The notes below the pieces were generated by a model, which saw only the letters and a list, made by a program, of their open reading frames with translations, made no database searches and was not told the DNA's origin. Position numbers and translations under genes: made by a program. Shown one piece after another: positions 1 through 64,000 of a stretch of 64,000 nucleotides of DNA. This stretch comes from Eukaryota sp. TZLM1-RC (Eukaryota; Protista; Metamonada: BaSk clade), in assembly GCA_040285825.1 (NCBI GenBank), contig JAUPSS010000007.1, positions 768,501 through 832,500 of the forward strand. The letters are read 5' to 3'. Position 1 is the first letter of the stretch. The number at the start of each line of letters is the position of its first letter.

Positions 1-61
1 AATTTTTAACAAATTTTTTCCACGCTTGCAACATGATAGATTTTTTCAACAGTCCTCATAA

Positions 62-556
62 TTGAGAACATTCTTTTCACTGAAAATCGCTGCTATGATG
101 ACTGAATTTCTGACAACCTCTGCATACCTTGTTATTCGTGAGTACACGAAACATCAAACCCAACAAGGGAGGCTGATAACGGATCACCTGAGCAGTTCGA
201 TTCTACCTTATTTCAATAACTGTCTTCATTTTGACTGTCGCAAGGATATCAAAACTATCTACTTTGATGGTCTAGAATCAATGCAATTGGTCTCATGGTA
301 CTTCCATAGCATTGGGATTGTAGTAGCTCAACTTCTGAATAAAATATCTATTGTGTCTTTGTTGGTGTCTTCACCACCCAGTGTTAGGTTTGATGTTGAA
401 ACCGAGCCACCAACACATATAATGATTTTGCTTTGTCATGTTTTCCCTAATCTGCATATCCGAGAGTCTCACAACAACCCCTGTAATAATAGTTACACAA
501 TCTCTTCCAAAAGTACTTTTGCTATTGCTTTCGGGAACAAAGCTGCTGTTCTATGA
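62..556 (+). CDS. Hypothetical protein or gene fragment
   Basis: 164-codon open frame with no recognisable motif; start uncertain. Confidence 0.25.
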   Translation: MRTFFSLKIAAMMTEFLTTSAYLVIREYTKHQTQQGRLITDHLSSSILPYFNNCLHFDCRKDIKTIYFDGLESMQLVSWYFHSIGIVVAQLLNKISIVSLLVSSPPSVRFDVETEPPTHIMILLCHVFPNLHIRESHNNPCNNSYTISSKSTFAIAFGNKAAVL

Positions 557-1119
557 TGTTTCCCCTTTCCAGTGGAAACTACTATTTCACCCAATCTGAA
601 CATGTCGGTTTGAATTAATTTGTAGATTTCAAGACAAACTTCAATGTAAGATGCGACGTAGGTGGTGTTGACTTCTTAGTGCGAAGAAACAAAAACAGAT
701 CGAACTATACATATATATACAACACTAAAACTCCAACTATAAATCTTCGAACACAAGAGAATCATTGGTAGGGTTATTGGAGGAAGGGAATAGGTTCAAA
801 ACTAGATGATCAGAAACATTGACATTGGTGGTCCTTCGTTTCGCCTTTGGGGCACCCGGAGGTTCTGTTAGCTGCAAGGGAACATGTGGAGGTGTAGTAT
901 ATGAGTCAGTATCAGCAGCCATTTGCCGGAAAACGAAATTAATCATTTTTCTATCTACACAATTAAATTAGCTTGGCTAACAACTCCAATGATTCCTCTT
1001 TGAAATTAATTTTGTCTTCTTTGTGTAATTTAAATTTTTTCCAAAACAGTTCATCTTGCTTCTCACTCAACTCAAGTTTCTCACCGTTTTGGATCACTGC
1101 TTTCGGATATCCAATTTTT

Positions 1120-1797
1120 GACAGTTATGCGAATCAGATTTAATCTTCCTCCTCCCCAATGCTTATCAGGTATGAAACGCAAATGTGGTGCTTATGCTTC
1201 TTTTGATCAAGTTATTTCCTACTGAAAATTCACTCAAAAAAGATCAATTATCCACGGTGCTGTTCGTAATTGTATTTACGATTTGCTAACATGTGCTCAT
1301 TACCCAGACCATTCAGAACCACTGTTTGATGAATTAAATTTCAGTTTGAGCCAAAACCGAGGTGACCTTCAATGTGCTTGGTATGATGGAACTGAACTAA
1401 TAATCGATTGTACCACCATATCTTCGTGGAAAAGGAGTTCTAATTCTGACATTCAACATTTACTTAAAGTTGCAGAACATTCCAAGAAATCAAAATACGC
1501 AGTTCTTCTTCAACGTCTCAATCGAGCAAGAGGTAGAAACATCAGATTTGTTCCAATTGCTATATCAATTTTTGGTACTATTGGAAGTGAAGGTCTTCTT
1601 TTTTATATGATTTAGGGAAACTTCTCAAAAAATGTGGTCGCACATTTGATTTTCTTACATGGAAGAACAGAATTGTATTTTCGTTATTTAAAGCTCTTCC
1701 TCGGTATATTAACTCCATTTTGAATAACATTATGGAGTTTTATAACAATCGAATTGCTATACAAGTGAATAGCGAAAATCTCCCGTCATTTAGTTGA
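1120..1797 (+). mobile_element. Degenerate 3' fragment of an RLE-type (CRE-like) non-LTR retrotransposon
   Basis: ORF 1283-1615 has SEPLF...NRGDL...IIDCT...AEHSKKSKY...FVPIAISIFG, the restriction-like endonuclease motif series. The neighbouring frames contain stops. Confidence 0.75.
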
Positions 1798-2469
1798 TGG
1801 AGTTTGAGTAGGTAAAGGTATTAGTTGAGGATTGTTGTTGAGTTTTAAAATGTGACTGTTCCAGGAATATAACTTTTTTCTCTATCTTCATTCATTATGT
1901 GCCAAAGACATCATTTTGCACCTCTCATGGTTACCATGGTTGACAAGTGTCCTTCTGATAGGTATGACCAGCTTTTGATGTCGTCACCCTTATCGTAGGT
2001 ATATAATTGTTATCTATTTTCCCTATTACCAATCAACGTGAAATACTGAGCGTGCCACACTTTTAAGGCACCGCCCATGGTTTGCTTCTATCTTTCTACT
2101 CCATAAGACAACCATAAACGAGATTCTCTAGCAGAAATGATGTGGTTTGAGCAATTGAGAGCTTTTTTGTTGAACTATATTTTTATTGAACTAAAATACT
2201 GTCTAGTATTCAATAGCCTCTCAACAAGCATCACTATTATAAACCTACTCACAGCATTTCGTTCATATTCTACACCAATAGCTAAAAGAGCTTTAGAAAC
2301 CATTGTTGGAACAGACTTGAAAATGCAAAAACAATTCTATCCAGAAAGTAACCAGAAAGTGGAATCCACTTTTTCACGAAATTTATTTTGCAAGACTGTC
2401 TTGAAAATTTCTGAAAAGTGTAATTCTTGAAGGCCCAATATTTCTTAAACGAAAAATCGCAAACGGCAC

Positions 2470-3690
2470 CAACTGATATTTTACCCTATATATCTATTCA
2501 ACTGATAGTTCGACTACCTTATTGTGCCAATGGTTTTTCATATTTTTATATTTTCTTTTTTCGGCGTTAGACAGTGGCGACTCAGCAGAATACACCAAAC
2601 GAGCAGCAGATTTTTGCACAAATCGACTGAGACAACATCCACAGCGTTGAGAACACCGTCGATTTCTGGAGCTACTGAATCTGCCCTTCTTTTACGAAAG
2701 GAATCGTCAGTTTGATCTGGAGATAACTTACGAACTAACGGTTCAATAAAAGCCTCAATAATAAAACATTTGCACATGGTAAATAATTGATCACGAACTG
2801 AATCTTGAACAATTGAGCGACAGGTAAAAAAATCTTTGCAGTTTAAGATTTGGAAAAGCGCAACCACACTTTTGAAGCGACAAATTAAATCTTTTTGTAA
2901 CGAACAAGGCCATAAGAAACATCTCATTCTCGTAGCGGTGGTCCATTGATGATCATTAAGTAGAAGGCCATAAATTTCGGGAACTTGGAAGATTAGACAA
3001 CTTGACCAACTGTCTTCAAGGTCAATCAAAAAATTTGCAAAAACGTATATTTTCTTTAGCCAAGCTACTACGTATAATATTAGCCAAGTTTTCTAAAACT
3101 TTTAAGAATTTTTTCTGCAATTTTGCAAAAGTCAGTGGTAAGGAGAGCAAGCTTCTTGCATGAGGTTCCACCATATCAAATGGAGAACATTGACACCAGA
3201 TTTTTGGTGAAAGACAATCAACTTCCTGTTGCAAAGAAATAAGATAAGATGTGCCACCATTTTCAATGGGATCAATTTTTTCTGGAGCGCGATTCACAAA
3301 TTCAAAGATAAATTTATTACCACCTCCTATAAGTGCAGCTATACAAAGGTAGCTTGATTTATGAAAATCAACACCACCAAGATCTGTACCACAAAAATGT
3401 GACTTCGTAATTGAAATTAATTACAATTAATTAATTTCAATTAATTGGCTTATAACTTCTTTGGCTTTTTTCCAATTCTATAACAAACAAGCGAAGCATG
3501 AATTCTGGCGAAAGATTCTCGTATTGCAATTGGACGAATTATGGATGGATTTTTTTGAGAGCAATTAAGTGCTTGAAATGCTAATATTTCACAGATGGCT
3601 TTGATTTTAGACTTTAGAAAGAGCAATCTTTTCACCAATGCAATGCAGCTATTAGCAAGTATTCCTCTTGCTGAAACTTCAAAAGGAAAT
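2470..3690 (-). mobile_element. Degenerate CRE-like non-LTR retrotransposon (RT remnant plus RLE)
   Basis: IRPIAIRESFAR (RT), DSVRDQLFTMCK...IEPL...RRADSV...VDV (RLE); homologous to 60232-62954; many frameshifts. Confidence 0.8.
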
Positions 3691-3789
3691 GAAATATCCT
3701 AAAACAACCCCCAATTTTCACAATAACAATTCTAGACTCTGATATTTTGTACTTTTAATACACGTCTACTATTTGATTATTCTTCCATC

Positions 3790-4380
3790 GGTGATGTTTA
3801 CTCACAAATCAAGACTGTCTTTCTTCTTGATTGTTCAGTATTTTTTGAGATAAGAAATAGATCAGGTCTTAACTCAGTCAAAGCCAACAGAAAATTTACG
3901 TCATGATTTATGTGATAAGCTAAATCGCAGTAAACATCATAATGATCTAGGAAAGGATGAAAGTGGTTAACATCATTTAAAATTGAATCATGTCTCCATT
4001 TAGCTCTATTGTATACTTTAGAGATTTGATAACCTGGACAACAGCATAAAATGTGATAATACGAAGCAGGCTCAGATTGACATAATGAGCAGACAGGAGA
4101 CAATAGTTCATATCCATCAACTAATTTCCGACAAATTTTCCTTAGTTAAAGGTTACCAGCAGTAGGTAGTACATTCAAGTAAGAATGATTGCAAACTTAA
4201 TGATTTTAGCAGGTAGATCAATCAATGAACATTGAACGCCAATGATCAGCGTTTATATTTTATGAGTTTGATATGGCAATGTTCACTGAACATTTTACTT
4301 TCCACACCATCAATGTGTCGATACTGTTTTTTAAATTTCTTCATTTTTAAACTTGGAAATATTTTCCGGTAATTATCAAT
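3790..4380 (-). mobile_element. Fragment of a different RLE non-LTR lineage (NeSL/R4/HERO-like C-terminus)
   Basis: CSLC...HILCCC zinc knuckle, WRHDSIL, LRPDLFL...LICE motifs in ORF 3798-4103. Confidence 0.7.
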
Positions 4381-4522
4381 TGATTTCTATCCTCAAACAA
4401 TAAAGAATATTTCTCCCACTTCTCAATTGGATTAAATTTCCGTTTCCAAATAGGTCTTCGTTGTTCCAGTATTTCAAATATATTTACAAGGGGTATACAA
4501 GTCTAGCTTCATTAGAACAGAA

Positions 4523-5431
4523 TTATTTATTCACTGCCTTTAAATTACAAGCTAAATGACCATACAACAAATCATAAAAATGCTCATCTTCAATAAACTC
4601 TGGATGAAACATTTCAAATATATCAACAACCTTGCCTACAGAAAAACCTCTATCCCAATGGAGAACTACCTTAAAGGTACAGAGATCTATGCAGAATGAA
4701 CATAAACCCAGAAACATTAGGACAGCACGTAGAGTGATGCTGTGGAATTCAGGAAGAAACAACAGCAACTTGTGGTTGACTGTATTAACATTTATTCCTA
4801 TTAACTTGGATGTTGGAATTATACGAGCCTTTCCTGTTTTATGACCTTTCAAGATGGTGAGGAACTCTGTGAGAAGAGAGCTGGGAATATCGACCATTTC
4901 ATCAATTAGTTTTAATGAATAATGGAGACCATAATTCTTGATAATGTCAGAAAAGCCAAGATTCCACAGGGGATGCATCAACCGACAATGTAAAAAATCC
5001 CATGAGAGCAGTAGCTTAAATGCATCAACGTCCATGCAATCACTACTGTTTCCATAGGTTAGATTGTAGAGGAGACCGTATGAGAGGTAGTCATTTTGGA
5101 GTCGTGAAAATATGTGTGAATCTGCAGATCGCTTTTTTAGACGTTTAGCCACATTGATTGTGCTCTGATAGTTGTATTTCATGGAGTTTACTATACTGGA
5201 AACATTGTTGATCATCAACAGATCACTGTATCGGTGTATATAATCAGAATCGTCATGGAAAGCCACGCTGCAGAATTTAACAAGATCAACCAACATTTGG
5301 GACGCAGGAGCTTTCTTGCAGAGGAGGGAGATGCATTGAAGTCCCCTCTCTGCGGTTTCACTGTATTCACAGTCAAACAGATAGAACCTTGAAAGGTCTA
5401 TCCAATCCTCTATATCCAGTGTATGTGTCAT
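4523..5431 (-). CDS. Orphan 302-aa protein, paralog of 38410-39318
   Basis: Intact ATG-TAA ORF; roughly half identical by eye to 38410-39318 (GLLYNLTYGN, LFLPEFH, LCSFCIDL blocks). Confidence 0.8.
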   Translation of the reverse strand: MTHTLDIEDWIDLSRFYLFDCEYSETAERGLQCISLLCKKAPASQMLVDLVKFCSVAFHDDSDYIHRYSDLLMINNVSSIVNSMKYNYQSTINVAKRLKKRSADSHIFSRLQNDYLSYGLLYNLTYGNSSDCMDVDAFKLLLSWDFLHCRLMHPLWNLGFSDIIKNYGLHYSLKLIDEMVDIPSSLLTEFLTILKGHKTGKARIIPTSKLIGINVNTVNHKLLLFLPEFHSITLRAVLMFLGLCSFCIDLCTFKVVLHWDRGFSVGKVVDIFEMFHPEFIEDEHFYDLLYGHLACNLKAVNK

Positions 5432-5569
5432 GAAAGCAGTATGGTGGTATGAATGAGTGGAAGGGCTGTTTGCTGATCAAGATCACTCTTTCCCAGTTTG
5501 GATGCAAATGCCAAAAATTCACAACTGAACCCTAATTAATCCTTTTTCTTTCCATTTTTTTTGACAATT

Positions 5570-5655
5570 TCTGTGCCAAGTGAGCTCTTAGCTTTCGAGA
5601 AAATTCTTTCAACACCAACTGCAGTAGCTGCTACAAACGACATATTTAGAAGCAC
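5570..5655 (-). mobile_element. hAT transposase C-terminal dimerisation-domain remnant
   Basis: Minus frame reads SFVAATAVGVERIFSKAKSSLG, matching the hAT ATSxxxERxFS motif. Confidence 0.55.
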
Positions 5656-6090
5656 AAAATGAAAGGATGAGGGTAGGGAACAATCAGCAGAAATGGGCTG
5701 CTAGCACATACTCAAAAAATGCTTACATTTTCAATCAAATTAGCAATGCAGTGCAGATAGAACAGACAATGTGAGAAACAAATCGACTATAAACCAATAT
5801 TGCACTGTATTGAATTGAATTGAGGGGCAATCAATATTTTACAAATTTTAATTTACAACTGTTGAATTGGAAATTCAGAATTGAGGAATCCTGGTTGCTG
5901 CTGACGATAACTTGTAAATTTTTAACCATTAAATACACCAATTACTTACTAGATGTGCTAATTGTTCCCAATATTGACTTGACAGTTTTTGCTTAATGTT
6001 ATGAAATGTACCAATTTTGATTTAATCAAAGTAAATAATTTAATGAGAAAAACAAAGACAATACTAAACATGAACACCAACAAAAGCCCA

Positions 6091-6402
6091 TTATAATTGT
6101 ACCAAGGTGTAAGTAATGATCCAAACAAGAATGAATAAGGCAAACGATGTAAACAGTCCTTCCTTTAGTAAGACAAGTCGTCCACCATGTGCTTCTTCAT
6201 CAATCTGCAGATAAGAATTGCAGTAGGAAAGAACAATGACAACAGCGAGGGAAAGGAAGCCGATGATACCAGTGGCTCCCATAACTGGGATCACACCCCA
6301 TATGAGTCCGATTACGACAGCCAGTATCTGACGAAACCAGTATATCACAGAGAGGAGTTCGGGGGTGCTCTGAAGACGTTCACGATCCAGGAAGAGATGC
6401 AT
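6091..6402 (-). CDS. RAB5IF: Rab5-interacting (RAB5IF/EMC6-family) membrane protein
   Basis: VIYWFRQILAVVIGLIWG...IDEEAHGG...LKEGLFTSFALFILVWIITYT is the family signature; start placed at MHLFL. Confidence 0.85.
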   Translation of the reverse strand: MHLFLDRERLQSTPELLSVIYWFRQILAVVIGLIWGVIPVMGATGIIGFLSLAVVIVLSYCNSYLQIDEEAHGGRLVLLKEGLFTSFALFILVWIITYTLVQL

Positions 6403-6420
6403 GAATAAAATGGTTGGAAT

Positions 6421-6702
6421 GTGTGGAATAATATTGTGGAAATTATTCCAAGAGCGAGATCGATGATGGTCCACGTCTCAGCGTGTTTGACTGTGGAAGC
6501 TTCCAAGATATGCAATCCCTGTGCTAGCTCTGTCTTATCACCCTTGCGTAGCTTTGCCCGTATCGATGGTTGTAATTTTGCATGTACTTACACTGGACCT
6601 TTCCGTGCTCCTTGTATCGATGTCTGTCCTCCTTTTCTTGGAGAAGTGTGCATAGATGCTGAATGTATTTCGAAATCTTGTGAGAAATACGGTTTCTGTT
6701 AG
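6421..6702 (+). CDS. Small Cys-rich protein, possibly saposin-like
   Basis: CNPC...CNFAC...CIDVC...CEKYGFC spacing; start and signal peptide unclear. Confidence 0.3.
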   Translation: MWNNIVEIIPRARSMMVHVSACLTVEASKICNPCASSVLSPLRSFARIDGCNFACTYTGPFRAPCIDVCPPFLGEVCIDAECISKSCEKYGFC

Positions 6703-7424
6703 ACTACTTAGGTTTTGTAAAGATCTTGTACATGGATCAGCTAATGGGGCATGACTTGTATCGGAGGTTCTGTCATATTCTTCAACTCGACCCCTAAGCA
6801 GAGTTACTGTTATAATGGTTAGATGTTACGTTTGCTACTGAATAGCGTACCTAATTTGACATGATCAATGTGAAAAACAAAACATATTTTAGTAATTAAA
6901 AAACATTCTTTATAACCCAAGCACATACTAGGCTGAGATTCATTGAATTAACTTATGGTATAATAATGGTTAAGTTTTACATCCTGAAAAAACCTCAAAG
7001 TATCATGTAATCACAAGGTTTAGTGAGAACTTTAAATGAAAAGCCGGTTGAAAAGACCACTTAAATAATGAGTTTTGAACCATTTGTTGTTTCAATTTTA
7101 AGGTAGAGGGAAAGACAGTTGAAACATTCGGATTGTGCAGAAATTCCAGATAATTGAAAAAGCATGAGATGTCAATTCATCACGGGTTTATTAAGTATAA
7201 ATCATGTGAAAGTGTGTGAAATAGAGATCGAAATGCCTCACATAATATGTTGGCAGTGATGGAAGCTCATGTAAATGGTGGAGATTGAACGGTATACCTA
7301 TAAGGGGCCAAGGTAGATGAAGGTTCGAAAAAGAAGGTAAGGAGAAAATCTTCCAAAAAACTCAATCCCTGCAACCGTAACATAAATATCCCTTATTCCA
7401 TTGTTATAGACAATATCTATCAGA

Positions 7425-7724
7425 ATGAGCGCATACGATGAAGAGACTTCCAATCTTACATCTGAACTTGGTAACATTACTGAGGTTTTAAAGCAGCGAG
7501 TACTTTCTGTCAGAAATTCAATTGAACGGGACGGTGCACTTGTAGATGCCACGGTATCTGCAACAGAACAGAACCAACAAAGTGTTGATACAGACCATCG
7601 CCTTCTTTCTCGACGTAGGACTTCTCGTTGGTCTTGGTTCTATGACATTTGCCTTTTACTAATAGTGGTTATGATCACCACCTTCATGGTCTTGATAATG
7701 AAGTTGTTCCCCAAACCCCGTTAG
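7425..7724 (+). CDS. USE1: USE1-like Qc-SNARE (tail-anchored)
   Basis: Coiled-coil SNARE heptads followed by WSWFY plus a C-terminal TM helix ending LFPKPR. Confidence 0.65.
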   Translation: MSAYDEETSNLTSELGNITEVLKQRVLSVRNSIERDGALVDATVSATEQNQQSVDTDHRLLSRRRTSRWSWFYDICLLLIVVMITTFMVLIMKLFPKPR

Positions 7725-9853
7725 GAAGAGTTGAGTTTATTGTGGTGATTTTTGCTTCTTCAAGCTCTGTTATTCGGAAGTTAACGATCCTTGACTTTGT
7801 GGTTGCAGGATTTTTTTTCCTTTGTACATTTGTTTTTTGAAGTAAAGTTTACTTTTCTCTTGGCTTGTTTTTTATTTTTTTTATTTCGAGAGCATTTGTT
7901 CTGTTCTGATATATTATGAAGATACTTGTGTCTGTGTATTCTGTTAAATGTAACACTGTCAACTGTACAGTCGAGTTTAAGGGCTACAGTTTTCATTTAT
8001 TAATAATTGGTGTGGAAATTTTTCACCTTGGATATCTGTATTCAGTTGAGGCTAGCATTGCCAAAACTTAGCCCGGTGGTACCTAGTTTGATTATGCTCT
8101 GTATGGAATAAGATATGTTTTTCGTTGTTGTTGCACTTATCGAATGAAGAACTTGGTTAATCATGTGGTATTAATGTTTTGTGTTAAGAAGTCAAATATT
8201 TAGTACAAAGAAAAGCAACAATGCCATCACTCATCCTCCAAATACAGAAAAGACAGCCTCTGAAAGTTAGCAAAATTAATTTTAGTTTGTGTTTTGTACT
8301 GAAAAAAGTTTTGAAAAGTGCCAAATAGAGCCCAGACTCTAGCAGAGAGCCCTCAAAGATCGCTTATGGGCTCAATTTCGATGGGTTCTATCACACAGCC
8401 TCTGAAGAAAAGGACTCTAATTGGCCCAACATTCAACATAGAGCATATGTTAAAAATGAACTAAAACACAGTTTAATTATATGAAACACAGACTAACAAC
8501 CTACCTAACAAACTACAACTACATTTATGCTACAATATCTTCTGTTAACAAAGGAACCTCTATTATTTCGAATTGAGAAACATCAAAGAATAAGATTGTA
8601 GAGAAAAGTAAAAAAAACAGAGTTAGAGTTGATGACAAGAGTACACATTTTGGTTCATGATCGAAGAAAAAAGTACACACAAATAATGTAAATATTGGAC
8701 AGAAATCACTTATAGGCTCTATTTGGGACCAGTTTTTGGTGTCAGTCTTTAAATTGACTAAAACAAAATACTGTTTTGTACAAATGAAATGGTTTTGTTT
8801 TGAAAATAGAACTATTTTATTTGTTTGGACTATTTTTTGGTCTGACTATTGATAAAAGTTTTTTCAACTGTGTTCTTGACTCTCTTTTTTATTACTTACC
8901 ACATGAACTCAAACAATTTTATTTTAATTTAGCTGTGGCTAAACGTGACTTTCCCTTTTAGGAAGGTAGATCACGTCATCATAGCTTTAAATTGTAGTTT
9001 GTATTTATTTATTCTGATTTCTTATATTCCTGTTCATAAACGTCTGTTTTTGTTAGTTTATTATGAACCGTGCACAAATAGCAACATTTGTGCGTTGTTT
9101 GGAAATCTTCGTATTCTCTTTTTTTATAACCATACCTGGGCGTGACTACTATCTCCATTTGTCATGGCAGCATATTTCAGTCATATTTTATATCATGTTT
9201 TTGACAATATAGTATACTAGATATTATCTTGTTATTAGGTCTTTATTCAATAATTCTTAATTGATCAAATGATATTTTTATAGCGGGACAATCTAGCTGA
9301 ACACATGTCTTTCAAACAATCAAATCTTTTTCTTAGTTTGTAATCAGTTTAGCACTATCCAATCCACTGGTATCATACCTTTAAATTGAACCAATGGTAT
9401 ACCTTAAATTGGAATTGGAATTCAAAGGTATGACTGGTATCCTGATGAAAACTACGCTTTCTGATGTGTTTTGTCTTCTCCACTTCGTCAACCACCACAG
9501 TTGCCTCTTTGGGACCCAAAGTTTGGGTTCTTCTGCGTTTGGTGTTGGCACTTATTACATCTCCAACACCTTAGTTTAATAAACAGTTATATTTTCAATC
9601 GTGTCCACCCTACTTAACCATTCTAGTACAAAACAAAAAATTCTTTATTGAGATTTTTAGGGATGTCAAGATTTCAAATTGCAAATTGTCACAGTCTGAT
9701 GACAAAACTACTGATAACCTTGACCCAACATGACAGTATTGTCATGACGTCATGCCCAGTTCACAACAGTGTATTAATACATAAACATGGATTGACAAAA
9801 AAATGTATTTTCGAAAGGTGTACAGAAAACGTAATACTAAAAACATGACCAAT

Positions 9854-11219
<1,366 letters not shown>

Positions 11220-11306
11220 TTATCGTCATCTTTTCCTCCATTCTGATTTCACATTTTTCGATTCAAATTCTCCACATCTCCAAACAATTTTCATTTACTT
11301 TAACGA

Positions 11307-14140
11307 ATGGGTGTTCCTTCTCTCTACCGTTGGCTAACCACTAAATGGCCCAAAGTAGCCGATATCATTTTCGAAGAATTGCCACAAATCTTAGACAATG
11401 ACACTTTTGAACCTGATACTTCTCTTCCCAATCCTAATAATATCGAATTTGACAATCTTGTACGCTTGATCTCATCCAACTCTCATTTCAGTATCTTGAT
11501 ATGAACGGCATCATTCATCCATGTGTTCATCCAGATGACAGACCTGCTCCTGAAACACAGGAAGAAATGTTTCGGGACATATTTCTTTATATTGATCGTC
11601 TTTTCAATATCATTCGCCCACGGAGATTACTCTTTATGGCAATTGATGGAACAGCTCCACGTGCTAAGATGAACCAGCAACGATCAAGACGTTTCAGGGC
11701 TAGCCAGGAAGCACAGGACAAGCGTAAAGCCAAGGAAGAGTTGTTAGAACAAAGAAAGGCAGGTGGTCATGTGGAAGATGACGTGGAGGTCAAAAAGAGT
11801 TTTGACACTAATCAAATCACTCCAGGAACTCAATTCATGTTTGATTTAGCAGAAGCGCTCAGATTCTACATAAGTCAACGGATTTCAAAAGACTCTGGTT
11901 GGAAAAACGTAAAAGTGGTTCTTTCTGATGCAAATGTACCTGGAGAAGGAGAACATAAAATAATGGACTTTATAAGAAGTCAACGAATTTCTGAAAATTA
12001 TGACCCAAACACACGTCATGTTTTGTATGGCTTAGACGCTGATCTTATAATGCTTGGAATGGCAACACATGAACCACATTTTTTTATTTTAAGAGAAAAT
12101 GTTTTTTCACAAGGAGAAAAATCATATGTACCCCTTAGATGCGAATATTGTCATCACGAAGGTCATTTGAAAAATGCATGTAAAGCTTTAGAACAAATTA
12201 AACAAGGAAAACAGCCAAAAATCAGTAGAGGGGTGCCCAAAATCGCAACATCTACAACATTTTTAACATTTAATTTATCTATATTAAGAGAATATCTCTA
12301 TTCTGTTTTCTGCACAGTTAGACCACAGTTAACAAAACTGAAATTTGATTTTGAACGAATAATTGATGATTATATTTTTCTCTGTTTTCTTGTTGGTAAT
12401 GATTTCCTACCACATGTACCTTCGCTGTCCATTAGGGAAGGTAGTATAGATCTGTTGTGTTCACTATATTTGTCTTGTTTACCACATCTCACAGAGTATC
12501 TAACTTATAGTGGTGATGCTTATTTTACTTCAATATCGCAAGTGATTCAGCGTCTTGGATCTGTTGAGGATAGAATTTTCAAGCTTCGATTTGAGATTGA
12601 TGAGAGAAAACAACGAGCCAAAGAACGTCGTGAAGGAGTTTCTCCTGTGGAGCCACAGGCGAAAAAACCTAGACTGCAGACGGTTGAAAGTGAGACATTT
12701 AATCAACACCAACAAGAGGAAGAAGATCAGATTGTCTCTCCAGATTTGGAAGCTTCTGACGGAGATCCCTGTTATGATGTTTCCCTCGAAACTACAACAC
12801 AAATAGTCACTCGTCATGCATCTCTTCATGACCCCCAGGGCCGTGTTGAGTACTACAAAGTCAAGTTTGAGTTTGATGTCACAACCCCTGAGGGTGTTAC
12901 AAAACTTGAACATGTCTGTCATTGTTATGCTCAGGGTTTAGCATGGACTCTTAAGTACTACTATCAAGGATGTCCTTCTTGGCGGTGGTTTTACCCCTAT
13001 CATTATGCACCTCTGGCACAAGATCTAGCTGTCTATATTGGCACTACGTCCATCGATTTTGATCCAGACACCAGACCGTTTTTGCCTGCAGAACAACTGT
13101 TGGCTGTGTTTCCTCGTGCCAGTTCTGATTGGATCCCCCCTTCTTACAGAGAACTAATGCTCACCTCTAGTTCTCCCCTCGCTGATTTCTACCCAGAGCA
13201 TATTATCCTGGACAAGGAACCGAATAAACCCCTCTGGCAGGCCGTCGTACTTCTCCCTTTCATTGACGAAGCTGTGTTCCTCCAAGCCATTGAAGAGAAT
13301 AACTGTTTTGAACGAATGGATAAAGAAGATAAGCTCCGTAACATGCTTCACCCCAATCTTTTATTCGTTCACAAGGACCACAAGCTCGCCTCCACCATCG
13401 TCGCTGCTTCCGTTGCTGAAACGCCTTATGAACCTATCGCTGGCTGTCAGATTGATTCCTATCGTCAATACATTACAAAAGAAATCACAACAGGAACCGT
13501 CCCTTTTAATGCTAAGAAAGGGGATGGTATAGTAGGCTATGTTAAAGATACACCACAATGGAAGCTAGAACTTGACCAACATGTCAAATCACCATTACCA
13601 TTTCTCTCTGATTTGGAGTCGTGTCAGTGTTTATGTGCTGCTTTGTTTTTCAAGGATGTTCCTGTCAATACTGGTTTTGCGCCTGTTCTTCTCCCAGGTG
13701 CCATTTTGCCTAGACAAGCATTAACTGCTGCTGATTTGGCTTACAAACCTTATAACCGACATGCTCCCATTTCAGAACAGGTACTTGGCCACTCTCACCA
13801 CCGACGACCGTTTGATCGTAAACGTAGAAGTGAAGGTGGGCAACAACGCCAACGGTCAGCTTCTCGGGAGTTTGTTCCTCCCTCAAAGCAATCTAGAGGA
13901 GGGCACCAAGGACCTCATTTCATCCCTCAACCACCACCAGTTAGCTATGGACAGTATCAGGTGCCTTATCCACCAATGGGGCCAGGTTCGATGTATTCCT
14001 ATCCTTCTCATGGGTATCCACCTTCACATCAACCTGCACATTATATCCCTCCCCAATCCAATCATTCTACTTCATTGAGGGGTAGAGGTAGGGGTCGTGG
14101 AAGGGGAAGTCGTGGCAGAGGTAGAGGTAGAGGGTATTAG
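11307..14140 (+). CDS. XRN2: 5'-3' exoribonuclease 2 (Rat1), one 32-nt intron 11460-11491
   Basis: MGVPSLYRWL...FDNL|YLDMNGIIHPC, DGTAPRAKMNQQRSRRF, PGEGEHKI, CxxC-H-C knuckle, RG-rich tail. Confidence 0.95.
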
Positions 14141-14834
14141 TCTTTAATAAATGGATTTTTAAAAAGTTTTTTATAAGTTTTGTTATCTGCTATTAATTGA
14201 CTGTGAATCTTTTGTTCCAAGTCAGAGAATTTAAAGTCTACTTATGAGGATGAAGCTCAAACTTCTAGAACATGTTTAGGTATAGATCTTATTGATGCAT
14301 ACAAGATTCCTTCAAAGAATAAAGGATATTTAGTCTATAATTCTGTAGATGGAATTAATGTAAAATAAAATTTGATTTCACAAAAGTTGCTCAGGGGTAA
14401 CTCTGTTAGATATGAAGGCATATATTGTTATACATGAGGCAGCTCATTGTAGTGTTTCTTCAAAACATTCAATATCTCTATATTCCATTTGATGCAAGAT
14501 TCATGTAAGAACTAAGGGTATCCATTTTCAAGGCATCCACATTGATTCCTGTTGTTTTCTATTAACTCTACCCTAGTCACATAAATGATGACTTTCAGGG
14601 TAATTTTTGATTCCTATTATGTTGTCTCCATAGGTGATAGACCAACCCTTTAGCAGAACCCAAAATTTAAGAACATAAACTGGAGTGATCCTGTTTGGAG
14701 CTGATTTTGGACAGTCCTGGGTTTGGATGGGGTTTTTGGTAGAACATCAATATATTCCCAAATTTTTAAGGCGACGCCCCCTCAACATCATGTAAATTAT
14801 TAATTCTTGGACGGTTTGATTAGAGGGAATCTAT

Positions 14835-15344
14835 ATATTTATTGAATTTGCACACTTAATTAAATTAACTCATGACTAATGGGACGACTATCATTGAACC
14901 AAGATTTCCTCTACAAAATCTTAATCTGCTTGCTGTCTAGCTCAAGCTTCTCTTATTCGATTGAAAAACCGCGGTAATCTAATAATAATGGCAAATTGAA
15001 TCCGTGAACGCCATAAAAAAATATCAAATCTTTTCATTGTTTTTTCTTGCACCATTTTTTGGAAGTCATTCAAAAAGTTTCTGCTTCAACTAATAATCTT
15101 CCATTTATCGAAAATGGGAAAGCAATAAAAACCAGCTGTGTGTTTCTATCGACATTAGCCTCTTCAATATCTTTATCATATTTTCTATGTTTTTCTTTTG
15201 CTTTAAAATCACAGGATTAAGTTTTCTTCTTTGAAACAAAGTATCATTTGCAACATTACATGAGACAAAGTCAACAATAGCTTCAGAATTATCATTCCAA
15301 TCATAGTATACATCACCTCTATCATCAGAACCAAAATTATTCAG
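14835..15344 (-). mobile_element. 5'-truncated CRE-like element, family B
   Basis: Near-identical to 35325-35844; DRGDVY...VDFV RLE motif; ends just after AATAAA. Confidence 0.85.
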
Positions 15345-15443
15345 CAAATCTGCAAATCAATTCTTCTTGGCTAATTTGGAATATGAAGATATAAAATTCC
15401 TTGTTTGATCAGTTCTTTGATTAGATAGTTCAATTCAACTATA

Positions 15444-16899
15444 CCGTGTTTGTAAGAAACTTCAGCCCAAAAATTCTAATATTGGTTGAAAATTTTTCGG
15501 TCGTGTTGTTGTCGAACGTAAATTGAATTAGTAGGTTTCATTGTATTTTGACTGATGACGTGATACTCGTTTATGAATCAGTTTTATTAATGAACTCAGA
15601 TTTCTCTCTCTCCTTCGTGTGTTCATCTGCCTAACGGCATCAATAATTATTGGCCCTTCTTATTTCAGATGACTGTACCCTCTGTCAACTTCCTGTCTCT
15701 TTCTTCCATGAAAGTTGAAAGTGTTCTTCTGTTCCTACAGGAGTGGAAGATCTATTCTTCTGTGACTCCTAAGAAAGAGCTTGTTCCAGCAAGACTCCTG
15801 GTCGATTCTTTTCTGTTAGAGTCCCAATCTCTCCAGAACTCCGACGGCTGATCCAGTGACGATGTTCTTCTCAGACATCTACAATCTGTCGTATCGTTCA
15901 CCATGTACGAAGATTTTAGTCTGGCTATGTCAGAACTGATGCTTTATGTCCGTATTGGTGACGTCCGAGAACGTATGTCCTGTTACCTGCGACGTTTTTT
16001 CCAGGTAAAGAGTAGGGCTTCCGGACTGAAGTTGCCAGACATAGCTTTTCTGAACCGATTTGCCAGAGGACTTCTTTTCGTAGGTATCCAACGTTCTCAT
16101 ACCATCGATGCACCGGAGAATTTAACAAACCCCATATCTTCCCTCTATTGAGCCAGTACTGTATTTGTCCTCAGAAAAATGGGAAAAAGTAGTGTTGTTG
16201 TCGAACTTAAATTGAATTAGTAGGTTTCATTGTATTTTGACTGATGACGTGATACTCGTTTATGAATCAGTTTTATTAATAAACTCAGATTTCTCTCTCT
16301 CCTTCGTGTGTTCATCTGCCTAACGGCATCAGTCGAACATTATTCAGTTCGAACATATGAAATATTTAATCATTTCTTTTAGAAGTTATTAATCATTTCG
16401 TGTGATTTGCACTATTTCTCAAAAGGTCACTATGCCAAACCTTCTTTATTTTGTAAGCTGGACCTTCCTCTAAATGTACCTTTTAAAAAACGGCTGAGAA
16501 ACAGATTCGGAGAATACTGTACCGCAGATTTTACCAAACAGTTACAGAACAATGTAACTTTAGATGATGTAAGGTTAATTTTATTGGCAACAACCGTAAA
16601 CCCAAAAATTGAGCAGTGGATCATTGATTCATTTGAGCATTTGACAGCGAATGAGGAAAACTAAATTCTAAACGGATGGGAGCTTGTTCGCAAAGTCATT
16701 GCTGCATGCATTCAAGCCCTTGAATAGTTGTTCAATAGATAGTTAATCTCAAATAGTGTTATTTAGATGATTTCCAATAAATTGTTTTTCTGAAGGATTA
16801 TTATATTTATTGAATTGCACTTGCAATTCATCACTATTGGGACGAATATCTTCTGAAATATGTTCGAACATTTTTGGTCAAAGTTTTTTGCAAACACGG
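15444..16899 (+). mobile_element. pogo/Tc1-mariner-type DNA transposon remnant with TA TSD
   Basis: TA|CCGTGTTTGTAAGAAACTT ... AAGTTTTTTGCAAACACGG|TA, imperfect ~30-bp TIRs; internal 16407-16664 KLDLPLNVPFKKRLR resembles the DDE_1 QPLDxxxNxPFK motif. Confidence 0.8.
15504..16331 (+). mobile_element. 828-bp internally deleted LTR retrotransposon (TRIM-like), nested in the pogo element
   Basis: 139-bp LTRs 15504-15642 and 16193-16331 (TG...CA, 2 mismatches), GTCG TSD on both sides, polypurine tract 16173-16192, decayed gag-like interior. Confidence 0.92.
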
Positions 16900-17150
16900 T
16901 AACTAAAACATGAAAACAAGTGAAAATACAAATGCAAAGCACTAGAGCACCCTAAAGCAACAAATAATGATGTCAAAGTAAAAGCTTATTTTCCATTGTT
17001 CAATAAGACGAAAAAGAGAAGACAATTTTTGTCATAACTTTAAGTTTATGGTTTTTATAGTATAATGGTTTTTAAAAACCAACAATAATAAATAGAAATA
17101 AATGGAGAAAGATAAAGAACAATAACAATAATTCTGATTGTAAACAAAGA

Positions 17151-18236
17151 CTACTTCTTCTTGACAGGTTTCATAAACTTCAAAAAACCTTTATTTCCAA
17201 CACTTTTTTGTGAAGTATCAATACTACTCTTCTCTGACAAAACATGTTCTCTCTTTGAAATATTGGTAAAAAGCTCATTATTGAGAGTTTTTAACCGTTG
17301 TAAACGTGATTGACAATCAATCACACGTGATACTTTCCCAGAATAGTCAGAATTTTTTAAATACTCCTCCAACAACGGAAACCTCTCTCCACCATCTGAA
17401 ATAAACTTTCCTGGTGCAGTATCTGATTCTTCTCTTGACGTAGGTGGTGGCAGTTGTGACTCAAACTGCTTACCAATACCCAAGATAGTCTCATGACCGC
17501 AAAATTCCACAAAAGCCGGATGATGTTGCGCACGTGGCAGAATGGTTCCTCTGGTGTCATCCGCTCGATCAGTCGGTGGTTCGAGTCTTGGGAAGAGACT
17601 TTTCTCAATTTGTTGTGGGGCAGATATATTTAAATCTCTCAACTGACAACTATATCCAAATCCATGAACACCATAGAAAAAATCAATTTCGATTGACAGT
17701 CGACCGGAAACAACATCACCAGAATAAATATCAAATGTTCCAACAATAGACTTGCTCTTGACAATATCATGAAGATTGAATGAAACGGCTCCAATTGTGA
17801 GATCTGGCTGGTGATGTTTGCTAACTGAGAGCAGAGTGAAACGAAGAAGATTATCAGGATGACGTGGGTTTCTATTTATAGTAATAGGTAACAACTTAGT
17901 TGCCGATAGAGTAACACTAGAGCTGGACTGAAGCATAGTGACTGCTGAACGCTTGGAGAATCCTTGAATAGCTACCTTGGCGTAGAGTTGGGTGTATGGT
18001 GCTACTGAGATGAGATGAGAGGCAGAAATAATGCGACAGTGGAGAATGCCGAATAGGGTGATGCCATGTTGTTGTTCTGCCATGAGGCTGTACAAATCAG
18101 CGGTTTCATTGGATGCAAAGGTGTTATTTGGGTTGTGTTTCTTCTTACGACCACGTCGTTGTTTGTTTAGGACAGAGGCTCCAAGAGAAAAGGAACCAAT
18201 GTAAGAATCACTGAGAGAGTCATTTGTGACCGACAT
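17151..18236 (-). CDS. C2-domain-containing protein
   Basis: 361-aa ORF with GILHCRIISASHL...LYAKVAI...LRFTL...IGAVSFNLHDI...GRLSIEIDF C2 strand pattern. Confidence 0.7.
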   Translation of the reverse strand: MSVTNDSLSDSYIGSFSLGASVLNKQRRGRKKKHNPNNTFASNETADLYSLMAEQQHGITLFGILHCRIISASHLISVAPYTQLYAKVAIQGFSKRSAVTMLQSSSSVTLSATKLLPITINRNPRHPDNLLRFTLLSVSKHHQPDLTIGAVSFNLHDIVKSKSIVGTFDIYSGDVVSGRLSIEIDFFYGVHGFGYSCQLRDLNISAPQQIEKSLFPRLEPPTDRADDTRGTILPRAQHHPAFVEFCGHETILGIGKQFESQLPPPTSREESDTAPGKFISDGGERFPLLEEYLKNSDYSGKVSRVIDCQSRLQRLKTLNNELFTNISKREHVLSEKSSIDTSQKSVGNKGFLKFMKPVKKK

Positions 18237-18356
18237 ATGCTAAAGAAACACCAATGTCAAGTAGAATAGGGTCAGCTGATAGAAAATAATTTCAATATTA
18301 TCAAGAACAAGTCTAATGGAGAGAAAGGAAGAAAAGGTTTTCATTTGAAAGAATCT

Positions 18357-18398
18357 ATTATTTATTGAATTTACACACTGAATTAAATTAACTCATAA
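18357..18398 (-). mobile_element. Extreme 5'-truncated (42 bp) family-B retroposon end
   Basis: Matches the family-B 3' end; flanked by the 14-bp TSD ATTTGAAAGAATCT (18343-18356, 18399-18412). Confidence 0.8.
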
Positions 18399-19237
18399 AT
18401 TTGAAAGAATCTTGAGAAAGATTTTCTGAACCTTCATGAACCTTAGCTTTCTGTAGGTATACTGGTCTATCTTCATCATCTACATGTGCTTTCATCACGG
18501 CACAACATAGTTACGGTTTGTGTTGTTGATCATTTGTTGAAAAAAATGAAAAAAAAACTTTTGTATAATATTGCTCTGTAAAGCAATTACAAGCACAAAA
18601 GTTTTTTTCTGTCTGTAACAGAAAGGCACTAGATGTTAGTATTTAACCAGCCACAATTAACTAAAAATCTTGTAAATTCAAATAAATTTAAAGAATGGTT
18701 AAAACAACTAAATATTTCGGGTGCAGTAGTTTGGGTCTTATACAAGTGTAGCTCAGAAATAAAATGATGACGTCATCAGATCAAAATGCCACATCTCCAC
18801 TAGATCAAAAAGCACGTGCATTGCCCCTGAGATTAGTTGTCATGTCTGCAACTATTTGGGGATACTCGGAAAATTTGATTGTTGGTTTTGAGAGAACATT
18901 TGCTTGTAGCGAAGTCAACTTGGTTAGGTGAATATAGGTTTTTCTATTTGGATGAATTCATTGAGAAATAGGTTACAGCAAGGAAAAAATATTCCTAGAA
19001 TTATGGTCAGTGCTGCAACAGTTGATGAATCTTTATTGCGCAAGAGTACCAGATGTTGAAACGATTGGCCATTCAGCACAATAGATATGCTTGAGAAGTG
19101 TAATAAAAAAGTATATTAATAGTGGAAATAGAATGTTTCTATTGGGGACTCTACATAGTATAACATCAAAGATCAAATACAATGTGTAGTATATATGAAA
19201 CTCCAACACTAAGAAAACAAAGAACAAAGAACAAAGA

Positions 19238-19364
19238 AAACAAGAACCTCATTCTGTGAATTTCATCGGAAATGCATACATCAAGTAGCATTCCTCCATT
19301 CCCTTATACGGTTTCCTTTTCAGGATCACAGCGCCCGAAGGCAATACATGGATACAAACAACTA
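19238..19364 (-). ncRNA. Candidate omegaRNA (scaffold plus 3' guide) of Fanzor copy 1
   Basis: Immediately 3' of the stop codon: GCC-UUCG-GGC hairpin (19333-19342), UCCU-GAAA-AGGA hairpin (19314-19325), long hairpin 19268-19294, closing helix CUGUGA/UCACAG. The 5' and 3' motifs are shared with copy 2. Exact ends are inferred. Confidence 0.7.
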
Positions 19365-21356
19365 TCACTCTCTCACCTCCCTTCTAAATGTCTCTGGTCT
19401 GATCCCAGTAAAATGTTCAGAAATCGCAATCTCTAGCTGATTTCTTGAAGCGGAAATGTCTCTAGACCAGCGTTCATCACATCTAGGACATTCAAAGTAA
19501 GCATTATTGATTCTTCGAGTGTCTTCATGATACACCTTCCTGTGATGTACCTTGCAACAATTGGTTTTGGCAGATGTCATGTATTCATCTCCAACCTTCA
19601 CATTGGCAAAGTATTTCTTTACTTCTGTCAGAAACTTCTTAGTTGGGGCTTTGGTGGATTGTCGAGAAGGTCCATTACCACCATTACCAAACCAAATAAT
19701 AGTTTCCCTGTTATTAGCTAGTCTCTTAATTTTGTTAATGAAATGAATGAACCTTTTTTGTCTTCTTATCACAAAATCAAACTTATTTCGTCTCAAAATT
19801 CTCTCTGTACTATTGGTCAAAGTTTGGGAAACCAAAGAAATTGTTTCCTGCTCATCATTCCTTATCAGTGAAGCTATTTCAATGAGATACCTGTTGAAGC
19901 TCTCAACGGAATAAGTGTTCACAGAGGATTGAGTGAGTGGCTGGGGAAAATCAATTACTTTTGCTTTCGGATTCAGTAGAATTCCAGATTGTTCAACAAT
20001 TACCCTATTCTCTTGTGAACAATGTCCAGTTGTCCAACCACATAAATTTGAATGGTTTGGATCAACCGCCACGAAAAAAAGGTCTTCTCTGATGGGAAGA
20101 TCCTGCGAGCAATCTTGAGACCGTCTCGCAATTTTCCTCGGTCGGTTAGCTCGCCCATTTATTCTCTTATTTCGTTTTCTAGTGGACTCTCTGAAATAAG
20201 GACGACTTTGACCCAATGCTTGAATTTCAGAATTTTTTCGCCTGGTGCACGTCTTTTTGGGTTTCTTTGAAAAAGTGAAGCGCAATGAGAGTCCATTGCT
20301 AGAAATTGAGAAAGTTTTAAATTTTTTCTTGTTAAAAAACTTAAAAGGGTTCCGTAATAATTGTTGGTTAGGATTCAACTTTTTGAAATATTCCAGAGCT
20401 TGTTGATTAAAAGGAACAAACCCTGGAACTTTGGTGGCAATTGGGGATAAGGCATGTCTTCGAAATACATTTGGGCATGTACTTTCTAGACGATGTAAAA
20501 TTGCCAATCCCCAATGGCTTATCAACCAACAATTATAAACAGTGACATCCAATTCATCACGCCTCAGGGCACGCGTATACAAATCATTAGATGTTACTGT
20601 TTGGTTCCAAATTTCGGAAATATGAAAATGATATTCATCATACCATTGTCTTAAATTTGCAGAAATTGTGGAACTGGAAACCACACAACTGGCATACTTT
20701 GATGGAGCAGGACACTCCATCTGCTTACCCATAGACCTGAAGAAATTCAGTTTCCAGGTCACAGGGCCATCGGTCAGCAGCTGTCTGTGAGCTGATTCGA
20801 GTTGAACAGCTCTATTGCTAAAAAGAGCAGCCTGACAAAAGGGTGGATGTTCTTGGCCCTCTACTAACGGAGGCCACGGCCAGGTAGCACTTGATGTCAT
20901 ATGCGTAAGAGCCTCATAGACATCAGGGTTAGTGCTCTTGAAAGGCTCCCTAATTTTAGGTCGACTGTGGGTGACGCAGTCGAAGCACTGCGACCAGAAT
21001 TGACGGTGAGCGAGCCAGCAGGACAGATGCGGATATTCTAATAGAAGCTTTCTTGCCAATAAGGTGGCATAGAAAGCAACATCTCGTAAGTGAATAAGCT
21101 GTGCCTCAATAGCTTGAGCAGCACGAGAGGCAAAGAATCTTGGGAGGCTTACAGGCACAGTCGTGGTTGTGGCAGACGGGAGAGGGTCTGGTGGCGGGCG
21201 AACTGCAAATGGGAGTGGCCTTTCGCCCTCATTTAAGCCAGCACTTGGGTGGTGCGCTGCTTCTGGAATCCAACCATTATCATCTGGTGATGACACTTGT
21301 CTCTGAGGACAAGTACGTCGGTTGTGGGTGGCCGCCCGGCAGACGGAACACGGCAT
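19365..21356 (-). CDS. Fanzor1-type (TnpB-derived) RNA-guided endonuclease, intact
   Basis: RuvC-I VAVDPN (codon 20061-20063), IIWFGNG region without the canonical Glu, rearranged GDEYMTS (19584-19586), NCC...CPRC zinc finger, RuvC-III WSRDISASRN (19458-19460); first ATG at 21356. Confidence 0.88.
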   Translation of the reverse strand: MPCSVCRAATHNRRTCPQRQVSSPDDNGWIPEAAHHPSAGLNEGERPLPFAVRPPPDPLPSATTTTVPVSLPRFFASRAAQAIEAQLIHLRDVAFYATLLARKLLLEYPHLSCWLAHRQFWSQCFDCVTHSRPKIREPFKSTNPDVYEALTHMTSSATWPWPPLVEGQEHPPFCQAALFSNRAVQLESAHRQLLTDGPVTWKLNFFRSMGKQMECPAPSKYASCVVSSSTISANLRQWYDEYHFHISEIWNQTVTSNDLYTRALRRDELDVTVYNCWLISHWGLAILHRLESTCPNVFRRHALSPIATKVPGFVPFNQQALEYFKKLNPNQQLLRNPFKFFNKKKFKTFSISSNGLSLRFTFSKKPKKTCTRRKNSEIQALGQSRPYFRESTRKRNKRINGRANRPRKIARRSQDCSQDLPIREDLFFVAVDPNHSNLCGWTTGHCSQENRVIVEQSGILLNPKAKVIDFPQPLTQSSVNTYSVESFNRYLIEIASLIRNDEQETISLVSQTLTNSTERILRRNKFDFVIRRQKRFIHFINKIKRLANNRETIIWFGNGGNGPSRQSTKAPTKKFLTEVKKYFANVKVGDEYMTSAKTNCCKVHHRKVYHEDTRRINNAYFECPRCDERWSRDISASRNQLEIAISEHFTGIRPETFRREVRE

Positions 21357-21831
21357 AGTGTCAGACAATCAGAAATGATTGATTGTTGAGTTTGGGTTAT
21401 TTTCAAAATTTGCTGTCGATGTCAACAACTTTTCTTCTATTTGCTATATTGAAATAAAGATTGTTTAAACAGTTTATTAAAGGTACATCTATCGAGACAT
21501 CAGGTTTCTGTTGTGTTTCTCTCTTGAAAGCAGCATGTTGTGTCACTGATGTTGGTAATTGGGTTTCGAATGGTTTGCCGTCGGTTTCATCATCCAAAAT
21601 TCATCTTTATCAAACTTTTTCTTTGTTTTTCATCTCAACATTCAAAGGTCCGTACTTCAGCAATATCTTGACCTCTCCAACCTTCCTAATAGGCTTTCAG
21701 TAGTAGCACAAACTACACATCTCCACACCTTTCAATGAGTACCTATAAAGATACTACAGAATATTGGTTTTTTCGTCGACGTTTGAAACTAGAATTGCTT
21801 AAACAACGCTATAGTCCTGAATCTGTAGCAA

Positions 21832-22620
21832 ATGCTTACACCAAGTGTATCAACAAGACACCAGAGGGGCTATCACTCATCAACAAAATCTAAAATCTCC
21901 ACTCCAATCGAAACCCATCCAGTCATTCTTTCCGCACGTCGTCGTTGGGAACGCCATGTCGTCGCAGCCCTGGAAGATCTTCGCCGTGAAAGCAAACTCC
22001 CGCTTGTAGATTCTGTCACATCCTCGTCCGTTGACTTTATGTCCCTTCGTTACGTGTGGGAGCCGGAGGAACTGTTCTCCGTTCTTCAGTCTCTCTTCTC
22101 CTAACCGTAACAATGAACCTTCCCTATCACCATGGGGCCTTATCAAGCTCTCCATGCACGTTCGTAGCTTAACCAATCTAGCTAATGAATTCACAGAGCT
22201 TTCGCCAAACAAGTATGTTCAGATAGGAGTTGACGAATTAACATTTAATAATTCAAATAATAATTCTGTTAATTCACGTATTAAATTAGCTGCTGACGTC
22301 GCAGGGAAGCACTACCCTCCCCAGTGTCGTCATTTTTGCCGGCAAGGTGTTCCTAGCGTTAACTAGGTACAAATGTTAACTACATAACCATTGATCAGTT
22401 TTTTCTACTTTGGGACAGGATTATTGGTTTTGATGATTTAATTTTATTACCTTTACTAGCTGCTGCCAAATTTTTCAATTGTATTGTTTTTAAGGGAATG
22501 GTAAAACTAATTTCTGTTTCACTCCTAAACCAATTTTGAAATTCTTCAGTACAATTTTCACCCAAATTCAAACATATATCATGCTGCTCTTGTATTAGGC
22601 TCTGTCTATATTAGCTTTGT
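21832..22620 (+). pseudogene. TBC1D19-like RabGAP pseudogene (frameshift plus internal deletion)
   Basis: WGLIKL...FTELSP...QIGVDE...FCRQGVPS, then almost directly DQFFLLWDRIIGFDDLILLPLLAAA (C-terminal TBC1D19 motif). Frameshift near 22100. End approximate. Confidence 0.6.
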
Positions 22621-23255
22621 TGCAGTACATTCTGGCAATTTCAAATAAACAATATTGAATCCATAGATGTCTCTATGCCATCAACACACAAGGAAAATGT
22701 TAACTACTTATCACCACTTTATTTTATTTATAAAAAAGATACCTCTGGTGTCCGAATGATTGACACTTCCTTCAGTTGTATTAGTCCGCAATTTTCCGTG
22801 TTTTCTTCAACAGAAAAACCGTCAATAAAACCGTTTGAAAGTGATAAACTGAAGGATACTCTGGAGGAGGAAATATCAGATAATTTATACATCAATGAGG
22901 TTGTGTCCGTCATATAGAGGATTGACTTGTACGATAGAATCGTGCCACATTAGCTTGGGTAGTACTAATGGAGGATAGAGCATCTAGAGCACGCACCTTT
23001 GTATCTTCGGAAGCTGGAACCTTAAGTTGAAGTAAATTGACATCAGAAAAAAAATGATCGGTGTTAAACGGCATGGATTTTGAGAATTGGGAATGGGGTG
23101 GGAATGGGAATGGGAATGGGAATGGCAATTCACCAATTTTGCAAAATACATTCAATATTATATAACAGAATGGGTTGATGACTCACTGTGACGTCATCGA
23201 AATATCCATTTCATTTCATTTCCCTCTTTGTACATTAGCCATATCACTATTTCCC

Positions 23256-24791
23256 ATGGACTTTGCTGCAGTCAAACAGTCTGCCAACGACCTATTCAAA
23301 ACTCGTGACTTCGAAGGTGCTATTCGAACTTACACAGAAGCTCTCTCCAACCATCCACCGACTGAGTTCAAAACTGTATTCCTCTCAAACCGCTCTGCTG
23401 CATACTCCTCCATTCAGAATTATGAAGCAGCCCTCTCTGACGCAAGCACAGTCATTCAACTAACCGACGTAGAACCTTCAATCCTGTCCAAGAACGCCCT
23501 CCGTGTGCTTGAATGTCTTATCCAACTAGCCAGAGTATCCGACGCCAAGTCTTTCATTCATTCCCTTCCTCCAATCCTTCCCAAATTCCAACCCCGTCTG
23601 GACCAGCTGAAACTAACCCTCAGGCAACTTGATGACGTCATGGTTTCCTGCGACTCCCTCTTGAAAGCCAGGAAGGGTGAAGAACTTGGAGAGAAGGTTA
23701 GTGAATTAACTCAAATAGCACCACTCTGCTGGGTTGCTGTCTATTACAAGGTTGAATCTTTTCTATTAAACAAGCAATTCTCAAAGGCAACTGATTACGT
23801 TAATCAATACCTATCACGTCATCCAAATTCCTCTAAATGTTTGTTACTGTTAGCCGAATGCTACTGGTGTCTTGGTAACACAGACAGGACATTGGCAATA
23901 TTGAGAGAAATACTATCACTAGACCCCGATCTGTCGGAGGCCAAGGAGATGAGGAAGAATGTTAAAGTGTTGCTGGAATTGAAAGAAAAAGCGAATGGTT
24001 TGTTCAAGGCAGGCGACCTTGATGCCGCAATCAATCAATACTCCCAGTTTTTAACTCTTTCCGAATCAATATCACCGTTTTCTCAACTTCGAGCTCAAGT
24101 ATACTGTAATCGTAGTGCGGTATTAATGAAGAAAGAGCAATTCGAAGATGCCCTTTCTGATGCTAATAATGCACTGGAAATTGATTCTGATTACACCAAG
24201 GCTTTGTTTAGGAAAGCTCAATGTGAGGTACAAATAGGTGATTTCCAAGCTGCAGTGTTTTCGTTTGAACGGCTGACTACTTTGGAGCCCAACAATAGGA
24301 CATATCAGCAAGAATTACAAACCGCAAAGCAATTAATGATGAGGAATGGAAAGAAGGATTATTATAAACTATTAGGTGTCGATAAGAATGCATCTCCTGC
24401 TGAAATTAAGAAACAATTTAGAAAGGAAAGTCTGAAATATCATCCTGATAGGTGTGCTGATCTGAGTGCAGAAGAAAAAGAAAAAGCTCAAACTAAGTTT
24501 CAAGCAATAAGTGAAGCTTATAGTGTACTCTCTGACCCTGAGCAACGGAGGAAATACGATGCCGGAGAAAGTGATAATCCATTTGGAGGTATGGGAGGTG
24601 TTGATATTGGTGGTATGGGTGGTGGAATTCCAATTGATCTCTCTCAAATCTTCTCCATGATGGGTGGCATGGGAGGAATGGGAGGAATGGGTGGAGGAAG
24701 CCCTTTTGGTAATGTAGGTTTTGCAGGAAGTAGGGGTGGTAGACGAAGTGGAAATCCTTTTGGAAGTAACGTTCGGATTAATTTTGGTTAA
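23256..24791 (+). CDS. DNAJC7: DnaJ homolog subfamily C member 7 (TPR repeats plus J domain)
   Basis: Two TPR clusters ([14 protein letters not shown]), KDYYKLLGV...HPD J domain, G/M-rich tail; start at MDFAA. Confidence 0.92.
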
Positions 24792-25629
24792 TTATTAAGT
24801 TTTTTTTTGTTTCTGTGTTATAAATTTTAGTTTTTGTTTAATCTAAATTTATTATTTTAATAGAAATATTAGTGTACATAGTTAGTTTATGATTTACTTA
24901 TATTAATTCAATAGAACACAAAAAAAAACACAGTTTAAACGCTTGCTGATGTGTCATTATTTAGAATAAAAGCTAGAAATTTCACAGTGTCTTGTTTTGA
25001 AGAATAACCAATAATGATTTATTGATGTAGTTTTTTCAAAGAATCACTCACTACATCTTTTCAACACCTTTGTACATGACTGAAACTAATCATCAAATTA
25101 TTTCGGCTTTACAATCTCTGAACTTTATGATTTCTTATTTCTTTAAATGACACTTTTTATGGCTCTATGCAATTTTTGGTAGCTCAAAATTTGTGATTGT
25201 TATCAATGTTCTACCGACTTAACCGACTTAAGCTGATTGAAAAAACGATGCTAAACGTTAATATACACGTGGGTCTGTTCGTAAAAAACTTGTTGTTGCA
25301 GAGCAATTTGGCCAGTATATGAAATTCGTTTATCCTTTTACCCTCCAAAATATATTTTTTCTGGACTTTGAATAAAAAATGATAAAATTAAGTAAAAAAT
25401 GTTGAGTTATTCCCCACAATTTATGAGTAACATGTTCCATTCTAAATGGCAGCAATCATTCTGAGCAATACTTACAAAAGTATTAAAATGTTGAATGTCA
25501 GAATTGGAACTTCTTTTTTACAGAGATACGGTAGTACAATCGGCAATTAGATCAGTTCCATCCTACCATGCACATTTAATATCACCTCGTTTTTGGCTCA
25601 GACTGAAATTTAATTCATCAAACAGAGGC

Positions 25630-26760
25630 TTCTATTTTGTGTCAATCAGCTTTTTTTTGGTGGATGCAAGAATTTTACTTATTAATTTTCTCGTAGATTT
25701 CCTGAAGATTCTCATTTGTTAGTTCCCAGTTGCAGTCCATCTTTGAATGAGTTATCTTGTGAACTCGATAGATTGTCACCACAAATCTAGACCAAATGTT
25801 TTCCCCAATCAATTCAAGAAATTAATCACTTAACTTTTATTAAATTTACACACCTTACAAAATAAAATCATAACTAATGGAACGAAATTCATTGAACCAA
25901 AATTTCCTTTATAAAATCTTGATCTGCTTGCTGTCTAGCTAAGGCTTCTCTAATTCGATTGAAAAACCGAGGCAATCTATTAATAATGGCAAATTGAATT
26001 CGAGAGCGCCACAAAAGGATATCAAATCTTTTCATTGTTTTTACTTGAATCATTTTTTGGAAATCATTCAAAAAAGTTTTTTGCTTCTACTGATAGTCTT
26101 CTGTTTATCGAAAATGGGGAAGCAATAAAAACAAGTGGTCTATTTCTATCAGCATTAGCTTCGATTCAAGAAATTCCAAACCGATCTCTTTTTGATTTGC
26201 AGTTTTGTTGTAAAAGCTTCAACAAAAATTGTCAAAGATTTTTGAAAGCTTGGATTTTGATGTTAGACTTAACTCGGCCAAGAAAATAATCCCGCTTTTG
26301 CAAATCTTTTCAAGATATGTGTGATAGTACTTCTTCTGCTTAAGTAACAACCATTCCTCAAGTTTATGATACTGTCTTAACTGATTCTGCTTGGACTCTG
26401 AATATGAGACTTCGTTCCTTTATCTGGCCTGTTAATTTACCTCATAATTTAATTTATACATGTTCTCGAAAAATTACAATTACTCATTTGTTAAATTGTA
26501 AACATTTTATTACTTTTAGAAGCAAGGTTCACGATGCTGTCAGAGACCAATTAGATTGTATGTGTAAGTCTCATAAAATTGAATCTTTTTTGAAACCTCT
26601 GTTGTCAAATATGTTTGATGCTGAAGATGATTTTCATAAGAATAATGGAGGTGATGCCATATTACCTGGATCAGATGGAACCTTCATTTTATTGGATGTA
26701 ATGCCTGTTGATCCTTGTAATGTCTCAAATGAAATGCTTGTTAATTCTGAAATTCAAAAT
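25630..26760 (+). mobile_element. CRE-like family-A fragment interrupted by a family-B insertion
   Basis: Colinear with 61790-62565; the family-A sequence resumes after the nested insert. Confidence 0.85.
25824..26163 (-). mobile_element. Family-B CRE-like 3' fragment nested in family A
   Basis: KRFDILLWRSRIQFAIINRLP frame; 12-bp TSD ATTCAAGAAATT (25812-25823, 26164-26175). Confidence 0.85.
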
Positions 26761-26850
26761 CGTCAAAATAAAACAAATTAATTCATTTGATTTACAGTCT
26801 TTAAAACTCTTCAGAGGTTACAACTATTTGACTTTTTGTGCCACTAGCCA

Positions 26851-27337
26851 ATGTCTACACCAGCTAAACGACGTCTCATGTATGATCTTCGACGACTTCA
26901 AAAGGATTGTCCCTCTGGTATTTCTGCTGCTCCTTCTTCAGACAATGTACTTGAATGGACTGCTGTCATCTTTGGTCCTCCACAGACACCTTGGGAGGAT
27001 GGTTGCTTTAAGCTCTCTTTATCATTTACAGAATCGTTTGTTCTTCTTCAATACTCACCTCAGATATCCCAATGAACCACCGAAAGTTCGTTTCATCTCA
27101 ACAATGTTCCATCCCAACATTTATAGCGATAACACCATATGTCTGGATATTCTACAGAGTCAATGGAGTCCGATCTATGATGTTGTTAGCGTTCTTACTT
27201 CTATTCAGTCCCTCCTCAATGATCCTAATCCCGCTTCCCCGGCAAACTCTCTGGCTGCTAGGTTGTTTACCACTAATAAAGCTGAATACACAAGGCGTGT
27301 TCGGGAGGTGGTAGAGAAGTCTTGGAGTAGTGATTGA
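26851..27337 (+). CDS. RAD6: Ubiquitin-conjugating enzyme E2 (Rad6/UBC2), intron 27036-27063
   Basis: [17 protein letters not shown]...TPWEDG...FTES|YPNEPPKV...HPNIY...ICLDILQ...WSPIYDV. Confidence 0.95.
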
Positions 27338-27858
27338 GGTGATTTATTAATAAAATTATCTTGATTATTTGTTTTTAAAGATTAATTTTTTTTCAAGATT
27401 TGTTCAATTTTGCTTGAATATATTCTTATTTCATCTAATTAAAATGATTAAACAAAAATCCAAATAAAACAAGATACAAAAAATCCTACCTAATGCGAAG
27501 TACTGATGTTAAACACGGCTGAAGGTAATTATTTCTGACTCTGCCTTCAATTTTTCTACTCATTTCGTGATAATAACAATAACAAACACTAATCCACACG
27601 ATTGGTATCAATAACACAAATGAAAATCAGCATTCTTCCAGTGAGTATCTCCTCTTCATCACTCAATTTTCTGATTCTTCTTATGATGACGTAGGAACAT
27701 CATCTTGAAAATCATGATTGTCTTCAACGCCACTTAACATATGTGAAAAATCATCTCCAGAATTGACAAAACACTAAGTGACTTTGGATACAAGGTCAAC
27801 ACTGCACAGTAAAAGCAAGTTGTGTGGACAGATGTAGGAAAAATGCAGATGAGCCTGT

Positions 27859-27988
27859 TGATGCTTTAAGTCTCATGTGTAACAGATAGAGAATAGAGAT
27901 GTTTATTGAATTTCACCGGCCCTTATAAAGGCCATCACTAGTGAAGTATAATAACAAATGTACTAGACTAATTGTCCACAGTACAACA
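27859..27988 (-). mobile_element. Solo LTR of the Ty3/gypsy family at 43899-49857
   Basis: Shares GGCCCTTATAAAGGCC, TCACTAGTGAAGT and TACTAGACTAATTGTCCACAGTACAACA with 49730-49857; flanks CTGT/CTAT (imperfect 4-bp TSD). Confidence 0.8.
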
Positions 27989-28201
27989 CTATTGTACTTT
28001 AACGCCCACTGTTTTCAAAAACAAACTCTGAACAGGAGGACAAAGAAAGCAGTCTCAGTCAGACTAACTCTGCACTGGGAGTAATTATTTCCAGCAAAGT
28101 AGCTGAAATTTAACCCAAAGACCTTGTAAGGGTTGGGAAAAAATAAAAAAAAAGGTTAAATTATGTATTTGAAATGCAGATATTTACAAAAAGACTAAAA
28201 C

Positions 28202-28495
28202 TCACTCCTGACAAGGACTACGCACTATATGAGTGCCAAACAGTGACATCCAAAACTGTGGAGTGTCGAAGGCAAATGACGACGTCCTTTTCCTAGGGAG
28301 GAACATTGGAGGACTATCTTCCACATCAGATTCAGAATTCAATGACTCAGATGAAAAGGTGAGGTTTTCATCTGAATCAGACACATAAGTGGTGTTGATG
28401 AAAGAAGGTGGGAAAGAAGGACTATCTATACATGGATGATTGACAAACGACAGCTCCATGCCGTCTACCTGAAGCGTTTCAAAGTCGCAATGCAT
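28202..28495 (-). CDS. Small Ser/Asp-rich hypothetical protein
   Basis: 97 codons from the first ATG, with coding-like composition; starts about 20 nt beyond the predicted omegaRNA-2 scaffold. Confidence 0.4.
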   Translation of the reverse strand: MHCDFETLQVDGMELSFVNHPCIDSPSFPPSFINTTYVSDSDENLTFSSESLNSESDVEDSPPMFLPRKRTSSFAFDTPQFWMSLFGTHIVRSPCQE

Positions 28496-28496
28496 T

Positions 28497-28621
28497 GGTA
28501 CAAAATTGGTGACAGAGAATTTCACACAAAGTGAATATTGAATAAATATCCCGAATAATTGTGTAAACTTCTCAAGGGTTAGTATACACTAAACACCTTG
28601 GAAATACGTTGATTAAAACAG
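28497..28621 (-). ncRNA. Candidate omegaRNA of Fanzor copy 2
   Basis: Same 5' motif and TGAAATTC 3' motif as copy 1 at nearly the same spacing (105 vs 104 nt after TAG); hairpin 28573-28600; 15-bp terminal stem 28515-28529/28559-28573. Confidence 0.65.
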
Positions 28622-30489
28622 CTACTGCAGTCTTCTTAGACGTCTCACACGCCTTGGCCTTCGGAATGGTTCTGGCCTAGTAGCAGTGAAATACTCACTA
28701 ATTGCAATCTCCAGCTGGTTTCTGGAGGCTGAGATGTCTCTAGACCAGTTGGTCTGACATCGAGGGCAATCGAACTTTGCGTTATTTACCCTTCCGTCAT
28801 CATGATAGATCTTTCTATGAAAGACCTTACAGCAATTCACTTTTGCTGAGGTCATAAACTCGTCCCCGACTTTGACGCTTTCAAAGTGTTTTTTGATTTG
28901 TTTGAGAAATTTCTTTCGGGGGGATTTCACAGATTGACGAGATGGACCACCACCGCCATTGCCGAACCAAACTATAGTGTTTCTTCCTTCAGACAAGCGT
29001 TTAATTTTGTTAATAAAACTAGTTAGTCTCTTTTATCTTCGTATGAAGAAATCAAACTTATTTCTTCTCAGCTTTTTTCTTGCAACACGCTGCAAATTTC
29101 CAGACATAATTGAAGCATATTCAGGCTCTTCCTCAGATTCAGGAACATAAGGTAAACTTATTTCAATCAGATACTCTTGGAAGCTCTGAGCGGAATAAGT
29201 GTTAGGAGTTGCTTGAGTGAGAGGAGGGGGGTGATTTAGTCTTCGTTCTTTTGGATTCAGTAGCAGTCCAGAACGTTCAAAAACAGTAGCAGAATTTCGG
29301 AAAGAACCAGCAGTCCAACCACAAAGATTGTTGTGGTTTGGATCAATGGCTACAAAAAACAAATTTTCATCAGGATCTCTGTAATTGGGCTGTTGTTCCA
29401 CTGGTAACCGCGGTCTTCTCTGTGGATTTGCTGTTCTAAGGACATTGGGTTTTCGCTTCCTTTCAGAGTTATGAAAATCATAATTTCCAGAGGCTCGCCT
29501 GGGCTCAAATTCCGCTTTATTTGGCCTATTATAAGTTTTTCTTTCCTTCTGGGTAAACGTAAACCGCAAGGAATCACCATTCGAAAAAATGGTATAGTTA
29601 ATAAATTTCGATTTATTAAAAAACCGATAAGGGTTGTTCAGAAGCTCTTTGTTTGCATTTAGTTTTGTGAAATAAGCTTCTGCTTCTTTAGTCAAGCTGC
29701 AGAAGCATGGAGAGCTAACTGGACAGTGGAGAGAGAGTGCCTTTTCATCACATCAGGGCAGTTATCTTCTAAAAAAGATAAATTGTTCAAGCCAGATTGA
29801 ACGATTGTTGCAGCAGACTCCATATTGATGGGAAACCGTTCGTTTCTTATTGAATTTTCGAACAAATTTTGACCGCCACCAATATAGGCGTTGGCTGTCA
29901 TATTGAGCCAATGGACCAAGATATGCTGGTGTATTTCTTGATACCATTGTAAAATTGACTCATCTGGCTGAATCCCTTGAAGTACACAGTCGGCGTATTT
30001 CTTGGGCCAGGGGCAATTTAGAAACTGAGCACAGCTTTTGAAAAAATTGCGTTTCCAGACGACAGGGCCGTCAGCAAGCAACTGACAAAAAGCTTCTCGC
30101 AGTTGGATGGGTCGACTGCCAAGAAGAGTGGAAAGACACCAAAATCTACCACCGTCGGCTGAGGTGGTTTCATTCAGCGGTCGCCAGGGCCAAAAGTGCT
30201 GAACAAGGTGTTGTAGCGCTTGGTAAACCAAAGGATGGTTTTCAAATGGCCTCCTTTGTTTAGGCTCACTTTGGCAAACAAAGTCGAAACAGAGGCTCCA
30301 GAACTGGCTTTGAGTAAGCCACATAGAGTGTTCTGGGTATTGGAGCACAAAGAGTCGTGCTAGGTGAGTAGCATGAGCTCCAATACTAGCAAGAACTTGG
30401 AACTGGCGTTCCATTGCTTCTTGTGCCTCTGAGTCGAAGAACTGGTTGACAGACGCTCCCACAGTTGTAGTTAGTAGAACGTTATCCAT
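28622..30489 (-). pseudogene. Second Fanzor1-type nuclease, disrupted
   Basis: Three ORFs colinear with copy 1; VAIDPN, GDEFMTS and WSRDISASRN retained; frameshift near 29700-29735 and in-frame TAA at 29033-29035 where copy 1 has Gln. Confidence 0.88.
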
Positions 30490-30951
30490 GGCAGTCAACA
30501 CAGAACGGAAACAGTCAGAAATGATTGAAAATTTGTTTCCTAAAATTGAAAATTTGTTGAAGTCAATCAATCTTATAGTTGTCAATTCAAAGTAAAGTTA
30601 GTTACAAGTGTTTATTAATGAGACATATCGTTCAAGATTACTTTCTGAATATTTTCCTTTCTTCAGACAAGAACTACATGTTACAAAAGTTGGTGAGTGA
30701 AGTTTGGTTGGGTTGTCATCATTCCCCAGATTCGTAATTGAATTTCATTTCATCACTTACAACATTTCATCATTTACTCTACTACGAACCTTCTCCTACG
30801 AATTCTTGCTTGCAGCTACTACCACTCTTTATGTCGGAAATTGAGAATCACTTTTATTTTAAGTAAAGTTTTTTTTCTTCCTTCCTCTATGGAATAGAAC
30901 CATGAATACAAGATTGATTCTGGAATCAAATCAAATATAAAAGTCTCTACT

Positions 30952-31413
30952 ATGCAGGGGCACTTATTTCGTAGAATGATCAACACAGAGCTGTTACTAC
31001 ATTGTCATAGGTCCCTTCCCTCAAGTTCTTTTGTGGCTGCCTGGACTTCATATGAATCAGTCTGGCTGTCTTCCCTCTCTTCTATTCCTGATGTTCCACA
31101 CCTTGTATCAAAGCTACAGAAGAGTCTACTTCCTGCATGTTTTCATCCTCAGTTCCAAAACTTTTCCAAACACTGGTTTTCACTACTCAACACTGATTGT
31201 GACTTATCCCATGCTTCGGCAATAGTAATCCTCCTTTGCTCAATTAAACCATCATTCATCACCCCATCATGGAATCATGATTGGCAACTAATTGTCTCCC
31301 TTTTGTACAAACTAACAACCTCAACCCTGCCCCACCCTTTCCTTCTTTCTCTTTATCAACTTCTCTCTACCCTCGTCACTTGCTTCCGTCCTTTTTCTGA
31401 CCCTAATTGGTGA
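30952..31413 (+). CDS. Hypothetical helical protein, probably truncated
   Basis: 153-aa Leu/Ser-rich ORF with host-like composition; ends within a short local duplication. Confidence 0.4.
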   Translation: MQGHLFRRMINTELLLHCHRSLPSSSFVAAWTSYESVWLSSLSSIPDVPHLVSKLQKSLLPACFHPQFQNFSKHWFSLLNTDCDLSHASAIVILLCSIKPSFITPSWNHDWQLIVSLLYKLTTSTLPHPFLLSLYQLLSTLVTCFRPFSDPNW

Positions 31414-31650
31414 CAAATTGACAAATTGGTGACAAGATGGTACTAATACTGCAGTGTGATTTTCCAGAAATGAAATTACCAGTATTCGACATTTGTTCTG
31501 CATCAGTAATCATAATGACTAAAACAATGAAGATAGACATTGAAGGACTTATTACTGTTAATATTTCCAAATGATTACTATTTATCATATTATTACGCAG
31601 CCTTATTAGATTTATTGGCACAATCGCGCACCTTCTGACTAAGTTTCATG

Positions 31651-32118
31651 CAGTGCTCGGACACCATTACGTGGTTCAACTTTGCCACGTGGTGGTCTTC
31701 TTGATGGTCAAATTCATTACCTTATTCTTTTCTCAATTCTTTGTTCTAATGCCATGACCTGGTAGAAAAAACTGTGTATTCGAATTCATATCCCCTAATA
31801 ATGATAATGATGAAGTTACCTTCATGTTTCGGAGGATATTGAGGAAGAATGATTTTCAATTGACTGTTTTCTTGTTTCAATAGTTAAATTTTGGATTTAG
31901 TATTTGGTGTGTTAATGTTAGCCTTGGAAAGTTTTATATTTAGTGTATATATACTATAGCGCTTATTCATGATGCGCAGTTAGTTAGAATTGTCAGAAAG
32001 TAATAGCATTTCACAGGCTGAAAAACACACCTCTACGTGGTTGAAATTTACCACCATAAAGACCACGCTGTGTCACATGGAGGGTAGTCCCGCCATGGTG
32101 GAAAAATTCCGAACACGG
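31651..32118. mobile_element. Non-autonomous hAT-type MITE
   Basis: Imperfect TIRs CAGTGCTCGGA / TCCGAACACGG, 8-bp TSD GTTTCATG / TTTTCATG, subterminal ACGTGG repeats. Confidence 0.7.
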
Positions 32119-33588
32119 TTTTCATGTCTCTGAAACTTCAAGCTTCTAAGGATCAAAGTTTATATTACGTTAACTTGTTTAGTTACCTTGAAACATCCCT
32201 TGAGCAATTCGGTCTCATATATTGAGTTGCAATACAAAAGCTACCATATTTTTATGTTGAGAACCGATGCACAGACCTTGTGCGAATTCTCTGCTTTCGC
32301 GTAATTCACATTTGTTGTTCGATGCAATCATGAAAACCTCCCAATAAGCAGTTTTGAAGACCCAGAGTGGGAGGTTTACAAGATTATGGCTCATTTTTTA
32401 TGTAATGTATCTTGTATAGTGCATATATGTCTATATCATGGATGATTCATTGTTGGTTTTTTGACTGTATTACACAACGTTCTGAAAACACAATCTTTGA
32501 CCCAAAAGACAACTTGGATACAAAGAATTGGGACCACATTAAATTAGAACCAAACAAACCGGCCACAGACCTGATCTTTTCATTATTATTGACTCTGTCA
32601 CCCCTCCAAATTTCTGCGTTGGAAACAAATTTATTAGAAACAAATGATGTACATAATTTGTTGAAATAAATTGTTCTTTATTGATTCAATTCTTTTCAAA
32701 ATAACCTTGTGTCATCACCATTTTGATCAAGTAGCAATTTGAAAGATTTGAATTCTGAGGACTAAATGAAAAACACCATTACTGCGAAATGCTTGTACTG
32801 ATTCAACTAGAGAATATTTTTGAAACACTTAAGTGTTGTGTAATAATTATTATTTTGTTGTTGAATGTCACTCCGATTGATTGTCACAAATATATTTATG
32901 TTTAATTGTTTTGAATACAATGGTTTTTTTAAATAACACGTATTCAATTTATTGCTCATTAAACAGTATCAATTGCTGCAATTCCAAACCTCAATTGTTA
33001 GTACTTCCAAACTCCAGTCTACAACATCAACATCTCTGCGACTCTTCCCTGTTCTTATCTATTCAGACTAACCGAGGCCTCTAAACTTTCAAAGGACGTC
33101 ATTAACTTTGACAACTTCCAAGGTTTGTTGAGGATTGTCTGTGGAGTAGAAGTTGGTACAGAATTGTAAGAAAACTGTACACTACACTGTACACTCAAAA
33201 AACTTTTACAAAAATATCAAAAATGATTCAAACAGAATTGTTTTTCTGATGAGCCACTAACAGTAAGTTAATTGTAAGGAAAAGGAAGCAGGTAAATGTT
33301 TATTGATCTTTTACAACCACCTGTTCGAATTATCTATATGATAAGAGCACATGTGTTGGCAACATTAGTGGAAACTGTGACAAGAGATATCATTATTCTA
33401 ACAGTAATTGGAAGATAGAAATTAATTGACTCATTGTTGTAAACTTTTCATTAGAAGAAGAGAACAATCAAGGCTCATACGAAAGACCTAATCTCCATCA
33501 TTCATAAATAATTATATAAAATCGAAAACACGTTTATTTGTATTTTTTTAAAAAAGATTACTATTGTGTACAGAAACTACAACATGAT

Positions 33589-34378
33589 TTACATCATACC
33601 ATACGAGATACCGGCTTGTTGCTTAGGTGAAGCTTGTTCTTCAACTTTTTCAGCAACAGTGGCTTCAGCAGTAGAAGGAGCTTCAGGCTCCATTGGTTGA
33701 CCACCCTCCGTTGGCACTTGTTCCTTCTCCTCCGGTTGTCCTTCTTGTTTTTGTTCTTCAGATGGTTGTTCTGAAGGTTTAGACTCAGTTTTAGGCTCAG
33801 TCGTGGTTGTAGATTCTGCAGCAGATTCGGTCTTTGTTTCAGCAGTAGTGACCTCTTCGGAAGTTTCCATGGGTTCACCTTTCTTCTCTTCCTGTATGGA
33901 TTGTTCTTCCGTAAAAATGTCCTGGACTGGCTCAGCCTGGAGAATTTGTTGTTCAGGTACAACAAAGGAGAATGGAATATCTTCTACACTCTGGTCGTCC
34001 TCGAACAGAATACGAAGAACAGGCTTTCCATCAGGCCTAATTTCCTTGACTTCACCTCTGTAGGCTGATATTAGTTGAAGTGATAAAGTAAATACCTTGC
34101 GTTGACCATTCACCGAGATCTTCGAGGTAGACCAGTGCAAGAACGGTTTGTCCCGGCGAATATTCATGGGCTGGAACGTCCTGCTCAGGGGTCCATGGAT
34201 ATACATCCTTGCGTGGAACCTTGAAAATACGACGCCTTTGATCTGGTTCAGGTTGAGGATCACGGACCTTGACGGAGTCACCAACTTGGTCATCGACGAC
34301 CTGAGCCAAAATGTAGGACCAGTTTCTGGGAAACAATTCAACTTTAGCTAAACACGATTGTCCTTTTTTGAAGAGCAT
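33589..34378 (-). CDS. SGF29-like tandem tudor protein with acidic tail, intron 34065-34095
   Basis: YILAQVV...VRDP...GQTVLAL...STQ|AYRGEV...ILFEDD matches the SGF29 tudor pattern; a 31-nt GT-AG intron joins the two ORFs. Confidence 0.7.
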
Positions 34379-35318
34379 TTATGAATGTAGAAAGTATGTA
34401 AGGAAGGGTTGAGAGATGTTTAAGAGATGCTGCCTCAAGATATCCGAAAAAAGTGGAGTATTTCAGAATCAATCCTGATGCACATATTTTCAGTATTACA
34501 CAAACGTTTTTGAACGCGGCTGTGACTGCGTACGTCTGTTTCCCAACTGACATTGAGTGTCCTACTAGTACTTGTAAAACAGTCAATAGAACCCAACTTT
34601 GTAACAAAATTTGTTTTTGATTGTGAAACTTTTTATCAACAAATACTACCTTAATAATTACAACACAAAACTCGAAGTTATAACCAAGATCCGTATTTAG
34701 TGAAGTTTATTTAAACATTTTAAAATAAGAAGTGAATTGTTTTATAATTTAAGTGTGTGGAGCGTCTTTTTCCAAACATACGTTGAAAAATTAGCGTTTG
34801 GTTCAACAGTAATCTAAATTGATGTTAAGCAGACCTTTAGGAACTTTACTTCAAACATCAAGATCAAAAAAACTTATCCTGTGAATAAACAGGTTTATAT
34901 TATTTAATAAGTTTATCTTGAAATAATGTCACAAATAAACACTGAATGACCCAATATATAGGTTAACTCATTACTTAACATTAGCAGTGTTGATTTAAGG
35001 ACTTCTACCAATGGAACTTTATCTATAAACAATTTTGTAGTACAGAATGCAATACTTCGTTAACGAAGAAGAATTGTAATAAACTATCGCAGATATTCAT
35101 TCAAAAACTAAATTAATTAATGCCAGTGTTTGCGCTTCATAAACGCTGTTCTATTAAAAGTTCAACATTGTGATGTTGATATTGTGCATAATCATGGTGT
35201 GTAAATTATTTGAATGTCAACGTCATTTACATACCATGCTCCGGCTGGACACAAATAGTCTAATCTGTTCTGTTGTTGTTCTACAAATTATTTCCCCATA
35301 ATTCCTACTAGATACACT

Positions 35319-35910
35319 TAATTGTATTTATTGAATTTGCACACTTAATTAAATTAACTCAATGCTAATGGGACGACTATCATTGAACCATGATTTCCTC
35401 TACACAATCTTGATCTGCTTGCTGTCTAGCTAAAGCTTCTCTTATTCGATTGAAAAACCGAGGTAATCTATTAATAATGGCAAATTGAATCCGTGAACGC
35501 CATAAAAATATATCAAATCTTTTCATTGTTTTTTCTTGCACCATTTTTTGGAAGTCATTCAAAAAAGTTTCTGCTTCAACTGATAATCTTCCATTTAACG
35601 AAAATGGGAAAGCAATAAAAACCAGTTGTGTATTTCTATCGACATTAGCCTCTTCAATATCTTTATCATATTTTCTATGTTTCTTTTTTGCTTTAAAATC
35701 CAGAGCAGCCACAGGATTAAGTTTTCTTCTGTGAACCAAAGTATCATTTGCAACATTACATGAGACAAAGTCAACAATAGCTTCAGAATTATCAATCCAA
35801 TCACAGTATACATCACCTCTATCATCAGAACCAAAATTATTCAGAGAAAGTGTTCCTTCAGCAGGGGCTCTTTGATACACGATATCCTTGCAGTTTGTGC
35901 CATATTGAAA
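35319..35910 (-). mobile_element. 5'-truncated CRE-like element, family B, with intact RLE frame
   Basis: DRGDVYCDW...VDFVSC...KAKKKHRKY...FPFSLNGRL; TSD ACTAGATACACT (35307-35318, 35911-35922). Confidence 0.88.
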
Positions 35911-36892
35911 ACTAGATACACTCAATGCATTGGTGGATTTAATAAAATGTAATTGTGAAATATTAAGTTAATGACAATAAGTCGGTCCTATCATTTGTAC
36001 TGACTGCCTTTGAAGTTGTATAACATTTGTTAATAACCATCAGTGTTTTTCAGCTTGTGTACATTCTCACGTTTCAATTTACTTACTCATTTGTCAAATT
36101 TTTGAAAACCACCAAACCTCTGCTGATGCTGAAAAACTCCATCAATGAATGTTTGAGTATTTCACTAAGCGTTAAAAAGCCGCACTGTTGGGTCATTAAA
36201 GGCATGCATCGGAAACATAACCTAGAAAACGGACAAACGGGTAATTTATGACAGTATTGGAAACAATCGAGAAATTGTTCAAGAATCCAATTATAGAAAT
36301 GATGACGTGGCATTACGTGATAACTGTAAAATACTAAAATAACTAAACTACTGTGGCTAGGAGCCAACGTAAGTGTACATTATAGTGATTGTTGACTTTT
36401 TGGTAATATAATCTTCAATAAATTCCTATGTTCAATGTTCTCTGTTTCTGAATTTGAATAAAAAATGTTGGTAAATTATCCAAATTTTTCAAAGCCCTTT
36501 TCCAAAAAATGTTATAACTTTTACAATAACTGGTAATGTTCCCAACACTTGCCTCTTGTATGACAGATTTGACCATTTTTAGTGTTACAGTTAACCTCTC
36601 CACTATTTTAATCACTTGGGATTCAGTGGTAGGAAAATGAAATTTGGTAGATGTATACCATCTGGCAGTGGTAAAAGAACTAATAAAAATGAAGCTTTCT
36701 GTCCGATCTCCTATATATCCTACTGATTTCTTGTAATTATTTATGGTTCAAACCAACTTCTAATTCAAAAAAAGTACAATTAATAAAAGGAAACTGTATT
36801 ATTACTAAAATAAGACTAAAATAACTAATAGCAAAGAACCACTAATTTCCAGTGTTCGGGGGTGCGGGTTGCGTGAACACCGGCGAACACCA

Positions 36893-37687
36893 CTAATTTC
36901 CCATATGATAGACCATTTCAACTTGACCATTATCCAAAATCGAAATAGAAAGAGTAGTGCTGGCATTGGTGATAGTAGAAAGCATCTTAAACCACCAGCC
37001 ATATTCTGATTCAAAAAAATAATCGAGGAAAAAACCTCCTTGGATAGGGTCATGGGTTCGAGTCCCAGTGGTTGACTGTTTGAAGGCAATTTCAAATCTT
37101 GAATCAACTATTGTTCTAAACATTTGTTGATATTCAAGTGATTCAGGAACATGAATCATATGGGCTTTGATTAAATCTAGTGTCTCTGGTAGTAGATTCT
37201 TCAGCACAAGAACAGCACTTGTCTCATCATCCCTTGGTGGCATAGATCGGTCGCCAGGATGCTTAATGTCAAGGTCGATCACTGTATGGGATGTTGGTGA
37301 GCTAGATTGCAGGTTGAGCACAGCAAAAAGTTGAGGAGATGTTGTGATTGTTGAGTTAGTACGTGAAATGACGTTAAGTGACAAATATAAGGGTTCTTCA
37401 TGGTAATCAAGTTGAGATACAGTACTGAAGGTGAATTGGGCATTGGCAAGTATTGAATAACCAGTGCCGAAACAGCCGATGGTAAAGTAGCCACTCGTCC
37501 CCGGCAAAATAGACTCTATTGTACCAATTGAATCAAGACGACATTCGGGTGAGATCTGAGTTGACTCAAGCAACAGAATCTTGTCATGGAAAGAGTTGCC
37601 AATTCTACCGATCGCTATGTTCTTATAAGCAGACCCAAGTGTGAGTGTGGTTGAGAAGAGAAGCAAAAAACATATAAATGGAGACAT
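36893..37687 (-). CDS. Secreted or surface hypothetical protein
   Basis: 264-aa ORF with N-terminal signal peptide MSPFICFLLLFSTTLTLGSA. Confidence 0.65.
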   Translation of the reverse strand: MSPFICFLLLFSTTLTLGSAYKNIAIGRIGNSFHDKILLLESTQISPECRLDSIGTIESILPGTSGYFTIGCFGTGYSILANAQFTFSTVSQLDYHEEPLYLSLNVISRTNSTITTSPQLFAVLNLQSSSPTSHTVIDLDIKHPGDRSMPPRDDETSAVLVLKNLLPETLDLIKAHMIHVPESLEYQQMFRTIVDSRFEIAFKQSTTGTRTHDPIQGGFFLDYFFESEYGWWFKMLSTITNASTTLSISILDNGQVEMVYHMGN

Positions 37688-38409
37688 TGTTTTTCACTGT
37701 TAGGGGATTGGTTTTTGTTTCAAAAACTGTTGTGTTTCATTGTATAGGGTTTGATTTCCTTTCATAACCAAGTTCCATTTTTCGTGATTCAAGATGGAGT
37801 TTACACAAGAAAAGTTGTTTTTCAATTGAAACATACTGTAAGTATTTACACTATTTTAGAGTGTTCGACTTAGCTATTTGTTTTGTAATTAATTTTAATG
37901 TATAAGTCAGTGGAGACCTCACTAGTCATGGTATTGAAATTCAGTATAGCTCATCTTTTTGTGTATTAATTAACATATCAGTAAGTCCTATATCCTGTTC
38001 ATGTCAGAAAACCCTAAGCCTAGCCCTCCATCAACCACACACTATTATTACTAAACTTTCTAGAGGTTGGGCAGAGATGAGCAAGAATTGAGCATGGAAA
38101 AGTGGTGGGATGAAGAAGACAAATGATCCTTAAATTGGCAGGCCAAATAGGTTGACTTGTAACACCAATCTAACTTTTCAATTTGCCAAATTCAAAGCTC
38201 AAATACACAAAATATATTCTATAAATCGTTTTTGCTTTACTTTTGTCCTTTGAATTCGAAAGGGGTTGTTCATTTTGAACAAAAGACTTTTTTATAGATT
38301 TTTATTAAACTATTGACTATTAATATTACAACTTAATCCATTATAGTACTCCTGAATTAACAAAAAGGTAAGGGTAAGTTAAAATTACCGAAAATGTGTC
38401 CACATTCGC

Positions 38410-39318
38410 TCAGGTATTGCGGTCAATAAGGATATTATTTACCAACTTATAAAACTGCTTATCTTTACTGAACTTTGGATGAAGCATTTCCAATAGATCC
38501 AAAACCTTCCATACTGAGAAGCCTGTATCTTCATGAAGAACTACTTGGAACGTAGAGAGATCTATGCAGAATGAGCATAAACACAGAAACAAAAGCACAG
38601 CACGTAAACTAATGATGTGAAACTCAGGAAGAAACAAAGTTATTCTGTGGTCAACTGTATCAACCTTTATTCCGATGAGCTTGGATGTTGCACTTAGAGG
38701 AGCTTTACATGCCTTTTGATATTTCAAAATGGAGAGAAACTCAGCGAGAAGAGTCACTGGAATGTCAACAAGTTCATCAATCAGCATAGTGGAGTAGTGA
38801 ACACCATACTGCTTTATATATTTGCAAAATGCTAGATTCCAAAAGGGATAAACCAATCTACATTGAAGAGAATCTTGCGAAAGCAAAAATTTGATTGTAT
38901 CGACGTTCTTGCTATTTTTATTCCCATATGTTAGGTTATAGAGGAGGCCGAAAGTCAGGTAATTGTCTGTTAGACCTAGTGGATGTAGAGCGTCTCTATT
39001 TGCTTTCTTCAGATCAGTTGCTTGCAAAATTATCTTCTGCAGGTTCTCCTTGAAGCAATGAATGATGTCTGATTGGTCATAATCAATGAGAATATTATTC
39101 AACTGGTGTAGAGATGGCAGATCATCATGGAAGGCAACACAACAAAATTGAACTAGATCATACAACATTCTGGACCGGGGAGCCTTTTCACATAACAACG
39201 CTACGCAATGAGTGCCCTTCGTGATAGTTGATGAGGGAGGTATGTTAAACATGTAGAACTGGGAAAGCTCGATCCAGTCTTCAACCTGCAAGTGAGATCT
39301 TCTGCTTCTGGATGTCAT
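38410..39318 (-). CDS. Orphan 302-aa protein, paralog of 4523-5431
   Basis: Intact ORF, colinear with 4523-5431. Confidence 0.8.
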   Translation of the reverse strand: MTSRSRRSHLQVEDWIELSQFYMFNIPPSSTITKGTHCVALLCEKAPRSRMLYDLVQFCCVAFHDDLPSLHQLNNILIDYDQSDIIHCFKENLQKIILQATDLKKANRDALHPLGLTDNYLTFGLLYNLTYGNKNSKNVDTIKFLLSQDSLQCRLVYPFWNLAFCKYIKQYGVHYSTMLIDELVDIPVTLLAEFLSILKYQKACKAPLSATSKLIGIKVDTVDHRITLFLPEFHIISLRAVLLFLCLCSFCIDLSTFQVVLHEDTGFSVWKVLDLLEMLHPKFSKDKQFYKLVNNILIDRNT

Positions 39319-39666
39319 GTGATATGATGTGTGGAAGGGTTTTTACCCCTAATCTATTTTTAGAAGTGATTTGAGATTTCAAAATTCTATGCTTTTCCAC
39401 TTTGAAGAGAGCAAAATTGCCAATCTGGAGAAATTCCCCACAAACACATGATCACTTTCCATGTGGAATATTTACAATCACTATATACTACCCAGATACT
39501 GAGGCCCTACATTACCACTCACTCTCGCTTCAGTAAATACAGATATATTCAGACAAGCAAGCTTATTTCTATTGGAAAGCTTTGTTGAGCTGTTGTTACT
39601 GAATTTCAACTCTCACTGTTACAAGCTGATAAACCATGACATGTAGTAACTGAAGTCTTTTTTCTC

Positions 39667-40455
39667 CTATAGAATCTGGGATTTGTTACTCTCAAAAACA
39701 TAATCACCCATTAGTATTAAAATTTCTTTTGGCTTGCCATACTGCTGAACAAGGTATTTTAACAACCAACTCTCAGTCTTCTGCTTGTGAATAAAAGCTT
39801 GCATTTTATGAATGCTCCACAATTCAAGAAGGTGACAGTCGATTATTAAAATAAACTTGCCGATATGTTGCAACCACAAAGTTAAAAGAATCAATAAAAG
39901 TTGATGTACAGGCAGCAAACGCGGATAATCCGCTGTGAACAATTTCGATTGTCATTTCGTAACTCTATCATTTGGTTCCTGTCGTAATTTGCCTCAGTAT
40001 ACTGTATCACCCATGATGTTTGTATTTCATTAATAATAGTTTTCAAAGACCAGGACATCTGAGTCATTCTGAACCAATTGAATTTCTTCTCTTGATTTAT
40101 CATTCGACCATTTCTCTCCTGTTCAGTTTCATGTTCAGGAACCATGTTCAATTCTTGATCAGTTTTATTTACTCATAAAATTCGATAAATCAGGTTTTCC
40201 ATCACTACTGGCAATAAATTGAGTAATCGTAATTGCTGGTTTTCAGAATATCTAAGGATATTTTTCAACAGCATCTGCAAGAAAACGTACACCAGCTGGA
40301 AATATATTGTGAAGCATACTTTCATCCGTGACTAAATTCTCAATTTGACATGTAAATGGTGTTATAAGACCATAAAAAATTTCGTCACGTTCTTTGTTTT
40401 CAATTGATGCCGTTAGGCAGAAGTACGAAAGAAGTAAGGACAGAAAAAAGAGCAT
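39667..40455 (-). pseudogene. Fragmented gene for a signal-peptide protein
   Basis: Three successive short minus-strand ORFs, the first with a signal peptide (MLFFLSLLLSYFCLTAS). Confidence 0.35.
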
Positions 40456-41069
40456 TTATTAATAAAGATACCTGTTCTGGAACAAGTGCCACGTCATCAC
40501 CAGAAATCCTCAGATGTCTACGAGCCTAGTTTACCAGCAACAACGAAACAATGTTTTCACAATGATGATGACATAAATCTTAAAAATTATCATACAGAAG
40601 ATCTGAAAGATTTTCTGGTGCAAGTCTCAATGAACTCAAGTTATCTTATTTTTTTAAATACAAGGGTGTTTTTGATTTGTCGAAGTCTAAATCTATATAG
40701 TGAAATTATAATAGACAATGGCGTGACGTACCCATCCAGCTCGTGCATTTCCGCCGACACATTTTCTAAATCTACTTTGTCAAAATACACATTAATACAA
40801 CGATTGATATGTTTTTGGTTGTTGAATTTCTAATATTCTCAAAATTTGCAACCATCGTTATGCCTTGTAAGTAATGACATTAACAAGAAACAGACTCAAT
40901 ATACTCCATACATACTTCCTTCAACAAATACACTTTTTACAAAACAAATGTTGTAAAATAAGAAAGAAACATAACAACTAGAGACAAGAACTTATGCGAT
41001 AAGTTATACCATGATTTAAGAACTATCTTTAAGAACTTTTAACTTTCAAAAGTATTTGGAGTATAAAAT

Positions 41070-41500
41070 CATTCAACAGTAAACGCTTGAGGGTAATCAC
41101 TAATCCTGATTGTGAAAACAGTTGTTCTTGTGCAACTGATGTATACTGAATATTGAAAAAATCTCAGGCAATCCTGCCTATAGTTGAAAATCTTTTGGAA
41201 TTATCTTCAGTATTATTTTCAAGTATCAAAAAATTATCCAATTTATTGATTTTTTCCAATGCATTCGTATTTTTTGTTTCCAAAATATCAGAAAACTCAT
41301 CAACGGGAAAATCTTTAGACAATATTTCAAGTTACCAATGTCCACGCTTCATTTTTGCTACGAAACACTTCAAAGAAATGAAAATTGTTGTCTCTATTGA
41401 TTACTGGTTGGCATTAATCCAATTTCAACCTTGAATCAAGGAGAGAAGTAACAAAAGAATGAAAGTCTGTCAATAGGTCAACTCCATCTCGGTAGCTATT
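41070..41500 (-). mobile_element. hAT transposase C-terminal remnant
   Basis: Minus frame NSKRFSTIGRIA*DFFNIQYTSVAQEQLFSQSGLVITLKR matches the hAT dimerisation domain. Upper boundary approximate. Confidence 0.7.
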
Positions 41501-41529
41501 AATATTTGCAGATCTTTCAACAAACTTCG

Positions 41530-43860
41530 TGTAGGTACCTCACTAGTGAGTACCTAAGTATATAGAATATCATTAAATAAAATTATCTTTATCTTAACCC
41601 GCCTTAACTAACCCATATATACACAGCTAGCATAATGCCTAACGGCAACAACAATTATTGTGCGTCACAGGCACACCACACACCAATCAGCAACAGCGCT
41701 GTAATAAACAAAAAGATGTCTGGGGTATGTCAGACATCTCTCAGAGGAGACCTTTCTAACCCTCCCCTTTACATAATTTCGAGGACAATGAGTGCTCCAA
41801 CAAAGCAAACGAGTATTCCTCCTTCCTCAACGAGTTCGGATGTAGTTCATCCTACTCCTGGTCAAACGAGTTCGAGTATTTCACACTCCACTCATGGAAC
41901 GACGAGTTCGGGTGTAACCCACCTCACTCCAAATTCATTTAGTTCGGGTCAGAACCCCACTACCATTCATACGAGCGGAGATCCTCGGCTCCCTCCTCCA
42001 AATCCGAGTTCGGGTCAAAACTCCACTCCTAACCAAACTCTTTCGGAGGTAACCCCTCCCAACCAAAACGCCCATTCAACGGCTACCACAGCCCTGACTA
42101 CGGCCAAGGTCTCGCAGGATAAACCTCCTGCCACTGACCCAGAGTTAAAGGCGCTACTCGCCACTTTCTCAAAAGAAGAAAGTGAGAAACAGGAGCCAAC
42201 AGACTTTGTGGAGTCTCTCCCTTCAGATACGTCCCTGTACCCAGACTTAGAGAACTGTGTTTCGGTACAAACCCTAAACGAGACTTAAGAAGGATTCAGG
42301 GAAGTTCCCCTCACCTCACAAGTCCATGAAAACTCTGTAGAGCTTCTTGACCAAGAAAGCAAGGAGTTGACGGGTAGACCTGCTGAACGCAGAATACGAC
42401 TATCCCCACTAGACTCCTCCTATAGATCCATCATGTCCAAACCTCGCGCCGACAGATTCGATTTTATCGGAAGAAACGCCACCCTCGACATATATGACTT
42501 TAGAATACGGTGGATGGAGGTCATGGAGTATGGTCGAAACTTCTCTAACAATTTGGATGGACCTGACAACATAAACCTCCTCCCACACTGGTTTAGGCCA
42601 GGTCTGGACAAAATTTTTGAAGTCAACAGCACATCTGGAGTAGATTACACGGTAGTAAGAGAGGTTTACGAATACTACTCGTTGAGATGAGACCCGCATC
42701 TCAGCCGTTCAGGCTAATCTTCGTCGAGCAAGGAGTCACCTTCAAACGAGATCATGCCAACATGAAAACGGCAGTCATCTCCACCTATAGGTCTCCCCCC
42801 AATCACCACAATGTACAAATTGGGGACACTTGGGTTAATAACAAGGCTTTCGCCTTCACCCCAATATTAGGTATAGAGGATACGCCTTTTTAAAGCATTA
42901 GACCTTTCAGGCCATCCATTCAGCTCAACATTCAGGAGGAATCGAAACCTCTTCAAAAACTCTAAATTGACCAACTACCGCAGCCTGGTAATCAGGACAT
43001 TTCTATGGAAGTCCTCACTATCCAACCACCAGACACATCTGTTCCAATGGAAGAATCGACCTCACGTCAAACAGGTCCAGGCTTGAACAGACAAGATCTC
43101 TCCTCCTCTCGGTCAGGAACATTAGTCGGAATCCATGACCCACGTCAAGTTCTTGACTTAAACCTACAATCTCAGTTGGATACCATTATAAAACAGAGGC
43201 TGTAGAACACGATACGCTCCATGAGCCCCCAGACTCGAGTTTCCAGAAACTCAAATGAAAATCGTTTACTTCCTACTGAAATTCGCTCTCTGAGACAGTA
43301 CAGGTAGAGGAGGAACGACAAACGTCGATAAAATAGAAATGCCTCAAACAAGTTCAGCTCAGCAACAGAAACGAATAGCTGACATGGTCAACAGTCTACC
43401 TCAGTTACTAGCAATACAGGAAGGCGCTACAACCGAGATACAACAACAAATAGATTCGTTAAAGTCTCAGCTCGAGTCACTTCGGACGCCCAAAATTAAC
43501 AAAATAGACCCCAACTTCATTCAGAAAATAGGGCCACCTATTCACGCATACGACCTCTTCAGGTCCATCTTAGCGACAACCAACCCCCTGGGAATTTCGG
43601 GTTGCATTAGCGCAAGAATAATTTCCTTTTGGAAACAACAACAGATCCTTAGCATGGAACCTAAAGACGTAGGAATTCTACTGCTTCTTTGTAGGAGGAG
43701 CCAATTAAACTCGCTCCACGAACGCCAAACTAGCTCTCCACAAACCCCAATTCAATTGGCGTAAAGTCAATTCAATCGAAGACGCGGAAAGGGAGTTTGC
43801 TATATACATGGAAAATGTTGGAGACATCCTGAGAATGTCGACATACATCACTGATGTATC
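41530..43860 (+). mobile_element. Truncated LTR retroelement (5' LTR 41530-41650 plus decayed S/T/P-rich gag-like region)
   Basis: TG...CA 121-bp LTR sharing CACTAGTGA, TATA and the TGCCTAACGGCA end motif with the other LTRs; broken ORFs 41635-43764; no pol and no 3' LTR. Confidence 0.6.
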
Positions 43861-43898
43861 AGCCAGGATCGAAGATGTGGATCACTCGAGCGGAGTAT

Positions 43899-46800
43899 TT
43901 AATTAATTGGGATATATTCACTCCAATTGCTATAATCGCCAGAGTCCACCAAAACCTTTCTTAGACCTTGTAAAATGTCTCTGTGTCGTCTTTTTACTAA
44001 ACCATTGCTTTGTGAAAAGCTAGTTAGTGAACGACTTACTTCAATATTTAATAAATCGCATGACCCATTGAAAATGGCATTTGCAAATTCAATACCATTG
44101 TCACTATGAATTAACAGTGGGATACCAAAAATTGATACTACACTCCTTGGGAGGTGATTGGTTGCCTCCACTGCATTCAATTCCTTTGCAGGGCAAATGA
44201 TCGTATACCTAGTGAACGAATCAACAAAGACTATTAAATATTTGAATCCATTATCATCTTGTTGTAATGGTCCAATAGTATCTGCGTTTAATCGTGCAAA
44301 AGGTCGATCAGCCCAAAGAGAGCCAGATGATTCAATGACTTTTTTAGGCACATGTGCCGTCTTTTGACATGCTGGGCATCTCTTAATATGATTGATCATG
44401 TCTTTGCGCATGTCGGGCCAAAAGTAATCACTATTGAGTAATTTCTTTACGCTAGTCGTCACACTAGGATGGCCAACATTTGCATGTCCATGAATGATAG
44501 TTAAAGTCTGCTTCTTTAAACTATCTGGGATAGCAATCTTCCCACGATTGTTGGTATACAATTGAATATCTGAATTATAATTGTAATCTTCATAATAATC
44601 AGGATTTGAATCAACATCTCTAAGTTGTTCTTGCCTAAGCTGTGAGATTCAAGTGTCAAATAAATCAATTTTGGTATCCTCAACACAACTGCTTCTTTTA
44701 GTGCAGATAAGCTATTGATCGTGGGTAGCTCAATTGTCGACGGTTGAGTAATATCATCTCTTAACAAATTAACTCTAGTTAATAAATTTTAATAATGTAA
44801 TTGTTCTTCAACTCTGTGAGGTGCCAAGTTTCTCACTTGTTGGACTCGAGGAGTTTTGGGTTTGGTATTAACCAATCTGGACAACATGTCTGCCCAATAA
44901 TTCTCCTCGCCTGTAGTGGACTACATCAAAATTGAATTCTGACAATAATGGTAGCCACCTCTTCACAATTCTGTTCTTTTCAGGAGCTGATATCAAGTAT
45001 GCTAAATTTCTATGATCAGTGAAAATAGTTAATTTCCTCGAAATTATATAATTTTCTAAACTACTGTCAGTGAGAATTAATAAAATTGCATACAACTCTT
45101 TCTGAAGTACAGACCAATTTTTTTGTGAAGTTCACAATAATCTGCTAAAGAAGGCAATAGGTACAACCTTTCTCCTAATTAGCGGTGTCGTCGGATCTTT
45201 AGGTGGGTTAGCTTCTTGCCATATTACTCCAGCTACAGCCACATCAGACGCATCAGCACTTATTAAAATATGCTTGTCTTCTGAGGGCAATTCAAGAGGG
45301 ATATTTGCTTTAATAAGATTTATAATCTTACCTAAAGGCCTCGTCATGATCAGAAGACCACTTGATCTTTGACGGTTTGTTTCTGGTTAATTTGTTGATT
45401 GGTTCTATCAAATCAGACAATTTTGGCAACCAGTCACGTATATAGTTGATCGAACCTATAAAACTCCTAACCTCAGGTAATGTCCTGGGTTTGGGTAATT
45501 TGATCAGTCCCTCAATCCTAGACTCATCTATATAACGGGTTTTGTTTATAAAAATACTACCTCGAATTTATATTTCATGTTTGCAAGTGGTAAAGCTACA
45601 CTTGGGTAGGCCCAGATTATCTCTAAACGTTTGGCGCGTTCTAGGACCGAACCTACTCTAGATAGAAATTCATCCAGGGTCGAAGCTACTATTATTATAT
45701 CATTGATATAAATAAATACGCCCTCAGAATCAAATATTTCCATCATCATGTTTGGAAGACTTCAGGAACGTTCTTCAAACCAAAACAAGCCCTTTTAAAA
45801 CTGATCGACATCCCGGGAATTGATACGGTAGTTTTATCAATATCCTCTTCTGCAATTTGAGCTGCCAAAATGCCTTAAGTAAATCTAGAGTTGCAATAAT
45901 AATTAGCTTTACTTAGGAACTCTGAAATGTCGCTAATCCTGGGAAAATTTTCCTCTACAAGTTTAGTTAAATCATTTACTCCACCTATACCACCAATAAC
46001 GCCAGTTAATCGTGGTTTCCTGTGATCAGGGTAAATCACGAGACAGATGGCACTATTGAATTGAGACTTTGTGGGCACAGCAAATCCATTACGGATCAAT
46101 TCGTTAAAAATTTCCTCGGCTACCCGTTGTTTTTCTGGGTTTAATCTTCGAGGTTTTTTTGACGACCTTACTTTCGTCATAAAATGGAATGGTCATCGGC
46201 TGACAATCAATTCCATCCGGGTGAGGTAGCCCACTAAATACACTTCTGTATTTTTCGAGTAGCACGACTAGGCGTTCCTCATCTCTAATGTCATCCAGGC
46301 ATATTCTACAGCCCAACTCATTTAAATCATGTCTGAATGTGGAGTGCCCAAAATCATTACCTAAGCCTGATTTATTACTCAATTGTTCTATGAATCTAAT
46401 TGGTTGACAAACTCTATTACCAAACTCACATTCAGCATTTAAGATGGTGCGATGTTCGCGATCTAAATTAATATTAAAACCGTGCTCCGTGTGTAGCCCC
46501 AAGGTTTGTAATAAGTCTCTTCCGATCAAAAAATTATTGGCACCAGGAATGATCTGGAATTCGATCCTTAAAAACACTTGAGTGGCCAAGATACCCACAT
46601 TTAGAGCAAGAACACCACTTGCACATCCCAGGGTCGTGGAGTGAATACCGTTTGCCGATAGGTATTCGACAGTCTTATTGTCATTAACTGTCATATTGCA
46701 TTTAGAGGCCAAGTCCATTGATAATGCTGAAAATGCAGCTCCATTATCAATTTCGCCTTGTACTTCCACGTTATTTATGGTGCAGGTTAACCAAAGTTCC

Positions 46801-49800
46801 CCGTTAGAACTTTCTTGGTCCTCTGCTACCCTGGATAGTCTAACACTGTGGATAGAACCCACAGGATTGGATGACTCTCTAAATCTTTTTAATGGATTTA
46901 GGTGTTTATAATTCGAATCTGTTTTGCTCATATTATAAATGGAATTGATTGAATTATTTGTAAGGTTATTGTTTAAAGATGTATAATCATCTGGTTTATT
47001 ACTAGTACTTTTTCGTTTTCTATCACGTTTCTCACCTCCTTGACACTTTTTTGAACCTGGTCTTCCCACTATTTTAAAACATTTCACTTCAGGATGTTTA
47101 TTGGTTTTGCATAAGCTACACCATTGCTCTGAAGGGTTGGGTCGACTGCTTACTTTGGGGTTCTCAAAAGGATCTTTTGACTGGCTTCGTCCTTTTTGCG
47201 CAGGAGCGTGAGCACCAAAAGCGGTTCTTATCAGTTTCATGTCTTTGATCGAGGATTCAAGGCTATTGACCTTGTTAACAAATGCGTTACCTAAATCGTA
47301 AATCGCATCGCCCAGTTTCTCGTTACTCGAATCAAACTTACCAATCCAAATGATATATGTGTCCATCAATTGATTGTTTGTTTTGTCGTTAATAGTTTCG
47401 AGAAATCTCTTTGCTGGGTAGACGACAGACGGATTACCATCCGTTCCGGGCATAATTGTAGAGCGTCGAATTATATATATGATCTGCTCTATGAAGGCTG
47501 TCCATGAAGATTCAGCAGACATTTTGCGACTGATCTCAGGTGGTCTTACAGACCTTAAAGCCTTCTCAACATCGGTAGGGTATTTGTACTGGGTGCTGAG
47601 TAGCAAATATTCCCAGATTTCGGCGTCAGATGGGTTGTTGCCTAACACGTTTGTTCGGCCTCCATAAAAACTCTGCCATTCTGCGATGACCTTACCCTCA
47701 ATCATAAATCTCAAATACAAAGGGTCCACTTCGAAGAACATAGATCTAACGAAGTCGTACTGATGAACAGGTTGACCGTATTTGGTGATCGGCGTAAATG
47801 CTCTGGTGGGTCCATCGCGATCCCTAACTGTTTTAGCCCAATTGCCAAAGTTAAGAACGAAGTCGAAGATCTTCTTGGCGTCAAACGCTTCATTTAAATT
47901 AACTAGGCATCTCAGTTTGTCGTCTATTCTTTTCCTCAATTTCTCCTCGTCTGTTACAGGAGTTCTATAAAGACCGAGGGTGTCGACGAGAGAATCTCTA
48001 GGAGCATTCGTTCCTAGGGGTTGCGTGGGTATAGATGATTTTATAACAGATGCTTGTGTAGGAGTTGCTTCACAAGAAGCTCTCCTAGATGCCAGAGGCC
48101 CTACAGAAGGTGTACTATATAGGTTCATATTCCTCTCTTCTGAAGGCAATGTTTCGCCCAACTTTATGATAAATCTTGTCTTAGGAGGTTCCTCCTGCAC
48201 AGGTACAGTCTGGGCTGGTGGTCTTAAATCCACCCAATCTGGTGCATCTTTAGATCCTCTAGGGACCCCTGCTAGTTTATGATCATATGGAAGGCAACTG
48301 CTCTTTATTAAGACGTTCTCAAAAACATTTTGGTCGGGCCAGCTATCAACCCATGCCTTAAGTTTAGCCATCCATGCATCAGGGTATACTAGTTTTAACT
48401 TGTTGGGGCCAACACGTTGCTCTTTCAATTCAATTACCCTCGTGCCTATTTCTCTAATATAGGACTCTTTGGTATGAAATTGAAGGGTGTCACCTCGAGA
48501 TTCATCGAATCTGCCCCCAAGCATAATAAGAATGTCCGCAATGGAATCTTTTGGGTGTACATTCTCCACTAGGAAATGCCTTACGACGCCTCTAAGGTTT
48601 CTACCTTGTTGATTATGAGGATACATTTTAGCTATCCAAAATAGTCTGTCGTAAGCTTCTTGATTTCCACTGAAATATATTTTGTGGTCATCAAGTGCAT
48701 CCCTATGCCATTTGGCAGGCCTGGGAGTAGCAGCTTGATACTTTGATCGAGGTGCGCTAAAATAGCAATCCTCGACTGCACTCATTCCACACGAGACTGC
48801 CGAATCGGTAAGATCATCCAATCTCTTTAAAAGATTTGGACTTTGATCATAACTCTCGTAGACGACGTCGTCAAGTGTTTTGCCGTGGGCTTCCCCAAAG
48901 AGGAAGGGCCAACGTTTCGCTAAATAGTCACGTCGCACCTTCTCACATTCAGCTGGGTCTACGTCTCCCGCAAGACGCTCTGACTCATTCTCAGCCATTT
49001 TTAATAATTCGTCCTCACTCCAATCCAGTATATCTTCGGGAGGATTGGCGATGAGGTCCAATAAGAAATCTCTAGTTACAGCCTCAACTGCCTTTGCTAA
49101 TTTCCTGCGGTAAAGACCCTGAGAAGTCCTTTCCGTAGATGGGAAACTAGGAGTTGGATTAGGAGGATTGTATGTATGTAGTAGTGTGTATGAGGTGGTT
49201 CATCATCGCTCTCATCCCCTCTCCTGCCGTAATTCTGATTAAGAGATCCTCTGGAATCACTTTGAGGTTCCTCACTTGAGCTGATGTCAGAAGTAGGTGA
49301 GGAGGGAGTTTTACGTGAGGAGCCAGTCGTAGACTGTTGCTCGCCTTCACCTCCTTCACCTTCTGTACAAGCGTCAGATTTGGTACTTACAACAAACGCT
49401 TTGAATCTCCGTTGCTCGCTCGGAGTGAGAAAACTCTTCCTGCAAGGAAGGAGCTCCGAGGAGTTGTTAGGGTATGTGTACAGTTCTGTCACATCAACAA
49501 CGTGATTACCACTCTCCTTATTAGGGAGGTGACTTCCTTTCTGAGAGGTAGGGCTCTCCTCAGTGGAAAGTTCACTCTTCTTATTGGGGAGGTGACTTTC
49601 CTTCTGAGAGGCAAGGCTCTTCTCAGCGGAAAGCTCACTCTCCTTAGGAGGATTACTCTTCCCGAAGGAAGGATTACTCTCCTGAGAAGGAGGATTACCG
49701 TTAATGTCCTGGCCGGAGCCATTAATTAATGATGCTGTATGGTTAGACATTGTACAGAATAGAGATAAAAGATAAAGGTATTTATTAAATTTCACTGGCC

Positions 49801-49857
49801 CTTATAAAGGCCGTCACTAGTGAAGTCTATACTAGACTAATTGTCCACAGTACAACA
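43899..49857 (-). mobile_element. Degenerate Ty3/gypsy LTR retrotransposon (5' LTR 49730-49857; 3' end missing)
   Basis: Domain order gag-PR-RT-RNaseH-IN: EIDNGA, YINDII, ADASDVAVAG, FTDHRNL, HGHANVGH...CPAC, ADTIGP, HSDNG; frameshifted, with catalytic motifs altered. Confidence 0.93.
46104..49061 (-). CDS. Gag-protease ORF of the Ty3/gypsy element
   Basis: 985 aa with CSLCKTNKHPEVKC nucleocapsid knuckle and aspartic protease motif (DNG). Confidence 0.8.
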   Translation of the reverse strand: MDLIANPPEDILDWSEDELLKMAENESERLAGDVDPAECEKVRRDYLAKRWPFLFGEAHGKTLDDVVYESYDQSPNLLKRLDDLTDSAVSCGMSAVEDCYFSAPRSKYQAATPRPAKWHRDALDDHKIYFSGNQEAYDRLFWIAKMYPHNQQGRNLRGVVRHFLVENVHPKDSIADILIMLGGRFDESRGDTLQFHTKESYIREIGTRVIELKEQRVGPNKLKLVYPDAWMAKLKAWVDSWPDQNVFENVLIKSSCLPYDHKLAGVPRGSKDAPDWVDLRPPAQTVPVQEEPPKTRFIIKLGETLPSEERNMNLYSTPSVGPLASRRASCEATPTQASVIKSSIPTQPLGTNAPRDSLVDTLGLYRTPVTDEEKLRKRIDDKLRCLVNLNEAFDAKKIFDFVLNFGNWAKTVRDRDGPTRAFTPITKYGQPVHQYDFVRSMFFEVDPLYLRFMIEGKVIAEWQSFYGGRTNVLGNNPSDAEIWEYLLLSTQYKYPTDVEKALRSVRPPEISRKMSAESSWTAFIEQIIYIIRRSTIMPGTDGNPSVVYPAKRFLETINDKTNNQLMDTYIIWIGKFDSSNEKLGDAIYDLGNAFVNKVNSLESSIKDMKLIRTAFGAHAPAQKGRSQSKDPFENPKVSSRPNPSEQWCSLCKTNKHPEVKCFKIVGRPGSKKCQGGEKRDRKRKSTSNKPDDYTSLNNNLTNNSINSIYNMSKTDSNYKHLNPLKRFRESSNPVGSIHSVRLSRVAEDQESSNGELWLTCTINNVEVQGEIDNGAAFSALSMDLASKCNMTVNDNKTVEYLSANGIHSTTLGCASGVLALNVGILATQVFLRIEFQIIPGANNFLIGRDLLQTLGLHTEHGFNINLDREHRTILNAECEFGNRVCQPIRFIEQLSNKSGLGNDFGHSTFRHDLNELGCRICLDDIRDEERLVVLLEKYRSVFSGLPHPDGIDCQPMTIPFYDESKVVKKTSKIKPRKTTGSRGNF

Positions 49858-50460
49858 CAAGGTTCATGATGCTGTCAAAATCCTATTATCTTGTATGTGC
49901 AAATCTCATAGAATTGAATCTTGATTGGAACCTCAGTTGTCAAATCGTTTTGATGCTGAAGATGATTTCCATAAGAATAACAGAGGTGATGTCATATTAC
50001 CTATATTTGAAAAAACCTTCATTTTAGTAAATGTAATGTTTGTTGATCCTTTTGATGTCTCATATGAAAGGCTTGCTAATTCTGAAATTCATAGTCCTCT
50101 TTCAAATGCTGAAAATTTCAAAATCAAAAAAATATATCGATCATTGTTCAAAATATCCACCAAACAGCATGCAGCTCACTATGAGAGAATTGCATCTAGT
50201 GTTTTTGTCTTCGGAGAGATGGATTTTTTAGATGTTGATTTTTAGGTTTTTAATAAAATTAAAATTAAAAAAAATCAGCATGCAAAATACAATTTGTATC
50301 CATTTGTATTTTCTCTTTTTGGTTCACTTGCTCCCACGGCTTTACGTTCTTCGGCAGATTTTGGAATAATTGTAAAGAGAAGAACCAACAGAAATTTCAA
50401 CAGATTTTTTTGGCAAGATGGAATTGTGTTTTCTATTATCAAGGGCTTTCACTTGGATGT
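49858..50460 (+). mobile_element. Rearranged CRE-like family-A 3' fragments
   Basis: Homologous to 62333-62945, with LEP and NNRGD motifs; abuts the LTR. Confidence 0.8.
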
Positions 50461-50780
50461 CAATATGAGAGAGTTTTATCTAGTCTTCTTTTGGGAGAGA
50501 TGCATTATTTAGACATCGAGTGTTAAGTTGTTTAATAAGCAAATATTTGTGAAAAATACAAACTGTCTTCCATGAAATAGTTCAAACCACAAGTCTATTC
50601 AAATACTATATCGTTAGAAATTCAAATGGACCAATTATTATTAATTATGATTTATTTTTTCGGATCTGATGAGATGAAATCCATCAAATCAAGATTTCCT
50701 CTACAAAAACCAAATGTGTTCGTTTTCTCGCCATTCCTCCTCAGTTCAATAGTTAAAAATACAGTATTTATTAAAGAAAC

Positions 50781-52850
50781 TTAATCATCAAAATCAGTAA
50801 TGATTGTACTATAACAAGAATCATCCCCAAGTGTGTCAAACGTAGAAGAATCAGTGAACTCAAATTCCAAATGATCCATTTGATGAAAGACAGAGGTGAC
50901 TGATGTCTGTAGTGTTTCCCATTGATGATTCAACTCATGAGCCGGAATAGGAACATCAATCCTAATGAGACTGTATTCATCACTAGAGGTAAGGGAAAAG
51001 CTTCCATTCAGCAGACTCTCAGTAACAACAATACACTTAGTGAGAGATCCACCGAAAGTGATCCCGGTCTCTTCTAAATCAGTCGGATTGACATGCTGAG
51101 AGGAGAAACTCTGGCAAGCAAGTCTTAACTGGGCATTACCCTCAAGCAGTTCATTCCAAACAGCTGCTCTGACCACTGTTCCACTTGGGGAAAACTTGAT
51201 TGAACTTGAAATTAAATCGCATAAAAGATCAATAGCGACGAAAGGTGCAAGTACATAAGTTTTACTGCCGTATATACTTGTGGTGCTGCCTTCACTGGAA
51301 GAAGCACTTGACCAAGCATTAGGACAAACGAAATCTATAATTACACTATGGTGAGGAATGTTGGGTCTTGCTTGAAGAACTGTTTCAGAATTGCAGATAA
51401 CTTCTACACAAGATTCAAACGATGGATTTCGACGAAGCGCATCTATCCTTGTTTGAATTATCGATTTAAACTTTTTGAAATCTATAAATCTCCAACCAGT
51501 AGCGACGTTGGAAACACAAGACCCTTCTGAAATTTGAGAAGAAAGTTCTTCTAGTTGTTGGCGAATGAGAGGTAACACATGGTCCTTGAGGTAGGTGAGA
51601 TGGACTCGGCCAAGTTTACAAACTGAGGGGGATTCTTCAATACCATATGTCACATCTCTGTCCACAATTTTTACCCATTGTTGAATATGACCAGAATACT
51701 GAGCAGAGCTCTTATGAATACCGTCAGTTTCAACTAACTCTTTCATTTGGTTTTCCAACTCACAAAACTCAGTTGATCTGACATCTTCAGGAGCATGATT
51801 GATAATGTTACTGCAGAGGACAATTAACTGAATAGTTGAGTCTAGAATTAGTAGAAAACGATCACAGCAAGAAATAGAAGGTAAATTCCATTTGGTTAAA
51901 GGCTTAAGTTTGGTCTGAAATCCCATTTGATTTACCAATGTGATGGTTGTGTCAAGATCTTCCTTCGAAGTATCTCTTATGCAATCAACCATGGGAATAT
52001 ATCTTTCGTCCCCAAACCATGGATGTTCAAGGGCTTGCTTGGCAGTCAGTCGTAATGAAGGATCTGGGTGAAGAAGACCAAGAAGCAAATCTTTGAGTGA
52101 TTGATCAACTGGTGGAAAAACAATTTGAGTCTTCCCTGCCGCATAATCTTGAATCTCTTGGAATAACTCCATTCTAGAAGAGGTTTTGGTCCACGGCGAT
52201 ATACCAAATGCAAGAATATAGAAAGTGACTCCAGTAGCCCAGCAATCTATTACAGGATTCTTGAGATATTGTTGTGATGTCTCTATGGAGATAAGCTCTG
52301 GCGAGAGGAACATTGGGGAACCTCTCAACTTTTTGTCAGAATCTTCTTCAAGAAGACTAGATACACCAAAGTCACTAAGGACTACACGCTTGCTCTTATG
52401 GAAACACCTATCTGACGTACGAGCGACAAGAATGTTTGAAGGTTTAATATCACGATGAACAACACCTTGTTCATGTATATAATACACACCTTGGAGAATT
52501 TGATTGAAAATATCACGTAACGATTTAATGTTGAGATTCAGCATAACAGTACCAATATCAGAGTCATTTAGAAGTTCCCAATCACAGAACTCTAGTACAA
52601 TGTACAGAAGACCTGATGCATCCTCCACCACATCGTACAATTGACGCACATGTGGGTTGTTGAGCTTCTTGAGAAATGCAATTTCCCTACGGAAAGAGAG
52701 TTCGGCCGTATTGGGGCTCTTGGATACATTGATGACCTTGACCGCAACCTCAAGCTTTGTTTCGTTATTGTATCCATAGTACACTTTGCCATGGGAACCT
52801 TCTCCAAGTAGACTGACTAATGTGTACTTTTGAAGATCATATTCACACAT
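50781..52850 (-). CDS. Ser/Thr protein kinase (CAMK/CaMKK-like) with degenerate C-terminal HATPase-like domain
   Basis: GEGSHG, VAVK, HRDIKPSN, DFG, GSPMFLSPE, DCWATG; start placed at MCEYD. Confidence 0.88.
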   Translation of the reverse strand: MCEYDLQKYTLVSLLGEGSHGKVYYGYNNETKLEVAVKVINVSKSPNTAELSFRREIAFLKKLNNPHVRQLYDVVEDASGLLYIVLEFCDWELLNDSDIGTVMLNLNIKSLRDIFNQILQGVYYIHEQGVVHRDIKPSNILVARTSDRCFHKSKRVVLSDFGVSSLLEEDSDKKLRGSPMFLSPELISIETSQQYLKNPVIDCWATGVTFYILAFGISPWTKTSSRMELFQEIQDYAAGKTQIVFPPVDQSLKDLLLGLLHPDPSLRLTAKQALEHPWFGDERYIPMVDCIRDTSKEDLDTTITLVNQMGFQTKLKPLTKWNLPSISCCDRFLLILDSTIQLIVLCSNIINHAPEDVRSTEFCELENQMKELVETDGIHKSSAQYSGHIQQWVKIVDRDVTYGIEESPSVCKLGRVHLTYLKDHVLPLIRQQLEELSSQISEGSCVSNVATGWRFIDFKKFKSIIQTRIDALRRNPSFESCVEVICNSETVLQARPNIPHHSVIIDFVCPNAWSSASSSEGSTTSIYGSKTYVLAPFVAIDLLCDLISSSIKFSPSGTVVRAAVWNELLEGNAQLRLACQSFSSQHVNPTDLEETGITFGGSLTKCIVVTESLLNGSFSLTSSDEYSLIRIDVPIPAHELNHQWETLQTSVTSVFHQMDHLEFEFTDSSTFDTLGDDSCYSTIITDFDD

Positions 52851-53545
52851 AGAGGTTAAGAGAGAGTGGGAGTCAGTAATTGAGATGTTGATTGATTGAA
52901 GGACTGAATTATTTTTGTCACCACCATATTTCGGTTTGAACCATTTCAAGTCTGTAGTAGTGTTTTGTTTTGTTTTTTTACACTCACAGTTTAAATCATC
53001 AATTAAAAGATACAATCAATCAAAAATAGATCCATTAAGGCAGAGTTTGTTCCAGTAATCAACATTTGTTTTCAGATAAACTTGCGACAACACGAAACTT
53101 TGCTGCTATGTCACAGATTTAGATGCTAATACAGTAGTTATCAAATCTTCAAGAAGAAGTTTTCTCCATTCCTCAAAAATGGTGTCAAAATCAGAGGTGT
53201 CCAGATCAGCAGGGTACAGTTATATTTGTCGTATGTTTGTTGGACCACTGATTGATTGACCTTAAAATAATATACAAGAAGTATTAATTTGTTTTAAAAA
53301 TAGCAGTATACAGAATTCCATTATTCAAAACAAAAAATTGGATGTCTTATTCTTATTAATCTATTTACACCTTCTGTTTCTCCCTTAAAATTGATGTTTT
53401 TCGTTGTTTAAGCAATAAAGTTATAAAAGATTCATTGATTTGGCATTAAACCAAAAGAAACTCCATTTGAACGCAGTATATAGTTTTTTTGAAATAATTA
53501 GCATTTATTCATTTAATAAGGAATATGAAAACATAACATACACAA

Positions 53546-54350
53546 CTAAACCTCAAAACCCTCAAAACCTGCCTCCTCTACATCAAAACAATTAATTGCT
53601 AAAGATTCAGAAAATTTGCCAAAAGAAGAGAGCGAATCAAAAACTAGTTTTACCATTCCCTCAAAAATAGAAAATACAATCCTGTTTGGCCTGTAAGCAC
53701 GATTCAAAATTCTTCCAGTTCCTTCCTTTACAACTACAACAAAATCATCAAGGAAACCCATAGCAGCCTTATCTAGAGATTCAAGAAAAAAAGCAAAGGG
53801 ACATGAATTATATTGGGCATGAGTATTTTCATTAACTGAGGAAATGAGTTTCGCATATTTAGCAATTTTATATTTTTCGCCAGCAAGAAGAGGATTATTC
53901 ACATCTGAGTTAATGAAATGTTCGTTAGAAGAATTACAAGGTCAATGGACATGGCGTCAAAAAAGTAAAACTAGCACTTAAGCCGGGAACAACCAGATCA
54001 CCTCTTTTCAGACCCATAGAAGCTCTGTTGTAGCGCGTACTATCATTATTGGGGTCATCAAGGATTAGTTTTGATAACAAAGGCTCTAAGAAGGAATCTA
54101 CTCGATATGATTTGCACATTACATAAATTTAGTCCCTGGCATTCTTATGCACTTTACTTTTCAATGTAATGAAATGTTTACCGTTCAAAAGATGAGTAAA
54201 CAAAAGAGGTTTGCCACATTTACATATTGAATGATTGGGCAAATTGTTTGGCCATAGAAAACAACGAAAACGCATGTTTAAAAGCCATTCATTATTTTCT
54301 AACAAAAGACCATAAACAGAGAAAATTTGAGTTATTGAAGCAGCAGAACT
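53546..54350 (-). mobile_element. Degenerate CRE-like 3' fragment (further family)
   Basis: NMRFRCFLWP...CKC...FLEPLL...KRGDLVV...GEKYKIAKY motifs. Confidence 0.8.
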
Positions 54351-54795
54351 ATAAGAAATTTCAAGTTTTGTTTTTTAAAAATTTTTGCTTATATTAATTA
54401 TCAGAGTACTATATCCAAAGTAAAATAGAAAAATGCTCTTAAATAATTTTGGAAAAACAAATTGATGTAAGTACAAATATTGACAAAAATCCTGACCACA
54501 AAAATGAAATAATAAAAAATAAATATAAAAAATTTACAAACTTCCAATTTCCAAAATAAAAAAATTTGTTGGAAACCAATTAAGTATCACACTCAGATTC
54601 AACAAATTCTGGCCAAAAATATTTTGTTAAAAATAAAAAAAATAAAAACACAGTTACAAGGTATCTAGGCCAAATACATAAAGTATAATTTGTAATAAAA
54701 GACATAATTAAAAAAATCAAATTGAAAATGCTTAAAATAATTAAAAATAGTGACCAATATATAACCAACACAAACTCAAACCCTAACTTTGGTTT

Positions 54796-55206
54796 TTAAC
54801 ATTGCTTTCTTGTAGCATATTCAAAAGCCCTCCTGAAATCTCCAAAGGTAAGTCTTGAGTCATGATCACTATCCAATTCGGCAAAGACTCCCACCAACAT
54901 CTCTTCTCCTAAATGTGGAGCTACCTCACCCAGCACAAGGCTAAGATCATGGCGTGTTATGAAACCTGAACCAGACAAATCTAGAGAGGCAAAAAGTTCA
55001 CGAAGGTGGGAGAAGGTATCTGGTTTGTTGATATCACAAAAGGAGAGGAACTCTTCCTGTGAAATGCGATCTTTGTGATCTATTGAGAAGGCAAGAAAGG
55101 TGTGGGGAACCTTTCCCAGCACTGAGATCAAAGCAAGTTCGCATTGTTGTGAAGTTAGGAAATCTCCATTTTGAGAATATTTGCTAAATGCAGCAGTTGG
55201 GTCCAT
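54796..55206 (-). CDS. Calmodulin-like EF-hand protein
   Basis: DLSGSGFITRHD and DSDHDSRLTFGDF EF-hand loops; start at MDPT. Confidence 0.85.
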   Translation of the reverse strand: MDPTAAFSKYSQNGDFLTSQQCELALISVLGKVPHTFLAFSIDHKDRISQEEFLSFCDINKPDTFSHLRELFASLDLSGSGFITRHDLSLVLGEVAPHLGEEMLVGVFAELDSDHDSRLTFGDFRRAFEYATRKQC

Positions 55207-56273
55207 AAAAAAATGTCTTTGAGGGATTGAGTGAAGGATTTTGAATACACCCTCTACCATTTTCATGTTCTTCCATTGTTGCCAACAGTTTCAACGAAGT
55301 TTTTCTAGCTCTATTTCATAAATCTTCGCATATTTTGCACATGGTTGGTTTATGACGAATAGGTTCTTCGAATTTCATTTGTTTTCGTAGTCTCCAATGA
55401 CAATAAAACCCATGAACCACTTGGCTGGAATCACCTATTCCTGATTTGAAGCGGTGCATCATTTTCGCCTCGGATTTTGTGTGATTGGTCTCAGTCGTCC
55501 AACTCAGTTGGCTTGTATTTTTTTAATATAGAGTTCACCTACTTTTTACATGATTGTGTTTTTGGATATATGCTATTAATATTTCAAATTTGCAACTTCT
55601 GAAGTTGACCTGAATTAAAGTTGCTCCCGTTTCAGCTACAGATTTAGTTGTGTAATCATCATTACCTAAGTTTAATGCGTAATCAATTTCTTGGGAAATC
55701 TGGTCTCTTGAGGAACTTCACCTCTTAATAAACTATTAGTTTTCTCATTCATTTCATTTACTAACCTTTTGTTCAGGTTCAGCTTTCATTGTGTGACAGC
55801 AGAGAAATCATTGTCAAATGGATCAAACAGTTGGGACCGTTCTTGATATCAGTTTGTTTACGAAAACAGGACCAATTTCTGTTAAATTTGACACATTTTA
55901 AATCAAATCCTATTCAATATTCTGTAATTTACCTAGCTGCATACCTATATGAAATCCCATAAACTATTTAGTGATCGAAAAAGTATACTGCCTGTGCTTT
56001 GGAAAATTGACAAACTATTTTAACAAAATGTAATAAACAAGTCCAGTCCGTAGATTTTCTTTGTTTGAAATAACACTAACATTAATTTATTTTTATTAAT
56101 TAAAATTATTTATATTCTCACCAATTGAATACTTATATTTGACCCAATCTGCTTTTGGTTCTCTGAATTCTCTTCTATCCTGTGGATTGTGAAGCATAAT
56201 GAATACAGGAATTGGAATCAATTGATGAATCGCCCATCTGTATTGTACAAAGCATCAACAGTTGAAGATGACC

Positions 56274-57288
56274 ACAAATTTGGACCAAATGTTTTCCTCA
56301 ATCAATTCAAGAAATTCCAAACCGATCTCTTTTTAATTTACAATTTTGCTGTAAAAAGCTTCAACAAAAATTGTCAAAGATTTTTGAAAGCTTGGACTTT
56401 GATGTTACACTTGGCTTGGCCAAGAAAACGAATCCCGCTTTTGCAAATCTTTTACAAGATATGCTTGACAGTACTTCTTCTGCCTTAGTAACAACAATTC
56501 CCCAAGTTTATGGTACTCTCTTAACTGATTCTGCTTGGACTCTGAATATGAGATTTCGTTCCTTTATCTGGCCTGATAATTTACCTCATACTTTAATTTG
56601 TAAATGTTCTCGAGAAATTACAACTACTCATTTGTTAAATTGTAAACATTTTATTACTTTTAGAAGCAAGGTTCACGATGCTGTCAGAGACCAATTAGAT
56701 TGTATGTGTAAGTCTCATAAATTTGAATCTTTTTTTGAAACCTCTGTTGTCAAATATGTTTGATGCTGAAGATGATTTTCATAAGAATAATGGAGGTGAT
56801 GCCATATTACCTGGATCAGATGGAAGTTTCATTTTATTGGATGTAATGCCTGTTGATCCTTGTAATGTCTCAAATGAAATGCTTGTTAATTCTGAAATTC
56901 ATAATCCTCTTTCAAACGCTGAAAATTTCAAATTCAAAAAATACAATGAACCTTTGTCCAAATTGGCCAGTCTACAGCATGCAAAATACAATTTGTATCC
57001 ATTTGTATTTTCCCTTTTTGGTTCACTTGCACCAACTGCTTTACGTTTTTTGGATGATTTTGAAATGATTGTAAAGAGAAGAACTGGCAGAAATTTCAAC
57101 AGATTGTTTTGGCAAAATAGAATTGTGTTTTTTATTTTTCAGGGGATGTTGAAGATGGTTTCTGATGCTTTGCTTTCTCTTGGATCTCACTATGAGAGTT
57201 GCATCTAGTGTTTTTGTTCTGGGAGAGATGGATTTTTTAGATGTTGATTTATAGGTTTTGAATAAAATTAAAATTTTGGTAAAAAAAA
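56274..57288 (+). mobile_element. 5'-truncated CRE-like element, family A
   Basis: Near-identical to the 3' kb of 60232-62954; A-tail; TSD GTTGAAGATGACC (56261-56273, 57289-57301). Confidence 0.92.
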
Positions 57289-57523
57289 GTTGAAGATGAC
57301 CGTTATAAATTTGGAAATGCATGAAGATCAAATCAGCTGTTTTCAAAATCTGCATAAATCTCAACGAATCATTTCGAATATGTGAAGCGGAAAGTTACCA
57401 ACAATAAAATTGTTTTCAATTGATTAGAAAATTTTGCTGAAAAACGAGAAAAATTCTAAAAAAAGAAATTTCAAGAGAATTTCTCATTTTATCCAACTTA
57501 CTTTACTCCAAACTTCGACACTC

Positions 57524-58027
57524 ATGGCTCCCCAACAAAAAGGAAAAGGCAAAGCTCGTAGAAGAAAGACTACCGAGCCTGCTAAGCGTGAACTGCTTCT
57601 CAAAGAGGAAGGTCAAGAATATGCCCAAGTTACCCGTCTTTTAGGTAACGCTCGTGTTGAAGCACAATGCTTTGACGGCAAAAGGCGTCTATGTCACATT
57701 CGTGGTAAACTTCGCAAAAGGTGTTGGATTCGTGTCTCTGACTTAATCCTCATCTCTCTAAGGGATTACCAGGACCAAAAGGCCGACATTCTTCACAAAT
57801 ACAATCCCGACGAGGCGAGGAGTCTCAAGAAAAGAGGAGAGATTGCCGACACTGTCAGCATCTCGGCCACAGAGGTACCTCAACAGGATGACATTGAATT
57901 TGCTGAGGATGATAATGAACTCCAACAAGATTTCAGGGGCCACCTTCCACCGTCGGATGATGATATGATGCCTTCTAGTGAGGAGGAAGAGATTGAAGAT
58001 TTGGAGGATGCTATTGATGATCTTTAG
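57524..58027 (+). CDS. EIF1A: Translation initiation factor 1A
   Basis: [24 protein letters not shown]...[11 protein letters not shown]...[10 protein letters not shown], acidic tail. Confidence 0.96.
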
Positions 58028-58817
58028 TTTTAGTTGTAGTAGTTTTTTTGGTATTCTAAATGATTTGTGAATTACTATTTATCATTTACATATTTTGATG
58101 AAGGGAGTTATAGACATTATCAACTTTTGTTTGCCGTGTCCTGTTATATTTACTTAAAATTAAGTTTCTATATTAAATTGGACTTATTCAAATATTTCTG
58201 AGGGTTTTTGCTTCAAGGATTTAGTTCTTCTTGTTTTTGCAATGCTGAAGTGTGCTTATCACCAATTGAAAGTTGTTTGTTCATATTGTGTTCTCACCTT
58301 GCTTGTATAATGATGAACATGCCAACTAAAACTAGCTTTTGCTAATTAGAGTCAACAAATAAATTTCTTCTAGTTTGATTTATTTTACATTTAATTATAG
58401 TTTTTTTGAATTAAGATTATTTTAAATGCAGGAACAGTAATCTGCGAGCATTGAACAATCCATACACTGCTGTCAGGACGTTATTACAGAATTAGTGTAA
58501 TTTTCACTATAGTTTTAAATTAAAAGTTTTAATTGAAAAATTAAGGATGAAGTATTTCAAAAAACCTCCTTGTATGTACAATGACAATTTTGGCTTGTAT
58601 CTTATTGTGATTCTACGGTCTCCAAGTTGCAAAATGCTGTGATAATCCTCAAAACCAAGTAATTTTGCAACCCAACAAATGAAATACTTGCAAGCTTTAT
58701 ATTTCAAATAATAGAACCTTTTAACACCTGGTCAAATATCCTCACTTAATTGTATCTTTCTACTGTCTGTTAGTAAGATATCCTTTTATGCATCTACTGG
58801 GTCTTGGAATTGATTTA

Positions 58818-59114
58818 ATGTCCCCTCGTCTTCCCCCAAAAACATCCTCTACTCCCGTGTCCAAAAGCACGACCTTCCCCATTGTGTGTTGCATTTATGG
58901 TGTCTGGGGCTTTATCTTTCTCATGTTTTTGGGGTTCGGGCTGAAACGTGGATGGCCACTGGGGAAAGCTCTTGCAGAGTCAACAGAGAATGGAGACCCT
59001 GTAATTGTAGCTGCTTCCCTCCATTTTGTACTATTTGCTTTTGGTTTGTTAATGTATCTAAGGAGGCGGCGTGTAAGTTCTCCAACACCACAAGTACAAA
59101 CAGCAATTAATTAG
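58818..59114 (+). CDS. Two-TM small protein, RNASEK/V-ATPase subunit f-like
   Basis: CCIYGVWGFIFLMFLG first helix plus a second TM helix. Confidence 0.5.
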   Translation: MSPRLPPKTSSTPVSKSTTFPIVCCIYGVWGFIFLMFLGFGLKRGWPLGKALAESTENGDPVIVAASLHFVLFAFGLLMYLRRRRVSSPTPQVQTAIN

Positions 59115-59397
59115 TTTTTGTGTAAATACATCCAATTATCTCAGTATTTGATGTTGTAACTTGAAATCCACAATCAACATCTTCAATAACTGCTCAAATA
59201 TGGCTGTAAAATCATTAAAAATGTAAAAATTATGTTAAATTCATATTGAGTTGGTGTATGTCTCCACTCACATAGAATGTCAATCTTTATGTGTCAAATT
59301 GAGGAAAATCTAAGAGAAACGGCTGCCACACTGTTAGGACATTTATAGCACATTATAATGATCGAATCAGGTAAAGCTAATGGTCCAAGTAATGAAT

Positions 59398-59755
59398 GTT
59401 TATTGAATTTGCACACCTAATTAAATTAACTCATAACTAATGGGACGACTATCATTGAACCAAGATTTCCTGTACAAAATCATGATCTGCTTGCTGTCTA
59501 GCTAAAGCTTCTCTTATTCGATTGAAAAACCGAGGTAATCTATTAATAATGGCAAATTGAATTCGTGAATGCCATAAAAAATATCAAATCTTTTCATTGT
59601 TTTTCCTCGCACCATTTTTTGGAAGTCATTCAAAAAAGTTTCTGCTTCATCTGATAATCTTCCATTTATCGAAAATGGGAATTCAATAAAAACCAGCTGT
59701 GTATTTCTATCAGCATTAGCCTCTTCAATATCTTTATCATATTTTCTATGTTTTG
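59398..59755 (-). mobile_element. 5'-truncated CRE-like element, family B
   Basis: Near-identical to 35325-35682. Confidence 0.85.
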
Positions 59756-60231
59756 CAGCCAATAATCAACTGAATCTGGGGATATTCAAATATAATTTCA
59801 TTTTTGTTACAACTGCTTCCTTAGTGGCACACAATCCAAATCTTCGTGGAACCATGGTTACAAAAAGTGAAGAATCTCATGACTGAATTTCACAAACACC
59901 CTTTTTCAATAACAATGAGTGAAGATCTTTATTTAAAACAGCCGAGCTGCATATATTAATATAAAGATCATTTTCAAAAGTAATCAATTACTTTTTCGTT
60001 CACTGTTTTGTGGCACAAAAGCAGCCACTCTTTTACTGTCTTGCATACAAGTAAGCCTAATTGTACCATGTCCATGTACCATTCATTCCATGGTGATCCA
60101 TGGTATAAGTCGAAAAGTATTCATTCTGAAAGTCCACCACAAGTAGTAGCTTTTTGAATTACAAAAGCTTCGATGAAACCATATCGATGAACCATCAATA
60201 AACCATCACTTTACCAACAACAGATTGGAAT

Positions 60232-62954
60232 CCCAGTAGAAATAAGTCCCGCCAGCACAATCCCCTTCTCAATGGAAATGAGAAATTTTATTTCTGAATT
60301 GAAAAATAATAAGTGGAATATTTCATCCTTCTGGAAATATTTTGCTAGAAAAAACAAAAATTGTTTTAAGAAAAAATTTGGAAATAGAAAAATTGTAAAA
60401 TCAAAAATTTGCCGTAAATTGTGCTTACGTGGTCGTTATGGTGCCGCAAAGCAGTCTTTGTTTTCCTCTTCTTTGGCTGATGCAAACTCTGATACCCTTG
60501 AAAAACTTCAAAAGTTGCATCCTCAAGAAAATTTCAAGTGCAGCAAGCCTGAAGTGTGTCCTTTTTGGATTGAAAATCCTATTACTGCAATTGAAGTTCT
60601 TAAAGCTATTCAAAAATTGCCAAAGGGGAAAGCAGCAGGCCCATCTGGAATTTCTTTTTGATCTGTTAAAAATAGCGTGTTCCAGTGCTCCCGAAATTGC
60701 TGATGATCTAGCCCACTATTTTCAACAATTGATTGTTTTGAAAATTAATCCTCCATTTGAATTACTCGCAGCACGTCTGATTGCTTTAGTAAAGCCTGGA
60801 AACGGAATCAAACCTGATGGAATACGCCCAATTGCTGTTGGTGAATCTCTTTCTCGTTTGCTAGCATCAATTGTCTTCGATCGTGTCAAAGACAAAGCTT
60901 CTACATTTTTGAATCCTCATCAATTTGGAATCAAAACAATTGATGGTGCTTCTGTTGCTGCTATTGCCTCTGATACCTTTTTTAATGCAGAGGAAAATAA
61001 TTTTATTTTTAATCTCGACTTTAAAAATGCTTTTAATTCTGTAAAGCGAGAAGCAATTTTTGAAGTTATTAAATCTGATTTTCCTGAGCTATCGAGTTTT
61101 TTCTACCATTTTTATGGGAAAGAATCAGATTTAATTTTTAATTCATTTGGTCTTAAATCATCTTCTGGAGTGAAGCAGGGAGATCCTTTAGGCCCATTAT
61201 TGTTTTGTTTAGCTATTCACAAAACTTTAAATATCATTAAGCAAAAATACCCTTCTATAAAAATAGTTGCTTATATGGATGATATATCCTTGATTGGTTC
61301 ATTTGATTTACTAGAATTGGTTGCTCAAGAAATTGCCGTTTCATATGAAAATATTGGGCTTCTTCTTAATGCCAGCAAATGCCTTCTGATTGGCTCTTCT
61401 GCTCAAGACCTCGTGATAAACGATTCTATTGTCCCTTTTACTAATTATAGTAGTGATGCTTTTAAGTTCCTTGGTTGTTGGTTAGGAAATTTGCCTCAAA
61501 TTCAGAATGAATTGCAAGTTATTTTGGAAAAAATGAAAATTGAACTTTATTCAATTTCTTCTTTAGATATAGAAAAGCATATTAAATTTTTCATGCTTAA
61601 AATTTGCTACACTGGGAGAATAACCCACATTTTGAGATCTTGTGCTCCTTCCATAGCATTAGATTTTTGTCGTTCTTTTAATTCATTGAGAACAGAATTT
61701 TTTGCTGATTTATTGGATGTAGAACCAGGAATGTTGAAAAGCCATTTATTTTCTTCAGCAAATTTGGGTGGTATTGGTTTTACTAAATCTTCAATTTTGT
61801 GTCAATCAGCATTCTTGGGTGGTGGCAAAAATTTTATTTATGGATTTTCTCGTAGATTTCCTGATGATTCTCATCTGTTAGTCCCCAATTGTAGTCCCTA
61901 TTTGTATGAGTTATCTTGTGAACTTGAAAAATTGCCACCACAAATTTGGACCAAATATTTTCCTCAATCAATTCAAGAAATTCCAAACCGATCTCTTTTT
62001 AATTTACAGTTTTGCTGTAAAAAGCTTCAACAAAAATTGTCAAAGATTTTTGAAAGCTTGGACTTTGATGTTAGACTTGGCTTGGCCACGAAAACGAATC
62101 CCGCTTTTGCAAATCTTTTACAAGATATGTGTGACAGTACTTCCTCTGCCTTAGTAACAACAATTCCACAAGTTTATGGTACTCTCTTATCCGATTCTGC
62201 TTGGACTCTGAATATGAGATTTCGTTCCTTTATCTGGCCTGATAATTTACCTCATAATTTAATTTGTAAATGTTCTCGAGAAATTACAACTACTCATTTG
62301 TTAAATTGTAAACATTTTATTACTTTTAGAAGCAAGGTTCATGATGCTGTAAGAGACCAGTTATATTGTATGTGTAAATCTCATAAATTTGAATCTTTTT
62401 TTGAAACCTCTGTTGTCAAATATGTTTGATGCTGAAGATGATTTTCATAAGAATAATGGAGGTGATGCCATATTACCTGGATCAGATGGAAGTTTCATTT
62501 TATTGGATGTAATGCCTGTTGATCCTTGTAATGCCTCAAATGAAAGGCTTGTTAATTCTGAAATTCATAATCCCCTTTCAAATGCTGAAAATTTTAAATT
62601 CAAAAAATACAATGAACCTTTGTCCAAATTGGCCAGTCTACAGCATGCAAAATACAATTTGTATCCATTTGTATTTTCCCTTTTTGGTTCACTTGCACCA
62701 ACTGCTTTACGTTTTTTGGATGATTTTGAAATGATTGTAAAGAGAAGAACTGGCAGAAATTTCAACAGATTGTTTTGGCAAAATAGAATTGTGTTTTCTA
62801 TTTTTAAGGGGATGTTGAAGATGGTTTCTGATGCTTTGCTTTCTCTTGGATCTCACTATGAGAGAGTTGCATCTAGTGTTTTTGTTTTGGGAGAGATGGA
62901 TTTTTTAGATGTTGATTTATAGGTTTAGAATAAAATTAAATTTTCAAAAAAAAA
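60232..62954 (+). mobile_element. CRE-clade non-LTR retrotransposon, family A (RT plus RLE, 5'-truncated, two frameshifts)
   Basis: KAAGPSG, RPIAVGE, LDFKNAFNS, GVKQGDPLGPLLF, YMDD, CKC..HLLNC, HDAVRD, RLE; A-tail; TSD CAACAGATTGGAAT (60218-60231, 62955-62968). Confidence 0.95.
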
Positions 62955-62996
62955 CAACAGATTGGAATTGTAATTTTTGTTTATTTTCCTTTCACT

Positions 62997-64000
62997 ATGA
63001 AACTTCTTGTCTTACTACTACTGCTCACGGCAGTTTTCGCCCGAAGTGTTCCTTTCATTATCTACCATACCACTGTTGTCCATGGATGGCTCCTTCCTAA
63101 GCGTCACAATTCCACTGAATACGCCTATTTTGGAGATTTACAATCCATGATTGAGCACACTAATAGCACCCCCACCCCCACTACCCTCAACCCCAACCCC
63201 ACTACCCTCAACCCCAACCCCACTACCCCCAACCCCAACCCCACTACCCCCAACCCCAACCCCACTACCCCCAACCCCAACCCCACTACCCTCACTTATT
63301 ATTATTATTACTCCTCACTTACTGGTCATTTGTCCCAAACTCTTGTTGGTATTAACAATGCAGATGTTACCTTTATTAATGTTGATGTAGTGCATTCACA
63401 AGCTTCTAGACATGTTGAATTAACCAATTGTGACTTCACTGCAACTGATGTCCAATTAAACAATCTTGAAGTTAAAGTTTTTGATATAAAGAGTGGTTCT
63501 GTTTTTGAAGGTTTGTGTGTACAACTTTTAAATATTGATACTCCATCTGAAGCTCCTTTGAATACTTCCTTCAGTAAAGTAACTTTGGTTGATTCTAAAA
63601 TACTTGATTCATCTGTTTTTAGATTAATAGATTTCAATTCTAGTGCAGAAACTACTTTAACTAATTTGGTTCTCATCAATTTTTCTTCTTATTCAGGTTC
63701 ATTCATCAATGCTGATGACTCAACCTTGGATTTCACGTATGTCAAAACTTTGGTCCAGTTGATTCTGATGGAAAAGTCATTGGTGGATGTGCTAATGATG
63801 AACCACTTATTACTCTTGTTAAATCTAATGTTGATTTTGATGATGTAGTTGTTGTTGGTTTTCAATCTCAATCTATTGTTACTACTGATTCTACTATTGA
63901 TTTAGAAACTGTTCTTGTTCGTCATTCTACTGCTAACGATGGTCACTTTGAATTAACTAATTCTGACCTCAAACTAACTAATGTTGAATTTAAGAATCTT
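62997..64000 (+). CDS. Secreted or surface protein with Pro-Asn-Thr repeats (runs off the window; frameshift near 63750)
   Basis: Signal peptide [15 protein letters not shown]; similar beta-strand-rich coding continues in another frame to the window end. Confidence 0.65.
63168..63292 (+). repeat. 21-bp tandem repeat (CCCCAACCCCAACCCCACTAC) encoding PNPNPTT
   Basis: About 6 units visible directly. Confidence 0.95.

Follow-up and report, generated by a model that had tools for sequence, protein, structure and literature searches.

Is the Fanzor1-like gene of the free-living protist Skoliomonas litria TZLM1-RC (assembly GCA_040285825.1) a solitary nuclease locus, or does it belong to a mobile element whose insertions record what the nuclease does in its own genome? 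The biological role of Fanzors has been stated to be unknown (PMC10432273), and a new Fanzor1 on its own would be ordinary, because many are known. We analyzed a 64,000-nucleotide stretch of one contig, hereafter the window, to whose first letter all coordinates refer. An initial annotation of the window had described positions 19238-21800 as a transposase-free Fanzor1-type locus (copy 1) with a diverged sister copy nearby (copy 2).

With its gene intact, copy 1 belongs to a young, recently spread, many-copy, transposase-free mobile element (Table 1). The element combines target motifs that differ between families with scars resembling cuts and with insertion at promoters. In its co-resident young families, the junction geometry fits a Fanzor cut and the motif changes with the protein family, which opens the function of Fanzors in vivo to testing (predicted TAM ATTG versus CTTG). 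The reading that we prefer, at a probability of roughly 0.45, is that a factor acting in trans inserts the element, and that Fanzor cutting with one-sided homing repair makes the scars. If true, this would be genomic evidence of a eukaryotic OMEGA nuclease cutting and homing in its own genome, and would explain a footprint left open since 2013.

Table 1. Features of the two Fanzor1 copies and their element ends in the window.
Feature	Position	Strand	Basis or detail
Fanzor1 ORF, family A (copy 1), 663 aa, intact	19365..21356	-	Translation, fold, triad
N-terminal CCHC knuckle-like motif (C3, C6, H11, C16)	21309..21350	-	Sequence; without counterpart in family B
RuvC-I Asp432	20061..20063	-	DPN motif, family-wide, replaces the usual DPG
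RuvC-II Glu591, shifted (Ealt) position just ahead of zinc finger	19584..19586	-	Sequence
TNB zinc finger, variant C600-C601...C623-x2-C626	19479..19559	-	Sequence
RuvC-III Asp633 (SRD)	19458..19460	-	Sequence
Stretch of 114 nt from stop codon to right end, predicted omegaRNA scaffold	19254..19367	-	Conservation and covariation
Host flank directly past element end, unique to copy 1, predicted guide	19234..19253	-	Flank divergence among all copies
Leader of ~125 nt common to families A and B, 69% identity	21365..21488	-	Sequence comparison
5' arm, common to other family-A copies to variable extent	21489..23131	.	Sequence comparison
Candidate left junction of copy 1 (tentative)	23133..23157	-	TATTG (putative TAM, 23157-23153), AATG, TTTTGCAAAA palindrome
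Fanzor1 ORF, family B (copy 2), broken	28622..30489	-	Net 1-nt frameshift near 29714-29738; in-frame TAA 29035-29033
Copy 2 right end (28513) with predicted omegaRNA scaffold, family B	28513..28624	-	Degraded: small deletion, end CTCAG to CTCTG
3' copy of the copy 2 10-bp duplication, start of predicted guide	28503..28512	-	Sequence comparison
Left junction of copy 2	31405..31436	-	CTTG 31436-31433; 10-bp duplication 31432-31423; 9-nt filler; second 9-nt repeat 31413-31405

Protein Motifs and Predicted Fold

Translation of copy 1 gave an intact ORF of 663 residues (21356..19365, minus strand). The motifs on which the initial annotation had relied were all recovered, with VAVDPN, IIWFGNG, GDEYMTS, NCC, CPRC, and WSRDISASRN starting at residues 429, 553, 589, 599, 623, and 630, respectively, and the catalytic triad D432/E591/D633 is present and intact. 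Residues D432, T594-S595, Cys 600/601/623/626, and R632-D633 follow the Fanzor1 signature D-X(125-275)-[TS][TS]-XX-zinc finger-X(5-50)-RD, within which the zinc-finger spacing of copy 1 is a variant. E591, in GDEYMTS, occupies the position immediately upstream of the zinc finger that characterizes the RuvC-II Glu of Fanzor1, in agreement with the D-E-D arrangement and shifted Glu proposed earlier; its distance to C600 is nine residues, since another residue takes the place of the usual first Cys. At RuvC-I, DP is retained and G is replaced with N throughout the whole Skoliomonas clade. A DPG at this position is near-exclusive to Fanzors (Yoon 2023). The Mg ligands at RuvC-I of the reference Fz1, SpuFz1, are D383 and N385, and DPG is therefore no strict Fanzor1 criterion.

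In sequence searches, Pfam returned the TNB domain alone, below threshold, and phmmer and hmmsearch against the PDB gave no significant match to copy 1. The structure search suggested in the initial annotation was run with an AlphaFold model of copy 1 (mean pLDDT 72), and the fold matched solved Fanzor1 proteins first. The best seven Foldseek matches were all Fz1 (E = 5e-13 to 1e-8); SpuFz gave E = 5e-13, compared with 8e-3 for Fanzor2 (9b0l) and 4e-3 for TnpB. With VIA, SpuFz, GtFz, and PpFz were the best matches of the model (Z = 17-21), SpuFz scoring 20.6 over 496 residues, the next non-Fanzor 12.8, and TnpB 8h1j 10.2. A Fanzor2 or IS607-like identity was rejected, since both comparisons favor Fz1 and no serine recombinase is linked. 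Judging from the modeled fold, with which the shifted Glu and the covarying 3' stem of the predicted RNA agree, the copy 1 protein is almost certainly a Fanzor1, as had been claimed. It is a further member of this group and a candidate compact nuclease, for which a scaffold, guide boundary, and TAM are predicted below.

Families, Copies, and Relatives

Clustering at 90% placed copy 1 in family A (17 members) and copy 2 in family B (18 members); other Skoliomonas Fanzor families have 8, 10, and 14 members. Beyond the window, we sampled eight family-A loci, two family-B loci, and two loci from GEM-RC1, while locus L008 of GCA_040285825.1 is identical to positions 22622-36489 of the window and holds copy 2. 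Divergence among the nine family-A copies sampled is 0.2-1.6%, and just two of them, the window copy and L002, are intact. Dispersed family copies in Skoliomonas are 98-99% identical and have their right end in common. The copies are mosaics, with 52 of 153 informative site pairs failing the four-gamete test. Single-base frameshifts are shared by L001 and L004 and by L009 and L010; these could reflect broken copies moving in trans, but they carry no weight because they lie within homopolymers of a Nanopore assembly.

An intact family-B member, P0029, is 49% identical in protein sequence to copy 1. Between families A and B, dN was 0.48 and dS 3.1; set against a saturated dS, this dN indicates that the protein has been kept under purifying selection.

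Several statements of the initial annotation can be revisited here. The colinear broken paralog was found as described, and like copy 1 it is a Fanzor1. The term sister copy, however, is misleading, because the two genes are members of separate dispersed families and copy 2 has its own 10-bp duplication; for the same reasons, we rejected copy 2 as a local tandem duplicate of copy 1. The lineage-specific character of the family was confirmed, as the close relatives whose source was looked up all come from three Skoliomonas isolates and one clade. This clade (support 98/98) stood apart from metagenomic Fz1-like proteins in a tree built without named reference Fanzors, and JGI metagenome contigs yielded no relatives. 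In the literature searched, we found no publication linking Fanzor with Skoliomonas. The single-locus view overlooked that the gene is part of a mobile element present in many copies, which has a sharp right end, informative scars, and promoter targeting, and the range 19238-21800 is too narrow leftward, since the sequence that copy 1 has in common with other copies spans 19254 to at least 23131.

Element Ends and 5' Arms

The right end falls at the same base, 19254, in all nine family-A copies (...TTCACAG, ...GATGAAATTCACAG), and the flanks beyond it are unrelated. In L005, this end is interrupted by a later insertion. In family B, the end reads ...GAAATTCTCAG; similar ends occur in three further families. 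The 5' limits of the shared sequence vary among family-A elements (21647, 21659, 22368, 22677, and 22911/23131), and copies, crossing a divergent ORF, reach as far as 1.8-2.4 kb upstream of the ATG. In copy 1, this ORF is broken, lies on the plus strand of the 5' arm at about 21736-22366, and has no significant Pfam match. The leader at 21365..21488 is likely the element promoter.

The absence of a visible transposase or TIR noted in the initial annotation was borne out by Pfam searches of cargo and arm ORFs, for which the matching ORFs of other copies were scanned and which returned no transposase family, and by a search for the inverted right end, which was found upstream of no family-A or family-B copy. 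A TIR DNA transposon (Mariner, hAT, MuDR, Sola, or EnSpm) was rejected on the lack of an inverted right end and on duplications that are 7-13 bp long or absent. The Fanzor element ends carry no poly(A); having neither a tail nor a 3' end in common with a LINE, they do not fit a non-LTR retro-copy (SINE or processed copy).

At the candidate left junction of copy 1, AATG equals the four bases with which the 3' flank begins. On the far 5' side of copy 1, a 25-nt stretch matches at 24 of 25 positions in L004 only, also on its far 5' side. This stretch may be a true left end, or it could be a shared coding fragment.

Predicted omegaRNA Scaffold and Guide

The 114 nt separating stop codon and right end are nearly invariant within family A. 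In copy 1, 19331-19326 pairs with 19259-19254 to form a terminal stem. The stem pairs are CUGUGA:UCACAG in family A, CUGAGA:UCUCAG in family B, and CUGUGG:CCACAG in family D (in L004), with pairing probabilities of 0.85-1.0; the GEM-RC1 stem has five pairs and a pairing probability of about 0.5. The stem thus shows compensatory changes across four families. Compared with shuffled sequences, scaffold stability was distinctive in families B (z = -4.1) and D (z = -3.5) and not above shuffles in family A (z about -1). Taken together, the conserved right end and covarying stem make it very likely that this region is an omegaRNA scaffold. For the predicted RNA, which the initial annotation had placed at the 3' end of the gene, a conserved end and a covarying stem are seen in four families; Rfam returned no match for the scaffold. 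Among sequencing runs, low-depth DNA contigs covered the locus and no RNA run contained it.

By analogy with characterized Fanzors (Saito 2023 PMC10432273), the guide of copy 1 would begin at 19253, the first host base. Seed likeness among the nine family-A flanks was no greater than among random ATTG sites (p = 0.17-0.6), as expected if each guide targets its own locus only. Spread to new loci by an inherited parental guide seed was rejected on the same observation.

Insertion Scars and Target Motif

Half of the TZLM1 copies (6/12) repeat the first bases of their 3' flank at or near the 5' junction, over 7-13 bp, and the duplications start exactly at the element right end. They measure 7 bp in L001, 9 bp in L006 and L009, and 11 bp in L005 (family A), and 13 bp in L007 and 10 bp in window copy 2 (family B). 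Each of the six is significant against random windows (p ≤ 0.0075). The remaining six copies, copy 1 among them, lack a significant duplication; weak 4-5-bp duplications after TATTG in L010 and copy 1 (23157-23149) are individually not significant. Duplications had been predicted for further copies, and none was present in L012 or L013.

A short motif directly precedes these duplications, namely ATTG in 4/4 family-A cases (TATTG in three, GATTG in one) and CTTG in 2/2 family-B cases. The chance of finding TTG ahead of all six is about 2e-8, and the fourth base tracks the family. With four versus two copies, this family specificity gave a Fisher p of 0.067, or 0.036 when the two weak 4-5-bp cases were added. 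We regard the upstream motif as probably being the TAM, that is, ATTG in family A (usually TATTG) and CTTG in family B. A single GEM-RC1 copy shows an 8-bp duplication after AGTC, which is unreplicated.

Besides the filler at the copy 2 left junction, the 5' junction of L004 carries a repetitive filler. Filler and re-duplication at a junction are the kind of scar associated with polymerase-theta end joining. All observed duplications (maximum 13 bp) are shorter than the distance at which SpuFz1 and GtFz1 cut the non-target strand (NTS), 14-17 nt. From these junction sequences, we give even odds that the scars were made by the Fanzor's own cut.

Placement at Host Promoters

Ten of the 11 annotated TZLM1 insertions lie in the 60 nt that precede a host start codon, a position occupied by 5.5% of intergenic bases. 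The host gene has the same orientation as the element in eight (n = 11), and in this orientation family-A elements stand 39-53 nt, and family-B elements 0-17 nt, from the start codon. For L005, whose annotated start overlaps the end, the distance was taken from the first ATG past the end. At copy 2, the host ORF begins 17 nt past the element end (ATG at 28495). We rejected ATTG as a positioned promoter element, because it shows no positional peak in the small sample of 36 upstream regions.

Origin of the Insertions and Scars

In the model that we favor, the element would be put in place by a trans-acting factor, for which a single-strand HUH-type mobilizer is the most plausible candidate. The insertion pattern itself, immediately behind the motif and for the most part in promoters, is observed. 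Some 15-20 host bases adjoining the scaffold and right end would serve as the guide, as family-level knowledge and the covariation suggest. Guided by the flank of its own locus, the Fanzor would cut the empty allele or the excision site 14-20 nt past the TAM. The TAM-side end would retain the TAM with a portion of the protospacer that reaches no farther than the NTS cut, and the far end would invade a filled copy via the 3' flank and copy leftward from the right end. This copying may switch template and would halt at a variable point, after which microhomology or filler would link the copied end to that on the TAM side. The expected product is the putative TAM, 7-13 nt of protospacer, a 5'-truncated element, and an exact right end; this footprint is observed, and the proposed repair would be its cause. 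One-sided repair would explain why the 3' end is exact and the DNA arms are long, and likewise the mosaicism and the lack of seed inheritance. It requires a separate factor for the first insertion.

Alternatively, Helitron2-like or other HUH rolling-circle transposition, one-ended from the right end, could make all of these features, variable duplications included. The Fanzor would then be a passenger, the TAM may equal the target motif, and the scars would not be Fanzor-made. Bao and Jurka interpret the same footprint of CRe-1,2,3 in this manner (PMC3627910), and the captured, variable 5' arms and the possible palindrome at the copy 1 left junction are consistent with it. HUH insertion, however, normally occurs without duplication, and in Chlamydomonas duplications accompany ~1 in 200 Fanzor-less Helitron2 and 10-70% of Fanzor-bearing elements (PMC3627910). 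Helitron2-type traits were limited to one candidate left junction, where the reversed right end matched over 7 nt and the palindrome was present, and no Helitron2 partner element, Rep-Hel gene, or Helitron end was identified among the sampled loci. We consider this origin unlikely.

It is quite unlikely that a non-LTR element retrotransposes the Fanzor element in trans (TPRT), with the motif representing the target preference of its endonuclease. The classical TPRT footprint comprises a fixed 3' end, variable 5' truncation and duplications, microhomology, and filler; the Fanzor elements display this footprint, and RT-encoding non-LTR elements are plentiful within the window. Against it, the LINEs nearby terminate in AATAAA and A-rich tails, whereas the Fanzor elements are tailless and have no 3' end in common with them. 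The far upstream reach of the copies, over the divergent ORF, and the different motifs of the Fanzor families also argue against TPRT.

The Fanzor RNP might itself be the mobilizer, binding the TAM in open promoter DNA and cutting with little or no guide match, with host repair, possibly omegaRNA-bridged, copying the element from its exact right end without any transposase. The lack of a transposase in any copy (Pfam), the tracking of the Fanzor family by the motif, the junction exactly at the predicted scaffold/guide boundary, and a promoter bias that fits an enzyme requiring open DNA all agree with this possibility. If true, it would define a new class of self-propagating eukaryotic element and explain the unclassified CRe and MCi-2 footprints too. 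Nevertheless, the nine flanks show no parent-daughter seed similarity, characterized Fz1 requires both TAM and guide (PMC10432273), and known target-strand cuts lie well away from the TAM rather than at position 0, which makes this proposal decidedly improbable.

Finally, there is very little chance that the protein acts as a regulator of adjacent promoters, binding under RNA guidance and cutting weakly or not at all: the predicted guides are host 5'-UTR or promoter sequence in 8/11 copies, DPN and the variant zinc finger deviate from the usual Fanzor motifs, and CrFNuc did not cut, but D-E-D is intact across the family, D-x-N occurs in SpuFz1 too, filled sites part the TAM from the guide target, and the elements are young dispersed repeats rather than a fixed host gene.

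Comparison with Known Systems

IS200/IS605 TnpB homing (Meers et al., PMC10055086; PMC10432273) follows the same logic as the trans-insertion and homing model preferred here, with insertion after a motif equal to the TAM, RNA-guided cuts at sites left vacant, and then copying back. IS605 encodes TnpA and is restored through clean two-sided recombination with no duplications, whereas the Skoliomonas element encodes no mobilizer and its repair looks one-sided and error-prone.

Similar footprints are known from CRe-1,2,3 of Chlamydomonas reinhardtii, which carry 7-19-bp duplications directly after TTTT (Bao and Jurka 2013, PMC3627910). Both groups have intact 3' ends, frequent 5' truncation, variable duplications after a fixed 4-mer, and captured 5' sequence. 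The CRe ends match those of verified Helitron2 elements, whereas no such partner was found here; unlike in CRe, the 4-mer differs between co-resident families, the genes are intronless, and the insertions are at promoters. MCi-2 of Mucor circinelloides, which is unclassified, resembles the present element in its variable 5' arms, near-identical 3' part, and lack of TIR, and has 11-12-bp duplications with a common pattern (PMC3627910). It differs in that MCi-2A carries a partial Crypton recombinase and that the MCi-2 motif is counted inside the duplication. Bao and Jurka left the cause of the CRe and MCi-2 footprint open (PMC3627910), and the literature searched yielded no publication tying such scars to Fanzor cleavage. 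The closest architectural precedent is CrFNuc, which formed an RNP and did not cut in vitro; its non-cutting is a caution for copy 1.

Compared with SpuFz1, GtFz1, and PpFz1 (Saito 2023 PMC10432273; Xu 2024 PMC11423790), copy 1 has a similar fold over its whole length (Z = 17-21, ~490 aligned residues). It resembles them in the D-E-D triad, the shifted Glu, the C-terminal zinc finger, and a structured RNA from stop codon to element end (predicted here), and shares D-x-N at RuvC-I with SpuFz1. Spu-1 has 30-nt inverted repeats and the Skoliomonas element has none, and the predicted TAMs ATTG and CTTG differ from the CATA and TTAAN of known Fz1. Copy 1 is also distinct from the three proteins in its low identity (10-14%), its C-C...CxxC finger, and the family-A N-terminal CCHC-like extension. 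In family A, a Pro-rich, low-confidence linker follows this knuckle-like motif. N-terminal Cys/His motifs of a similar kind occur in the distant Fz1 matches P0093, P0101, and P0107.

Right Ends and the Adjoining Host Gene

The right ends of the dispersed Fanzor element families A, B, C, and D are YCAG, resembling a spliceosomal 3' splice site, and the majority lie directly ahead of the start codon of a host gene that is oriented like the element. The element could conceivably be removed from host transcripts by splicing. At copy 1, the intact family-A element of the window, an ATG located 1 base past the right end starts a 28-codon frame (19252-19166, minus strand), which is hydrophobic and signal-peptide-like. 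This frame is possibly the first exon, or a remnant, of a host gene fronted by the copy 1 insertion.

Nesting and Arm Structure

Fanzor elements were found inside or adjoining one another at two other loci of the same genome, L004 (12993-13242) and L005 (5237-5255). In L004, a family-C element, characterized by a DLG motif and a 3' RNA region of ~290 nt, terminates within the tail of a Fanzor gene that belongs to family D. The insertion site of a family-A copy in L005 is 7 nt past a family-C right end.

The 5' arm at locus L010 (6273-6606) opens with foreign sequence, including an antisense LINE 3' end, and then joins an arm of the type seen at L001, with ~900 nt skipped. This structure provides evidence of template switching.

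Separately, we observed a ~600-bp element with inverted ends of the TGTTAGAATT type (L005 8086-8680) within the last 15 nt of a family-A predicted omegaRNA scaffold. A related piece is located at L004 2269-2470.

Fanzor Lineages and Their Spread

Several Fanzor lineages are present in the genome. Fanzor1-like remnants of other types, at L010 12600-13484 (minus strand) and L013 21254-21616 (plus strand), carry a GDW motif ahead of the shifted RuvC-II Glu, and are nearer to metagenomic matches than to families A and B. Furthermore, run X3, a second sample from the same study with a different organism label, yielded contigs 90-99% similar to parts of the family-A element (window 19200-23100), and family A may therefore occur in another isolate.

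Other Features of the Window

The paralogous ORFs listed below showed no significant match to Pfam; their DNA is 77% identical across 300 nt. Truncated copies of LINEs, bearing A-rich tails, are numerous throughout the window.

Additional features of the window
Feature	Position	Strand	Remark
ORF, 302 aa	4523-5431	-	paralog of 38410-39318
ORF, 302 aa	38410-39318	-	paralog of 4523-5431
Gypsy-like gag/protease/integrase region	43899-49061	-	
Near-complete non-LTR element	60429-62951	+	with RT

What the first reader, a model, noticed from the sequence alone, without database searches (positions are those of the whole stretch)
19254..19364. omegaRNA scaffold revealed by comparing the two copies: conserved ends and length, different stems
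Seen on the minus strand: copy 1 TAG-TTGTTTGTATCCATGTATTGCC versus copy 2 TAG-CTGTTTTAATCAACGTATTTCC (16/22 identical). Both reach TGAAATTC 104 and 105 nt after the TAG. The middles differ but both fold. Copy 1 has a UUCG tetraloop, a GAAA tetraloop, a long hairpin and a CUGUGA/UCACAG closing helix. Copy 2 has an extended first hairpin and a 15-bp terminal stem. Inference: selection acts on RNA architecture; the guides start near 19253 (AATGAGGTTC...) and 28514 (TGTCACCAAT...).
Basis: partly seen in the sequence, partly recalled or inferred. Interest (0 to 1): 0.85.

Follow-up and report, generated by a model that had tools for sequence, protein, structure and literature searches.

The report
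Guide-RNA tail of a protist Fanzor
The 111 bases after an intact Fanzor gene (a eukaryotic RNA-guided DNA cutter) in the flagellate Skoliomonas litria form the conserved, folded end of a multicopy mobile element and look like its guide-RNA scaffold, though no transcript could be checked.

Summary
The window is Skoliomonas litria (Metamonada). ORF 19365-21368(-) is an intact Fanzor1: catalytic D436, E595 and D637, a zinc finger, and best fold matches to solved Fanzor1 structures.

The 111-nt tail belongs to a roughly 3.9-kb element. Eight further copies, all 98-99% identical, end at exactly the same base (...TGAAATTCACAG | 19253).

Three diverged Fanzor families in two sister species (29-43% protein identity) carry ATGCAT-N-GAAA-N-CACAG 73-134 nt after their stop codons. 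Unconstrained folds give the same module in all four:
- a closing helix, (C/U)UGUG with CACAG;
- a hairpin whose 3' strand is AUGCAU plus pyrimidines, with compensatory changes;
- an unpaired UGAAA.

Pairing is specific to the sense strand and rich in G.U. Copy 2 is a pseudogene whose tail is homologous to copy 1's.

Most likely this is a Fanzor1 omegaRNA scaffold (about 0.7). The main rival is a DNA-level transposon end signal. No RNA run was listed, so expression is untested.

Five copies have 4-15-bp target duplications that start right after ATTG. This suggests ATTG as the target motif and TAM.

I rate it a new member of a known kind. Earlier notes of this scan describe Fanzor copies with similar tails elsewhere in this genome.

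The parts
19365..21356 (-). Intact Fanzor1 gene, 663 aa from the ATG at 21356 (the mechanical ORF starts at TTG 21368). It has the RuvC-I DPNH motif (D436), the alternative RuvC-II Glu in GDEYMTS (E595), RuvC-III RD (D637) and a CC...CxxC zinc finger.
   Evidence: identical to the annotated protein P0019. Invariant columns. Profile match to SpuFz1 8gkh, E 2.4e-68. Foldseek top hits are PpFz, SpuFz and GtFz at E about 1e-13. Weak Pfam PF07282 match.
19254..19364 (-). Candidate omegaRNA scaffold: the 3' non-coding tail of the element, running from the second in-frame stop (TAG) to the right end.
   Evidence: Conserved at 98-100% in eight other copies. The only two variants lie in the apical loop of hairpin P2. 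The architecture is shared with orthologous tails.
19333..19342 (-). P0 hairpin GCC-UUCG-GGC. It is preceded by the conserved leader ...AUGUAUU (19343-19349).
   Evidence: MFE folds. A hairpin at the same position with different sequence (GGCC/GGCC, GGACC/GGUC, CAAGG/CCUUG) occurs in L010, L012 and copy 2. It is absent in L011.
19326..19331 (-). P1 5' strand, CUGUGA.
   Evidence: It pairs with UCACAG (19254-19259) in the unconstrained MFE. The same (C/U)UGUG-CACAG helix appears in L010, L011 and L012.
19269..19294 (-). P2 hairpin, GGAAUGCUAC / loop UUGAU / GUAuGCAUUUCC. Its 3' strand carries the conserved AUGCAU.
   Evidence: The partners of G, C, A, U of AUGCAU and of the next four bases stay paired in all four lineages, with U-A/C-G/U.G exchanges. 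Upstream-shuffle controls give P1 and P2 together in only 0.4-1.5% of cases per lineage.
19260..19267 (-). Joining strand GAUGAAAU, holding the conserved unpaired (U/G)GAAA.
   Evidence: The GAAA block is invariant in the alignment of the four lineages.
19254..19259 (-). P1 3' strand UCACAG, the last bases of the element (right end).
   Evidence: All nine copies end here and diverge at the next base.
19234..19253 (-). Predicted guide, the first 20 nt of flank (starts AAUGAGGUUC).
   Evidence: It lies immediately 3' of the right end, and every copy has a different flank. The 20-nt length is assumed from known Fanzor/TnpB guides.
23149..23156 (-). Insertion site at the left side: ATTG (23153-23156), then AATG (23149-23152), which repeats the first four bases after the right end. 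The element body starts at or below 23148.
   Evidence: The same ATTG + duplication layout is seen in L001 (7 bp), L005 (11), L007 (9) and L008 (15, one mismatch).
28622..30585 (-). Copy 2: a Fanzor1 pseudogene of a diverged subfamily (67-72% DNA identity to copy 1), with at least one frameshift and one premature stop.
28513..28624 (-). Tail of copy 2, homologous to the copy-1 tail. It has a P0-like hairpin, a 7-bp P2-like hairpin and an extended terminal helix that pairs GUGUGAAAUUCUC.
   Evidence: The end at 28513 is inferred from 11/13 identity with GTGAAATTCACAG and is not verified by other copies.

Best explanation
The stretch is the non-coding 3' tail of a young, multicopy Fanzor1 element of Skoliomonas litria. 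It most likely serves as the scaffold of that Fanzor's omegaRNA.

Proposed working:
- A sense-strand transcript runs through the tail and across the right end at 19254.
- It folds into leader, P0 hairpin and a closing helix P1 (CUGUGA/UCACAG). P1 encloses a small hairpin and the P2 hairpin, which carries AUGCAU. An unpaired UGAAA follows.
- The roughly 20 nt of flank that follow (from 19253) act as the guide.
- The Fanzor would then recognise the uninterrupted target, in which that sequence follows ATTG. I propose ATTG as the TAM.

Shown here: the protein's identity, the exact right end, copy-specific flanks, and conserved pairing across four to five lineages on the sense strand.

Inferred: transcription and processing, binding to the protein, guide length, the TAM role of ATTG, and cleavage.
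For: - The protein is Fanzor1. D436, E595, D637 and the zinc-finger cysteines are invariant among 25 relatives. The family profile matches SpuFz1, PpFz1 and GtFz1 at E 2e-68 to 1e-52. The AF2 model (pLDDT 78) has the Fanzor1 structures as its best matches.
- Nine copies end at the same base and differ from the next base on.
- The pattern ATGCAT-N(3-10)-GAAA-N(0-4)-CACAG is expected 0.03 times per 64 kb. It occurs once in each of three orthologous loci, on the gene's strand, 73-134 nt after the stop. Otherwise it occurs only at Fanzor ends.
- Unconstrained MFE folds of c1, L010, L011 and L012 give the same P1/P2 module, with compensatory changes at four P2 pairs.
- P1 and P2 arise together in 4, 15, 8 and 8 of 1000 controls with the upstream part shuffled.
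- z-scores of the whole tails: L010 -2.9, L012 -3.8, L011 -1.8.
- Sense folds are far more stable than antisense folds, with 8/28 and 5/20 G.U pairs in L010 and L011. With DNA parameters the shared module is lost in L010 and L011 drops to z -0.3.
- Among eight copies, the only two tail variants sit in the P2 loop.
- Tail lengths (72-135 nt) fit known Fanzor1 omegaRNAs of 75-150 nt, which have a conserved first stem-loop and a variable middle (PMC11423790). Their position between ORF end and right end fits as well (PMC10530073).
Against: - There is no RNA evidence: no RNA run was listed.
- The full 111-nt tail of copy 1 folds no better than shuffles (z -1.18).
- Covariation rests on only four to five lineages and on my anchoring of independent MFE folds. 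RNAalifold on the MAFFT alignment recovers only the invariant P1.
- A covariance model built from the copy-1 family alone does not pick out the orthologous tails.
- P0 is only 3-4 bp in copy 1 and absent in L011, whereas solved Fanzor1 omegaRNAs have a 7-bp SL1.
- The right ends of the orthologous families are inferred from the motif and from adjacent host genes, not from multiple copies.
Confidence: 0.7

Rival explanations
1. The conserved terminal module is mainly a DNA-level cis signal of the mobile element, with no guide-RNA role. It would be a subterminal hairpin and end sequence read as single-stranded DNA by a trans-acting HUH/rolling-circle-type or other transposition enzyme.
For: - All copies keep the 3' end while their 5' ends vary.
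- Duplications of 4-15 bp follow a fixed tetranucleotide. This matches the one-ended Helitron2-type Fanzor1 elements CRe-1/2/3 of Chlamydomonas, whose 3' hairpin is a transposition signal (PMC3627910).
- ATGCAT and TGAAATTCA are palindromes in copy 1.
- A 250-370-nt relic of another lineage keeps the same last 13 nt.
Against: - The pairing is rich in G.U and one-stranded. DNA-parameter folds lose the shared architecture in L010, and L011 falls to background.
- TGAAATTCA is not palindromic in the orthologues (TGAAATCCA, TGAAAAACA).
- No transposase lies in or beside the element: the 178-aa upstream ORF has no Pfam match.
- The 5'/3' asymmetric inverted repeat expected for Helitron2 is not significant (66/1000 shuffles).
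- The two roles are not exclusive. In IS200/IS605 the right-end hairpin is part of the omegaRNA.
Confidence: 0.17
2. The tail is an ordinary 3' UTR of the Fanzor mRNA. Its conserved motifs are mRNA 3'-end processing or stability signals, and the element end merely coincides with the transcript end.
For: It directly follows the stop codon on the sense strand. The short conserved A/U-rich motif UGAAA near the end could be a processing signal. No data on Skoliomonas polyadenylation signals were found.
Against: - The conserved helix reaches the very last base of the element, with compensatory changes.
- An extremely truncated relic without an intact gene keeps the same end.
- Known Fanzor RNAs map to exactly this place.
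Confidence: 0.08
3. This is chance resemblance: two decaying paralogous tails that share ends by common descent only, with no function.
For: Copies 1 and 2 alone give only 16/22 and 10/14 identities and one shared 8-mer. The whole-tail fold of copy 1 is not significant.
Against: The motif and the fold recur in three families at 29-43% protein identity in other species. The boundary is exact in nine copies.
Confidence: 0.02

Closest known systems
Fanzor1 nucleases with their omegaRNAs (SpuFz1, PpFz1, GtFz1; PDB 8gkh, 9cf0, 9cer)
   Same: The domain order and fold match. So do the RuvC D / alternative E / D triad with an inert residue at the canonical RuvC-II site, and the zinc finger. A non-coding RNA region lies on the sense strand between the ORF end and the transposon right end, with the guide taken from the flank. 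Scaffold length is 75-150 nt, with conserved terminal parts and a variable middle. The element is multicopy.
   Different: Protein identity to the solved Fanzors is only 10-14%. The host is a metamonad; no paper in the searched library holds both 'Fanzor' and 'metamonad'. The family has its own 3' module (AUGCAU hairpin, UGAAA, CACAG closing helix). The first hairpin is short or absent rather than a 7-bp SL1. The copy-1 family has an N-terminal CCHC knuckle. RNA and activity are untested.
Chlamydomonas CRe-1/2/3, Fanzor1-carrying non-autonomous Helitron2 elements (Bao and Jurka 2013, PMC3627910)
   Same: Fanzor1 elements without a transposase of their own. Their 3' ends are intact and their 5' ends variably truncated. 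Variable-length target-site duplications begin right after a fixed tetranucleotide. A 3' subterminal hairpin is present.
   Different: The target motif here is ATTG, not TTTT, and duplications are 4-15 bp rather than 7-19 bp. The asymmetric terminal inverted repeat is not significant here. No RepHel partner with shared termini was identified.
Bacterial IS200/IS605 TnpB with its omegaRNA (e.g. ISDra2)
   Same: An RNA-guided RuvC nuclease. Its guide RNA scaffold is the element's right end and its guide is the adjacent flank. The target motif of insertion equals the TAM.
   Different: No TnpA gene is present. Target-site duplications are present here (IS200/IS605 make none). The RuvC-II glutamate is relocated, and the protein is much larger with a long helical REC region.

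Membership tests
Fanzor1 (eukaryotic TnpB-like RNA-guided nuclease) | RuvC-I Asp, alternative RuvC-II Glu just before the TS motif, and RuvC-III Asp in RD | tested here: met
   D436 (DPNH), E595 (GDEYMTS) and D637 (RDIS) are invariant in 25 aligned relatives.
Fanzor1 (eukaryotic TnpB-like RNA-guided nuclease) | Canonical RuvC-II Glu replaced by an inert residue, with the alternative Glu some tens of residues downstream (PMC10530073) | tested here: met
   WFGNGG, with invariant G561, sits at the strand end. E595 lies 34 residues later.
Fanzor1 (eukaryotic TnpB-like RNA-guided nuclease) | C4 zinc finger between the TS motif and RD | tested here: met
   C605, C627 and C630 are invariant. Pfam PF07282 matches at E 3.8e-4, below the gathering score.
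Fanzor1 (eukaryotic TnpB-like RNA-guided nuclease) | Whole-protein fold like solved Fanzor1 | tested here: met
   Foldseek top seven hits are PpFz, SpuFz and GtFz at E 5e-14 to 3e-10, ahead of Cas12 and TnpB. The TM-scores are only 0.36-0.44. The profile matches 8gkh at E 2.4e-68 over nearly full length.
Fanzor1 (eukaryotic TnpB-like RNA-guided nuclease) | RNA-guided DNA cleavage | not testable with these tools
   This needs biochemistry.
Fanzor/TnpB omegaRNA | Lies on the sense strand between the ORF 3' end and the element's right end, with the guide taken from the copy-specific flank | tested here: met
   Nine copies share the tail to the base and diverge after CACAG.
Fanzor/TnpB omegaRNA | Secondary structure conserved across diverged relatives | tested here: met
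   P1 and P2 appear in four independent MFE folds with compensatory changes. Shuffle controls reach this in 0.4-1.5% of cases per lineage. Only four to five lineages were available. RNAalifold on the MAFFT alignment finds P1 only.
Fanzor/TnpB omegaRNA | First stem-loop of about 7 bp, as in solved Fanzor1 complexes (PMC11423790) | tested here: inconclusive
   P0 is 3-4 bp in copy 1 and 4-10 bp in L010, L012 and copy 2. None is seen in L011. The RNA may start inside the ORF.
Fanzor/TnpB omegaRNA | A discrete transcript that binds the nuclease | not testable with these tools
   No RNA run was listed for this sequence.
Fanzor/TnpB omegaRNA | A TAM 5' of the guide-matching target in the uninterrupted site | tested here: inconclusive
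   ATTG precedes the duplicated target in five of five copies that have a duplication. Its role as a TAM is an inference.
Helitron2-type non-autonomous Fanzor1 element | 3' ends intact, 5' ends truncated, and variable duplications after a fixed tetranucleotide | tested here: met
Helitron2-type non-autonomous Fanzor1 element | Asymmetric terminal inverted repeats (5' terminal against 3' subterminal) | tested here: not met
   The best local match, GGGAATG..GGAATG, is reached by 66 of 1000 shuffles.
Helitron2-type non-autonomous Fanzor1 element | An autonomous RepHel partner with the same termini | not tested
   Only unverified notes of HUH Rep genes elsewhere in this genome exist.
IS200/IS605 | A TnpA (Y1 HUH) gene beside tnpB, and no target-site duplication | tested here: not met
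   The only other ORF of the element (178 aa) has no Pfam match. Duplications are present.

The most novel reading that the evidence does not exclude
The Skoliomonas Fanzor1 elements may be transposase-free units that spread by a copy mechanism anchored at the 3' end. In this reading the same conserved module (AUGCAU hairpin, UGAAA, CACAG) is both the guide-RNA scaffold and the start point of copying. New copies are laid down right after ATTG with 4-15-bp duplications and frequent 5' truncation, often just upstream of host start codons. ATTG would then be both the insertion motif and the TAM, which would tie the RNA-guided nuclease directly to the spread of a eukaryotic element.
Probability: 0.12. 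Interest if true: 0.85.

Novelty: new member of a known kind. Interest (0 to 1): 0.5.

Why it matters
- It extends Fanzor1 with a recognisable omegaRNA-type tail to Metamonada. The main Fanzor surveys I searched do not mention this supergroup.
- It gives a concrete, testable RNA model: boundaries to the base, helices P0/P1/P2, the guide start, and a predicted ATTG TAM. The nuclease is intact and recently multiplied.
- The exact ends, the duplications after ATTG and the 5' truncations give a handle on how Fanzor elements without a transposase move. That question is still open.
- As biology it is an expected kind of thing, not a new principle.

Tried and rejected
- Rfam scan of the window: no family reached its gathering score.
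- RNA evidence: the look-up of sequencing runs listed no RNA run.
- A metagenome scan for relatives found none.
- A covariance model built from the copy-1 family alone (R1) scores the true orthologous tails at noise level (L011 10.5 bits, E 2.9; L010 and L012 not found), with default filters and with filters off. It did align a third-lineage relic through CUGUGA/UCACAG at E 0.28.
- MAFFT alignments of the four modules put the P2 5' strands out of register. For that reason count of structure pairs was not used. Pairs were instead tabulated from independent MFE folds anchored on the invariant 3' strand.
- The Helitron2-type asymmetric inverted repeat between the 5' (CATTCC)n and the 3' subterminal region is not significant.
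- TGAAATTCATAA/G matches at 50083, 56893 and 62559 lie inside another repeat family and are not element ends.
- No other copy of the copy-2 subfamily was in reach, so its end is unverified.
- ATTG + duplication was not found for L002, L003, L004, L009 or the three orthologous loci.

Full report
**Where the window comes from.** The 667-codon ORF at 19365-21368(-) is 94-98% identical to a cluster of 17 proteins annotated in 'Eukaryota sp. TZLM1-RC'. This is Skoliomonas litria, a free-living haloalkaliphilic metamonad (PMC11603281; bioRxiv 10.1101/2023.05.03.539051). Locus L006 (GCA_040285825.1, contig JAUPSS010000007.1) matches the window at 100% over 7 kb.

**The observation.**
- After TAG, the two 22-mers agree at 16 positions.
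- TGAAATTC ends 104 nt (copy 1) and 105 nt (copy 2) after TAG.
- The two tails align better than all 1000 shuffles, with the best identity at both ends. They are therefore homologous along their whole length.
- In that alignment the central hairpins correspond. GGAAUGC/GCAUUUCC in copy 1 matches GGAUAUU/AAUAUUC in copy 2, with changes on both strands. The 'different stems' are largely the same stems after compensatory change.

There are three corrections.
- The true stop of copy 1 is TGA (19365-19367), and the TAG is a second in-frame stop.
- The whole 111-nt tail of copy 1 does not beat shuffles (z -1.18). Copy 2 is marginal (z -2.19).

Copy 2 is a pseudogene with a frameshift and a premature stop. 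It is only 67-72% identical in DNA to copy 1.

**The protein.**
- Pfam gives only a sub-threshold Cas12f1-like TNB match.
- A profile of the Skoliomonas family finds 731 proteins at E <= 0.001.
- An alignment with 24 relatives has invariant D436, E595, C605, C627, C630, R636, D637 and N643.
- That profile matches the solved Fanzor1 proteins SpuFz1, PpFz1 and GtFz1 at E 2e-68 to 1e-52, and TnpB and Cas12f weakly.
- The AlphaFold2 model (pLDDT 78) has those Fanzor1 structures as its seven best Foldseek matches, ahead of Cas12g, Cas12f and TnpB.
- The canonical RuvC-II position holds glycine (WFGNGG), and the conserved glutamate lies 34 residues later in GDEYMTS. This is the rearranged site described for Fanzors (PMC10530073).

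The gene is an intact Fanzor1.

**The element and its right end.** BLAST of the copy-1 region against eight other loci of the same genome gives 98-99% identity. In every case the match stops at window 19252-19254. Reading the junctions shows that all nine copies end with ...GATGAAATTCACAG and differ from the next base on.

Among eight copies the tail carries only two variants, a substitution and a 5-nt duplication. Both lie in the apical loop of the long hairpin.

**Relatives in sister species.** I fetched loci for three diverged families at 29-43% protein identity: L010 from strain GEM-RC1, and L011 and L012 from TZLM3-RCL.
- Each has ATGCAT, 3-10 nt, GAAA, 0-4 nt, CACAG on the gene's strand, ending 73-134 nt after the stop.
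- The pattern is expected 0.03 times per 64 kb.
- In about 160 kb of held sequence it occurs only at Fanzor 3' ends.
- In L011 and L012, annotated host genes start 46 and 6 nt after CACAG. This bounds those elements at that point.

**Structure.** Unconstrained MFE folds of the four tails give the same module.
- A closing helix P1 pairs (C/U)UGUG with the terminal CACAG.
- A hairpin P2 has AUGCAU plus a pyrimidine run as its 3' strand.
- An unpaired (U/G)GAAA lies between P2 and the 3' strand of P1.
- Upstream of P1, copy 1, copy 2, L010 and L012 have a hairpin P0 at the same place with unrelated stem sequences. It is preceded by a conserved GUAUU-like leader.

Anchoring on the invariant 3' strand shows how the pairs behave.
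- G, C, A and U of AUGCAU are paired in all four lineages, with C/U opposite G and A/G opposite U.
- The next four positions switch between U-A, U.G and C-G on both sides.

I then kept each 3' strand fixed and shuffled the upstream part. P1 and P2 arose together in 4, 15, 8 and 8 of 1000 trials.

The whole tails, with no chosen sub-window, give z -2.9 for L010, -3.8 for L012 and -1.8 for L011. The 78-nt module of copy 1 gives z -3.9, but I chose that sub-window after seeing the fold.

The sense strand folds much better than the antisense strand (for example -25.1 against -12.3 kcal/mol in L010). G.U pairs make up 8 of 28 pairs in L010 and 5 of 20 in L011. With DNA parameters the shared P2 is lost in L010, and L011 drops to z -0.3. 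This favours RNA over a DNA hairpin, but weakly.

**Comparison with what is known.** Fanzor RNAs map to the non-coding region between the ORF end and the transposon right end, with the guide reading into the flank (PMC10530073). Solved Fanzor1 omegaRNAs are 75-150 nt long, with a conserved first stem-loop and a variable region before the guide (PMC11423790). The Skoliomonas tails (72-135 nt) fit this in place, strand, length and pattern of conservation.

No paper in the searched library holds both 'Fanzor' and 'metamonad'. The main-text searches of four Fanzor papers returned none of the metamonad-related terms tried. Earlier notes of this scan on other parts of the same genome also describe Fanzor1 copies with such tails. 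This is therefore not the scan's first sighting.

**How the element moves (beyond the finding).** Left ends differ between copies while right ends are fixed. Five of nine copies have a duplication of the bases that follow the right end, and each duplication starts immediately after ATTG:

| Copy | Duplication length |
|---|---|
| window | 4 bp |
| L001 | 7 bp |
| L007 | 9 bp |
| L005 | 11 bp |
| L008 | 15 bp (one mismatch) |

ATTG has a frequency of 0.0077 per position.

In the uninterrupted site, ATTG would sit directly 5' of the sequence that becomes the guide. It is therefore my candidate TAM. This is an inference by analogy with IS200/IS605 and with Fanzors whose TAM equals the insertion motif.

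The pattern of fixed 3' end, truncated 5' ends and variable duplications after a fixed tetranucleotide is what Bao and Jurka described for the Fanzor1-carrying Helitron2 elements CRe-1/2/3 of Chlamydomonas (PMC3627910). The asymmetric inverted repeat of Helitron2 is not significant here, and no transposase is in the element.

**Verdict.** This is most likely the omegaRNA scaffold of an intact Fanzor1 (about 0.7). The main rival is a DNA-level end signal, and the two roles could coexist. Expression, binding and cleavage remain untested. It is a new member of a known kind.

Noticed in passing
window 23149-23156 (-); L001:~575-590, L005:2241-2255, L007:2576-2588, L008:1537-1555: Five of nine copies of the element have a 4-15-bp target-site duplication that begins right after ATTG. 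Left ends vary while the right end is fixed, a one-ended pattern like the Chlamydomonas CRe-1/2/3 Fanzor1 elements.
   Followed up: yes
L002:5103-5143, L003:5900-5954, L004:5104-5145, L008:5110-5155, L011:4887-4933, L012:4884-4890: In six of twelve loci an annotated host gene on the same strand starts only 6-54 nt after the Fanzor right end. The window copy itself is about 1 kb from the next gene.
   Followed up: partly
L003:2232-2592, L005:1510-2237, L001:6641-6892 (-): Relics of a third Fanzor lineage with a weak tblastn match to the Fanzor C-terminus. They also end precisely in GTGAAATTCACAG, preceded by ATGCAT or ATGTAT. An 11-bp terminal hairpin competes with a CUGUGA/UCACAG helix. In L005 the copy-1-type element is inserted 7 nt after this relic's right end.
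   Followed up: partly
window 21309-21350 (-): The copy-1 family protein has an N-terminal CCHC zinc knuckle (C-x2-C-x4-H-x4-C) in a disordered, proline-rich leader. The orthologous families and copy 2 lack it.
   Followed up: no
window 21830-22366 (+); L004:1989-2525 (-): The element carries a divergently oriented 178-aa ORF with no Pfam match. It is split into two ORFs in the window copy.
   Followed up: partly
L005:5086-5683: The tail of the L005 copy is interrupted by an insertion of about 600 nt just before the terminal GAAATTCACAG. The bases ...CCGATGA(AA) are repeated on both sides of the insertion.
   Followed up: no
L002:938-1209: A further Fanzor relic, 67% identical to copy 2, lies upstream of the L002 copy. 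It is cut off at its 3' side, so it has no tail.
   Followed up: no
window 14832-15343, 25836-26162, 35319-35912, 59399-59976: An unrelated dispersed repeat family (77-95% identity) recurs in the window and in several loci. It explains the 11-kb-spaced direct repeats near both Fanzor copies.
   Followed up: no
window 23083-23131 (-): The 5' end of the full-length element starts with a run of CATTCC repeats. In the window copy, 17 bases not shared with L001 lie between the duplication and this run, which could be filler at the 5' junction.
   Followed up: partly
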